This document shows positions 1 to 64,000 of a DNA stretch of 64,000 nucleotides, one piece after another. Every line of letters begins with the position of its first letter. Positions within the stretch are counted from its first letter, which is position 1. Source of the DNA: Scyliorhinus canicula (lineage: Eukaryota); the NCBI RefSeq assembly GCF_902713615.1, contig NC_052175.1:8573941-8637940 (forward strand), written 5' to 3'. The notes beneath the pieces were generated by a model. That model worked only from the letters and a program-made list of their open reading frames with translations, was not told the DNA's origin and did no database searches. The translations under genes were made by a program, and so were the position numbers.

Positions 1-56
1 AATGTGGGTGGAATGATTGTTAAATTTGCAGCTGACACAGCTTTAGGCCGTTGACA

Positions 57-386
57 GATCATCAGGTTACGGGGCAGAAGGAGGCCACTCGGCCAATTGA
101 GTCTGCATCGGCCCATGGAAAGATTACCCTGCCTAAGATCACTCCTCTACCCTATCCCCGTAACACAGTAACCCCTCTAAGTGACTTTGGACACTGAGAG
201 CAATTAAGCCTGGCCAATCCACCTAACCAGCACATGGAGTTGTGGGAAGAAACCGGGGCACCCGGACGAAACTCACGCAGGCACGGGGAGAACGTGCAGA
301 CTCCGCACAGTGTCCCAAGCCGTGAATAGAACTTGGGACACTGCAGCAGTGAAGCGACAGTGCTAACCACTGTGCTACTGTGCTCA
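57..386 (-). mobile_element. tRNA-derived V-SINE (HE1-like)
   Basis: Reverse complement reads tRNA-like head (CAGTGGTTAGCACT...) followed by the V-domain core (TGTGCGGAGTCTGCACGTTCTCCCCGTG...GGTTTCTTCCCACA) and a LINE-like 3' tail; same family as other copies in the window. Confidence 0.8.
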
Positions 387-399
387 CAACGTAGTTGAT

Positions 400-1175
400 A
401 GTGAAGAGAATACCTGTCACCTCGAGAATGTTGTCAATGATTTGGTTGAGTTTGCAAAGAATGGTGAATGGTATTCCAGCCGGAAAAGTGTGAGGTAATG
501 AATTTGAGCAGGGAAAACAAGGCTCGGGAATATTGAATAGACAGGTAGATATTGAGAGGGATAGAGGAAGTGGGTGAACTTGTAGTGCATACCCAGTGGC
601 CCAAAAAGGTGGCAGAACAGGTCGACAAGGTGGTCAAGAAAACATCTAGAATGTTTAATTTCTCGGGATAGATAATGAATACAGAACCAGGATATATTGT
701 TGGAATGGTCTAAACGCTATTAGACCAGAGCTGGAGACGTTTTATAATTCAGATCACCACATTACAGGGAGGACCTAAATGCCCTTGAGAGAGTGAAGAA
801 GAGATTGACAAACATGTTGTCAGGGCTGAGAAATTGAGGCAATGAGGAGAGATTGTCTTGGGTTGTTATCCTTAGAACACAGGAGGCTAAGGGCAGACCT
901 TATGGATTTTTACAAAATTATGAGGTGCCTGGAGAGGTTGGACAGGGAAGATTTGCTTCTTTCAGCTGTGGATCTGATAGCGGCAAACGTGAAATAAGAT
1001 TGGAAAAAACGGATCAGAGCGGACTTCATGGAATGCTCTTTTCAGCCAGAGGGCGATGGTTGTCTGGAATGCACTGTCTAACTTGATGATTGAGGCTGGA
1101 ATGTTCAAATCATTTAAAAGACACTTGGCTCTGCATGGTAATGTCTGCACACTGCAATATTGAACAAGGGCTGAA
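400..1175 (+). mobile_element. Highly decayed CR1 LINE ORF2 3' fragment
   Basis: Recognisable degenerate RT C-terminal blocks (gtggtcaagaaa..., ttagaccagagctggag..., gagagagtgaagaagagattgaca...) colinear with the CR1 copies elsewhere in the window; many stops. Confidence 0.6.
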
Positions 1176-1179
1176 AAAT

Positions 1180-1980
1180 GTGGACCGCAGTACAGCGAAT
1201 TACTGTATCTATGTACAAAACAGTGCTCCATCCCAATACCATGAAACACTGCCACCCAATACAGCTCATTCATGCATCCCAGTACAGCACATTCTTGCAT
1301 CCCTCCATGGTATATACCTGCAAAGTAGTACCGTGCGATCTTGAAAACCAGCATCATGAAACATTGTCCCGCAGTACAGCACACTCCTGCATCCTCGGAT
1401 CGTGAAGTCCTGCATCCCATTCTAGCATACTCTAACATCTCATAATACTACAGTCCCGCATCAAAATATAGCATACTCCAATACTTCAGTACAGCAAATT
1501 CCCTGCTCACAGCTGTACAATGTTGCATCCTATTGTAGCGCAGTCCGGCACACAAGTACAGTGCACTGCTATGTCTTAGTAACATTCATTCCTAAATCCA
1601 GTGCAATACACACATATATCTGGGCACCATGCACTCCAGAATCCCAGTGCAGTGCAGTTGTGCATCGCAATATAATGTAATTCAGCTTTCCAGTGTTTAT
1701 CAGTATATGCGTTTGTGCTTCATACTGTGTGCGTTTGTGTGTGAGTCGATGAGTGCGAATGTGTTTATTCTTGTGTTTGGGTCAGTTGTAATTTCATGAG
1801 TGTGCATCTGCAAGAATGAGTGTGAATGTGTATCTGTGAATGTGAGTGAATGGTAGTGTGTGTTTTATGGTGAGTCTGTTTGTGTGAGAGAGAGAAGAGT
1901 GTACATGTGTTTGTGAATGTTCATTTGCGTGTGCATGATTGTGCGCGCCTGTTTGTGAACATATGTGCATATGATGCTGC
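1180..1980. repeat. Degenerate minisatellite (CAGTACAGCAC...TGCATCC units) followed by TG-rich low-complexity tract
   Basis: Recurrent cagtacagc/tgcatcc motifs 1185-1660; (TG)-rich 1700-1980. Confidence 0.55.
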
Positions 1981-2429
1981 GGATAGGATATTAATGAGTT
2001 GCCAACTGAGATGCATGCTGGGAAATGCTTGACGATATAGATTAACACTTCTTTTAGAACGAAATAAGTAGGTCAGGTAACATAAAAAAGTACTGCCTAA
2101 TAACTTGGACACGGCATTATTATGATAACACATTGTCCCCCGAAAGTTAACAAAATGTATACTTGAGTTGGTTTTAGCCAAGGCCAAGAACATACGTATT
2201 ACGTATTTCATCGCACGTACTTTCCATGTCAATTTAATATAAACATGGCTGTTTACTTCAAGCTGTTATATCAGACTATAAATTTATGCTTCCTTCAATC
2301 GAATCTTAGATTGTGATGCACTTGCAAAAAAAAACAGAACATTCTCTCTCCGCAAATATATTTGTGTAAGTACATTTCCTTAACTCGAACCTCCAGGAAT
2401 TTGTCTTTATTATAATTTCCTCGACAAAT

Positions 2430-5400
2430 TGGCGTCGTCTCAGCTGAAAGGGAGAGAGCCATAGCGCGACCCCAGCTGAAAGGGGGATCTGCTGCTCGGC
2501 AGCCTTAATTACTGGCCGGTGACTCATGCTAGGGTGAAATATCTTAATTTAAAAATTAACAATAGCTGCATGGGAAGAAAAAAGGTCCCTTAGAGACTAA
2601 CATTGAAAAAAGAGACTTCAAAGTTCGTGAAAGGATAAACACCGGTGTGCACCCCCGGTAGTATTTGTAAATGATTTCCGCGGGCGTTGCACTTGTTATA
2701 TATATGATCTAAAGTATTTTGCAGATGGAGCGATGATCAATAAACTCGACTTCCCCTCACAGGTCATCCCGAAGCATCGATAAGGGCATCAGGAGCGAGA
2801 AAGAAGGTGAAATCCTGAAAGAAGACAGATAAGGGAATCAAAATTAGTAAGACAATGAAAAGAAACAATCGTAAAGCAACGGAAAGTGGTTGGAAAACCT
2901 AAATTACCCAAAAGGAATCTGGTGAAGCTGACCCCCCTCTCAAAAAAAAAAACAGGGGAGTAAAAGTAAAAAGAAGATTAAGGTAAAAGCGTAACAGTTG
3001 GGTTCCTTTCGAAAAGAGAATTCACATTTTCTATATGCCGTTAGATAAGGCTGACGGTTAACTGCGATATTTTTGAGCTGAGAGTGTGTGTTTTGTTTAA
3101 CCAATTAATTTTAGCCAAAGCATGAAGTGCTAAGTGGGTTGTATTTTATATCTTCTGATATTGTGAGTCCGAGATTATAACTTCAGTCATTTGTGTTGAG
3201 ATTTCTCTAATTCACTGAAACAGTGGAAATTAAAATCAGTTTAAAAGAAGGAAAATGCTATTACGAATCAAAGTAATTGAACCTGAATAAGCTTTTAGAT
3301 CAAGTGAAGAGATGCAAATGGCATAATTCCAAGTTCTGCGCCCCCTTAGGTTCTGCAGGAAACATTAACCATTTTAGCAGATAGTGGACCTTTTCTGAAT
3401 TGACAAAGAAAAATATACGTCTCGAAGAATAGCTAATGACCGTATAGAATTGGTAATTGAGTTACTTGTGTGGTATTTATGACCCCCTCCCAGGAGATGG
3501 TTTGCTGCTTTGAAATTATGCTTATGGTGAATCTTGGCCAGCGTTCAATGATGGGATTGTAGTCCCAACCGGCTTAAATGGGGGCTGGGTTCCAAATAAT
3601 GATAATCACTTGAATGAAGGAAATTAGTCCCTCGAACACTGGTAAGAAAATATAGGGAAAGAGGCTCTCATGCAAGGGGCCAATAAACATGTAACCCCCA
3701 GGAAGGGTTTACCCCACCTAGCGACACCTTCCCCTATTAAGAACATAAGAACATAAGAACTAGGAGCAGGAGTAGGCCATCTGGCCCCTCGAGCCTGCTC
3801 CGCCATTCAATTAGATCATGGCTGATCTTTTGTGGACTCAGCTCCACTTTCCGGCCCGAACACCATAACCCTTAATCCCTTTATTCTTCAAAAAACTATC
3901 TATCTTTACCTTAAAAACATTTAATGAAGGAGCCTCAACTGCTTCACTGGACAAGGAATTCCATATATTCACAACCCTTTGGGTGATGAAGTTCCTCCTA
4001 AACTCAGTCCTAAATCTACTTCCCCTTATTCTGAGGCTATGTCCCCCAGTTCTGCTGTCACCCGCCAGTGGAAACAACCTGCCCTATTCCCTTCATAATT
4101 TTAAATGTTTCTATAAGATTACCCCCTCATCCTTCTAAATTCCAACGAGTACAGTCCCAGTCTACTCAACCTCTCCTCATAATCCAACCCCTTCAGCTCT
4201 GGGATTAACCTAGTGAATCTCCTCTGCACACCCTCCAGCGCCAGTACGTCCTTTCTCAAGTAAGGAGACCAAAACTGAACATAATACTCCAGGTGTGGCC
4301 GCACTAACACCTCATACAATTGCAACATAACCTCCCTAGTCTTAAAATCCATCCCTCTAGCAATGAAGGACAAAATTCCATTTGCCTTCTTAATCACCTG
4401 TTGCACTTGTAAACCAACCTTCTGTGACTCATGCACTAGCACACCCAAGTCTCTCTGAACAGCGGCATGCTTTAATATTTTATCGTTTAAATAATAATCC
4501 CGTTTTCTGTTATTCCTACCAAAATGGATAACCTCACATTTGTCAACATTGTATTCCATCTGCCAGACCCTAGCCCATTCACTTAACCTATCCAAATCCC
4601 TCTGCAGACTTCCAGTATCCTCTGCACTTTTCGCATTACCATTCATCTTAGTGTCATCTGCAAACTTGGACACATTGCCCTTGGTCCCCAACTCCAAATC
4701 ATCTATGTAAATTGTGAACAATTGTGGGCCCAACACGGATCCCTGAGGGACACCACTAGCTACTGATTGCCAACCAGAGAAACACCCATTTATCCCAACT
4801 CTTTGCTTTCTATTAATTAACCAATCCTCTATCCTCTATTAGGCAGACAGACACTCTGCAAATTAGGAGCGGGAATACTTTGCATTGATAATGGAATGTT
4901 TATAGAACCGTCTCGAAAACGAGCTCACCAGCTGCAAAATTTAACAACTTCTGAGCCTGCGCCCGATCGCTCTGTGACTGTGTTGTATGCTGGGAGTTGA
5001 ACGTTTACCCTTACACTACCACTGTTAAATGAAAAACTGCAGGATGTATTACAAAAGATTAATGACCCTGAGGCACAGCTATTAAAACACCTGACGGAGT
5101 TCAGCCGAGAGAATATCGTGACCCATTGCAGGGTTGGTATGCTCGTGAGGATGAGCACACGTACAATTTACAAACGCAAAGTCACTTCGGACAGCAGACC
5201 TCATTGCATATCACTCCTTTTTCTTTTTCAGTATTGTGGGGTTAGGATTGTTAGGACAGTTGACCCATAGTCAGAGGGACCTTTTTAGGATGGGTTTAAT
5301 TTCAGAACCCCATTTAACATTGGCCGTAAGACATCCCGCTGAGGCAAAGCCTAGAGGAGAACTGATCAAAGAGGACAAAGGAACAAAGAAATCCATGAGA

Positions 5401-5600
5401 TGAATACTGAAATGGACGGACGAAATTGGCTGATAGAATTTTATGGCAAACAGGAGGGCAGAGTGACCTGAAGCATTTTGTAACTTGAAACAGCGATGAT
5501 TAGCGCCCGTGCCTTGGGCCTTCCTAATTTCATCAAGCCCTTTATTTTTAAATGAAGAAGCAGGGGGATTTGCCACAGGGGTCCGGGTGTAAGAGCATGC
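2430..5600 (+). mobile_element. Old, internally deleted ERV/LTR-element remnant (PBS-like site, gag-like and env-like fragments), split by a CR1 insertion
   Basis: ...GACA AAT TGGCGTCGTC at ~2425-2440 resembles an LTR end plus PBS; decayed coding-like sequence follows; amphipathic LPLLNEKLQDVLQKINDPEAQLLKHL (5016-5093) then a hydrophobic stretch (5202-5260); purine tract GAAGAAGCAGGGGGA at ~5554-5568. No matching LTR pair found. Confidence 0.35.
3740..4835 (-). mobile_element. 5'-truncated CR1 LINE (RT C-terminus + 3' UTR)
   Basis: ORF 4119-4736 encodes RT domain 4-7 motifs (LGPQLFTIYIDDL, KFADDTK, RPHLEY); (AAGAACAT)n tail at 3740; CTATTA duplicated at 3734-3739 and 4836-4841; nearly identical to the 3' part of the 44416-48680 element. 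Confidence 0.92.
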
Positions 5601-5851
5601 AGGAGGGAGAAGACCCTCTGCCTATTACTCGGTGATCATCTGTGCCGTGGTAAAAGGTATGCCAAGTTGCCTCAGAACCAAAGCAGGCACAGGAGCAAGC
5701 CTCGCCACAGGAGCATCGCTCTTGGCTAAAAGTGGGTTGCTATCAAGACAATCATCACATCCAGATCAACCCAAATACCCGCGCAGTTATCCCCAGAAGT
5801 CTGTTTCTGCAAATATGTCCCCTTGCCTATGGGAAAGCTTCTGTGGGAAAA

Positions 5852-6513
5852 AGAACAAAGAACAAAGAACGAAGTAAAGTACAGGTAAGAATTAGGCCCT
5901 TCGGCCCTCCAAGCCTATACCGACCATGCTGCACGTCTAAACTAAAATCTTCTACACCTCTGTGCTCCGTATCCCTCTATTCCCATCCTGATCATGTATT
6001 AGTCAAGATGCCCCTTAAACGTCATTATCGTCCCTGCTTCCACTACATCCTCCGGCAGCGAGTTCCAAGCACCCTCTACCCTCTGTGAAAAAGACTTGTC
6101 TCGTATATCTCCCATAAAACTTGCCAGTCGCACCACAAACCTATGAACCCTCCAGACTGGCAAAAAGCCTCTGACTAGCCACTCTATCTATGCCCATCAT
6201 AATTTTGTAGACGTCTATCAGGTCGCCCCTCAACCCGTCGTTCCAGTGAGAACAAACCGAGTTCATTCAACTCTCCTCATAGCTAATGCTCTCCATACCA
6301 GGCAACATCCTTGTTAATTTCTTCTGCACCCTCACTAAAGCCTCCATATCCTTCTGGTAGTGTGGCGACCAAAATTGAACACTATCCTCCAAGTGTGGCA
6401 CAACTAAGGTTCTATACAGCGGCAACATAAGTTACCATTTTTATACTCAATACCCCGGCCAATGTAGGCAAGCATGTCGTGTGCCTTCTTAACTATCTTC
6501 TCCACCTGTGTTG
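5852..6513 (-). mobile_element. CR1 LINE 3' fragment, target of the LTR element insertion (resumes at 16335)
   Basis: (AAAGAAC)n tail at ~5852-5872 and CR1 3' sequence; ...ctccacctgtGTTG | GTTGctcctatcagtgacctg reads as contiguous CR1 sequence across the insertion. Confidence 0.8.
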
Positions 6514-7465
6514 TGTTGCACGTTTTACTATGGGCGTAAAACGCGTTTATTGGAGTGTATTAACACGCCTCCGAGTTCGACGTGTGCTTAACACTGCTAG
6601 GCTCTGTTCTATGTAATTATTTAAGCTCTGGAGTCGCCAGCTGCCGTATAGGCAACGTCACAAGTATTCCAAGGCCAAATTCAAAGTAATAAAGACGATA
6701 CACCGATTAGTCAAGTTCAAACGATCAATATTTATTATACAGTTAATAATAAATACTCATGCACACACACTAAGAGACTAAGCTACAACTAAACATAAGC
6801 AAACAGAATACTTATCTAACAGGAACAGGCAAGGTCAGAGAACGAGGCCTTCGTCCTGGTTTTGTCTGCAGCCTTCAGCAAGCGTTCTGGCACTTGGGAG
6901 TCTAGCGGGCTTGGATCGCGTAGCGAGCGTTGAACTTACGGTTTCGGCGGCTGGTGCTCAACGGCTGGAGTCAGGATACCAGGTGTCAGTCGGGGCCGGA
7001 GCACAGGTTTAACAGACCGGACAACACGAGGTCCCTATCTTTTATAGGGGTTCCGTTGTCCTTCCCTCTTCTCGGGCGGGCTCTACCTATTGGATCAATT
7101 TCTTATCGATACTGGATTAATTCCCCAATGCGAGGGGGTCTCCGTGATGGAGGGGGCGTTTCTTATGTCCTTTTGTTCGGAGGTTTCTGGTGCCTCGATG
7201 TCTGGGTCTTGATTGGAATGTGTCCATTCAGAACCAAATGTATCTATTGTGTGGGTGTTCAAGTCTGATGGCCTCATTAGCATGCAAAGCGTTTTGCCAT
7301 TTGCACCTAGCTAAGGTCTCTTTACCTGAGCCCAAACTGGTTTCTGCTGCTGCAGAATGCAAACTGCTCTTTGCAGACTGCTGTTCTGGCTGAACTGTCT
7401 GTTTCCCAGCAGCCTTCCATTTTAGTTTGGCTCAGTGTCCATTTTGCGTGGCCAGCATGGCTACA
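6514..7465 (-). repeat. 3' LTR (952 bp)
   Basis: Direct repeat of 15383-16334; only one difference seen (C6675 vs T15544); minus strand starts TGTAGCC and ends GTGCAACA. Confidence 0.97.
6731..6736 (-). terminator. Candidate polyadenylation signal AATAAA in 3' LTR
   Basis: TTTATT on plus, ~310 nt downstream of the LTR TATA box in element orientation; a second AATAAA lies nearer the LTR end. Confidence 0.5.
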
Positions 7466-7475
7466 TTCCCTCCTT
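7466..7475 (-). other. Polypurine tract
   Basis: Minus strand AAGGAGGGAA immediately precedes the TG of the 3' LTR. Confidence 0.85.
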
Positions 7476-7795
7476 GTGATCCTCACAATCATACTATTGT
7501 GAAGGATCACCTATGTACTTTGCCTCCTTGTGTTCTGACCTCTTGCCAGTTCCTGTTCTACTCTGTTCTAAACTATGGGAAGAAGAGAAAAAAAAATTTT
7601 AACTAACATTTCTACTTGGCCCTATGTCAAAGGGACATGCATTACTACAATTGGGAACCTCTACCTATCACTATTAACCTTAACCTTAACTTAAACATTT
7701 AATCACTCTAAAATCTTAACCATTCACACCACAACATAACACTTCCCAACTCGGCAGTCGAGTATGGAACAATATAATACATGGCTGAATTTTAT

Positions 7796-8149
7796 TTACA
7801 GAGTGTTGTAATCAGTGAGGGGTTGAGGGGTTTGGTGGAATCCGAAGATGGGGGATTGCACTCTATAGATGGGTGAGGTGCTGGAACGAGAGGCTCTCCT
7901 CTTCCATTTCCTCAACCTGAGGGTCTGCACTAGGATGGTGAGGATCGCAATCACCAACAGTGATTCGATTATGTAGGACATGGAGTACCACGTCATGAAT
8001 TTAGTACGCCAGGTCTGAACCTCGCTGATCAGAGCTGAGCACTGGGGGTTTGCTGTACTAACATTTATGGTGGGGGTTGTGGGGGAAACGTGTCTTGTTT
8101 CCACACATATACATATGACATTAAATAGTAATAAGTGGGCTTCCATCAT
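7796..8149 (-). CDS. 117-aa putative single-pass membrane protein in the env position of the retroelement
   Basis: MMEAHLLLFNVICICVET (signal-like), ~36-aa ectodomain with NVS sequon, hydrophobic YIIESLLVIAILTILVQTL, basic RLRKWKRR, C-terminal YNTL. Frame is open from a CAG acceptor at 8252; no other ATG between the acceptor and 8149. Confidence 0.6.
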   Translation of the reverse strand: MMEAHLLLFNVICICVETRHVSPTTPTINVSTANPQCSALISEVQTWRTKFMTWYSMSYIIESLLVIAILTILVQTLRLRKWKRRASRSSTSPIYRVQSPIFGFHQTPQPLTDYNTL

Positions 8150-9087
8150 TTTGCTGTTCTTCCTCTTTCTCTTCCTTCTTCCTCCGGTATTGACAATCCT
8201 GGCTTCGACCTCTGTCTCGTCCTTTGAAACCTTTGGGATCAAGCACAGTATCTGTCAATACACAGTTTAAGACCTTTACTTGTTAGTGCATCTGTCTTTC
8301 AAAACCCAATTGACCCTTTAAAATGACTGGCTAAGTCACACCCTGTGACTCCCCTCATTTTTTTTTTTTCAAAAAGCGAATTTAAAGACCAGCATACACC
8401 TAACAATCCTTCCTTCTGCGAGCCGTCTCGCAGGCTTTGCTGATTTACCATCCGAATGTTTCCGGATGTAAATAGCATGTGGGATGGCGGCCGAAGGGCT
8501 ACCTAACCTAAAATGAAAACAAATTTGGAAAGAAACATCCGAATGAGTTGCGTATGGGCCGCTACGGGTAAGAGTTGGATGGGATCCCCGGGTAGGGCGT
8601 GCTGTGCCATACCCGAGCTTGGCTGACCAAGGGTTGGTTCTCAGACAGGGCGGGTCCTCAGTGCCGTTTGTCCACTGCCTGAGTAACCTGGAGAAAACGG
8701 GTACGAATGTGTTAACCATGACTTGCAGCCTCTATTTCGCCGAATAGAGGGGCACCTAAAAAACCAAGGGAGCCAAGATGCTCCAACTGAGGACATCACT
8801 GAAGTTCTCAGAGATATCTGCAGACAAACTATTTGGCGTGTGGCCTTACAACTTTGGAAAGGATCTCCAATCAAACCGAAGTTCTCAAAAGTTTCGGCAG
8901 ACAAGCTAACGTGTATGTGAGGTGGTCACAATCTTTTCAGCTGAAAAGAAGATGTCCATCCTCCAACTGAAACATTTACATTCCTGAAAACAAACAAACA
9001 TAAAACGAAGACAAACATACGTGCAGGTTCCATCAGAAAGGACATCGTTTCCCTCAAACGATTCCTATCTTACATCATCTGGACACC

Positions 9088-12000
9088 TCACTTTGATTCT
9101 GCCTCTGTGAACAGGGTCACAAAGGGGTTGCCGTGGCGGGAGTCAGACACCGTGTCGTCCTGCTCTCCCGGATCCCACACCCTTGTGTGGATCAGGCATG
9201 CTATTTTGGAGTTGTGTGACCGGGGGTCACTCTCGTCATTGCGGACAAGTCTGTAGGAATTGTCCCTGTGCCATTGTGTAGCGTCGAGTGTGTTGTCGGG
9301 GTAGTCGGGGTCGGGTGGTGGGTCTGGGTTTTTGAGGTAGGTGACTTCCATGGGATCACTGGAGTCGGGGTCGTAGGTGGTGCAGTGTGGGCTGTATGGC
9401 TGTGTGGTGTCGCTGTCTTCAGAGTCAGTGTCTGTCCTACTGTCTCTGCTGTGGCAGCTTGTGGGCGTGTCGGGGCGTGGTCTGTAGTGGTCTGTGGGCG
9501 GAGTCGTGGGCGAGTTCGTGGATGAACTGGTCTGTGAGGAGGATGGTGGAAAAGTGTCTCTGGCGGGCGGGGTGAAGTGTTCTGCTGCATCCAGCAGGAC
9601 ATGGTGAGCATGGTTGGCCTGTGTTCCATATGCCTTTAACTGGTTGATATGGAACCACGCGGTCTTCCCATTAGGATACTTTATCCTGTAAACGGAGGGG
9701 CTAATTTTGTCCGAAATTGAGTAGGGACCGGAATATTTTGGAGCCAAAAAACTGCTGGGGTTATAAACAGATAACATTACCTGTTGCCCAACCTGGAATT
9801 CTGTGGTGTGTACGGTCTTATTGAAACAGGCAGTCCGTTGCTGTCGGCGTTTCCCTAGCTGGACTGCGGCTGCGAGCTGTGCAGACCTCACAGTCTCAAC
9901 TAGATCTCTAACTGCCTTTTCATGTGTGAGGGCCGTCACTTCGGGGCTTGTCATGTCCAGTCCTAAAAGGAATTCTGTACCTTTCATAGGGCGTCCGGTC
10001 ATGAGTGTGTGTGGTGTGTATCCTGTCGATGTGGAGACAGTGTTCCTTATGAACATAAGTGCAAAGGGGAGCACTGAATCCCATGTGGAATTGTTCTGTT
10101 GTACCATTTTCCTAAGGGTAGTTTTTAGGGTCCGATTCATGCGCTCCACAATCCCGCTGGACTGTGGATGATACGCAATGTGGAAGTTCTGTTTGATTCC
10201 GAATATTGTCAGGACGTTCCTCATGACCCGTCCTGTAAAGTGAGATCCCTGGTCCGAATCGATACTTCGGGGTAAACCCCATCTCGTGAAGATGTGGTGG
10301 GTCAGGATCTTTGCAGCTGTCTTTGCTGTATTTGTTCGCGAGGGAAATGCCTCTACCCACTTGGTAAAGGTGTCTATCACCACCAGAACGTATTTATAGC
10401 CATTCCTACAAGGGGGCAATGGACCTATAAAGTCGATCTGGAGGTTTGTCCAAGGGCCGTTAACTGGGCGAGTATGCCGAAGTTGTGCTTTCTTAGAATA
10501 CCTGTCCGGGTTATTCTGAGCACAAATCAGGCAATTCTCTATGTAGTGCGTTACATCATTCCTGAGATTAGGCCACCAACAGAGTTGCCTGAGGTGCCTC
10601 GTTGTTGCATCAATTCCCTGATGCCCGTGTCCGTCATGGAACAAGGCAATCATCTGATTCCTGTCCTGCTGTGGGACCACATAAAGTCGGTCCTTAATGA
10701 TCACACCCTCATGTGTGGTCAGTGCGTGTTTAAAGTGCTCGTAAGCAGGCACAAAGTTTCCCTTGAAAACCTCCCTGAGGTCTCCGTCCTGTTTTTGTGC
10801 TGCCACGAGATCTTTAATATCAGTCTGTGAGACTTGGACTGCGCTCACAGGGGCGCTAGCTGGTGCGCTAGCTGGGGGGGTCCATAAGTGTCCTCTCCTG
10901 GAACCTGCCTTAGCCAACGCGTCGGCTTTTACATTCCCAGGGGGTGATGACCTATGGTGACTTCTTACTTTTATTATGCCGAAGGTCCTGTCCTTCGCTT
11001 TCTCTAGGATATGCTGGAGTAAGGGGGCTGATGGAAGGGGTTTTCCGTCTGCGGAGACAAAACCTCGTGTCCTCCACAGGGGCAGAAAATCGGTTAAACT
11101 GTTACAGACATATAAGCTGTCTGAATATATGTCTGCTGGGCTGGGGAAAGAATCGGGGTGGTCCACTATGTACGCTATGGCTGCTAGCTCCGCTGCCTGC
11201 GCGCCTAAGTGACCTGGTAACTTAAGAGCTATCTCTTCGAGAGCGCGCCCCTGCGCGTCCTCTACATAGATGCCGCATCCTGTGATACGCTCACCATTTA
11301 AAACTGTGGAGGAACCGTCTACATAAATCCTCAAGGGTCCACACGTGTCTGTGGGCTGGGGGCTTTGTTTCGGGTTCCCTATCTTCCTGGGGGGTGTTTT
11401 GGCTAAAAAGGGTCCTGTGTTGTGCAGGGGAGCTACAATTTCACAGTCATGGGGCTGTCCGGGGTATTGGAGGTTGTCGGCTAAGTATGTGTGTGTGCGT
11501 GTCCGTTTCACTGTAATGTCCCGTCCTTGTAAAAGTAGGGTCCACCTAGCTGCCCTAATCTGGCTAACTGAACCGTCCTTCAGTCGACCGTCTAGTAGTA
11601 GCTGTGTGGGTGTGTGTTCGGTTAGAATGGTGATGGGGTTGAGTCCGGTGATGTATGAGAAATACTGCACTGCCCAGAAGACAGCAAGGAGGTGCCTCTC
11701 ACAGGCTGAAAATCCTTGTTCTACTGGGTCTAACAGTCGGGAGGCATAAGCCACTGGTCTTAGCTGCTCGTGCCGTTCTTGAAGCAACACGGCCGAGAGG
11801 GTCAGATCGGTGCTCGCTACCTCTATTGCGTACGGTGAAAGTTGGTCGGGGACTAGCAGCGCGGGTGCTGCACTGAGGGCTCGTTTCAACTCTTCCACAG
11901 CGCCTGTATGCTGCGGAAGCCATTCCCAGGGGGCTCCTTTCTTAAGGAGGTCTGAAAGTGGGGCGGCTTTTGTCGCGAATCCGTCGATGTGGTTCCGACA

Positions 12001-13314
12001 ATAGCCAACCAGTCCTAAAAACGACCGGAGGGCTGATACATTTTGGGGAAGGGGCAATTTGACGATCGAATCAATTCTTTTGAATTCGATCTCGCGTTTG
12101 CCGTGCGTGATGACTGATCCCAAATACATCACTTTACTTTCCAATATTTGGGCCTTTTTCGGGTTAACTTTACAGCCAATTTCAGTTAAGAGTTCTAGGA
12201 GTTCGGCCAGAAGCGAAATGTGCTCTGCCTTTGTGTCTGTCTGCAGTAGTAGGTCGTCTACATACTGTACCAGACATTCGGGTCGGGAAAATTTTTCTAA
12301 TCCACTTGCCAGCTGTCGGTGGAAAATGGAGGGGGAATTGTGGAATCCTTGTGGGAGGCATGTCCACGTGTACTGCTGTGTTTTAAAAGTGAATGCGAAT
12401 TTGTATTGGCACGCTTTTGCCAATGGTATTGACCAGAATCCATTACTGATGTCCAATACCGTGAAGTACTTGGCGTTGAGACCCTGCTTGAGCATGGTCT
12501 CGGGACTAGTAGCTACCGTTGGGGCTACTGCGGGGGTTACTTTGTTGAGTTCCCGATAATCGATGGTCAGACGCCATGATCCATCGGGCTTCCTCACTGG
12601 CCAAATAGGGGCATTGTTGGTGGAGGCTACCGTTCTCAGTACACCTTGGTCCAACAAGCTGCCTATAACTTTTTCTATTTCCACCTCTGCCTCGAGGGGA
12701 AATCTATACTGCTTTTGCGGTCGGGGGTCCTGTCCGGTAACATGAACTTGTCCAGTCATTCTGCCACAGTCATGACGGTGACTTGCAAATGCTGTCCTGT
12801 GTTTGTTCAGTAGGGCCTTAATTTGTCGGTCGGTGTGGAGCGTAGTCAGGTCGAATGAGTACTCTCCCACTGCGCTAATCCGATTAGCGTAGTCTCCTAC
12901 TGTGAGGGTGGCTGGGGCTCTGTCTGATCTCGCCATTCGCCAGACACACTGGTTCACTGGGTCGAACGACAAGCTGTGAGCGTTCATAAAATCTATCCCC
13001 AGGATGTGCTCTGCCGTCCGGGGAAGATTTACTAAAACTACGGGGTGCCTTGTGCTAATGTTCCCTAGCTGGATCGCTACGGGTGCTGTGATATGTCCCT
13101 GCTGCGAGTGTCCGGTGAACCCGCTAAGTGTGATGGTGGAGGTGGTCGGCCACGTGTCTGCGTGTGCCGTGGTTGTGGAGTTAATGGTGGTGCGGGATCC
13201 TCCTGTGTCCCACAATAACTCTATGGGCTTCCCTTTGACTTTTGCCGTGACTACGGGCCTCCCTGATGAGTCCCATAGTGTGTCACAGACCCAAGTGGGG
13301 GAGCCCGAACACCG
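9088..13314 (-). CDS. pol: Pol polyprotein (protease, RT, degenerate RNase H tether, RNase H, integrase, low-complexity C-terminal extension)
   Basis: LLWDTGG protease; LPQGFHNSP and YVDD (12253-12264) RT; IEVAST...ERHL...TEH degenerate Ty3-type RNase H; IYVDGS...AELAAI...YSDS...GNVKAD second RNase H; HHCC plus D-D-E integrase (QIDFIGP, DSDQGSHF, GIVERMN). Frame is open up to the gag stop. Confidence 0.96.
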   Translation of the reverse strand, partial: RCSGSPTWVCDTLWDSSGRPVVTAKVKGKPIELLWDTGGSRTTINSTTTAHADTWPTTSTITLSGFTGHSQQGHITAPVAIQLGNISTRHPVVLVNLPRTAEHILGIDFMNAHSLSFDPVNQCVWRMARSDRAPATLTVGDYANRISAVGEYSFDLTTLHTDRQIKALLNKHRTAFASHRHDCGRMTGQVHVTGQDPRPQKQYRFPLEAEVEIEKVIGSLLDQGVLRTVASTNNAPIWPVRKPDGSWRLTIDYRELNKVTPAVAPTVATSPETMLKQGLNAKYFTVLDISNGFWSIPLAKACQYKFAFTFKTQQYTWTCLPQGFHNSPSIFHRQLASGLEKFSRPECLVQYVDDLLLQTDTKAEHISLLAELLELLTEIGCKVNPKKAQILESKVMYLGSVITHGKREIEFKRIDSIVKLPLPQNVSALRSFLGLVGYCRNHIDGFATKAAPLSDLLKKGAPWEWLPQHTGAVEELKRALSAAPALLVPDQLSPYAIEVASTDLTLSAVLLQERHEQLRPVAYASRLLDPVEQGFSACERHLLAVFWAVQYFSYITGLNPITILTEHTPTQLLLDGRLKDGSVSQIRAARWTLLLQGRDITVKRTRTHTYLADNLQYPGQPHDCEIVAPLHNTGPFLAKTPPRKIGNPKQSPQPTDTCGPLRIYVDGSSTVLNGERITGCGIYVEDAQGRALEEIALKLPGHLGAQAAELAAIAYIVDHPDSFPSPADIYSDSLYVCNSLTDFLPLWRTRGFVSADGKPLPSAPLLQHILEKAKDRTFGIIKVRSHHRSSPPGNVKADALAKAGSRRGHLWTPPASAPASAPVSAVQVSQTDIKDLVAAQKQDGDLREVFKGNFVPAYEHFKHALTTHEGVIIKDRLYVVPQQDRNQMIALFHDGHGHQGIDATTRHLRQLCWWPNLRNDVTHYIENCLICAQNNPDRYSKKAQLRHTRPVNGPWTNLQIDFIGPLPPCRNGYKYVLVVIDTFTKWVEAFPSRTNTAKTAAKILTHHIFTRWGLPRSIDSDQGSHFTGRVMRNVLTIFGIKQNFHIAYHPQSSGIVERMNRTLKTTLRKMVQQNNSTWDSVLPFALMFIRNTVSTSTGYTPHTLMTGRPMKGTEFLLGLDMTSPEVTALTHEKAVRDLVETVRSAQLAAAVQLGKRRQQRTACFNKTVHTTEFQVGQQVMLSVYNPSSFLAPKYSGPYSISDKISPSVYRIKYPNGKTAWFHINQLKAYGTQANHAHHVLLDAAEHFTPPARDTFPPSSSQTSSSTNSPTTPPTDHYRPRPDTPTSCHSRDSRTDTDSEDSDTTQPYSPHCTTYDPDSSDPMEVTYLKNPDPPPDPDYPDNTLDATQWHRDNSYRLVRNDESDPRSHNSKIACLIHTRVWDPGEQDDTVSDSRHGNPFVTLFTEAESK

Positions 13315-15063
13315 TCAGTTCGTCTCGTCCACATTGGTGGGTCCTGACTGTACTGCTACATTGTGGATGGGTTTTGCTTTGTTGCGGTTCAGAGTGCCTG
13401 TCTGCTGGCCTCTCTGAGATCGCTGGGGTGCATTACACTCTTTTGCCCAATGCCCTAACTGTCCACAGTTATAGCATTCCTGTCCTTTCAGTTGAGGGCT
13501 GCTCTTGCCTTCATTTACCCATGCGGGCTTCTGGTGCTCTCTGACTGCTTGGATATCTGCAGCAGCCTGAGCCTCTTCTGGGGATCTAACCTTTCCTTTT
13601 GCCTGAAGCGATTGCTCCCAAGCGCGGGACAATCTTTTGAGGACCCATTTTTCGTTATGGGCCTCTTCTGAGGGGTCGTAATTATTGCAAGCGCTCTGTC
13701 CTGCTTCTGTTGCGTGTGAGATAATTGTGCGCGTCCACTTAACCATGTTTTCGCGGGTTAAATGCGCTCTATCTAGCTGTCCGAAAACTGCGCTGAAGTG
13801 AATCCACAGCCTTCCTGCGAATGCTGTGGGGTGTTCGGATCTCTTCTGCCTGCACTTATTCAAGCCTTCTACGGGGTCACCTCTATTGTACCCGATGGCA
13901 TCTAAAATGGCAGTGTGCATCTCCTCTAGGCTGCCTCCTGCCACGTTTTGTGGGTCGGGGAGGGCTGCCACTACACTCTGGTCTAAGCTCAGCACGGTGA
14001 GCTTAACCTGCTCTCTCTCATCCAGGCCGTACATGGTAGCCTGCTGTTTTACTTTCGCAAAGAACTGGTGGGGGTCTGCGGTGGGGAGGAACGGAGTGAT
14101 CTTTTCACAAGCGTCCCTTAGCTGGGTTACGGTTAAAGGGGTGGTGTAAGTTATGTCTGGGGCGCCTTCTGATTCGGCTTTCCTCTGTGTGGTTACGGGA
14201 TTCATGGGTGCGGTTATGATCTGAGCTGTGGGGGGTTGGGGTGCCTGTCGTTTCTGCTGAGCTGCGGGCGCACATGTTCCCTGAACATAACGCTGCGCTG
14301 TCTCGCTTAATTCCTGCCAATCTGGGGCGTTTTCCCCATCTAACTGAGCTCCAAAGGTGCTTTGGAAGCCATTCTGCACCGAAAGCAGAGATTGCAGTTC
14401 CGCAATCTGTTTCCTGCATTTCGCGTGGTCAACTGTGCTTTGTCTTTGTTCGGTTGTTGCAGCATGGAGTGCTCTCAAAGCTGCTTTGAGATCGGAACAT
14501 TGCCTCTGCAATGCCTCCACCTGCTTTTCCGATTCCTGTCTTATCAGAACGGCACGTTGCACGTCCTGATAGGCTTTCTCATACTGGGTCTGGGAACTGT
14601 TCAGATGAGCTAGACAAGACTGGTGAGCCCTCTTGGCATCATCCACCTCTCTACCCTTCTCTGCCAACTTCCCTTTAAGATCCAGGTTTTCTTTCTCGAT
14701 GTCCCTGACATCGACCTTACTCATTCGGTTCCTTTCCTCTAAATCTGCCCGGAGCGTCCTGATGACCTCCTCTGCGCCTCGCAACTGTGCCAAGCAGGAC
14801 ACAATCGCCATCGGCTTGCGTGCTTTACTTAAACTCTTTTTGTGTATCTGAGAGAGGTTCTCCCACCAAGTATGACCTATACTTCCGGGACCTGTCTCCT
14901 CATTTGCACAAAACTCTTTCCAAAGGGGCCATCCCTTTCCTTGTAAGTATTTGCGGAGTTCCAGCTCCCACGTGGGACACTGGCCTACTCTGCTACTGCT
15001 GCTGGTCGCTGCGACCACAAACTTTGCTGGATCCATCAGGCGTTCCATTGCCTGCATGGCCAT
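13315..15063 (-). CDS. gag: Gag (582 aa): coiled coil, capsid-like region, one CCHC zinc knuckle
   Basis: Uninterrupted ORF after the PBS; CYNCGQLGHWAKEC knuckle; QKRSEHPTAFAGRL MHR-like motif; same frame as pol. Confidence 0.93.
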   Translation of the reverse strand: MAMQAMERLMDPAKFVVAATSSSSRVGQCPTWELELRKYLQGKGWPLWKEFCANEETGPGSIGHTWWENLSQIHKKSLSKARKPMAIVSCLAQLRGAEEVIRTLRADLEERNRMSKVDVRDIEKENLDLKGKLAEKGREVDDAKRAHQSCLAHLNSSQTQYEKAYQDVQRAVLIRQESEKQVEALQRQCSDLKAALRALHAATTEQRQSTVDHAKCRKQIAELQSLLSVQNGFQSTFGAQLDGENAPDWQELSETAQRYVQGTCAPAAQQKRQAPQPPTAQIITAPMNPVTTQRKAESEGAPDITYTTPLTVTQLRDACEKITPFLPTADPHQFFAKVKQQATMYGLDEREQVKLTVLSLDQSVVAALPDPQNVAGGSLEEMHTAILDAIGYNRGDPVEGLNKCRQKRSEHPTAFAGRLWIHFSAVFGQLDRAHLTRENMVKWTRTIISHATEAGQSACNNYDPSEEAHNEKWVLKRLSRAWEQSLQAKGKVRSPEEAQAAADIQAVREHQKPAWVNEGKSSPQLKGQECYNCGQLGHWAKECNAPQRSQRGQQTGTLNRNKAKPIHNVAVQSGPTNVDETN

Positions 15064-15347
15064 TTCCTCTGACTCTCTTTGTATAATTTGGAACAGGGGG
15101 TTGCTGGGGTGGTGTTTTGAGAAAAGGGTACGGCTTACGCTATTTTCCGATCACAAAACTACCGAAAGTTTGTCGCAACAAAAAGCTTTCAGTTTTACCT
15201 TACAGCCCTGTTAGTACGCATGCACTAAAACACACTTCCGAATTTCGCTTATTATTTTGAACACCTTGAATACTTGTGATCTCTTTCTTTCTCTGCAATT
15301 TGGAGTTCTAATTCAAATTTCAGGGTCCTGGACACTGTGGTGTTTCC

Positions 15348-15353
15348 ACTTAC
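15348..15353 (-). promoter_or_regulatory. Candidate major splice donor just 3' of the PBS
   Basis: Minus strand CTGTT|GTAAGT between PBS and gag ATG, the usual retroviral position. Confidence 0.5.
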
Positions 15354-15359
15354 AACAGG

Positions 15360-15377
15360 GTCCCGGCGGAGTCGCCA
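15360..15377 (-). other. Primer-binding site for tRNA-Arg(UCU)
   Basis: TGGCGACTCCGCCGGGAC is the 18-nt complement of GUCCCGGCGGAGUCGCCA, the 3' end of vertebrate tRNA-Arg-TCT as I recall it; 5 nt from the LTR end. Confidence 0.85.
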
Positions 15378-15382
15378 CTAAA

Positions 15383-16334
15383 TGTTGCACGTTTTACTAT
15401 GGGCGTAAAACGCGTTTATTGGAGTGTATTAACACGCCTCCGAGTTCGACGTGTGCTTAACACTGCTAGGCTCTGTTCTATGTAATTATTTAAGCTCTGG
15501 AGTCGCCAGCTGCCGTATAGGCAACGTCACAAGTATTCCAAGGTCAAATTCAAAGTAATAAAGACGATACACCGATTAGTCAAGTTCAAACGATCAATAT
15601 TTATTATACAGTTAATAATAAATACTCATGCACACACACTAAGAGACTAAGCTACAACTAAACATAAGCAAACAGAATACTTATCTAACAGGAACAGGCA
15701 AGGTCAGAGAACGAGGCCTTCGTCCTGGTTTTGTCTGCAGCCTTCAGCAAGCGTTCTGGCACTTGGGAGTCTAGCGGGCTTGGATCGCGTAGCGAGCGTT
15801 GAACTTACGGTTTCGGCGGCTGGTGCTCAACGGCTGGAGTCAGGATACCAGGTGTCAGTCGGGGCCGGAGCACAGGTTTAACAGACCGGACAACACGAGG
15901 TCCCTATCTTTTATAGGGGTTCCGTTGTCCTTCCCTCTTCTCGGGCGGGCTCTACCTATTGGATCAATTTCTTATCGATACTGGATTAATTCCCCAATGC
16001 GAGGGGGTCTCCGTGATGGAGGGGGCGTTTCTTATGTCCTTTTGTTCGGAGGTTTCTGGTGCCTCGATGTCTGGGTCTTGATTGGAATGTGTCCATTCAG
16101 AACCAAATGTATCTATTGTGTGGGTGTTCAAGTCTGATGGCCTCATTAGCATGCAAAGCGTTTTGCCATTTGCACCTAGCTAAGGTCTCTTTACCTGAGC
16201 CCAAACTGGTTTCTGCTGCTGCAGAATGCAAACTGCTCTTTGCAGACTGCTGTTCTGGCTGAACTGTCTGTTTCCCAGCAGCCTTCCATTTTAGTTTGGC
16301 TCAGTGTCCATTTTGCGTGGCCAGCATGGCTACA
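15383..16334 (-). repeat. 5' LTR (952 bp)
   Basis: Near-identical to 6514-7465, followed by the PBS. Confidence 0.97.
15909..15915 (-). promoter_or_regulatory. LTR TATA box with upstream CCAAT
   Basis: Minus strand TATAAAA, with CCAAT at ~15958-15962 about 45 nt upstream. Confidence 0.7.
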
Positions 16335-16479
16335 GTTGCTCCTATCAGTGACCTGCGGTCATCATCAAGACGATAAGAGATTGCAAATATCTGACGTGCG
16401 ATACATCGGGGTGTCCTAGCGCATGAATCACAGTGTGCAGGCACAGCAAGTAATTGGGGAATCTAACAGAACGTTTACC

Positions 16480-17470
16480 TTTACTGAGAAGAGTATTAAA
16501 TAAAAAAAATTAGTGCGTTTACAGCTCAGTTGTACGAGCTAGACTACATTTGGAGTACTCTGGACAACTTTGGCCACTTTATTTAAGGAAGGATGTAAAT
16601 GCGTTTGAAGAATATTCACAGAAATGTATCAGAATAATACCCGGAATGCGTCCCATGGGGGAAAGCTGGAATGGTCATATGTATCGTATCCACTGGAATG
16701 TAAAGAGAATGAGGCGACTTTATTGAAACTTATCAGATCCAGAAGGTGTCTTGAAAAGGTGCATGTGCAGAAGGTTTTTTCTCTTGGAGGAGAATCTATA
16801 ATTGTTGGGGTGGGGGGGGGGGGGGGGGGGGGGGTCACTGTTTAAAAATAATGGGTCCGTCGTTAGAAAGGAAAATGAGGATGTTTTGTTTACTCTGAGA
16901 GGGTCGTGAGTCTTGATAACTTCCTTCCTTTCAAAAGGGGTTGAAAGAGTATCTTTGAAACCTTTTAAGGCAGAGATTGATATCTTCATTGTAACCAGGG
17001 AGTCCAGAGGTGATTGAGAGCAGGCCTTATGCAGAACTGAGGTTACTATCAGATCAGACATGGTCTGATTAAACAGTGGAGCGGAGTCGAGAGGAATAGC
17101 ACAGTCCTGCTCCTTCTACGTATTTTCGTCCTTAAAACAGATAGAATTCCCAAACGATTGCCACAGTAAATATTGGAAAGATGCGTTCTCTGGTGAGGGA
17201 ATATTGAAGCAGGGAACACAGTGTCCGCAGTAAGAGGGGGACGAGGATGAATGTCTTCTCTCAGTTAGAAATTCCCATTCCCACAGGGAAGTGGGGGCGG
17301 GGCCATTGAATATTGTCAAGACTGATTTAGAGCGGATTGAAGTAAAATGGAGTCCAGGATTTTAGGGAGGCAGACAGGCGGATGAAGATAAGATCAACAA
17401 TCAGGTCAGCTACGATCTTGTTGAATAGCAGAGCAGGCTCGAGTGGCCGAATGGCTTCTTCGTGTTGCAA
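16480..17470 (+). mobile_element. Decayed CR1 3' fragments (two or more), including a ~23-nt G run
   Basis: Degenerate RT C-terminal and 3' UTR blocks; poly-G 16812-16834. Confidence 0.55.
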
Positions 17471-17714
17471 TTTGCTCTGGCCATTTTGCGTCTGCTCAGT
17501 TAATAAAAGACAATCGGAATTATTAATTCATCTCAGAATAAATCATGACGGAACGTGGGAAAAAGTAAAGCATCAATACCAAGGCAATGGCTTTCGGAAT
17601 AAACTGGTTTCTGAATCAGTTATAAATAAAGGGTGATCATTGATCGGCACAACATTGAGGGCCGAAGGGCCTGTTCTGTGCTGTACTGTTCTAATTATAA
17701 TTCTACTAGAGTGA

Positions 17715-18140
17715 GAAAACGAATAACAAAAGATGAAGAAAATTACAGCACGGGAACAGGCCCTTGGATCCTCCCAACCTGCGCCGATGCAGATCCTTGA
17801 TGTCAACCTGTCGCCTGTTTTCCAAGGATCTACTTCCCTCTGTTCCCGGCTCGTTCATATATCTGTCAAGATGCATCTTAAATGACGCTATCGTGCCCGC
17901 CTCTTCTACCTCCGCTGGCAAAGCGTTCCAGGCAGTCACCACCCTCTGCGCAAAGCACTTTCCATGTACATTTCCCTTAAACTTTCCCCGTCACACCTTG
18001 AAAGCGTGGCCCTTTGTAATTGACACACCCACTCTTGCAAAAAGCTTGTTGCTATCCACCCTGTCCATACCTCTCATAATTTTGTAGACTTCAATCAAGT
18101 CCCCCCTCAACCTCCGTCTTTCCAACGAAAGCAATCCGAA
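17715..18140 (-). mobile_element. CR1 3' fragment
   Basis: Reverse strand reads ...ERRRLRGDLIEVYKIM...; AWNALPAEVEEAG motif and a 3' tail. Confidence 0.8.
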
Positions 18141-18648
18141 TTTGGAGCGTGTCCAGTGGAGATTCACACGGATGATCCCTGGAATGGCGGGTCTAACATA
18201 TCATGAACGGCTGAGGATCCTGGGATTGTATTCATTGGAGTTTAGAAGGTTAAGGGGAGATCTAATAGAAACTTACAAGATAATACATGGCTTAGAAAGG
18301 GTGGATGCAAAGAAACTGTTTCCGTTAGGCGAGGAGACGAGGACCCGTGGGCACAGCCTTAGAATTAGAGGGGGTAAATTCAGATCAGATATGCGGAGGC
18401 ATTTCTTCAGCCAGAGAGTGGTGGGCCTGTGGAATTCATTGCCGCGGAGTGCAGTGGAGGCCGGGACGCTAAATGGCTTCAAGGCAGAGATAGATAAATT
18501 CTTGATGTCGCGAGGAATTAAGGGCTACGGGGAGAATGCTGGTAGGTGGAGTTGAAATGCCCATCAGCCATGATTGAATGGCGGAGTGGACTCGATGGGC
18601 CGAATGGCCTTACTTCCACTCCTATGTCTTATGGTCTTATGATCTTAT
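18141..18648 (+). mobile_element. CR1 3' fragment (different subfamily), joined 5'-to-5' with the previous one
   Basis: ORF 18142-18555 ERVQWRFTRMIPG...RRLRGDLIETYKII...; (TCTTATG)n tail at 18621-18648. Confidence 0.88.
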
Positions 18649-18659
18649 GGAATTTACTC

Positions 18660-20355
18660 AAATGTTTTTCATAGCTAGCACCACCCGTTCGAGGCAACAT
18701 CCTGGTGAACCTCCTCTGCACGCTCTCTAAAGCATCCACCTCCTTCTGGTAACGTGGCGACCAGAACTGCATGCAGTAATCCAAATGTGGCCGAACCAAA
18801 GTCCGATACAACTGTAACATGACCTGCCGACTCTTGTACTCAATACCCCGTCCGATGAAGGCAAGCATGCTGCATGCCTTCTTGACCAGTCTATCGACCT
18901 GCGTTTGCCATCTTCCGGGTACAATGGTTCTGAACACCCAGATATCTCTGCACATCAATTCTCCCCATGACTCTTTCATTGACAGTATAGTCCGCTCTTG
19001 AAATGGATCTTCCAAAATGCATGACCTCGCATTTGTCTGGATTGAACTCCATATTCCATTTCTCTGCCGAACTCTGCAAACTATCTATATTTTGCTGTAT
19101 TCTCTGACACACTCTCTCACTATCTGCAGCTCCATCAATCTCAGTATCATCTGGAAACTTACTAATCAGACCACCTGTATCTTCGTCCAGATCATTTATG
19201 TATATCACAAACAACAGTGGTCCGAGCACGGACACCTGTGGAACACCACTAGTCACCCTTCTGCACTCCCTTCCACCACTACGCTATGTCTCCTGTTGCC
19301 CAGCCAGTTCTTTATCCATCTAGCTAGTACACCCTGAACCCCATACAACTTCACTTTTTCCATCAACCTGCCATGGGACACTTTATCAAACGATGAACTG
19401 AAGTCCATGTATGTGACAACTGCAGCCCTTCCCTCATCAATTAACTTTGTCACTAATCCTATTAGGTTTGAAATACATGACCTTCCCTGCACAAAGCCAT
19501 GCTGCCTATCACTGATAAGTCTATTGTCTTCCAAATGTGAATGGATCTTGTCCCTCAGCATCTACTCCAACAGTTTGCCGACCACTGACGTCAAGCTCAC
19601 AGGTCTACAATTCCCTGGATAATCTCTGCTACCTTTCGTAAACAAAGGGACAATGTCAGCAATTCTCCAGTCCCCCGGGAGCTCACTCGTGCTCAAGGAT
19701 GCTGATAAGATATATGTTAAGGTCCCTTAACAAAAAAAAAGTATCTCAACCATTTTCTCTGACTCCACGCAAAAAAATTCTCTTTTGTCTTTGAGTGCTC
19801 CTTATAGACGAATTAAATACTTTGCTATGTTCATTCACCGTGTTAGCCAAATATATTCCCTGACCCCTTTGAGCCCTCTTTATTGCACTTTTGAGACTTG
19901 TTCTACTGTACCGATATTCCTCTAAAGCTTCATCAGTTTTAAGTCGCCTATATCTTACGTATGCTTCCTTTTTCATCTGAGCTAGTCTCACAATTCCACC
20001 GGTCATCGATGGTTCCCTAAACTTGCCATTTATATCCCTCGTTTTCACAGGGTCACACTAATTAACCTTTTCTGAAAAGAGGCCCACATTTCAAATGCGG
20101 ATTTACCCTTCAAAAACTATTCCCAATCTACATTCCCTAGCTCCTGCCGAATTTTGACATACATGGCCTTTCCCCAATTTAGCACTCTTCCTTTCGGACC
20201 ACTCTCGTCTTTGTCCATGAGTATTCTAAAACATACCGAATTGTGATCGCTTGTCAAAAAGTAACTACCGACTGAACTTCAACCACCTGGCCGGGATCAT
20301 TCCCTAATACCAGGTCCAGTATTGCCCCTTCCCGAGTTGGACTATTTACATACTG
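18660..20355 (-). mobile_element. Degenerate CR1 ORF2 fragment with deletions
   Basis: Broken RT motifs in minus-strand ORFs ([46 protein letters not shown]). Confidence 0.85.
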
Positions 20356-20391
20356 ATGTCAGTGAAAAGGTTTAAAAAACACTTTACTTAC

Positions 20392-20610
20392 TGGCTTTTC
20401 ACTGTGGGATCTGTTCATTCGGTTTTCTGAAATAATAAACGCAATCAGTACTTTAAACAATGGACATTAAACAAACGTTCATTAAAATATCGGTGTTAAG
20501 CATCCATATTCACCCGATCAGCCACAATGTGAATTCCAAATCCAAATGAGGATGAATATTCTACGCCGGATAATCGAGGCAGTATCGGTAAAGGATAAAA
20601 ATGCTCAATC
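20392..20610 (-). pseudogene. Inverted pseudogene cassette of the V-C1 receptor family: TM exon (20514-20610) and first cytoplasmic exon (20392-20426)
   Basis: Shares acceptor context TTCTAATTGTTTTGTCTCTG(T)CAG with the TM exons at 26972 and 39617; exon is 97 nt instead of 102 and has stops; next exon ENRMNRSHSEKP ends in GTAAGTAA like the paralogs. Confidence 0.7.
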
Positions 20611-21399
20611 CTGACAGAGACAAAACAATTAGAAACTGCTGTTGGGTTAAATGATTCTTTATGGGAATATCTCAGAGGAAAGATGATCCATTCTGAATAC
20701 AAAGCAGGGAAATCCGTGCTGAAAATTCTCTGAAAGACTCCTCAGGAACCGAAGTCACGGAATCTTCAGCAGACTGGTGAGAAATGGTGAGGATGTTGTG
20801 AAGAGTCTGGTTACAGGAATCACTGGCAGCATGAGTTGTGAAATTAACTGTCCTCAGAGCTTGACCTTTTCTGAGTAAATGCTTGATCTTCCATTGCGAA
20901 GGAGCGGGGGAGTAGAGCTTGCAGCAGAGAGCCGGTCTGGCAGCAACGAGCCGCATTGTCTGTGACCGCAACTGTTTGCTCTGAGCGTTAAAAATACCTC
21001 GCCCACAGCCCATTTGGAGCTTTGCAACGAGCATTGAGGTATGGATATCAGTGCCCGAGATTGTGACCACTCGCTGCTTGAGATGGAAAATGATGTTCGA
21101 GCCAAAAGCTCTCTGTGGTTTTCCTGTTTTTACAGTTGAGGCGCTGCACCCACATAACTGCATTCAGAGGTCACACACTGGCAGTTCATGTCAAACTGTA
21201 GACAGAATGCGGGGTTACCGCCCAGACTGGATTCATCTAAACAGAGAACAGGCTGGTGTACAATCATGCTCATTAACAGTGTGTTAATTAATGTTATACC
21301 GATTTCCTATTTCCCTGCCCTGTCCGAGATTTGAATCAAATTAACTGATCCACAACTTTATTCACAATTGCACAATGCCTTCATGAGCGCCTCGCTGGG

Positions 21400-22070
21400 A
21401 TCGCACTGTGTAATATCGACACACAGAGAACACGGCAACACACGATGGGAGATGGGAACAAGACACCAATTGTCCTCGTAACCGCACACTGGCCTGGGAC
21501 TTTATCGCCATTCCTTAACTGTCCTTGGACCAAACCCCTGGAGAAACGAGCCTAAAGGTTGGTGTGCCGACACACCATGGACTACAGTGAACAAACGAGA
21601 CCCTGATCCCCTTCCAAAAGAACAATAAAAAATATATAATCGGAACAGGCCCTTCGGCCCTCCACGCCTGTTCTGAGCATATGGCCTAATAAAAAAAATG
21701 CTGCCCTTACTCGTATTCCTCTATTTCCCCTTCATCTGCCCATCCAGATGCCTCTTAAATGACGTTGATGTGCCTGATTTCACCACATCCTCTCGCCGCG
21801 CGTTCCAGACACCCACCGCTCTCTGCATGATAAACGCCTGTTCGGGGAGGCTGGTACGGGAATTGAATCGTTCTGCTGGCCTGCCTTGGTCTGCTTTAAA
21901 AACCAGCTGTTTATTTCTGTGCTAAACCAGCCCCACACGTCCACGCTTGGAAAAGAGACTGAGTTTACACCCTGTCTATTCCTCTCATAATGTAGAGACA
22001 TTTAGGGATGGACAATTAATGCCGCACTGACCAGCGATGATCACATTCTATGAACGAACGAATATAAATT
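21400..22070 (+). mobile_element. Old LINE 3'-end remnant with an inserted CR1 tail fragment (21620-21830, minus)
   Basis: Degenerate tatcgccattcctt...ccatggactacag...ttagggatggacaattaatg...cacattctatgaacgaa blocks typical of shark LINE 3' ends (from memory). Confidence 0.4.
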
Positions 22071-23048
22071 GGTGACCTCTTGCTTTCAACAGAAGATCAG
22101 TGCAAATCTTTGTACTTCCAAAGAAGTACATTGGACAACTTTCATTCACTATCTCTTAATTTCTCTCCTCTAATGTCTTTCCTCACTGCAGCTTCTAAGA
22201 AATGTACTCTGTCCGGCATGTACTGAATTTCCACTGATAATGATTTCCAAATGTTTTCTAAGGAATATCTTTAGGAAACTGGGGGATTGTATTGGGAACG
22301 GCGACCACCAGAAACCTTTATTCGCAGATCTACGAACAGATGGCTTGCAGGCTAAATTAACTCGAGTATTTTCCCAGTTTACCGTTTAAAATAGTTGTCT
22401 ACTATTTTATCTAAAGGGTAAATGCTTTTAACTTAACCCTTTGGCAACACGGAATGCAAGTCGTTTCTGCTCGAAATTTTGTTTCAAAAGAAGTCACTCA
22501 GTCGACATCAGAATCTGCGAGTATGAACACGGCCCAGAATCGAAATACAACCCAATTGACGAGAGGCCCAAGGTTCTGGTGCTACTCAAAAGTTTGCTTT
22601 ATTCGATTTGTGAATGATTCGAAAGCAACGCCTATTTTCATGATCTTGTTGGTGATATTCACTAGAAAAACACACAGAAGGCTGCAGAAAAAAATTATTC
22701 TAATTCAGTTCAATTGCTTTCATATTTTGGTCCTTGTTTCGGATACTTAGACTAACTGCAAATTGCTGGCCCCCCAAACTACAAAAAGGATATTGGCAAT
22801 GGATCAAATACGATTTACAAGAATGAGAGCATGGCCAAAATGTCATAAATAATTAGAAATAAGGAACAGGCTGGTGATTGTTGAACTGGCGAAGACAAGG
22901 CTGAGGGACGGCCTGGTAGATTTCTGACCAGTTGGATCAGCAACATCACGCCAATGACAAGCTGGGATGGATACACTTGAGTTAATTACTAACTACAATA
23001 TTCAGCATGGATCCCTGCAGTTATTATTCGGCCCCCACTCTGAACTAC

Positions 23049-23058
23049 AGCCAATCAG
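23049..23058 (+). promoter_or_regulatory. CCAAT box upstream of the receptor gene
   Basis: AGCCAATCAG, ~240 nt upstream of the leader ATG. Confidence 0.45.
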
Positions 23059-23291
23059 ATTGATGTGAGGTCTTCTGTTTCTTGTCAGCTGTGACACACA
23101 GGCGGTGACAGCAGTGCAAATGAACGTCATATTCACCAAGACACCGCTCACAGAATGGTGTCATACTTTCCAGAGAACACATCGTCATCGTTTCCGCCGG
23201 ATCTGGGCGTGAGCTCGGGTCAGTCTGTGGCCACTCCGGCCGCAGTAACAAGCGAGTGAGAGCGAAAACGGGGAGCAGTCTCCGGCTCAAG

Positions 23292-23346
23292 ATGGCGAAG
23301 GAACATTTCAACCTGCCACTCATTTTCCTGGTGCTGAGGGGTTACG
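23292..23346 (+). CDS. V-C1 receptor gene A, exon 1 (leader peptide MAKEHFNLPLIFLVLRGY)
   Basis: AAGATGG Kozak context, hydrophobic core, phase-1 donor G|GTGAGT matching the phase-1 V exon. Confidence 0.75.
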
Positions 23347-23653
23347 GTGAGTAAGCGACGGTGGGAAATATAACCGGAATTCCCTTCGTTCAGTAAAATG
23401 TGAGAATGCGTGTTTCTTGAAAAAAAACTGTGATCCACTGATCAGGTGAAGGGTTTTCACCAGTTAGTGCCAGTGTGTTTACTGCTTTCTCCTACAAAAC
23501 CGAAGCAAAAATAAATTGAAGAATAAATCTCACCAAAATCTCTGTAAAACAACAATGAGATAGTGTTTTAATTACAGCTTAAGCGTTTCAAAGCGGATGT
23601 TTCCAATCTCTCAATAATCGTCGATAACGAAACAATAATCTCTGTGGTTACAG

Positions 23654-23980
23654 ACTCCGAGTCCACTCTGTCTCACATCCCCTTCCCAATGACTGCTGAA
23701 GTCGGGCAGATGGTGGAATTAACCTGTCATTACATTTACGAGGTGGAAGTGGTGTCTAGCTATGGCTGGTATAAACAAGGAGTGGGTGAAGCACCGAAAT
23801 CAATCGACATTTCATCCTGTAACGGGGCGGATTGTAAGTTCATTTCTAAAAAAGGCAACAGCAAAAATGTTCTGATTCTGGAAATCCGCAATGTCCAGGC
23901 GAATGAATCGGGTTCCTACTACTGTGCTGAGATGGATAGCTATGCACCGCTCCAGAAAGCAGCTAATCTACTGGTTGGAG
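23654..23980 (+). CDS. V-C1 receptor gene A, exon 2 (Ig V-set domain with germline-joined G strand)
   Basis: TTACAG acceptor; VELTC...WYKQ...LEIRNVQANESGSYYC; G|GTAAG donor; 327 nt, phase 1-1; no RSS between YYC and the G strand. Confidence 0.92.
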
Positions 23981-24070
23981 GTAAGAGAACAATTGAAATG
24001 AATTCTGATCATGCACAGTATTATCATGTTGTGTGAATTAATCGTTGACTATGTCTCAATCTGTGTCCAG

Positions 24071-24400
24071 ACAGTTCCACCAATAAGACGGCGATGCTGA
24101 TATTTGTGCCACAGGGCGAGGGGAATTCCAGGGAAACCGTCCCATTGGTGTGTTTGGTCAGTGGACTTTCTTCGAACCGGATTGTTATTTTCTGGAATAT
24201 TTCCGGCCAGGTAACCGAGGGATCGAGCGATCCCGGTACATTGGAGGAGGATGGGACCTACAGCATTACCAGTCAGATCATGGTGTCGATGGATATGTGG
24301 AGTAATGGCGCTGTCTGTACTTGTATCGTTCAACTGGGGTCTCCAAACAAAAATTGGACGAAGAGCGTGTTGTTCCCCAAAGCAGCAGAGACAAGGACAG
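24071..24400 (+). CDS. V-C1 receptor gene A, exon 3 (Ig C1-set domain)
   Basis: GTCCAG acceptor after a 90-nt intron; VPLVCLVSG...IFW...DGTYSITSQIMVS..MW...CTC; G|GTGAGT donor; 330 nt, phase 1-1. Confidence 0.92.
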
Positions 24401-24989
24401 GTGAGTTGGTGATCTTCACAATGATGGTTTGAATTCAAGTTAAAATCAATAAGAACGATTAGCTCGAAGCTAAGACTCTGAAGCCTGTTAAATAAAAACA
24501 AAGGCTTTTCAATATTTATCCCGATAGCTTTGTCACATTTTCCCCTGAAATTAGAATCTGGTTTTCCATTCCGAAGTTATTGAATTTGCATCAACCGCCG
24601 TCTTTACGCAGTGGGCTTTGGAATGGAGTTGTGATCAGTTCTCCACTGGATGGGCTTCACAAACAGAAACCAGAAAAAAGTGGAAATTTTTGTCTAAAAA
24701 TGACTTGTTTTCTGAGACATTCATTTACTTTCTCTGAATCTGATTTTCCAGAACCCATCATCCGTGTAATATCTGCTTTATTGGTTTAATCCTGCTTCCT
24801 GAGTCATGTAATGTTTTAGAACATTGTACTCTGGGTCTAACACTTCACATAAATGTCATTTTCAGAATTTATCCCAAGTGAATCACACAGACTTTACTTG
24901 GACAGGCGAATCGGAGCTTTATTGTCACAAACAAATGACAGGGGCAGGGCGATTACTAATGCATGCAAAGCTCTCGACATTAGCAATAC

Positions 24990-26170
24990 GTCAGAGATTA
25001 GAAGAAAAAGGGAGCTGCGATGAACATTAACAAAACTCTGGTTCAGCATCAACTGCAGTATTAATTCCTATCTGGGCACCAGAATGTCTGGTGAATGTAT
25101 TAGAGACAGTGCAGAAAAGATTCAAAGGAATGGTAACACGGGTGGGAAAATTAATTCACGTACATAACCGATAGACACTGATACGGTACTGCTTGGAGAA
25201 GAGATGTTTGAACAGATATGTGATAGTGGCGTTTAAAATCAGGAGGGATCTTGGCAGAGTATAGAGTGAAAATCTGTACCACGTGACCGAAGGGTGGAGT
25301 GCCAGGCGATGTAAATATGATGTGATTGAGAAAGAAATGAACTGCAACAAAACGGTGAACCCTTCTGTACACCGAATGTTCATCATTGGAACACACTGCC
25401 TGAGAGTGGCAATCCAGAGGGAATTGGAGCATGGTGAGGAATGGAAGAATGTGTAGGCGGAAGAGGAGCGGCAGGTGGGTGGAATTAAGCGGGTTGTTGC
25501 TGCAAAGAGGTAGCAGAGAGTTGGTGGGCTGAATGGCCTCCTTATGTGCTGCAATTATTCTCTGATTCAGTAATGTTTGGAGATGGAAATGGGAAGATCA
25601 ATTAATTGTGTAAGGCATCCGTAATCATTGAATTTTTAAATTGAAGAATCGAGTGTAAAAGCAAGGGGTGTATAAATGCGTCAGAAAGCACTGGCTGGCC
25701 ACGTTCACAGTATTGTGGTCAGCTGCACACAGCTTTTTAGGGGATGAAGTCACAAGTCTACCGAGAGAGCCGAGGAAATTAGTTGGGAACTGGCCACTTC
25801 AGTTAATGTGGAGAGACTGGAGAAGCTTGGACTCTTCTCCATACATAAGAGAATGTTAAGAGGAGAAATGATCGACGGCACGATCAACCAGAACGTTTCG
25901 ATGGAGTAACTAATTGGAACAGTGCACAATAGCAGTAGGTGAGAAAACAACGGGACACAAATTGAAGATAATCAACAAAGAACTGGGGATATGTGGAGAG
26001 GATGATTTACACAGAGAGTTCTTGTTATCTGGAACACGCGGCAAAATCATATTTAATAGTTACTTTCAGAAGGGACTTTGCAGAAATATTTAATGGGGAG
26101 CAATGTGCAGGTTCATGAGAGAAAGCTGAGGGAGTTTGACCCAATTTGGATAGAACTTTCAGAAATGACT
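24990..26170 (+). mobile_element. Decayed CR1 3' fragments in the C1-TM intron
   Basis: Degenerate RT C-terminal/3' UTR blocks (gagacagtgcagaaaagattca..., ctggagaagcttggactcttctcc...). Confidence 0.55.
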
Positions 26171-26203
26171 CAAGGACAGCATCATTCACTATTCCGAGAT
26201 ATT

Positions 26204-26432
26204 TGTTTTATTTTTAAAATTTAGATTACCCAATTATTTTTTCCAATTAAGGGGCAATTTAGCGTGTCCAATCCACCTACTCTGCACATTTTTGGGTTGT
26301 GGGGGCGAAACCCACACAGACACGGGGAGAATGTGCAAACTCCACACGGACAGTGACGCAGAGCCGGGAGCGAACCTGGGACCTCAGCGACGTGAGGCGG
26401 TTGTGCTAACCACTAGGCCACCGTGCTGACCT
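26204..26432 (-). mobile_element. Short A/T-tailed V-SINE with 12-bp TSD
   Basis: tRNA-like head and V core; TTCCGAGATATT at 26192-26203 and 26433-26444. Confidence 0.88.
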
Positions 26433-26486
26433 TTCCGAGATATTCCTAACACGTTGAACATAATTAATTCACCAGAACCCAATCAA

Positions 26487-26812
26487 AGGGCGGCACTGCT
26501 GCACAGTAGTTAGCAGAGTTGCTTCACAACTCCAGGGTCCCAGTTTCGGTTCCCGGACCGGGTCACTGTCTGTGCGGAGTCCGCATGTTCTCCCTGTGTC
26601 TGCGTGGGTTTCCTCCGGGAGCCCCGGTGTCTTCCTGCTGTCCGGTGACGTGCATATTAGGAGGATTGACCATGCTAAATTGTCCTTCGTGTCCACAAAG
26701 GTTAGGTGGGGTTAATGGGTTCTGTGGATAGGGTGAAGGGTGCTCTTTCCGAGGGCCGATGAAAACTCGATGGGCCGAATGGCCTCCTTCTGCACTGTAA
26801 ATTCTATGATTG
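26487..26812 (+). mobile_element. V-SINE (long form with LINE-like tail)
   Basis: Head CAGTAGTTAGCA, GGTCACTGTCTGTGCGGAG core, tail ATGGGCCGAATGGCCTCCTTCTGCACTGTAAATTCTATG. Confidence 0.85.
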
Positions 26813-26971
26813 CATTTCACGTTTTACTATCATTTCCAAGGCTTTTAATTTGCCCCTTTCAGTCCCAAGGTTCAGGTTCCGACTTTTTACCTGCGTTGAG
26901 TTTCCCAGCTGAGAATCCCAGGAGATAAGGATGTGACTGAGAAGCAGATTCTAATCGTTTTGTCTCTGCAG

Positions 26972-27073
26972 GATGGTGCAGCCGGGCCCTTCCCGCTTTC
27001 ATCACTGTCCTGGTGGTTCTGCTTCTCTTGTTGATTCTACTTTCCATTTGGATTTGTGAAGGAGGCAGATCAG
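26972..27073 (+). CDS. V-C1 receptor gene A, exon 4 (stalk Cys + uncharged TM)
   Basis: TCTCTGCAG acceptor; (G)WCSRALPAFITVLVVLLLLLILLSIWICEGGRS; G|GTGAG donor; 102 nt, phase 1-1. Confidence 0.88.
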
Positions 27074-27172
27074 GTGAGGAATCCGGTGCATGAGGGATAT
27101 TGCCGTGATTGCTGATCCAATGTTATTATCTTCTCCTGATTTTATTTGGCTAATTATAGTTTCTTCTTTCAG

Positions 27173-27203
27173 GAAAATTGGACAACAAAAGCCAAAATGA
27201 AAA
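27173..27203 (+). CDS. Gene A cytoplasmic exon 1 (KLDNKSQNE)
   Basis: TTCTTTCAG acceptor, AA|GTAAGT donor; phase 1-2; homologous exon follows both paralogous TM exons. Confidence 0.8.
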
Positions 27204-27445
27204 GTAAGTAACTGAGCAATTTGTAAACTACATCACGGACACTCTCTTTGCATTTAGTATTGTGTGATGTCCAGTTCAAACCCAACTCTGATTTCAATGT
27301 TTCATGTTGATATTCTGTTCGATATATGAAGATGAATCTAAACGTGCTGCACAATTAATTATTTTATCAGCTATTTCTGGGACCTGGACCAGGATCTGTC
27401 TGATCTAACACTTCATTAATACATTTTGTCCTTGTTCCGTTTTAG

Positions 27446-27492
27446 CTTGAGAGAGATGACACAAAGAGGGAGGCTGAAAGAGCGACAAACGG
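27446..27492 (+). CDS. Gene A cytoplasmic exon 2 (LREMTQRGRLKERQT)
   Basis: TTTTAG acceptor, G|GTAAGT donor; phase 2-1, compatible with neighbours. Confidence 0.7.
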
Positions 27493-27611
27493 GTAAGTTC
27501 CATTGAAACATTGGCACCGATTAAATAGCAAATTGCGGGAATTCACCGATTGATAACTGGACTTTCAACCATCAAAATATTCTTCAATCATATCATTCAT
27601 TTTGGTGTCAG

Positions 27612-27656
27612 GAAACGGCGAATTATTGATTATTAAATCTGCCGGTAATATACCAG
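27612..27656 (+). CDS. Gene A possible cytoplasmic exon 3 (NGELLIIKSAGNIP), skippable
   Basis: GTCAG acceptor, CAG|GTAGG donor; 45 nt, phase 1-1; weaker polypyrimidine tract. Confidence 0.45.
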
Positions 27657-27939
27657 GTAGGAAATGGACGCGAGACGACGGGCTTGTCCACCATTGGCGA
27701 ATTGGGATCCATTGACTCATCATCTGACAATTGATTCATTGAGGGGCCGTTGATATATTACGGGTGCACTGGCCTATTTGTAAAGCTTTTGGATAGACTG
27801 AAATTGACAATTAGGGTGAATTGATGCCTTGAGCCAATTTGCGCATTGAGTCGTCATTGTCTTCGCCTATCTCCAGCTGAATATCTATTCGCCTAAAGAA
27901 CATAATATTTAAATTTATTTTGCATTCTTTAATACCTAG

Positions 27940-27989
27940 GCGACCACCGCCAGGCACAGACACAGAGATTAAATGACGGTGCGTTACGG
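27940..27989 (+). CDS. Gene A cytoplasmic exon 4 (DHRQAQTQRLNDGALR)
   Basis: CCTAG acceptor, GG|GTAAGT donor; 50 nt, phase 1-0, exactly what the last exon requires. Confidence 0.7.
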
Positions 27990-29159
27990 GTAAGTGCAAT
28001 TAATATTTTGTCAAGCTGCCCAGATGATTGCTGATTTTTGGAATAATATGCACCCCATCCCACGCTAGATATTTCACGCGGATGGCCGAGCACATTCTAG
28101 ATAGAACATCAGCATTAGTTTCAAATCACACTCGTCGCATTAACTAAAATCGCAACATATTTCTCTGCGGGGGCAGGAGTGGAGGAGCGAGGGTGTTGTG
28201 TTGGGACTGGGGAGCAGGGAGCAGGATTTGACATCAAATCCCTCAACAAACATCCAAATTAAATACATCCGCAGCACCGTTATTAAATGGATGTTCTTGG
28301 AACCCTATTGATTCCGAATGGGCTGCCTAATTTATTTCATTGAAAACTTTGAGGAGAATTTTGAAAAGTTGCTGTCAAGCGACCAGGGGCTTGCAGAGCT
28401 GCGAAAGGCGCAAAATATGAGCAGTGTGGATTGTGCTCCCTGATTTGGTGCTTGAGCCATAATCATTTCATAAGGTGCCTGGTACTTCACTTAAAGTGCT
28501 GGAACGTTTAAAGCAACGGATCGGGAGATGGGCAGTGTGATAAGAATAGTCAGCGTGCTTTATATTTCAAGTTAGTTTATTTAGGCACTGACAGCATGGT
28601 CTAAATGGCCTCCTGATGTGTACTCCCCCCCCCCCCCCCACCCCTTCTCTGCGTTTCTTCGGTGGAAGTCTCTTTATTACGTTTGTGTTTCTGTCTGGAT
28701 ATGGATTTATCTGCCGGACCCTATAGATAACACACGGGGAAACATGATCATCAGATTCGCTCTTTAACAATACATATGTGGAATAAAAGTAAGTTACGTC
28801 GCCCCAGTTGTCTTGTTTTCCATTGACCATGTCTGCTTTAATTTATTTTCCATAAACATTTAGCAGCACACTTGCAGATAGATATAGAGGGGAACTGGAA
28901 GATGATTCAACTGTGGTTTTCAAAAGGGAATCTGTGAAATGTTTGAAGGGAGGAGAATTGTTGAAGATATGGGAAATGTCAAAAAGACGATTGCGCTAAC
29001 TGACTAGCACTTTCAAGGAGCCAGGACGGATTGAATGGACCGAATGCTATCCTTCTCAGTTGTTTCATTCTGTCACTTCATTGAAGTCTAATATTTTTCG
29101 GAATAATTTGACATCTATGTTCACTATTTTCGAATGTCAATGCTTCATATATTTCCCAG

Positions 29160-29240
29160 ACTCAGGGCGGACCTCTCTACGCCTCCCTGGATTTGGCCGC
29201 ATTGGAAAAGAGATCAAAAAAGAAGGCAGGCCGCAGATAA
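29160..29240 (+). CDS. Gene A terminal exon (TQGGPLYASLDLAALEKRSKKKAGRR-stop), tyrosine motif YASL
   Basis: TTTCCCAG acceptor, phase 0; TAA at 29238-29240; AATAAA at 29311-29316. Confidence 0.75.
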   Translation, partial: TQGGPLYASLDLAALEKRSKKKAGRR

Positions 29241-32200
29241 GAATGGAAGGCTTTTCCTTGATGAATCCTGGAGGAGACAGGTTATGCCGAACAACCCGAT
29301 GCCTTGTGGAAATAAACATAGAACCAAGGAGACTTCTATCAAGCAGCTAAATTCTCCCCGTGCATTGCGCTAAACACTGATTCCTTTGTTCAGTGCAGAG
29401 GACAAAATGTTAAGAATCATTTGTGATAATCCACTGTAACCATTTCAAGGTATGGCAGAATTCGAGAAAACTCCAGTCACGGTGAGATTTCTACGATAAT
29501 TGTATCGTTCCAGTTACATTTCATTTCCAATGTCGATATGTAAATATAAATAAATTAATCGACCATGAAACGATGTTGCAATACGCCCAATAATTGATAA
29601 AATGTCATCTGAGATTTCTGTTGAGTTGAAAATATCAGTTCAGGATTCAGGTGCGTTGCACGGGCTGAGATGTGAATTGGGGAAATTGATCAAACTAACA
29701 ATAGGCCCAGGTGACCATAGGCTGCTTCCCCTTTGAGTGGTGAATTGACCTAATGATCGCCACACCTCATGCGAGCGGCAAAGGTTCAGGAGGCGGGACC
29801 TTCATTAATATCCTCATCCCGTCCGTGAGTTTGACTTCGTGAACAAACTGTCGAGGCAGATGTTCTAAATAGGCCCTGACCAGTCTGGGACAGATGTGGG
29901 GAGTGATATATGAAATTTCCCATGATTCTATTTTTCCTTTAAACAGGATTGAAACCAACATGTCAGAGGTGGAATTTTAGAAAGAAGGGGTGGATTTGGA
30001 ACTGTGCCCTCGACAAGCGGTAGATTTCCTTGTTGAGTCAGGACCAGTTCTGAGCTGATTATTAGGAATTCAGTCTATCATGTTAGCGCCATGGCCTGAT
30101 TCCAACTCTATTAACTTTCGTCTTGTTCTGTCTAGATATTCCAATTAATATCACCATTCTGATTACTCCGCATGAGCAGATACAGCATGTTACACTGAGT
30201 CACAACAAAGCTATCTCCCGATACGAATAAACTCTTTCAATATCAATCTCCGAGAAATTTCCCAACCAATCTCTTGATGATTGAAATTAATGTGAAATTA
30301 ATTACAGCATTCTATTTGTTAATGCGTATTTTGATAGTGCGGCAGGAGAAGAGGGGACGAACGGGCAGTTGCTTGCTGGAATAGGCCTTGCGATATTGCG
30401 AATGATGTAGAGGAATAATAATTAAGGCCGTTAATTTCCCATGCAAAAGTGTACACTTGTATTTCGTAACACATCCAGTATAGCAGTAAAAACTCTTCAA
30501 AAGGGTAAATATTGCTTGTATGCCACCATTCATACTTTTGCGAATATTTCTCATGCATCCAGACGACACACGCATAAGGCATTTCACTAAATATCTATGC
30601 AAAACAGCAAGTTAAATTAACATCATGTTATTCGGTGCTTATGGTACTGGGAACAAAATACCTCTTGAGCCGATTGTTCCACGCAACAGTCATTATAAAG
30701 CATCGGCTCAAAGAGTGAGAGGGACTACCGGTGATGGTCTGAACTTTCCTCTGAGCTCCTTTGTGAAACAAATTATTGAGCTGCGTCTGCTGACTACCAA
30801 AGGTTTTACCTGAAGTGTTGACAATTCTGGAGAGAACACCTTGGTTGTTCACACTGAGGTAACCACGAGCAGAATGCCATGTTGCCCGTTAAAATACTGT
30901 CCACCAGATCTTTGCATACCTTTTCTGAAGCATAATGATTCATTTCAAAAACTTTTAGTTTCTAATTAAAAACAAACACTGACGAACCCTTTTAAAATAT
31001 GCCTCCGGTGTTCTCTCTGTGAAGCTCAGCTTTTGGGCTACATGCGTTCCCAGACACTTGAAACACTTCAAACTGTCGGTTGATCATTGAGATACACATT
31101 GCAACACGTATGTGGGCCATTGATATACAAAAGTAGTGCTTTGGATTTATTATACAAATCTGAAGAGCATTCAATTGGCGCGATTTCTGAAGAGTGGCCA
31201 CACGTTCAAAGTACAGTCGAGAGAGAAAGTGGGAAATGGAAAATGCTGTTCAATTTCATCATTGGAAAGTCAATGTATCATAGCAGAAGCATAGAAAAGT
31301 CACGGTACCGAAGGAAGCCATTTGGCCATCTTGTCTATGCCAGCGCGAGGACAATCAGATTCCATTCCTCATCCCACTATCTCCCGCCAGTCACGTGTAT
31401 TATAAATACAGATAGAGTTGACAATTCATAAACATAAAGATAGAAAGAATAAGATGGATGAGATATCTTGGCAGATAATTATACGTGTCCACAGGGACTC
31501 TGTGGACCCTAAAGAGATGACACAAAAGTAATTCAATAAACGAGTGGTTTGACCCTCCCAATCCCGCCCTGTAAACATTCCAGTAGATAGTTAAGGAATT
31601 GTATTCCAAACTCCTCACCAAACATAGGAACAATCCAGGCAATTGAAGTCTTTGGTGTAATGATCAGGGAGGTGATTGCACAGCTTCTTGGGATGGGGAG
31701 TTACTGTTCGATCACAGTTGTACCTCGAGTCCTGATTATTAAAGATAGGAACCGCAGGTTTACCCCGTGCAGAGCAAATTGGAGCCATTGCACCGACCAA
31801 GGGCATCCCACAGAGCTCCCTCCTTTCATAAATAAATGATAGAATCACTGTCCTGGACAACCGCAATGAGCAGGGAGCAGGGAGCAGATTTATACATATC
31901 AAGCCGTTTATTCTGTCATGAAACTACTTCAGGTGCTGCCGTTCATTCAATCAGATCGGACATGTTGCCAAACAGGCCTTGTGACTGTGCACCTTTAAGG
32001 TAGTTCAAAGTCAGAGAGTCTAAATTGACGGGGTCTGGGACAAAACTACCTGAGACACAATAACTGTGAGACAAAACCAGCGGTTCTGTTGTCGCAGGGC
32101 AAGAGACGATATTCCCAATGAAGGATGGGGTGCAAGAGTAAACTATAAAAAATCCCGTTCCCTCATTCATGAATCCAATTTGATTCAAATGCTATGTCGG

Positions 32201-32599
32201 GAACGCTGCAGCTAAATTTCGGCAGAACAAGAGCTCTGAATCAACAATGTGGCAATGGCCAAGGTCATGTGATTTTTAATTATCTGTGTTCAGGGCCAGT
32301 GATTGATCCTGTTACACGGGGGCGAACACCTTCCTCCCCAACGCTCACACCACTGACACACGCACACATAAACACACAGACACACACCGCTCTTCCGCTC
32401 AAAGAGAACATGTATTTCTGTACAGCCCAGAAGTGCATGACAAGGCTTTTCGATTTAATATCTCATACCAATATTAAGGAATAATGGTAAGGGAGTAATT
32501 TCCTACACGTTCGACGATATAAATTGCCTATCCCCTGCAATTGGACAGTTCTGAATGAGGATTGAAGAGCTCTGATCTGGGAAAGAGCTGCAGCAGCGC

Positions 32600-33153
32600 A
32601 CTGTTTATTCCCAACGTGCATTAGACCTGACAAAACGCATGACCTCACATTTGTCCGGACTAAATTCCATCAGCTATCTCTTCGCCCGTCTCCAAACGAT
32701 CTCAATCCTGCTGTATCCTCTGACGATCCTCATGGTTATCCGCAATTCCACCAACCTTTGTGTTGTCTGCAAACTTACTAATCAGACTAGTTACATTTTC
32801 CATCGAATCATTTATATATATATGTACTACGAACAGCAAAGGTCCCTTCAATGATTCATGCGGAACACCACTAGTCACAGCCGTCCAATTAGAAAAGCAC
32901 CCCTCCATTGGTAGCAATGGAGGGGTGCTTTTCTAATTGGAGGGCTGTGACTAGTGGTGTTCCGCAGGGATCATTGATGGGGACCTTTGCTGTTCAAAGT
33001 ACATATCTATATATAAATGTTGTGTCCTTATGACACAACTAGTTCTGTATCCATCTTGCTAGCTCACCTCTGATCCCATCTGACCTCACTTTTTGTACGA
33101 GTCTGCTATGAGGGGCCTTGTTAAAGGCCTTAATGAAGTCCATATAGACAACA
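32600..33153 (-). mobile_element. Old CR1 RT fragment (continues 37492-37730), containing a fold-back duplication
   Basis: Minus ORF with TSGVP..S..GPLLF, SKFADNTKVGG; sequence resumes after the younger CR1 with AACA duplicated (33150-33153, 37492-37495). Confidence 0.75.
32811..33014. repeat. Inverted repeat, ~100-bp arms with a 4-nt loop (GTAG, 32911-32914)
   Basis: ...GCACCCCTCCATTG gtag CAATGGAGGGGTGC... pairing extends outward to the TATATA tracts with few mismatches. Confidence 0.9.
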
Positions 33154-36100
33154 GAGCAGAGCTACTGATCAGCTGTTCTGGGGAAATTTGCATACGTGCA
33201 GTGCGGTCAGCCTTTTTTGAAGGTGAACCTGCGAAGGAGACCCAAGGAGTTTGAGTGAAGGCAAGCATCCAGCAGAGGGCAGCAGAGCAGAGCTACTGAT
33301 CAGCTGTTCTGGGGACATTTGCATACGTGCAGTGCGGTCAGCCTAATTTGAAGGTGGTTTGTGGAGGGGCTGTTGTCAAGTGACAGTTAAACCCGAAACA
33401 CTTCGTCAGTGTTTCCCACCCTACCTCCTCCTCTAACCAAAAAAAAAAAACCACGGTTGTTGGGAAGCGGGAGCAGGGGCCTGTCGTGAAGCTGAGTGAG
33501 TGCCTTTAAATTTGCTTACCTTTCAGCGGCAGCAGGGTTTGAGGGAGTATCAGGTAAGCTCTTCATTTCTTTTTCATTTTCTTGTTTTTTTTAAAATCTA
33601 GAGGTGATGTCAGGGAAGGCAGTACAATGCTCCTCCTGCAGAATGTTTGAGGTGAGGGACGACGTCAGTGTCCCTGCTGATTTCATCTGTGGGAAGTGCA
33701 CCCAACTCCAGCTCCTCAAAAACCGTGTTAGGGACCTGGAGCTTGAGCTGGATGAACTTCGGATCATTCGGGAGGCAGAGGGGGTCATAGATACGAGCTT
33801 CAGGGAAGTAGTTACACCAAAGACTGGAGATAGATGGGTAACTGTAAAAAGGACTGGGAAGAAGCAGTCAGTGCAGGGTCGTTCCCCTGAATAACAAGTA
33901 TACCGTTTTGGATACTTGTGGGGGGACGACTTACCAGGGGTAAGCCATGGGGTACGGGCCTCTGGCACGGAGTCTGTCCCTGTTGCTCAGAAGGGAAGGG
34001 GGAAAGGAGTAGAACATTAGTAATTGGGGACTCAATAGTCAGGGGCACAGAGAGGAGATTTTGTGGGAGCGAGAGAGACTCACGTTTGGTATGTTGCCTC
34101 CCAGGTGCAAGGGTAAGTGATGTCTCGGATCGTGTTTTCCGGGTCCTTAAGGGGGAGGGGGAGCAGCCCCAAGTCGTAGTCCACACTGGCACTAACGACA
34201 TAGGTAGGAAAGGGGACAAGGATGTCAGGCAGGATGGAAGCTCAGAGTGGGAACTAACAGAGTTGTTATCTCTCGGTTGTTGCCCGTGCCACGTGACAGT
34301 GAGATGAGGAATAGGGAGAGAGCAATTAAACACGTGGCTACAGGGATGGTGCAGGCGGGAGGGATTCAGATTTCTGGATAACTGGGGCTCTTTCTGGGGA
34401 AGGTGGGACCTCTACAGACAGGATGGTCTACATCTGAACCGGAGGGGCACCAATATCCTGGGGGGGAGATTTGTTAGTGCTCTTGGGGGGGGGGGGGGGG
34501 GTTAAACTAATTCAGCAGGGGCATGGGAACCTGGATTGTAGTTTTGGGGTACGGGAGATTGAGAGTATAGAGGTCAGGAGCACAGATTTGACTTCGCAGG
34601 AGGGTGCCTGTGTTCAGGTAGGTGGTTTGAAGTGTGTCTACTTCAATGCCAGGAGTATACGAAATAAGGAAGGGGAACTGGCAGCATGGGTTGGTACCTG
34701 GGAATTCGATGTTGTGGCCATTTCAGAGACATGGATAGAGCAGGGACAGGAATGGTTGTTGTAGGTTCCGGGGTTTAGGTGTTTTAGTAAGCTCAGAAAA
34801 GGGGGCAAAAGAGGGGGAGGTGTGGCGCTGCTAGTCAAGGACAGTATTACGGTGACGGAAAGCATGCTAGATGGGGACTCTTCTTCCGAGGTAGCATGGG
34901 CTGAGGTTAGAAACAGGAAAGGAGAGGTCACCCTGTTGGGAGTTTTCTATAGGCCACCTAATAGTTCTAGGAATGTAGAGGAAAGGATGGCGAAGATGAT
35001 TCTGGAAAAGAGCGAAAGTAACAGGGTAGTTGTTACGGGAGACTTTAACTTTCCAAATATTGACTGGAAAATATATAGTTCGAGTACATTAGATGGGTCG
35101 TTCTTTGTACAATGTGTGCAGGAGGGTTTCCTGACACAATATGTTAACAGGCCAACAAGAGGCGAGGCCACATTGGATTTGGTTTTGGGTAATTAACCAG
35201 GCCAGGTGTTAGATCTGGAGGTAGGTGAGCACTTTGGAAACAGTGACCACAATTCGGTGACCTTTACGTTAGTGATGGAAAGGGATAGGTATACCCGGCA
35301 GGGCAAGAGTTATAGCTGGGGGAAGGGCAATTATGATGCCATTAGACATGACTTAGGATGTGTAGGTTGGAGAAGTAGGCTGCAAGGGTTGGGCACACTG
35401 GATATGTGGAGCTTGTTCAAGGAACAGCTATTGCATGTTCTTGATAAGTACGTACCAGTCAGGCAGGGAGGAGGAGGCCAAGCGAGGGAACCGTGGCTTA
35501 CCAAAGAAGTGGAATATCTTGTTAAGAGGAAGAAGGAGGCCTATGTGAAGATGAGGCGTGAAGTTTCAGTTGGGGCGCTTGATAGTTACAAGGAAGCGAG
35601 GAAGGATCTAAAGAGAGAGCTAAGACGAGCAAGGAGGGGACATGAGAAGTCTTTGGCAGGTAGGATCAAGGAAAACCCAAAAGCTTTCTATTGGTATGTC
35701 AGGAATAAAAGAATGACGAGGGTAAGAGTAGGGCCAGTTAAGGACAGTGGTGGGAAGTTGTCTGTGGAGGCTGATGAGATAACCGAGATACGAAATGAAT
35801 ACTTTTCGTCAGTATTCACTCAGGAAAAAGATAATATTGTGGTGGAGAATGCTGAGACCCAGGCTATTAGAATAAATGGCATTGAAGTGCGTAGGGAAAA
35901 AGTGTTGGCAATTCTGGACAAGGTGAAAATAGATAAGTCCCCGGGGCCTGATGGGATTTATCCTAGGATTCTCTGGGAAGCCAGAGAAGAGATTGCTGAG
36001 CCTTTGGCTTTGATTTTTAGGTCATCATTGGCTGCAGGAATAGTGGCAGAGGACTGGAGGATAGCAAATGTGGTCCCTTTGATCAAGAAGGGGAGTAGAG

Positions 36101-37491
36101 ATAACCCCGGTAACTATAGGCCGGTGAGCCTAACGTCTGTGGTGGGTAAAGTCTTGGAGAGGATTATAAAAGATACGATTTATAATCATCTAGATAGGAA
36201 TAATATGATTAGGGATAGTCAGCATGGTTTTGTGAAGGGTAGGTCATGCCTCACAAACCTTATCGAGTTCTTTGAGAAGGTGACTGAACAGGTAGACGAG
36301 GGTCGAGCAGTTGATGTGGTGTATATGGATTTCAGTAAAGCGTTTGATAAGTTTCCCCATGGTCGGCTACTGCAGAAAATACGGAGGCTGGGGATTGAGG
36401 GTGATTTACAGATGTGGATCAGAAATTGGCTAGTTGAAATAAGACAGAGAGTGGTAGTTGATGGGAAATGCTCAGAATGGAGTTCAGGTACGAGTGGCGT
36501 ACCACAAGGATCTGTTCTGGGGCCGTTGCTGTTTGTCATTTTTATAAATGACCTGGAGGAGGGCGCAGAAGGATGGGTGAGTAAATTTGCAGACGACACT
36601 AAAGTCGGTGGAGTTGTAGACAGTGCGGAAGGATGTTTTCAGGTTCCAGAGGGACATAGATAAGCTGTAGAGCTGGGCTGAGAGGTGGCAAATGGAGTTT
36701 AATGTGGAGAAGTGTGAGGTGATTCACTTTGGAAAGAATAACAGGAATGCGGAATATTTGGCTAATGGTAAAATTCTTGGTAGTGTGGATGAGCAGAGGG
36801 ATCTCGGTGTCCATGTACATAGATCCCTGAAAGTTGCCACCCAGGTTGATAGGGTTGTGAAGACGGCATATGGTGTGTTGGCCTTTATTGGTAGAGGGAT
36901 TGAGTTCCGGAGCCATGAGGTCATGTTGCGGTTGTACAAAACTCTAGTACGGCCGCATTTGGAGTATTGCGCACAGTTCTGGTCGCCTCATTATAGGAAG
37001 GACGTGGACGCTTTGGAACGGGTGCAGAGGAGATTTACCAGGATGTTGCCTGGTATGGAGGGACAATCATATGAGGAAAGGCTGATGCACTTGAGGTTGT
37101 TTTCGTTAGAGAGAAGAAGGTTAAGAGGTGAGTTAATAGAGGCATACAAAATGATCAGAGGGTTAGATAGGGTGGACAGCGAGAGCCTTCTCCCGCGGAT
37201 GGAGGTGGCAAGCACGAGGGGACATAGCCTTAAATTGAGGGGTAATAGATATAGGTCAGGTGTCAGAGGTGGGTTTTCTACGCAAAGAGTGGTGAGGCCG
37301 TGGAATGCCCTACCTGCAACAGTAGTGAACTCGCCTACATTGAGGGCATTTGAAAGTTTATTGGATAAGCGTATGGATGATAAGGGCATAGTGTAGGTTA
37401 GATGGCCTTTAGTTTTTTTCCATGTCGGTGCAACATCGAGGGCCGAAGGGCCTGTTCTGCGCTGTGTCGTTCTATGTTCTATGTTCTATGT
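33154..37491 (+). mobile_element. Full-length but inactivated CR1 LINE (5' UTR, ORF1 zinc finger + SGNH esterase, ORF2 APE + RT)
   Basis: ORF1 CSSC..CGKC, GDSIVRG, GTND; ORF2 [30 protein letters not shown]; premature stops at ~34762 and ~35194 and a frameshift near 36640; (TTCTATG)n tail. Confidence 0.95.
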
Positions 37492-38664
37492 AACATGCAC
37501 TGCCCTACTGCATCAGGTACATCTTTGTGACATCGTCGAAAAACTCTTATCAACTGAGTGAGACACGACGTGCCCTTCAGAAAACCGTGCTGCCTGTCGC
37601 TAATACGTCCATTTGCTTCCAAACAGGAGGAGATCATGTCTCGAAGAATTATCTCCAGTAATTTCCCTACCACAGACGTAAAGCTCACCGGCCTGTAGTA
37701 AAGCTCACCGGCGCTGGATTATCCTTGCTATCCTTCACTCAGTATTTTGAAATAATACATGGCTTCCTCTGCCTCACACGCGTATCTGGTCCTATAAAAC
37801 GTTCTGATCACTCCTTAGATTCATTTGTGACATCTTCAAATGAAAGCGCCATGCATCACCTATCAGCTAGACAGCTTGTCCCAGGAATTCCCTAACGCAC
37901 CACAAACGTTTTGGCTTCGTTATTACGATTTTTATTCTTCCAGTTCACTTTTGATATTGATTTTGTCAACTGGTTCCTCCCTCCTTTCAGTCAATGGATG
38001 GTGGAATAGGTTTCAAATTATTTCCAGAGAGAATGAATTTATGAGCAGAAAAGAGTGACACACTGAGATTGGTGGGAAAATGCGCGTGCGTTGAGATACT
38101 ACTTTTGCTCATTTCCATCCGATTGCAGTGTCAGTTCCAGAAATTTATTTTATGAAATTCCAGATAACTGCACAAATACAGCTTACCGTTAATTTTACTT
38201 GGTGATATCAGCAGTCGTATTTAGCATGAAGACCGGGTTTGGAACGCTCCCTGGAATTGGATTTTTCCAAATTATTCGAGTTTAACATGGATGTATCATT
38301 ATTATTACGTGAAGGGGCATGGTTAAGATGGCCGCTAATTACATATAGAAGCAGTGGCGTCATTAAAAGAAATATCAAATGCTAAAGAAAGTTATACTGC
38401 ATTTAAAAAGCCGACTGAGCCACTTTGGCGGAGTATGTCCAATTCTGAGCCTTGCATTTCAGGAAGCATGTCGAGGCGTTGACAGTATTCAGAGGAGATG
38501 CAACACAGCGGGTCCAGGGATCTGGGACTTCAGATAATTTGGTGTCACTACAGAAGCTAGTGTGTTTACCCACGAAACAGAGACGTTTAAGGGTCAGATT
38601 TATTCCAGATGTTCAAAATCAGGATGTTGTTCCGATTGAGTATTTCTTGGACGGCCAGTCCACA

Positions 38665-39003
38665 GGGGCCTCACGGTAGCATGGTGGTTAGCATCAATGC
38701 TTCACAGCTCCAGGGTCCCAGGTTCGATTCCCGCCTGGGTCACTGTCTGTGTGGAGTCTGCACGTTCTCCCCGCGTGTGCGTGGGTTTCCTCCGGGTGCT
38801 CCGGTTTCCTCCCACAGTCCAGAGATGTGCGGGTTAGGTGGATTGGCCATGCTAAATTGCCCGTAGTGTAAGGTTAATGGGGGGATTGTTGGGTTACGGG
38901 TGTACGGGTTGCGTGGGTTTAAGTGGGGTGATCATTGCTCGGCACAACACCGAGGGCCGAAGGGCCTGTTCTGTGCTGTACTGTTCTATGTTCTATGTTC
39001 TAT
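38665..39003 (+). mobile_element. V-SINE (long form, (TTCTATG)n tail)
   Basis: Complete head, V core and tail GAGGGCCGAAGGGCCTGTTCTGTGCTGTACTGTTCTATG, shared with the 3' end of the CR1 at 37430-37491. Confidence 0.92.
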
Positions 39004-39009
39004 AACGTG

Positions 39010-39195
39010 CATATCTAAGGGACAATTAATCATGGCCAATCCATCTTCCAGACACATTTTTGGACTGTGGGAGGGAATCAGAGCACCCGGAGGAAACCCA
39101 CGCAGAAACGGAGAGAAAGAACAAACTCCACAGAGTCACCCGGGTCCATGCAGTTGTGAAGCAGCAGTGATAGCCACTGTGTTACCGTGCAGCCC
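39010..39195 (-). mobile_element. Degenerate V-SINE fragment
   Basis: gggcaattaatcatggccaatcc...ggagcacccggaggaaacccacgc pattern on plus. Confidence 0.7.
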
Positions 39196-39616
39196 TCTTA
39201 ATGGATAAATATGCTGCACTTGTAGCCAAATGTGTGAAGAGGAGTGCAATCATTTGTTCATTTCTGCCAAAGAGCCGACACTGGTATGAAAGACCAAATT
39301 AATTTCTCCAGTCACGTATCATTCTGTGAGTCGGTTTTTAATAAGATGTTGGTATGATGGCTGAATCGCACAGAGAGATAGACTCTGAATAAGAAAAGGT
39401 CTAGAGAGTTGATCTTAATGTATAGTCATTGTTCCATTTCTTCTATCCAATGTGTTCACTCGCCTCTATCAGTCCCACTGGCTGATCGTTTATTTTTAAA
39501 TTTTACAACGGAATTTGATGCTCCCGCTCTTTTCCTGGGTCATGATTCCCATGAACGGTTCCTGGGTGGAAAACAAATTGACCGAGCAGCTCTTTCTAAT
39601 TGTTTTGTCTCTGCAG

Positions 39617-39718
39617 GATGGTGCATTCAAATGATTAATGTAGTGAGAATGGTGGCGGCGATCCCAGTTGTCCTCTTGATCCCCATTTTCATTTGGATAC
39701 ATCACAGCGGCAGATCAG
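39617..39718 (+). CDS. Paralog B TM exon (stalk Cys, Arg-containing TM)
   Basis: Same acceptor and donor context and same 102-nt length as the gene A TM exon; (G)WCIQMINVVRMVAAIPVVLLIPIFIWIHHSGRS. Confidence 0.75.
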
Positions 39719-39817
39719 GTGAGGGTTAATGTTGATCAAAGACATGTTCATAACGTTTTGTGTAATGTGATTCCCTTCTCGACGTTTCAAATAGCTAATT
39801 ACAGGTTCTTCTTTCAG

Positions 39818-39848
39818 AAGAATGCACCAGGAGATCGCAAAATGAAGA
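39818..39848 (+). CDS. Paralog B cytoplasmic exon 1 (ECTRRSQNE)
   Basis: TTCTTCTTTCAG acceptor, 31 nt, GA|GTAAGTAAC donor; homologous to 27173-27203. Confidence 0.7.
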
Positions 39849-40389
39849 GTAAGTAACAGGCCATTAGCAAAATTTATCACGAACATTCCTTTTGCATTGA
39901 GGCGCTGTGGAAAACCTTGGCAAACCCCATACTAATTCCAATTGTACACTTTAGCATTTTCCTTGATCTTTTGAGATTGATTAGAAGATTATTCGAAAAT
40001 CTCTTCCTCAGCTATTTCATACAAATGAGCCTGGATTTAAAAGACATAACAGCTGTTTCATATATTCTCCTCATGAAATTTTGCATAAAATATTCAAAGC
40101 AAAGGGTCGAGTGTAATGAACAACATAATAGTAATTTGAACAGAAATGTTGCCGCATTTTAAACATATCATGTGGCAAATTGAAATGGTTCTTTAGTGAA
40201 TTTCCAATGCTCAAAATGTTTTATGACTAGACACCTGCCTGTTGGTCAGAAACAAAACTTCAACTATTATTTATTGGTTCAGATTTCTGAAATGTGTAGA
40301 TTTGAATTCATGAAGGCACAGGTGTTCGCAAATCTGTTCTTCGACGAAAAATAAACTCATGATCTAATTTTGGGCGTAAAGGACGTCAC

Positions 40390-42300
40390 GTGAAACGAGT
40401 GCTTGACGGAAAACCTGGAAACATTGTGAACTGTAGGGAGGATAGAGAAATACTTCAAGACGACACGAACTTATTTGTGGAATGGGCAGTCATGTGGAAC
40501 GCCACCTTCAATGAACAAAAGGCATGAAGTTGTTCGATCTTGTTTAAGAACACAGAAAGCCAATATAAAATCAATGATGCGATTCTGAAAGTTGTGCAGC
40601 AGCAGAGCGATCTGAATGTAGAAGAGCCGGAACCATTGACTGTGGCCGAGCTGCTTGGGAGAGGGTTTGATAAAGCCGAGTGTGTCCTGGGATTTATTGC
40701 TCGTGCGTTAGAGTACACAAATAAGAGGAAATTTTAAAACTTGCATTTGTGAAAATAAACATTTGTTCATTAGATTCTAAGCACTTTGGATAATTCTGTT
40801 AGGATTGTGGAACATGAAAAAGGATATTTGAAGGAACGACAAGATAACCTGGAATAAACCTTGAGTGATGTTGGAGATCAGAGATGCTGGGATATGTGTG
40901 TAATAGATTAATGGTATCAGAGAATCTGTACAGTGGAGCCGGAGGCCTCTCTGCCCATCAAGCCTGCACCGACCCGTGAAAAGAGCAGCACACTTATTCC
41001 AACCAGAATTTATCCCAGCAACCAAGGAAACCCACCTGACCGATCCACAGCACCTGCACATCTTTGGACATTGGGAGAAAACCGGAGCACGCGGATGAAA
41101 CCCACGCAGACAGTCACCCGAGGCGGGAACTGAACCCAGGTCCCTGGCGCTGTGAGGCAAAAGCGCTAACCAATATTCCGCCATGCCGTCCCACGCTGGA
41201 ATACAGCTACAGCAAGTCTTTAGGAAAGGTAATCCAATGTTATCAGTCATTGCCAGGGAACCAAAGACAAAAGTAGGAAGTTGATGTTTCAGTTAAACAG
41301 AGAAACATCAAGACTTCATCTGGAATTGTATATGCAGCATTGGTCACCTTATTAATGGACGGAGTTAACTGTGTCGGAAACAGTTGAGGGAGGTTTACCG
41401 GACTATTAATTGGACAGGGCGGGTTGTCTTATGAGGGGAGACGAGGCTTTTATCCACTGGAGTTTTGAAGATAAAAGGGTTAAAATGCGAGCTTATTGAA
41501 GCAACCAAAACCCAGTGATCTTGACAGGGTGGATTTGGAAGGGATTTTCCTCTTTTGGGAGAGTCTGGAGAGTCGGAACCCGGGTTGATTGCTTCATAAT
41601 ACGGGTCTCCAAGTTAAAAAGTAGATGAGGCTGTTATTGATCTGTGGTTCGTGAGCATTCGGGTTGCGCAGCCGGAAAAGACGTTTGAAACAGTCTTTGA
41701 AAATACATGATGTAAAATTCATGGGAAGAGGGTGACCGGTGATCTGTGGTCGGCGGGATGAAGACTTTAGTTTACGATGAAATCAGCCATGAGTTTATTC
41801 AACGGCGGAGGAGGTTCCAAGGACCCAATAGCTCTTTTGTCGGATGTTCACATTGCGTCTAATTTTGGGCTGTCACATTTTAGCAAACCTGCGGAGGCAC
41901 TCGAGAAAATCCAGTCATATTTGTTATAGGGATGAGGAAATTCAGTTAGATGGAGAGGAGAAACGTGCGCTGTATTCCTTAAAGAGAGACCTTCGAAAGG
42001 AGATTTGACAGAAATGTTCAATGTCATGAGTGGTCTGGAGTAGGTTAGGGAGACACTGTCCTCATTGGCAGAAGGGGCAGCAATCAGTACGGTCTTTGTT
42101 CAGCATAGTTGGTCCAGTCTACAAGAAAGAAATAGGCATGAGGATATTTATTTTTAAATTACATATACAGAGGCAATTTCCAGTCACACATGAGATCGTC
42201 TCCAATTCTACGGGGAAAATCAGATAGCAGAGCAGAATAAATGAGCTGGTCCAGCAGAGAGCTGACGTGAACACACGATGCCTCCTTCCGTACTGTAACT
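40390..42300 (+). mobile_element. Highly decayed CR1 fragments with an embedded V-SINE (40915-41195, minus)
   Basis: Degenerate RT C-terminal blocks; SINE core ggagaaaaccggagcacgcggatgaaacccacgcagac. Confidence 0.5.
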
Positions 42301-43043
42301 ATCTTTGACAATAACACTTACACATAGACAAATACATTTTGGGAGTTGGATGGGAGACAGCGGCGAGGACTGGGTTGCGTGTAGATCGCCAATGTTCATC
42401 TATTAGATTAACAGTATTGCGGGATCTTTGGCATACCAGTGGACATTGGCGCATCGGAAACACGAACGAATTGGGGGGATTTATCCAACAGCGTCACTTT
42501 ATTCAATTATAGATTTGACAGACGAGAGTAAGTTTCAGTTCAAGGCTTAACCATTAATACGCAGGTGAATACTGTCAGTGGGAAGCAAAGTGACATATCT
42601 GAGTGTAGAATAGGTCAGTTGAATAAATGAGTTTGAATAATACACAGGTCTATTGCTTTTTTTGTGATAGTGCAAGATGCCAAATTTTGCATATTGGCCA
42701 CGGGTGACAGGAAGGGGTTCACAGTACTAGAGACTCCGAAATTTATCAAATCCATAGTTTCACGAACTGGACGCAGCACTCACACCGTCTGACAATAGAA
42801 TGGATCGTTAAATGTTCTGGATAGAGTGATAACGTCATTATTCTAACGGTTCCTCGTTCGAATTGAAGTGCCCAGCTTTCTGTAAATTCTATGTCTAAAA
42901 TGAGTCCAAAACCATTCACTAAGGCAATTCCTCTGTAATTCCTTTGCGAAGACAATATTGTCCAAATTGATAAATAATTTGATAGGTGCAGATTTGACAG
43001 GAACTCGCCCAAGAAGGATGAGATGAATACTTGAAGGATAACA

Positions 43044-43266
43044 GTTAAAAATTTTTTAGAGTACCCAATTATTGTTTCCAATTAAGGGGCAATTTAGAGT
43101 TGCCAATCTACCTATCCTGCACATCTTTGGGTTGTGTTGGTGAAACCCACGCAGACACGGGGAGAATGTGCAAACTCCACATGGACAGTGACCCAGGGCC
43201 GGGATTCGAACCCAGGACCTCGACGCCAGAAGCAGCAATGCTAACCACTGTGCCACCGTGCTGCCC
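43044..43266 (-). mobile_element. Short A/T-tailed V-SINE with ~12-bp TSD
   Basis: TGAAGGATAACA (43032-43043) vs TGAAGGATGACA (43267-43278). Confidence 0.88.
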
Positions 43267-44793
43267 TGAAGGATGACATTTTAAATGCGATCTGGGAAAG
43301 AGAATAGTGCAGTGCGAGTAATTGTGTGGATGCTTGCAATATACAACAAAGGCACGGCGAGCCAATGGCCTCGCTTTTATTGGCTTCAGTCTGAGATTCT
43401 TTCCCCCGGGTTTTCGGAACGATATCTGTCCTTGAACGATCATCGAATACTAATATTTCTTATATTTTCCAGTCTCAAGGTTCCCTCTCCGGCTCCCTGG
43501 AGTTTGCTGCATTGAAAAAAAATCAAACCTGGTGGGTCGCAAACGAGACTCCTAACGGCTTATCTGTAATGAATTATGGAGAAAAGAGGATTTGACAAAG
43601 ACAATTGCCTTTCGGAAATAAGCATGGAGCCAAAAAGGCACCTTCAAAGAAGTAAACAAATTAGTACAGGTGCATCACATTACACAGACTGGGTTATTTT
43701 GGGAAATGTAAATTAAGGTGGTTGAATATTGTCAAGGATTTTCAACTAGATTCCTGCAATTCAAGCGTGAAAAAATGATGAATTTGCAGAGCATTTGCAG
43801 AGATTGTCTGAATAATTTCTGCTGACTATATTGCTCCAGTTAATGACAATAATTTTATTTGTTTGCAAATCCCTGCCTCTAAATAAACTACATATCTAAA
43901 TGTAAAAATGCTTGAACAGATCAATAGTTAATTTATCATGAAATATCACCTGGAGAGGACTGTACTGTATTTACGCTGACGGTACCAGACCAGGATTGAG
44001 AGGCTGTCAGTGCTGGTTCGCTGACTCTGAGATGTGAAGTGTTGAATCATTCGTTTTTACGTGCACAACACACAAGGGACACAAGGAGTTTATCAGGGAA
44101 TTTGTGATGAATACCTTCACTTTAGCAAATCGTGGTTTTGTTTGTGTTTATATTAACCCTCAAGCTAGTAATATCTGGTGAGTGTAGCGTGTTTTTCAAG
44201 TAAGTGCACATTTAACAATGGTTCACAAAGTTCTCCGCCATGTAGAATCGCGTCCTCCCAAATATGGTTCTTCTGTGCAATAGTAAATTTTAATCTGTTT
44301 CAGGGAAGTCATTTTATCGTTGCATCATAGATTGATTATAATGCTAAAATGCCGGCTCATTGAATTTGGGATATAGACTTTAGATATTCTTATCTGTTTT
44401 TCATTCTCCACGGAAATAAGAACATAAGAACATAAGAGCTAGGAGCAGGAGTAGGCCATCTGGCCCCTCGAGCCTGCTCCGCCATTCAATGAGATCATGG
44501 CTGATCTTTTGTGGACTCAGCTCCACTTTCCGGCCCGAACACCATAACCCTAAATCCCTTTATTCTTCAAAAAACTATCTATCTTTACCTTAAAAACATG
44601 TAATGAAGGAGCCTCAACTGCTTCACTGGGCAAGGAATTCCATAGATTCACAACCCTTTGGGTGAAGAAGTTCCTCCTAAACTCAGTTCTAAATCTACTT
44701 CCCCTTATTTTGAGGCTATGCCCCCTAGTTCTGCTGTCACCCGCCAGTGGAAACAACCTGCCCGCATCTATCCTATCTATTCCCTTCATAATT

Positions 44794-47559
44794 TTAAATG
44801 TTTCTATAAGATCCCCCCCTCATCCTTCTAAATTCCAACGAGTACAGTCCCAGTCTACTCAACCTCTCCTCATAATCCAACCCCTTCAGCTCTGGGATTA
44901 ACCTAGTGAATCTCCTCTGCACACCCTCCAGCGCCAGTACGTCCTTTCTCAAGTAAGGAGACCAAAACTGAACACAATACTCCAGGTGTGGCCGCACTAA
45001 CACCTTATACAATTGCAACATAACCTCCCTAGTCTTAAACTCCATCCCTCTAGCAATGAAGGACAACATTCCATTTGCCTTCTTAATCACCCGTTGCACT
45101 TGTAAACCAACCTTCTGTGACTCATGCACAAGCACACCCAAGTCTCTCTGAACAGCGGCATGCTTTAATATTTTATCGTTTAAATAATAATCCCGTTTGC
45201 TGTTATTCCTACCAAAATGGATAACCTCACATTTGTCAACATTGTATTCCATCTGCCAGACCCGAGCCCATTCACTTAACCTATCCAAATCCCTCTGCAG
45301 ACTTCCAGTATCCTCTGCACTTTTCGCTTTACCACTCATCTTAGTGTCATCTGCAAACTTGGACACATTGCCCTTGGTCCCCAACTCCAAATCATCAATG
45401 TAAATTGTGAACAATTGTGGGCCCAACACGGATCCCTGAGGGACACCACTAGCTACTGATTGCCAACCAGAGAAACACCCATTTATCCCAACTCTTTGCT
45501 TTCTATTAATTAACCAATCCTCTATCCATGCTAGTACTTTACCCTTAATGCCATGCATCTTTATCTTATGCAGCAACCTTTTGTGTGGCACCTTGTCAAA
45601 GGCTTTCTGGAAATCCAGATATACCACATCCATCGGCTCCCCGTTATCTACTGCACTGGTAATGTCCTCAAAAAATTCCACTAAATTAGTTAGGCACGAC
45701 CTGCCTTTTACGAACCCATGCTGCGTCTGCTCAATGGGACATTTTCTAGCCAGATGCCTCGCAATTTCTTCCTTGATGATAGATTCCAGCATCTTCCCTA
45801 TTACCGAAGTTAAACTCACTGGCCTATAATTTCCTGCTTTCTGCCTACCTCCTTTTTTAAACAGTGGCGTCACGTTTGCTAATTTCCAATCCACCGGGAC
45901 CACCCCAGAGTCTAGTGAATTTCGGTAAATTATCACTAGTGCATCTGCAATTTCCCTCGCCATCTCTTTTAGCACTTTGGGATGCATTCCATCAGGGCCA
46001 GGAGACTTGTCTACCTTTAGCCCCATTAGCTTGCCCATCACTCCCTCCTTAGTGATAACAATCGTCTCAAGGTCCTCACCTGTCATAGCCTCATTTCTAT
46101 CAGTCACTGGCATGTTATTTGTGTCTTCCACTGTGAAGACCGACCCAAAAAACCTGTTCAGTTCCTCAGCCATTTCCTCATTTCCCATTATTAAAACTCC
46201 CTTCTCATCCTCTAAAGGACCAATATTTACCTTAGCCACTCTTTTTTGTCTTATATATTTGTAAAAACTTTTACTGTCTGTTTTTATATTCTGAGCAAGT
46301 TTACTCTCATACTCTATCTTACTCTTCTTTATAGCTTTTTTAGTAGCTTTCTGTTGCTCCCTAAAGATTTCCCAGTCCTCTAATCTCCCAGCAATCTTTG
46401 CCACTTTATATGCGTTTTCCTTCAATTTGATACTCTCCCTTATTTCCTTAGATATCCACGGTCGATTTTCCCTCTTTCTTCCGTCCTTCCTTTTTGTTGG
46501 TATAAACCTTTGCTGAGCACTGTGAAAAATCGCTTGGAAGGTTCTCCACTGTTCCTCAACTGTTCCACCATAAAGTCTTAGCTCCCAGTCTACCTTAGCT
46601 AGTTCTTCTCTCATCCCCTTGTAATCTCCTTTGTTTAAACACAAAACACTAGTATTTGATTTTACTTTCTCACCCTCCATCTGTATTTTAAATTCCACCA
46701 TATTGTGATCGCTCCTTCCGAGAGGATCCCTAACTATGAGATCATGAATCAATTCTGTCTCATTACACAGGACAAGATCTAGGACCGCTTGTTCCCTCGT
46801 AGGTTCCATTACATACTGTTCTAGGAAACTATCGCGGATACATTCTATAAACTCCTCCTCACGGTTGCCTTGACCGACCTGGTTAAACCAATCGACATGT
46901 AGATTAAAATCCCCCATGATAACTGCTGTACCATTTCTAAATGCATCAGTTATTTCTTCGTTTATTGCCTGCCCCACCATCTCGTTACTATTTGGTGGCC
47001 GATAGACTACTCCTATCAGTGACTTTTTCGCCTTACTATTCCTGATTTCCACCCAAATGGATTCAACCTTATCCTCCATAGCACCGATGTCATGCCTTAC
47101 TATTGCCCGGATGTCATCCTTAAATAACAGAGCAACACCACCTCCCTTACCATCCACTCTGTCCTTCCGAATAGTTTGATACCCTCGGATATTTAACTCC
47201 CAGTCGTGACCATCCTTTAACCATGTTTCAGTAATGGTCACTAAATCATAGTCATTTACGATGATTTGTGCCATCAACTCATTTACTTTATTCCGAATAC
47301 TACGAGTATTGAGGTAAAGTACACTTATGTTGGTTTTTTTACCTCTGTTTTGAATCTTAACATCTCCAGTTTTATTCGTTTTGTTATTACTGGGCCTATT
47401 CACTGTGCTCCCCTCAGTCACTGTACCTTGTACTGTCGCCCTTATGGATTTCTGACTATGTCTTCTCTGCCTTGCACTTTTCCCCTTACTTCCTTTTGTT
47501 TCTGTCCCTGTTTTACTACCTTCCAACTTCCAGCATTGGTTCCCATCCCCCTGCCACAT
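44794..47559 (-). CDS. CR1 ORF2 (APE endonuclease + reverse transcriptase), 921 aa open; natural C-terminus continues in the 44550-44789 frame
   Basis: YLNTRSI, ITETW, GDFN, HNMV endonuclease motifs; [35 protein letters not shown] motifs; frame lost at the C7 run 44813-44819. Confidence 0.93.
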   Translation of the reverse strand: MWQGDGNQCWKLEGSKTGTETKGSKGKSARQRRHSQKSIRATVQGTVTEGSTVNRPSNNKTNKTGDVKIQNRGKKTNISVLYLNTRSIRNKVNELMAQIIVNDYDLVTITETWLKDGHDWELNIRGYQTIRKDRVDGKGGGVALLFKDDIRAIVRHDIGAMEDKVESIWVEIRNSKAKKSLIGVVYRPPNSNEMVGQAINEEITDAFRNGTAVIMGDFNLHVDWFNQVGQGNREEEFIECIRDSFLEQYVMEPTREQAVLDLVLCNETELIHDLIVRDPLGRSDHNMVEFKIQMEGEKVKSNTSVLCLNKGDYKGMREELAKVDWELRLYGGTVEEQWRTFQAIFHSAQQRFIPTKRKDGRKRENRPWISKEIRESIKLKENAYKVAKIAGRLEDWEIFREQQKATKKAIKKSKIEYESKLAQNIKTDSKSFYKYIRQKRVAKVNIGPLEDEKGVLIMGNEEMAEELNRFFGSVFTVEDTNNMPVTDRNEAMTGEDLETIVITKEGVMGKLMGLKVDKSPGPDGMHPKVLKEMAREIADALVIIYRNSLDSGVVPVDWKLANVTPLFKKGGRQKAGNYRPVSLTSVIGKMLESIIKEEIARHLARKCPIEQTQHGFVKGRSCLTNLVEFFEDITSAVDNGEPMDVVYLDFQKAFDKVPHKRLLHKIKMHGIKGKVLAWIEDWLINRKQRVGINGCFSGWQSVASGVPQGSVLGPQLFTIYIDDLELGTKGNVSKFADDTKMSGKAKSAEDTGSLQRDLDRLSEWARVWQMEYNVDKCEVIHFGRNNSKRDYYLNDKILKHAAVQRDLGVLVHESQKVGLQVQRVIKKANGMLSFIARGMEFKTREVMLQLYKVLVRPHLEYCVQFWSPYLRKDVLALEGVQRRFTRLIPELKGLDYEERLSRLGLYSLEFRRMRGGSYRNI

Positions 47560-48504
47560 TAGTTTAAACCCTCCCCAACAGCTCTAGAAAACACCCCTAG
47601 GACATCGGTTCCAGTCCTGCCCAAGTGCAGACCGTCCGGTTTGTACTGGTCCCACCTCCCCCAGAACCGGTCCCAATGCCCCAGGAATTTGAATCCCTCC
47701 CTCTTGCACCATCTCTCGAGCCACGCATTCATCCTATCTATCCTGACATTCCTACTCTGACTCGCTCGTGGCACTGGTAGCAATCCTGAGATTACTACCT
47801 TTGAGGTCCTACTTTTTAGTTTAACTCCTAACTCCCTGTATTCCGCTTGTAGGACCTCATCCCGTTTTTTACCTATATCGTTGGTGCCTATGTGCACCAC
47901 GACAGCTGGCTGTTCACCCCCCCCCCCCCAGAATGTCCTGCAGCCGCTCCGAGACATCCTTGACCCTTGCACCAGGGAGGCAACATACCATTCTGGAGTC
48001 TCGATTGCGTCCACAGAACCGCCTGTCTATTCCTCTTACGATCGAGTCCCCTATCACTATAGCCCTGCCATTTTTCTTCCTGCCCTGCTGTGCAGCAGAG
48101 CCAGCCACGGTGCCATGAACCTGGCTGCTGCTGCCTTCCCCTGGTGAGCCATCTCCCTCAACAGTATCCAAAGCGGTATATCTGTTTTGTAGGGAGATGA
48201 CCGCAGGGGACACCTGCACTGCCTTCCTACTCTTGCTCTTTCTTTTGGTCACCCATTTTCTATCTCCCTCAGTAACCTTCACCTGCGGTGTGACCAACTC
48301 GCTAAACGTGCTATCCACGACCTCCTCAGCATCGCGGATGCTCCAAAGTGAGTCCATCCGCAGCTCCAGAGCCGTCAAGCGGTCTAACAAGAGCTGCAAC
48401 TGAACACACTTCTTGCACGCGAAGGAGCCAGGGACAGTGGACGTGTCCCTGAGCTCCCACATCGCACACGAGGAGCATGAAACGGGTCTGGGATCTCCTG
48501 CCAT
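47559..48504 (-). CDS. CR1 ORF1 (zinc finger, coiled coil, SGNH esterase), split by a frameshift in the C13 run at 47917-47929
   Basis: CSSC...CKKC, IGDSIVRG, HIGTND, DGLHL motifs across two frames. Confidence 0.88.
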
Positions 48505-49099
48505 GTCTTAAACCCTTGGTAAACTTAAACAACTACAATTTCAAAATAAAAATAAATAAATTAGACAATGAAAAGAAAAAGAGAGACTACTTACCAGGGT
48601 TAAAGAGCACCTCCTCACACTCTGCACCGAATTACCTCACTGCACCAAATTACCAAATTTCAATCCTCCACTCTGTATGAGTCTCACTCCGGATGAGTCT
48701 CCTGGAAAGTGCTCCTGAAAATGGTGACAATCGGATTCTAATTTCCAGCCAATGAGAATTTCCCCTGATATGAGCAGAAATTGTTAGTTTCGTCATATGT
48801 CGCTCTCCTTGTGAAGGGACTTGAGAAGTGCAAGGCAACCCTTTTTCTTTTTTCAGCGCACATTTCCTTGTCACACCATTCACAATTTTGCAACGAGGAC
48901 TTAGAGAGAGAAAGAACATTTCACCACATCTGGTTACACTGTATACCGATCAGAGTCTCAAATGTAGAGATATATTCTTTGCTTTCATTAGCAATTAGAA
49001 AATGTAACCAGATGAGATACACAAGCAGCAGATACCGTCCCGTGAAATAATCCTTTCAAGAACTATCTCCCACAAACAGTCCAGTAAATCGTTTTCATC

Positions 49100-49455
49100 A
49101 TAGAATCATCATAGAGTTTACAGTGCAGAAGGATGCCATTCGGCCCATCGAGTCTGCACCGGATCCTGGAAAGAGCACCCTACCCAATGTTAACACCTTC
49201 TCCCCATCCCCATAACCCAGTAACCCCACCCAACACTTATGGCAATTTTGGATACTCAGGGCAATTTATCATGACCAATCGACCTAACCTGCACATCTTT
49301 GGACTGTGGGAGGAAACCGGAGCACCCGGAGGAAACCCATGCACACACGGGGAGGATGTGCAGACTCCACACAGACAGTGACCCAGCCGGGAATCGAACC
49401 TGGGACCCTGGAGCTTTGAAGCGATTGTGCTATCCACAATGCTACCGTGCTGCCC
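49100..49455 (-). mobile_element. V-SINE (long form)
   Basis: Complete head, core and tail on the reverse strand. Confidence 0.9.
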
Positions 49456-49999
49456 ATAAACTGTTACATTCAATTTCATACGAATGCAAATTAATATTAC
49501 ATTGAAACACTATATAAAACAGATCTAAGTTCACCAGAACAATCGTGGGGCTGAAGAGGTAATAATACGAGGACAGATTTTTGATATGCTACCTCTTTCG
49601 TTTCTTCCAGGAGAAGATATAATGGTGGTGACCGAACACGGATGTTTAAAGTCAATACATTGTGCATTAGCGTCGATAAACAGGAGTTAGTTCAGTTGCT
49701 TTGGTGAGAAATCAGAAAGCAAACGGGGAAGAACCTTCAAATTTTAACCCGGAATCGGTTCTGCACACAAATGTGAGGGGAAATCTGGAACACAACTCTT
49801 AAAAGAATCAGTTTCGACTGGGGGAACTATAATGTTTTTCGCCGTGTGTGCGGAGTATGGGGAATCTAATGGAATCAGGTTGGTAGAATTACAATACATT
49901 AGTGTTTTTATTTTCCTGTATGGCAAGATGTTACTTTTTGGGTACAGATGGGTTCGGTTTTTGGGCTCCAGCTATTTGCTGTCTATATTGACAACTTTG

Positions 50000-50900
50000 T
50001 TATCGAGATAGAAGCGAAACAGCCGAATGTGCAGCCGACTCAAAGTGAGGTGGGATATTAACTTCCAATGAGGAGATAATACATGGATATATGTAGGTTG
50101 GGCGAGTGGGCAAACACGTGGCAGATGGAGGTTAATGTGGATAAGTGTTTTGTTCGGAATAATGGGAAGGTAACTAATTATCTAAAAGGGGAAGACTTCG
50201 TAGTGTTCCATTGTCGAGTGGTCAGCGGGCCTCGTTCATGAGTCACAGAACGCTAGCGTTCAGGTACAGCATATAACAACGAAAGTACATTGAATGTTGG
50301 CATTTATAGCTAAAGGACCAGAGTCTAAATGTAAGTAAGTATTGTTGTAACCATATAAGTCATTGGTGAGACCACAACTGGGATATTCTGCATAGTTTCT
50401 GTCCACTTATTTGAGGAAAGATGTACAAGTATTGTGGGAAGTTCAATGGGGGTTGATAAGAGATCATGTTTGTCGTATGAAGAGAGGTTGAGCAATATAC
50501 TCTCTCGAGTTTAATAGAACGAGGAGAGATCAAATTGAGGCATGCCAGATGATAAAACATATGGATCAAGTAGACGTAAAGCAAATGTTTCCTCTTGTCG
50601 GGTATTCAAGAACAAGAGGCCATCGTCTCAGCAAATGAGATAACAAATTTAAAACTGAGTTGAGGAGAAGCTACTTCTCCCAAAGCTAGTGAATCTGTGG
50701 AATTCGCTATCCCAGAGTGTGGTAGATGCTGTGACAGTGAGTACATTTCAGGAGGAGTTAAGCGGATTTTTAATTGGGAATGGGTAAGAAGGATTATGGA
50801 GAATGGACAGGACGGCGCAGTTAGTGCCAGGATGAGATTGGCCATAATCAAATGGTGGAATAGACTCGATGGGCCAGTTTGTCTAATTCTGCTCCGATAT
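50000..50900 (+). mobile_element. Decayed CR1 3' fragment
   Basis: Degenerate RT C-terminus and 3' UTR (gtgaatctgtggaattcgctatcccagag...). Confidence 0.6.
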
Positions 50901-51196
50901 CGTCTGACCCTATAAATAGATCAACCAATAGTGGGACAGGCTGGAGGAGCAGGATACTCTCATATTGTTTCTGTATTCCTGTTGCCAGAAGGATAAGCGA
51001 GGTCAAAGGGCAAAAAATACTCTTTGCGGAATGTCAGCGGCTCTTTCACAGTCACAGCGTTGGCAATGGTTTTCCGGTAGAAGTGAACTGGGACTGGGAT
51101 TTGTGGAGCACGCTGAAATGCTTAAGGATGCATCTGTTTCCTGATGGTTGAGGAGGAATTACATTTTCAGGATGGGTTAATTATGTTCGCTGAGAG

Positions 51197-51496
51197 GATA
51201 GAACATAGAACATAGAACAGTACAGCACAGAACAGGCCCTTCGGCCCTCGATGTTGTGTCGCGCAATGATCACCCTACTCAAACCCACGTATCCACCCTA
51301 TACCCGTAACCCAACAACCCCCGCTTAACCTTACTTTTTTAGGACACTACGGCAATTTAGCATGGCCAATCCACCTAAACCGCACATCTTTGTGGGAGGA
51401 AACCGGAGCACCCGGAGGGTTCCCAGCCGGGAATCGAACCTGGGACCCTGGAGCTGTGAAGCATTTATGCTAACCATCATGCTACCGTGCTGCCCC
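51197..51496 (-). mobile_element. V-SINE (long form, (ATAGAAC)n tail)
   Basis: Tail, internally deleted core and head. Confidence 0.9.
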
Positions 51497-51878
51497 AAAC
51501 TTAGCAGTTTGGGCAGTTTACTTAGCAGTTTCCAGGATGTTTACTGGAATGTGAGGCACCAGATGTCCAGACTCAGGCGTTCTCATGGATTTTGCCGACT
51601 TTCCGAAATGCTTACCTGTTGGACGTATTCACTGTATAAATATCAGGCACTTTTTCTCATTCGTTGGACCTCAGCTTGGACTACAGGCAGTGAATCTCAG
51701 AGCCGCCGTCAACACCCGGAGTCCCAGACGAGCAAATGGACGAGAAATTCTTGTGTCGTCGTATTGATTTATATTATTTTATTATATTCTAATAAAGTAG
51801 AGTCGACAACTTCTGTCGTCGTTCTCTTTATTACGTTGTGTCCGAATCATAAAGAACCCTGGGATCAGTCCAAGACAA
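51497..51878 (+). mobile_element. Probable partial solo LTR
   Basis: TATAAATA at ~51635, AATAAA at 51791, ends ...CCAAGACA; no partner copy and no TSD seen. Confidence 0.35.
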
Positions 51879-52348
51879 GTCCAAGGGGGCATTCTGTTTA
51901 CCAGCATGGGCTTTTTCAACTGCATATTGTAACAAGTGTCGTCTGATACATTGGTTAAGATTTGAGCTCAATATACTTCTCCAGCAGAGTGAGCGGTTAT
52001 CAATTTGAAAATATTTCTCTCCGTTTGGAATAGGAATACGAAGACGTATTCTTTTAAATCAGAAGTTAGAAATGTATCTAATTATCATTTAATCATCACA
52101 CGAACCGTCCAACCTTTTTAATATTGATGAAATTAAATGTATGATATAAATAATCTCATAATGTTAGAGAGACAACACCAGAGTTGTGTTCGCACCTTTC
52201 ACTGATATTATGATGTGAAGAGCAAACCCTATCAGCAAAACGCTTTCTCAGAAATCCGGCAGGATTTGCTGTAAGGGGTGCAGGTTAGTGCATTTACTGG
52301 GTTGTGTGCTGCAGCAGAATAAAATATCAGGGCCATGAATGTATTACA

Positions 52349-52573
52349 AGGGCAGCACGGCGGCATAGTGCTTAGTACTGCTGCATCACGATGCCGCGGT
52401 GCCAGGTTCGATCCCGGCTCTGGGTCACTGTCCGTGTGGAGTTTGCACAATTTCCCCGTGTCTGCGTGGGTTTCGCCCCCATAACCGAAAGATGTGCAGG
52501 GTAGGTGGACTGCCCACGCTAAATTGCCCCTTAATTGGAAAATAAATGAATTGGGTACACTATTTTTTAAAAA
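52349..52573 (+). mobile_element. Short A/T-tailed V-SINE (an isolated long-form 3' piece follows at 52720-52830)
   Basis: GGGCAGCACGG head, V core, AAATTGCCCCTTAATTGG...TTTTTTAAAAAAA tail. Confidence 0.88.
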
Positions 52574-53499
52574 AATGATATGTTTCAGAAGTGATTGGTT
52601 ACAGTTCACAGTCATTTTTTTCCACGGGCATGTTGAGCTGAATTCTGTCCTGCGTGCAACAGAGCGCAGGTTCGCTGGATTGCCCATCCTAAAATTGATT
52701 CTTACTGTCCAAGGAGGTATAGGTTAGTTGCAGTTCCGGTGTTGGTGCGGGGGATTGGGCCGAAATAGGGTGCTCTTTCAAAGTGTAGGTGCAAAATCGA
52801 TGAGCTAAATGGCCTCTCTCTGCACTGTCGGGGTTATTTATCAAATTTGTGTCTAATGTATTGCTGACAAGGAGACAGATGCGTTGTAAACATTGTTTGC
52901 ATTATAACGTGTTACCGTGCAATTTCACCGATCAGACTAAGAACCCATTCGGACCGACGTGACTGTTCTGTCTCTTTGATAGAACTGCACAACAAGACCC
53001 ACTCTCTCAGCTCTTTCCTCCACAGCTTTCCATTAACAAATAAATATACAGTTCCCATTTTAAAAGTTACTTTTGAATCTGCTTAAACCGTCCTTTCAGA
53101 AAGCACATTCCAGTTCTCAAGAAAAATACCAGAATGCCTTTTCGGTTCTTTTAACGATGGGTCTCAATCTGTATCCCTTTAGTTACGGAAGCTCCTGCCA
53201 GTGGAACTGTATTGTTCTCATTTCGTCAACGCAAAACCTTCTTCACGCTATCTGATACTGTCAGGATATCTGACGGTGGAAGAGATGGAGCAATGGCCAA
53301 ACACCGAGGGCATTGTTCTTCACCCACACGCTGAGACTCTGATCACATCACAATTCTAATCTCACTGCGAATTTTCTCCGCTCAGCGTCAGTGAGATGTG
53401 CAATACGCAATGAACGATGCTTTGTGTTTAAAAATAGACAGACGATAATGCAAGTAAATTAGTTCCAGATAAGAAAGTTTCTGTAGGTTACCTGTTGAT

Positions 53500-64000: not shown

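Follow-up and report, generated by a model that had tools for sequence, protein, structure and literature searches.

The catshark Scyliorhinus canicula carries a family of SnRV-like ERVs in which a small gene takes the place of env and appears, as judged from sequence, to encode a new family of membrane proteins under selection. All subfamilies examined have the gene at the position of env, and purifying selection acts on it as strongly as on the reverse transcriptase (RT), points of which we are nearly certain. ERVs that lack env are thought to turn into purely intracellular retrotransposons. The catshark family lacks env and has been highly amplified, with recent activity, yet it holds a predicted surface protein as tightly as RT. 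Such elements would be missed by screens that demand an intact env or a myristoylation motif, as those outlined in PMC10435555 and PMC11952523. All coordinates below refer to the window, that is, the whole stretch of 64,000 nucleotides of S. canicula DNA that was analyzed, and genome searches refer to the best 150 of about 5,200 candidates, which were the ones scored.

Structure, age and affinities of the element

The element is an intact and young LTR retrovirus of 9.8 kb, located on the minus strand of the window, with open gag and pol frames. Its 3' LTR (952 nt, 6514-7465) and its 5' LTR (15383-16334) differ at 1 of 952 nt and are bordered by the two copies of a 4-bp target site duplication, GTTG (left copy 6510-6513, right copy 16335-16338); the youth and integrity ascribed to the element in a preliminary description of this DNA are thus borne out. 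A polypurine tract (PPT) was read from the sequence at 7466-7475, and a primer-binding site complementary to tRNA-Arg(TCT) lies at 15360-15377, ARAGORN having called a tRNA at one of three loci (all features of the element are on the minus strand). Read from its first Met, gag (13315-15063) encodes a protein with no Gly2, a coiled coil and one CCHC knuckle. The pol gene (9088-13314) follows in frame after the gag stop and encodes protease, RT, tether, RNase H, integrase (IN) and an SH3-like domain, Pol containing both the tether and a second RNase H. At the junction (13309-13317), gag terminates with TGA-CGG and pol continues in frame. UGA readthrough has been reported in some fish retroviruses, and UAG readthrough in SnRV. 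The site of insertion is an older dispersed repeat (6291-6513), which we take to be akin to a CR1-type LINE fragment; elsewhere, the window holds several SINE-like repeats and a long tract of GA-rich simple repeats, strongly skewed between the strands (54800-62200). The LTR pairs of five older copies of the family diverge by 2.7 to 5%, which would correspond, roughly, to 27 to 50 million years at the rate assumed in PMC10699275.

A non-coding block upstream of the small gene (8335-8690) is a candidate cis-acting element: it shows 75 to 88% identity to older elements, which exceeds that of the small gene's DNA. It could be an internal promoter, or an export or packaging element; the 3' region of SnRV is described as acting in cis (PMC12193657). 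The block showed no strong fold (z of -1.7 to +1.4 in 6 copies), and double-sided change affected only 2 of 60 predicted pairs. A 120-aa frame at 8369-8731 was considered as a gene and dropped, the frame not being kept among relatives.

On the resemblance of its RT, its Gag and its stop-readthrough layout, we classify the element as SnRV-like. Its RT is close to those of SnRV and of SnRV-like ERVs, including CmiERV lineage I, and is identical to that of SnRV at about 77 of 131 aligned residues, counted by hand in the supplementary alignment of PMC7947760. As in SnRV, according to PMC2717909, gag-pol would be expressed through stop readthrough, and Gag is unmyristoylated, with a coiled coil and one zinc finger. 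SnRV is described as having a full Env, four accessory ORFs and UAG readthrough, whereas in the catshark family Env is absent, a single small ORF is present and the stop is TGA. The nearest database relatives of Pol are amphibian and coelacanth proteins (42 to 49%), the close ones being labelled NYNRIN-like. A quick RT tree, in which no named SnRV row was included, placed the group of the window's element apart from gamma/epsilon-type and Gypsy RTs, and IMG/VR, scanned for a record of SnRV, yielded nothing beyond two distant loci.

An initial reading of the element as a lokiretrovirus was abandoned, because its RT is SnRV-like and because the sharks screened in PMC7947760 are not marked positive in the rows seen. 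Lokiretroviruses also have a tether and a second RNase H, but their Env is paramyxovirus-F-like according to the same paper, and the catshark element has neither an F-like Env (PF00523) nor a Loki-type RT; the PF00523 search across the genome gave no match, but no control matched either. Another ERV family is known from the same species, ERV-Spuma.0-Sca (PMC10699275). It is distinct, with an LTR of 866 nt that starts differently and an env CDS of 1326 nt, and, unlike the catshark element, it groups with fish foamy-like ERVs.

A small gene in the env slot

Between pol, which ends at 9088, and the 3' LTR, that is, in the env slot, the minus-strand frame 8251-7796 is open, with its first Met at 8149 and its stop at 7796. 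This small ORF of 117 aa (7796-8149) is predicted from hydropathy, conservation and dN/dS to encode a type I membrane glycoprotein. All the motifs listed in the preliminary description for a 117-aa ORF were recovered in this frame; its placement in the env slot holds as well, but not 'next to the PPT', the stop lying about 320 nt away from it.

The ORF is open in all 30 loci retrieved by DNA search. Of 40 copies picked through their integrase (selected by hand from 150 integrase matches and enriched for broken pol), 38 have the full-length ORF and 2 a frameshifted one. Taken over 69 young copies, of which the DNA search supplied 29 and the integrase picks 40, distinct frameshifting indels numbered 2 in the ORF (351 nt), compared to 43 in the spacer on its 5' side (857 nt) and 17 in that on its 3' side (316 nt), both spacer counts being inflated by homopolymer runs. 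When the window copy was compared with nine older elements, the core of the protein (aa 47-111) gave a dN/dS of 0.13 at a dS of 1.16, as against 0.13 for RT, 0.09 for IN and 0.06 for Gag; the shifted sense frames gave 1.09 and 3.00, so that codon-level selection is present in the ORF's phase only. Between five subfamily groups (dS 0.65 to 1.6), dN/dS was 0.20 to 0.38 for the whole ORF, 0.10 to 0.16 for the aromatic-transmembrane-basic core, and 0.19 to 1.15 for the stalk. This last set comprises 60 open ORFs: ten duplicate places were dropped, and 16 of 76 non-duplicate loci were filtered out, mostly truly broken ones, though L037, L043 and L054 are open and failed the tail pattern only. Neither disruption nor neutral drift thus emerged from the family copies, the ORF being open in most of them with a dN/dS of 0.13, and the earlier supposition that it belongs to the active form of the element is upheld. 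Five older copies (L058, L060, L062, L072 and L073), detected via the small ORF, are internally deleted, with gag and the small ORF present and most of pol gone.

The anatomy of the protein was established on 60 open copies, 30 young and 30 older, in which its length ranges from 110 to 124 aa. Hydropathy of the window copy reveals hydrophobic stretches at aa ~4-18 and ~57-77, and the predicted topology is N-out/C-in, with one transmembrane (TM) segment after the signal segment and basic residues behind it. The predicted signal peptide (aa 1-18, 8096-8149) ends, before N/D-P, with a small-x-small motif in 28/30 older copies and in 0/30 young ones. It precedes a fast-evolving, P/T/S-rich stalk (aa 19-46, 8012-8095), delimited from its sequon and its dN/dS; the single N-x-S sequon (N29-V-S, aa 29-31) is present before the W-C position in 60/60 copies and persists through changes in its middle residue. 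An aromatic membrane-proximal segment with invariant columns follows (aa 47-59, 7973-8011), its Trp, Cys and Tyr residues being conserved ahead of the TM (W-C in 59/60); the window copy differs from its sister copies at the conserved Cys position, aa 48. The TM helix (aa 60-77, 7919-7972) contains a conserved Glu62 (Glu in 59/60), and the polybasic juxtamembrane cluster RLRKWKRR (aa 78-85, 7895-7918) occurs in 60/60. The S/P-rich cytoplasmic tail (7799-7894) carries a conserved Y-R-x-x-S-P-I-F-G-F, of which SPIFGF is found in 54/60. The terminal YNTL, listed in the preliminary description, turned out to be restricted to the young subfamily (30/30 young copies, 0/30 older).

Cysteines are distributed differently in the two sets. 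An extra ectodomain Cys at aa 37 (8039-8041) is present in 30/30 young and 0/30 older copies, so that two ectodomain Cys, ten residues apart, exist in the young subfamily only, and one in older copies. Conversely, a Cys at the cytoplasmic end of the TM (7937-7939) is found in 29/30 older and 0/30 young copies; it is possibly a palmitoylation site, and the young subfamily may have switched from acylation to a disulfide loop. A Gly2 myristoylation site was found in 0/60. The AlphaFold model (pTM 0.34) has two helices, one N-terminal and a long one at 35-90, with a low-confidence stalk. FAST proteins have an amphipathic helix behind their basic cluster; in the catshark protein the hydrophobic moment reaches 0.7 to 0.8 at aa 78-91 in 6/6 copies, a value driven by the basic cluster itself.

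Between a splice acceptor and the first Met lies a purine-rich leader (8150-8230), which is not conserved as a coding extension: in older copies, the ATG follows it at distances of any of the three phases (9, 11 and 5 of 25). RRKRKRK, formerly read as a furin- or NLS-like motif, is a translation of this leader, upstream of the Met and in variable phase to the ATG, and is no longer retained. Two candidate 3' splice AGs are present within 8231-8253, one at 8252-8253, favored in the preliminary description, and one at 8231-8232, whose homologue forms the joint of RefSeq models. In two S. canicula models, the part that aligns with the element starts right at the counterpart of the AG at 8231-8232 rather than that of 8252-8253, and the models of S. 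torazame run into the leader from this position too, in three phases. The acceptor once placed at 8251 is therefore moved 21 nt downstream, to 8230, although 8251 may serve the young subfamily; judging from the joints of these models, it looks functional. In most older copies an upstream ATG is found just before the acceptor (8240-8250) and would be removed by splicing; the young subfamily has GTG instead, which fits use of the upstream AG. As for the donor, the site proposed at 15354 did not survive, its GTAAGT being absent in 9/9 older elements. Donor-like GT sites are present at 15198-15203 (AG/GT in 9/9 older elements, GTAAG in 7/9). A branch-point-like ACTAACAG stands a few bases before the GTAAG donor-like site (15203-15216) and is found in 8/9 older elements. 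Four sequence runs from four studies, presumed to be RNA, cover 30/30 bins as contigs, a form of data that loses splice joints; the joints present in them are three short skips, none of which links the leader to the small ORF.

Ten RefSeq models from two Scyliorhinus species (P0121-P0124 and P0126-P0131) combine the small-ORF exon with other exons. Seven of those read (all but P0129) bear host names or domains: KIAA1958, SUGCT twice, B3GAT1-like, CFAP36, HEPACAM2-like and a galectin domain. The HEPACAM2-like model is an Ig-domain protein that ends in the TM and basic cluster of the ERV. It seems, from the structure of these models, that the element's acceptor hands a signal-TM-tail exon to host genes.

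Origin and possible role of the small protein

Longer, env-bearing relatives, which the preliminary description proposed to look for, were not found. The interval from the pol stop to the ATG is 862 to 983 nt in 40/40 integrase-picked copies, and the same short slot is seen in older 10-kb loci that hold the end of pol (Pol about 80 to 90% identical). The family profile, searched against longer proteins, gave 9 matches, all of them Scyliorhinus gene models that include the small-ORF exon and none an env, this search being weak for distant relatives. None of the Env hallmarks (furin site, fusion peptide, heptads, CX6CC) was recognized, the ORF having no Pfam or PDB match. Other ERV families of the genome (L089-L113) do carry a gamma-type env, some as open frames of 563 aa; their pol, where in reach, is only 26 to 43% identical to that of the small-ORF family.

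Homologues of the small protein were found within the genus. An exhaustive phmmer search returned five matches, four of which are Scyliorhinus models; the remaining one, P0125, was discarded as a low-complexity repeat. Two RefSeq proteins of S. canicula align to the genome at 100%, in agreement with a catshark host. The matches to Scyliorhinus models led to several older subfamilies of the same genome, 41 to 59% identical in the small protein. A word-based search that used the single protein came back empty, PDB sequence searches with the single protein and with the profile gave no match, and the ESM Atlas held nothing at a score of at least 0.9. Altogether, the phmmer, profile, PDB and ESM Atlas searches yielded no homologue outside Scyliorhinus. 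In the literature covered, which included few subscription papers, neither the small ORF nor any sORF2-like gene of a vertebrate retrovirus is described. The element itself may already be catalogued in Repbase or Dfam.

Our best explanation, which we favor tentatively and place somewhat short of probable, is that the small protein is a selected Env substitute that aids the direct passage of capsids between cells. A surface protein kept as tightly as RT in an env-less element is probably needed for its spread, and would be of no obvious use to a purely intracellular retrotransposon. In the mechanism we propose, a type I membrane glycoprotein of about 115 aa would replace Env in the SnRV-like catshark ERVs and would be required for their spread. 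It would be read from a subgenomic RNA via the acceptor near 8230-8251. Its signal peptide would be cleaved, so that a glycosylated stalk of about 40 aa and the aromatic membrane-proximal segment would be exposed at the cell surface; the basic cluster would aid export to, and binding of, the plasma membrane, and the conserved tail motif would recruit capsids or cytoskeletal adaptors. Where cells are in close contact, and with most benefit between follicle cell and oocyte, a protrusion or a local fusion would let capsids enter the neighboring cell. This route is modelled on the one proposed for Drosophila MDG1 sORF2 (PMC11952523).

By analogy, the proposal draws support from a layout that matches sORF2 and FAST proteins in size, short ectodomain, single TM, basic cluster and disordered tail. 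Several predicted features count against it: FAST proteins have no signal peptide and make no use of glycosylation, whereas the catshark family keeps both; Gly2 is found in 0/60 copies; the second Cys that would close a loop is confined to the young subfamily, where the TM-end Cys is missing. Moreover, a mucin-like glycosylated stalk would tend to keep membranes apart, which speaks against fusion, and sORF2 itself caused no cell fusion in heterologous assays (PMC11952523). Nothing in the phmmer, PDB, ESM and Pfam searches tied the sequence to FAST proteins or sORF2, the sORF2 sequences not being themselves compared, and the literature search on follicle-cell processes in sharks found nothing specific. 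A bolder version, which we hold to be doubtful, is that Env was replaced by an unrelated miniature fusogen, a signal-peptide-bearing and glycosylated counterpart of FAST and sORF2, that has moved capsids from soma to germ line in sharks over tens of millions of years. Were it true, it would mean Env-independent infection within Retroviridae, together with a new fusogen architecture. As the gene is about 350 nt long and the host is a laboratory model species, the question is directly testable.

The protein could instead be an accessory modulator, whose TM Glu would pair with a basic residue in the TM of a host protein (a receptor, channel or restriction factor) and whose tail would sort the complex, so that expressing cells are shielded or their survival promoted; the logic parallels that of Vpu, E5 and gJ. 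The Glu in 59/60 copies, selection that bears mainly on the TM and the juxtamembrane residues, with a drifting stalk, and a signal peptide with glycosylated stalk, which is the build of ordinary small surface glycoproteins, are all consistent with such a role. TMIE, glycophorin, M2 and UL132 are neighbors in ESM features, all below 0.9 and leads only, and SnRV also encodes small accessory ORFs (PMC12193657). Modulation leaves the exact env-slot position in an env-less lineage unexplained, however, and we regard it as rather doubtful. That position, and the acceptor, are those of env, as expected if the protein is a collapsed Env, made of the signal peptide and the membrane-proximal, TM and tail parts of an ancestral Env that lost SU and most of TM, with a tail kept to organize vesicle export or a site where capsids assemble or bud, rather than fusion. 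Env-bearing SnRV-like elements do exist in a chimaera (PMC4422223), and by eye the Trp-rich segment, the TM and the terminal Cys resemble the C-termini of other genomic ERV Envs. Nevertheless, the family profile did not match the env-bearing loci L089-L113 (best E 1.7), no intermediate-length form appeared in the 40/40 slots, the older loci or the profile search, and a dN/dS of 0.13 contradicts a decaying relic. A collapsed Env is unlikely, though such an origin can be combined with the Env-substitute explanation.

Capture of a host module, by which the aromatic-TM-basic core would come from a TMEM156-like gene and have a host-type role in signalling or trafficking, is quite improbable. Two observations suggested it. 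A weak Pfam match to TMEM156 recurs in 19 of the 26 members (best E 0.00087 at 19 bits), each time over the core and at profile positions ~169-221; and in a genome search with the TMEM156 model, all 6 matches were small-ORF family members. Yet every match is below the curated cut-off of PF15106 (19 bits at best versus 27) and spans about 50 of 226 positions; the composition of a TM followed by basic residues can yield such scores, the window copy gave no match, and no TMEM156 exon of the host came out of the search. That the sequence is non-coding, the frame being open through the youth of the copies or through constraint at the RNA level, is close to untenable. Young copies are 95 to 99% identical, so openness alone is weak proof, but between subfamilies the synonymous sites approach saturation and the core protein is nonetheless preserved, and the sequon is retained despite changes in its middle residue, which largely refutes this reading.

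Comparison with FAST proteins and sORF2

The FAST-like features reported in the preliminary description have to be divided: membership in the FAST group is not supported, while a FAST-like function gains in plausibility only, through the precedent of sORF2. Like p10, p14 and p15, the catshark protein lies within 100 to 200 aa and has one TM, an ectodomain near 40 aa, a polybasic cluster (60/60) and a disordered tail, its single-pass N-out/C-in topology being predicted. Counted from the putative cleavage point up to the Tyr that precedes the TM, the ectodomain of four older copies measures 41 to 42 aa, which is borderline for a FAST limit of about 40. FAST proteins have a reverse signal anchor in place of a signal peptide and traffic independently of glycosylation (PMC3952855 and PMC7830690), whereas the catshark protein has a hydrophobic N-terminus, with a cleavage-like motif in 28/30 older copies, and a predicted sequon in 60/60. 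FAST proteins also have a myristate or a cystine noose, neither of which is conserved in the catshark family; their acylation can also be a palmitoylated Cys, and their ectodomain fusion peptide a polyproline helix. By analogy, the protein may nonetheless work like them.

The comparison with sORF2 is based on PMC11952523. There, sORF2 belongs to insect Metaviridae, is 63 to 107 aa long with an ectodomain of about 30 aa, is mostly N-myristoylated and is made from unspliced RNA. The catshark protein falls outside this size, ectodomain length and N-myristoylation motif; unlike sORF2, it comes from a retrovirus of a vertebrate, with a splice acceptor for its gene and, in the protein, a sequon and what is predicted to be a signal peptide. 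Both systems are env-less LTR elements with the gene on the same strand as gag-pol, located downstream of pol in some lepidopteran elements as in the catshark, and both proteins are short and single-pass, N-out, with a short ectodomain, a basic patch after the TM and a low dN/dS. In Drosophila, follicle cells send protrusions into the oocyte, and sORF2 of MDG1 is found there together with capsids (PMC11952523). If cell-to-cell transfer holds true for the catshark family, the strategy of fly sORF2 would have arisen in true vertebrate retroviruses as well.

Follow-up and report, generated by a model that had tools for sequence, protein, structure and literature searches.

A very young env-less provirus in a catshark, probably of SnRV/Ovex1 grade, with a small putative membrane-anchor gene in the env slot

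SnRV, whose genome was the subject of a 1996 paper, reportedly has a tRNA-Arg PBS and a read-through gag-pol; it carries an env together with several accessory ORFs. SnRV-like ERVs are known from cartilaginous fish, where they were described as CmiERV lineage I of the elephant shark (PMC4422223), and they correspond to the clade named Huo (PMC6001957). Chondrichthyes are reported to be dominated by clade III (PMC11089739), and 293 catshark elements placed with foamy-like ERVs under the name 'ERV-Spuma.0-Sca' may overlap the family described below (PMC10699275). Some unclassified relatives of Ovex1 and SnRV among the ERVs carry a GPY/F-like motif together with a zinc finger in Gag (PMC4299795), and the class III frog element XtERV-S has an in-frame TGA between gag and pol (PMC8278194). 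Dual RNase H domains are also found in the Loki and Odin elements. Lokiretroviruses have, in addition, a large F-like env (PMC7947760), and Loki contigs L057 and L058 contain an env-sized ORF; in that paper's Loki screen, six chondrichthyan genomes stand without an asterisk.

Membrane proteins other than Env have also been described from related settings. CrocERV31, an ERV outside classes I and II, has a selected membrane-protein ORF in its env slot, namely host nectin3 (PMC4299795). The sORF2 protein of MDG1 and the reovirus FAST proteins, which come from env-less carriers, are small and myristoylated, with a single TM and a juxtamembrane polybasic stretch.

The window analysed here, a stretch of 64,000 nucleotides of contig NC_052175.1, was attributed in a sequence-only reading to a probable shark, and it does come from one, the catshark Scyliorhinus canicula. 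It contains what is very probably a complete and very young ERV of the SnRV/Ovex1 grade that lacks env, likely spreads by germ-cell retrotransposition and carries a small putative membrane-anchor gene in the env slot (Table 1). That gene is the new part and lies outside the region singled out by the earlier reading; the dual RNase H and the existence of SnRV-like shark ERVs are the known part. A literature search, run outside subscription journals, Repbase and Dfam, found no prior description of the family or its small ORF, and supplements such as that of PMC10699275 may contain one.

The LTRs, tRNA PBS, polypurine tract and TSD expected of a retrovirus or ERV are all present. The tRNA-Arg(TCT) pattern matching the PBS occurs 11 times exactly in the genome, and ARAGORN called a tRNA-Arg(tct) in one of the three loci fetched. 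From known retrovirology, this tRNA would prime reverse transcription and the integrase would make the 4-bp duplication. Gag has a zf-CCHC domain (Pfam, E 1e-7) and an N-terminal half that is likely a coiled coil (weak Pfam/PDB matches only), and its sequence lacks the Gly2 used for myristoylation. The gag and pol genes had been read as being in frame; the frame is indeed shared, but a TGA at 13315-13317 separates the two, and the same junction is present in 20 of 20 sister copies. By analogy with known retroviruses, Pol would be made by read-through of this codon. The conserved block between pol and the small ORF appears at most weakly coding and is possibly a cis-acting RNA element. A 120-codon frame at 8372-8731 was rejected as a gene, its pN/pS being ~0.67.

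Table 1. Features of the catshark provirus, with positions in the window
Feature	Position	Strand	Description
Whole provirus	6514-16334	(-)	Complete, 9.8 kb
5' LTR	15383..16334	(-)	952 bp, TG...CA; 1 mismatch to 3' LTR
PBS	15360..15377	(-)	18 nt, complementary to host tRNA-Arg(TCT) 3' end + CCA; 5 nt inside LTR
gag	13315..15063	(-)	582 aa; one CCHC knuckle; TGA end in frame with pol
pol ORF	9088..13314	(-)	1,408 aa; PR-RT-tether-RNase H-IN, GPY/SH3-like tail
Tether (degenerate Ty3/gypsy-type RNase H)	11527..11838	(-)	Pfam RT_RNaseH 493-596 and alignment
Second RNase H, complete	10900..11331	(-)	Pfam RNase_H 662-805; D666, E709, D732, D798; collinear with MLV RT
Integrase	9628..10677	(-)	Pfam; HHCC, DDE core, SH3-like/GPY
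Conserved block, pol/small-ORF interval	8417..8688	(-)	blastn ~70-80% DNA identity to older families; pN 0.30 vs pS 0.45
Branch-point and splice-acceptor-like motif upstream of small ORF	8231..8260	(-)	Predicted from sequence
Small ORF in env slot	7796..8149	(-)	117 aa; sequence features and pN/pS
Polypurine tract	7466..7477	(-)	Sequence
3' LTR	6514..7465	(-)	TATA 7041-7046; donor-like GTAAGT 6934-6939; AATAAA 6731-6736; poly(A) site ~6711-6714
4-bp TSD GTTG	6510..6513 + 16335-16338	.	Sequence

The element belongs to a very young, recently amplified family of over a thousand near-identical copies. The catshark genome contains 1,678 LTR-PBS junctions and 1,039 exact small-ORF 24-mers, with reversed controls giving 0, and all 96 scored hits to the RT-tether region (96/96) had 100% protein identity. 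The first 22 perfect RT hits supplied 20 copies for closer study. Because the two copies left out had shorter pol frames, the intactness counts are biased upward; with that bias, gag was full length in 13 of the 20 sampled copies and the small ORF was complete in 19. Eighteen sampled copies had full LTR pairs, which differed by no substitution in nine cases and by three or fewer in 16, and a perfect 4-bp TSD was found in 14 of 17. Since these copies are so numerous, near-identical and transcribed, the family is likely an ongoing mutagen in the shark genome.

The family is transcribed in the sense direction and polyadenylated. Reads from two bulk oligo-dT RNA runs were strongly sense-biased across the whole element (at the level of the family, the reads not being assignable to one copy), and a single-cell RNA run had poly(T) loose ends at 6711-6714, ~20 nt beyond the AATAAA. 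A search of sequencing runs returned, among the matches listed, none on record as RNA. RNA depth 3' of ~8900 was 3- to 10-fold higher, which could reflect oligo-dT bias, deleted derivatives or subgenomic RNA, and we therefore did not use it as evidence.

The sequence-only reading had also claimed that a normal env is missing, and this was borne out: no env was found in the provirus, where the longest frame from pol to the 3' LTR has 152 codons and holds the 117-aa ORF. Env loss is common among ERVs, so the missing env does not argue against ERV status. In twenty further loci, found via a diverged version of the ORF, the interval from pol to the small ORF held no frame of env size (longest, 237 codons); 17 of them had pol fragments. 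A survey of env loci with the gamma-type TM (PF00429, TLV_coat), sampling 20 of 78 in the catshark, revealed none of the element's lineage among the 18 with an integrase hit: IN identity to that of the window was at most 45%, and the best integrase matches at these gamma-type loci were mostly class I-like. One RT match near an env, at L125, was an isolated 56-aa piece and was discarded. Retrotransposition in cis, needing only gag and pol, can suffice to amplify ERVs that lack env (PMC10435555), and we suppose from known retrovirology that this family amplified in that way, inside germ-line cells and without Env. Under the criteria of the same source, ERV surveys that require env skip such elements by design.

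The 117-aa ORF has a hydrophobic N-terminus (starting MMEA), an S/T/P stalk with an NVS sequon, a TM at ~aa 57-79, the basic stretch RLRKWKRR and a Tyr-bearing tail; hydropathy peaks at 2.06 over aa 57-75, with RLRKWKRR next to it. From the first 100 of 3,528 loci listed, we picked 20 in which the RT motif was spelled with different codons. Fifteen belonged to the element's lineage, and ten of these had a small-ORF homologue after pol. Across the TM-spanning core of 30 alignable copies among 40 loci, pN was below pS in 30 of 30 (median pN 0.27, pS 0.79), in a test that leans toward this outcome because the segments were selected by tblastn and the copies are related. Identity in the core was ~79% at codon position 2 and ~40% at position 3. 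The corresponding pN/pS values were 0.16/0.74 for RT and 0.30/0.45 for a neighbouring control frame (pN<pS in 13/13). With so large a contrast to the control, the substitution pattern indicates purifying selection on the protein across diverged families.

The most diverged families have a longer form of ~218 aa that comprises a signal, a ~100-aa domain containing Cys, an S/T stalk, the TM, the basic stretch and the tail. The Cys domain is absent from the other families, including that of the window, and one may speculate that the ectodomain shrank from ~150 to ~40 residues. A branch-point/acceptor-like motif precedes the small ORF in the window and in the old copies L045, L054, L082 and L084. 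None of the three raw RNA runs and two contig sets lists a splice joint to the small ORF; as with env in known retroviruses, the protein would be translated from a spliced RNA.

Judged by its sequence, the small protein is most plausibly a Gag anchor, next an accessory factor or captured gene, and then a FAST/sORF2-like protein. Tentatively, we favour the first role, in which it would retain the membrane-anchoring share of the env slot's job and anchor Gag particles, because the TM and tail are the conserved part and Gag lacks Gly2. If this holds, a membrane protein other than Env has persisted in the env slot of a vertebrate retrovirus lineage through long divergence while its ectodomain was lost; the family would then allow tests of what ERVs without env still require at the membrane, and may be a vertebrate counterpart of sORF2 in insects.

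We consider it rather doubtful that the protein is a host-directed accessory factor (acting in restriction or immune down-regulation, or in receptor interference), or that it stems from a host membrane gene captured in place of env. The nectin3 ORF of CrocERV31, which is under purifying selection in place of env, is a precedent for such a capture (PMC4299795), SnRV has small accessory ORFs (PMC12193657), and the longer form is laid out like a type I glycoprotein. Unlike the nectin3 ORF, however, the catshark ORF cannot be traced to a host gene and is down to 117 aa. Searches of Pfam, PDB and 1.84 billion representatives gave no homologue from host or virus beyond catshark gene models that carry the ERV segment: the search of the representatives with the small ORF returned five hits, four of them catshark gene models carrying this segment and the fifth a repeat protein. 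A word search of 5.8 billion gave no hit, and feature hits in the ESM Atlas were all below 0.9, that is, generic small TM proteins. The 218-aa form had no Pfam match above the cut-off, and no PDB match, it did not resemble the tail of frog protein P0001, and its AlphaFold model gave no usable fold (pLDDT 41).

It is improbable that the protein acts, like FAST or sORF2 proteins, in fusion or adhesion, allowing capsids to pass from cell to cell independently of Env, for example from soma to oocyte. A polybasic stretch and a tail with Tyr come after the single TM, the ectodomain behind the predicted signal is short, and the position downstream of pol is that of sORF2 in some lepidopteran elements (10.1101/2025.03.14.642691); purifying selection on the ORF and the very large recent burst would also fit. 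However, the N-myristoylation glycine is missing, a likely cleavable signal peptide is present instead, and the older 218-aa form with its ~100-aa Cys domain differs from FAST proteins, whose ectodomain has ~30 residues and no signal peptide. In addition, neither sequence nor feature searches linked the ORF to FAST proteins, the carrier is a true retrovirus, and env-less ERVs can amplify in cis without such a protein (PMC10435555). A history in which a lineage at the root of the retroviruses swapped Env for an unrelated small membrane protein that hands capsids directly from one cell to the next and into the germ line of the shark, in a family still amplifying, would seem a long shot as well. 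If true, a FAST-like role would mean Env-independent infectivity in a vertebrate retrovirus.

The architecture of Pol is as the sequence-only reading had described it, with RT followed by a degenerate Ty3/gypsy-type RNase H, a complete RNase H and integrase; all motifs were found in place. In RT these are DISNGF (aa 288), QYTWTCLPQGFHNSP (aa 314) and YVDD (aa 351), in the tether IEVAST (aa 497; 11826-11809) and TEH (aa 565), and in the second RNase H YVDGS (aa 664; 11325), AELAAI (aa 708), YSDS (aa 730) and GNVKAD (aa 793; 10938-10921). Pfam returned PR, RVT_1 (240-400), RT_RNaseH (493-596, E 5e-18), a separate RNase_H (662-805, E 7e-16) and then integrase, and the alignment to MLV RT was collinear across Pol residues 197-806. 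The order PR-RT-tether-RNase H-IN is that of Retroviridae. Alignment to six gypsy RNase H rows shows three acidic positions of the tether replaced (D→A500, E→H541 and D→E566); loss of the first catalytic Asp had been claimed before, and E→H541 is an addition. Similar degeneration was seen in Loki and in the frog and coelacanth relatives. The second RNase H keeps D666, E709, D732 and D798, as judged by motif; as in known retroviruses, the tether would be structural and RNA would be cleaved by the second domain.

The RT tree comprised 41 rows and 263 columns. References were SnRV (P0058, matched by motif), ERV-L-like (chicken, P0063), foamy-like (P0015) and class I-like Pols, 14 gypsy/Tat rows and Loki, the last taken from three contigs found by motif, with one to three rows per tree. 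Scans of IMG/VR yielded nothing usable as a retroviral reference, and Odin, class II and typical gammaretrovirus rows fell outside the reference set of the trees. The element fell inside a 24-row retrovirus clade (100/99) and grouped with amphibian and coelacanth rows (94/85); gypsy split off with 100/100, and Loki (100/100) was sister to the retrovirus clade. A combined RT+IN tree of 28 rows, built after 13 partial, redundant or long-branched ones had been dropped, placed the element in Retroviridae (99/99) on a short branch in a basal polytomy. The free RT and RT+IN trees did not join it to SnRV; a constrained tree uniting the element, its frog and coelacanth relatives and SnRV was not rejected (p-AU 0.6) and was 3.3 lnL units better than the free tree. 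These alignments place the element inside Retroviridae, among the early branches, probably as an unclassified SnRV/Ovex1-related ERV of class III-like grade; they allow monophyly with SnRV.

Several other assignments were ruled out. The RT tree and the second, complete RNase H excluded Metaviridae, and the zf-CCHC and in-frame gag-TGA-pol, with an RT only 38% identical to the foamy-like row, excluded Spumaretrovirinae; both exclusions agree with the sequence-only reading. ERV3 and ERV4 have 5-bp TSDs and neither a zinc finger nor GPF/Y according to table 1 of PMC4299795, whereas the element has a 4-bp TSD, CCHC and GPY. Loki membership was considered first because the nearest proteins were labelled NYNRIN-like, and was rejected on the RT motifs and an AU test with three Loki rows that rejected an RT clade of element and Loki (p-AU 0.0009). 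Those nearest proteins, compared here by Pol, come from frog and coelacanth and bear the 'NYNRIN-like' label, with 45-50% identity across RT-RNase H (39-50% for all NYNRIN-like rows, which include turtle and ostrich); we infer that the turtle and ostrich rows are linked to Ovex1.

The element shares with the SnRV row the tether and RNase H, an RT identity of 48% (40% to Loki) and the RT motifs IWPV.KPDGSWRLTIDYR, LDISNGFWSI and TQQYTWT.LPQGFH.SP. The tether and integrase tell a different story in alignment: identity of the tether was 41% to Loki vs 25% to SnRV, and that of IN was 47% vs 32% (CGIN1 itself not being among the rows). An IN tree from which four long rows were left out joined the element with Loki and amphibian and turtle relatives (80/93). 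It is nonetheless very unlikely that the element is a lokiretrovirus or of Odin type, in a sister lineage outside the canonical retroviruses whose env was lost or never present: the tether and second RNase H, the integrase, a likely coiled-coil Gag as in Bik-1 (10.1101/2024.03.25.586437) and a missing env as in Odin (PMC9040795) would suit that origin, but the AU test stands against it, the element has LPQGF at the site of the PFG-type motif (mostly [C/L/M]PFGY) of the compared Loki rows (PMC7947760), the Loki RT motif pattern occurs 0 times in the catshark genome, no F-like env was found and the RNase H-2 tree did not group the element with Loki, so that on these comparisons the Loki part appears largely refuted. 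The rejected RT clade with Loki also speaks, indirectly, against Odin, whose RT is expected as sister to that of Loki.

Because its RT falls inside Retroviridae, the dual RNase H of the SnRV/Ovex1-grade element is the expected retroviral state, the normal layout of any retrovirus and in itself ordinary, and its missing env is best read as loss or replacement. The sequence-only reading had taken the two domains to mark a transitional, deep-branching lineage informative about the step from retrotransposon to retrovirus. The architecture is real, and the position near the base of the tree, on short branches, agrees with a deep origin; a Loki-like stepping stone outside the retroviruses is not supported, since the RT lies within Retroviridae, its clade with Loki is rejected and its motifs match those of SnRV. 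Part of the bearing on that transition survives through the integrase, which looks Loki-like. A replacement specific to Loki has been proposed for this integrase (PMC7947760). Because a short-branched Pol here combines a retroviral RT with a Loki-like tether and integrase, the Loki/CGIN1-type integrase may instead, as the weak 80/93 grouping suggests, be the ancestral retroviral one.

The motif PQGFHNSP is encoded exactly at 3,528 sites across the whole catshark genome. We sampled 20 loci carrying codon variants of this motif, chosen from the first 100 of the 3,528 sites listed, and 15 of these belonged to the env-less lineage of the window ERV, while the remaining five were class I-like. The env-less lineage has therefore spread through the catshark genome in repeated waves.

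Three forms of the primer-binding site (PBS) were found among 19 young sister copies (from L061-L080). An exact match to tRNA-Arg(TCT) was present in two of them and in the window copy, a bulged version of this match with a 1-nt insertion in 12, and a second, different sequence in five, which presumably corresponds to a further Arg(TCT) isodecoder.

The block at window positions 8417-8688, lying downstream of pol and ahead of the small ORF, keeps ~70-80% DNA identity in older families, and synonymous sites in the families that retain it are near saturation. The block is a candidate RNA element for export or packaging.

Four catshark gene models (P0118-P0121) have exonised the small ORF. In one, a HEPACAM2-like protein ends in the fused ORF, which would supply it with a transmembrane segment and tail. 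The exonisation could be an artefact or an exaptation.

The C-terminus of the nearest frog Pol model (P0001) contains a signal-like stretch and, by eye, an apparent Ig V domain; a Pfam search of this C-terminus returned no match at E 0.001. A sister lineage may have captured an Ig gene downstream of pol. Three metagenome contigs (L057-L059) contain fish-type lokiretroviruses, two of which carry gag, pol and an env-sized ORF.

The window also contains other repeats, including several SINE-like repeats at other places. The non-LTR copy around 3.7-4.4 kb shares 97-98% identity with the one around 44.4-45.1 kb.

Other repeats in the window
Feature	Position	Strand
Non-LTR retrotransposon ORF (EN+RT)	3738-4835	
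Non-LTR retrotransposon ORF (EN+RT)	35197-37393	+
Non-LTR retrotransposon ORF (EN+RT)	44797-47583	-
Long, GA-rich degenerate tandem region	54800-62200
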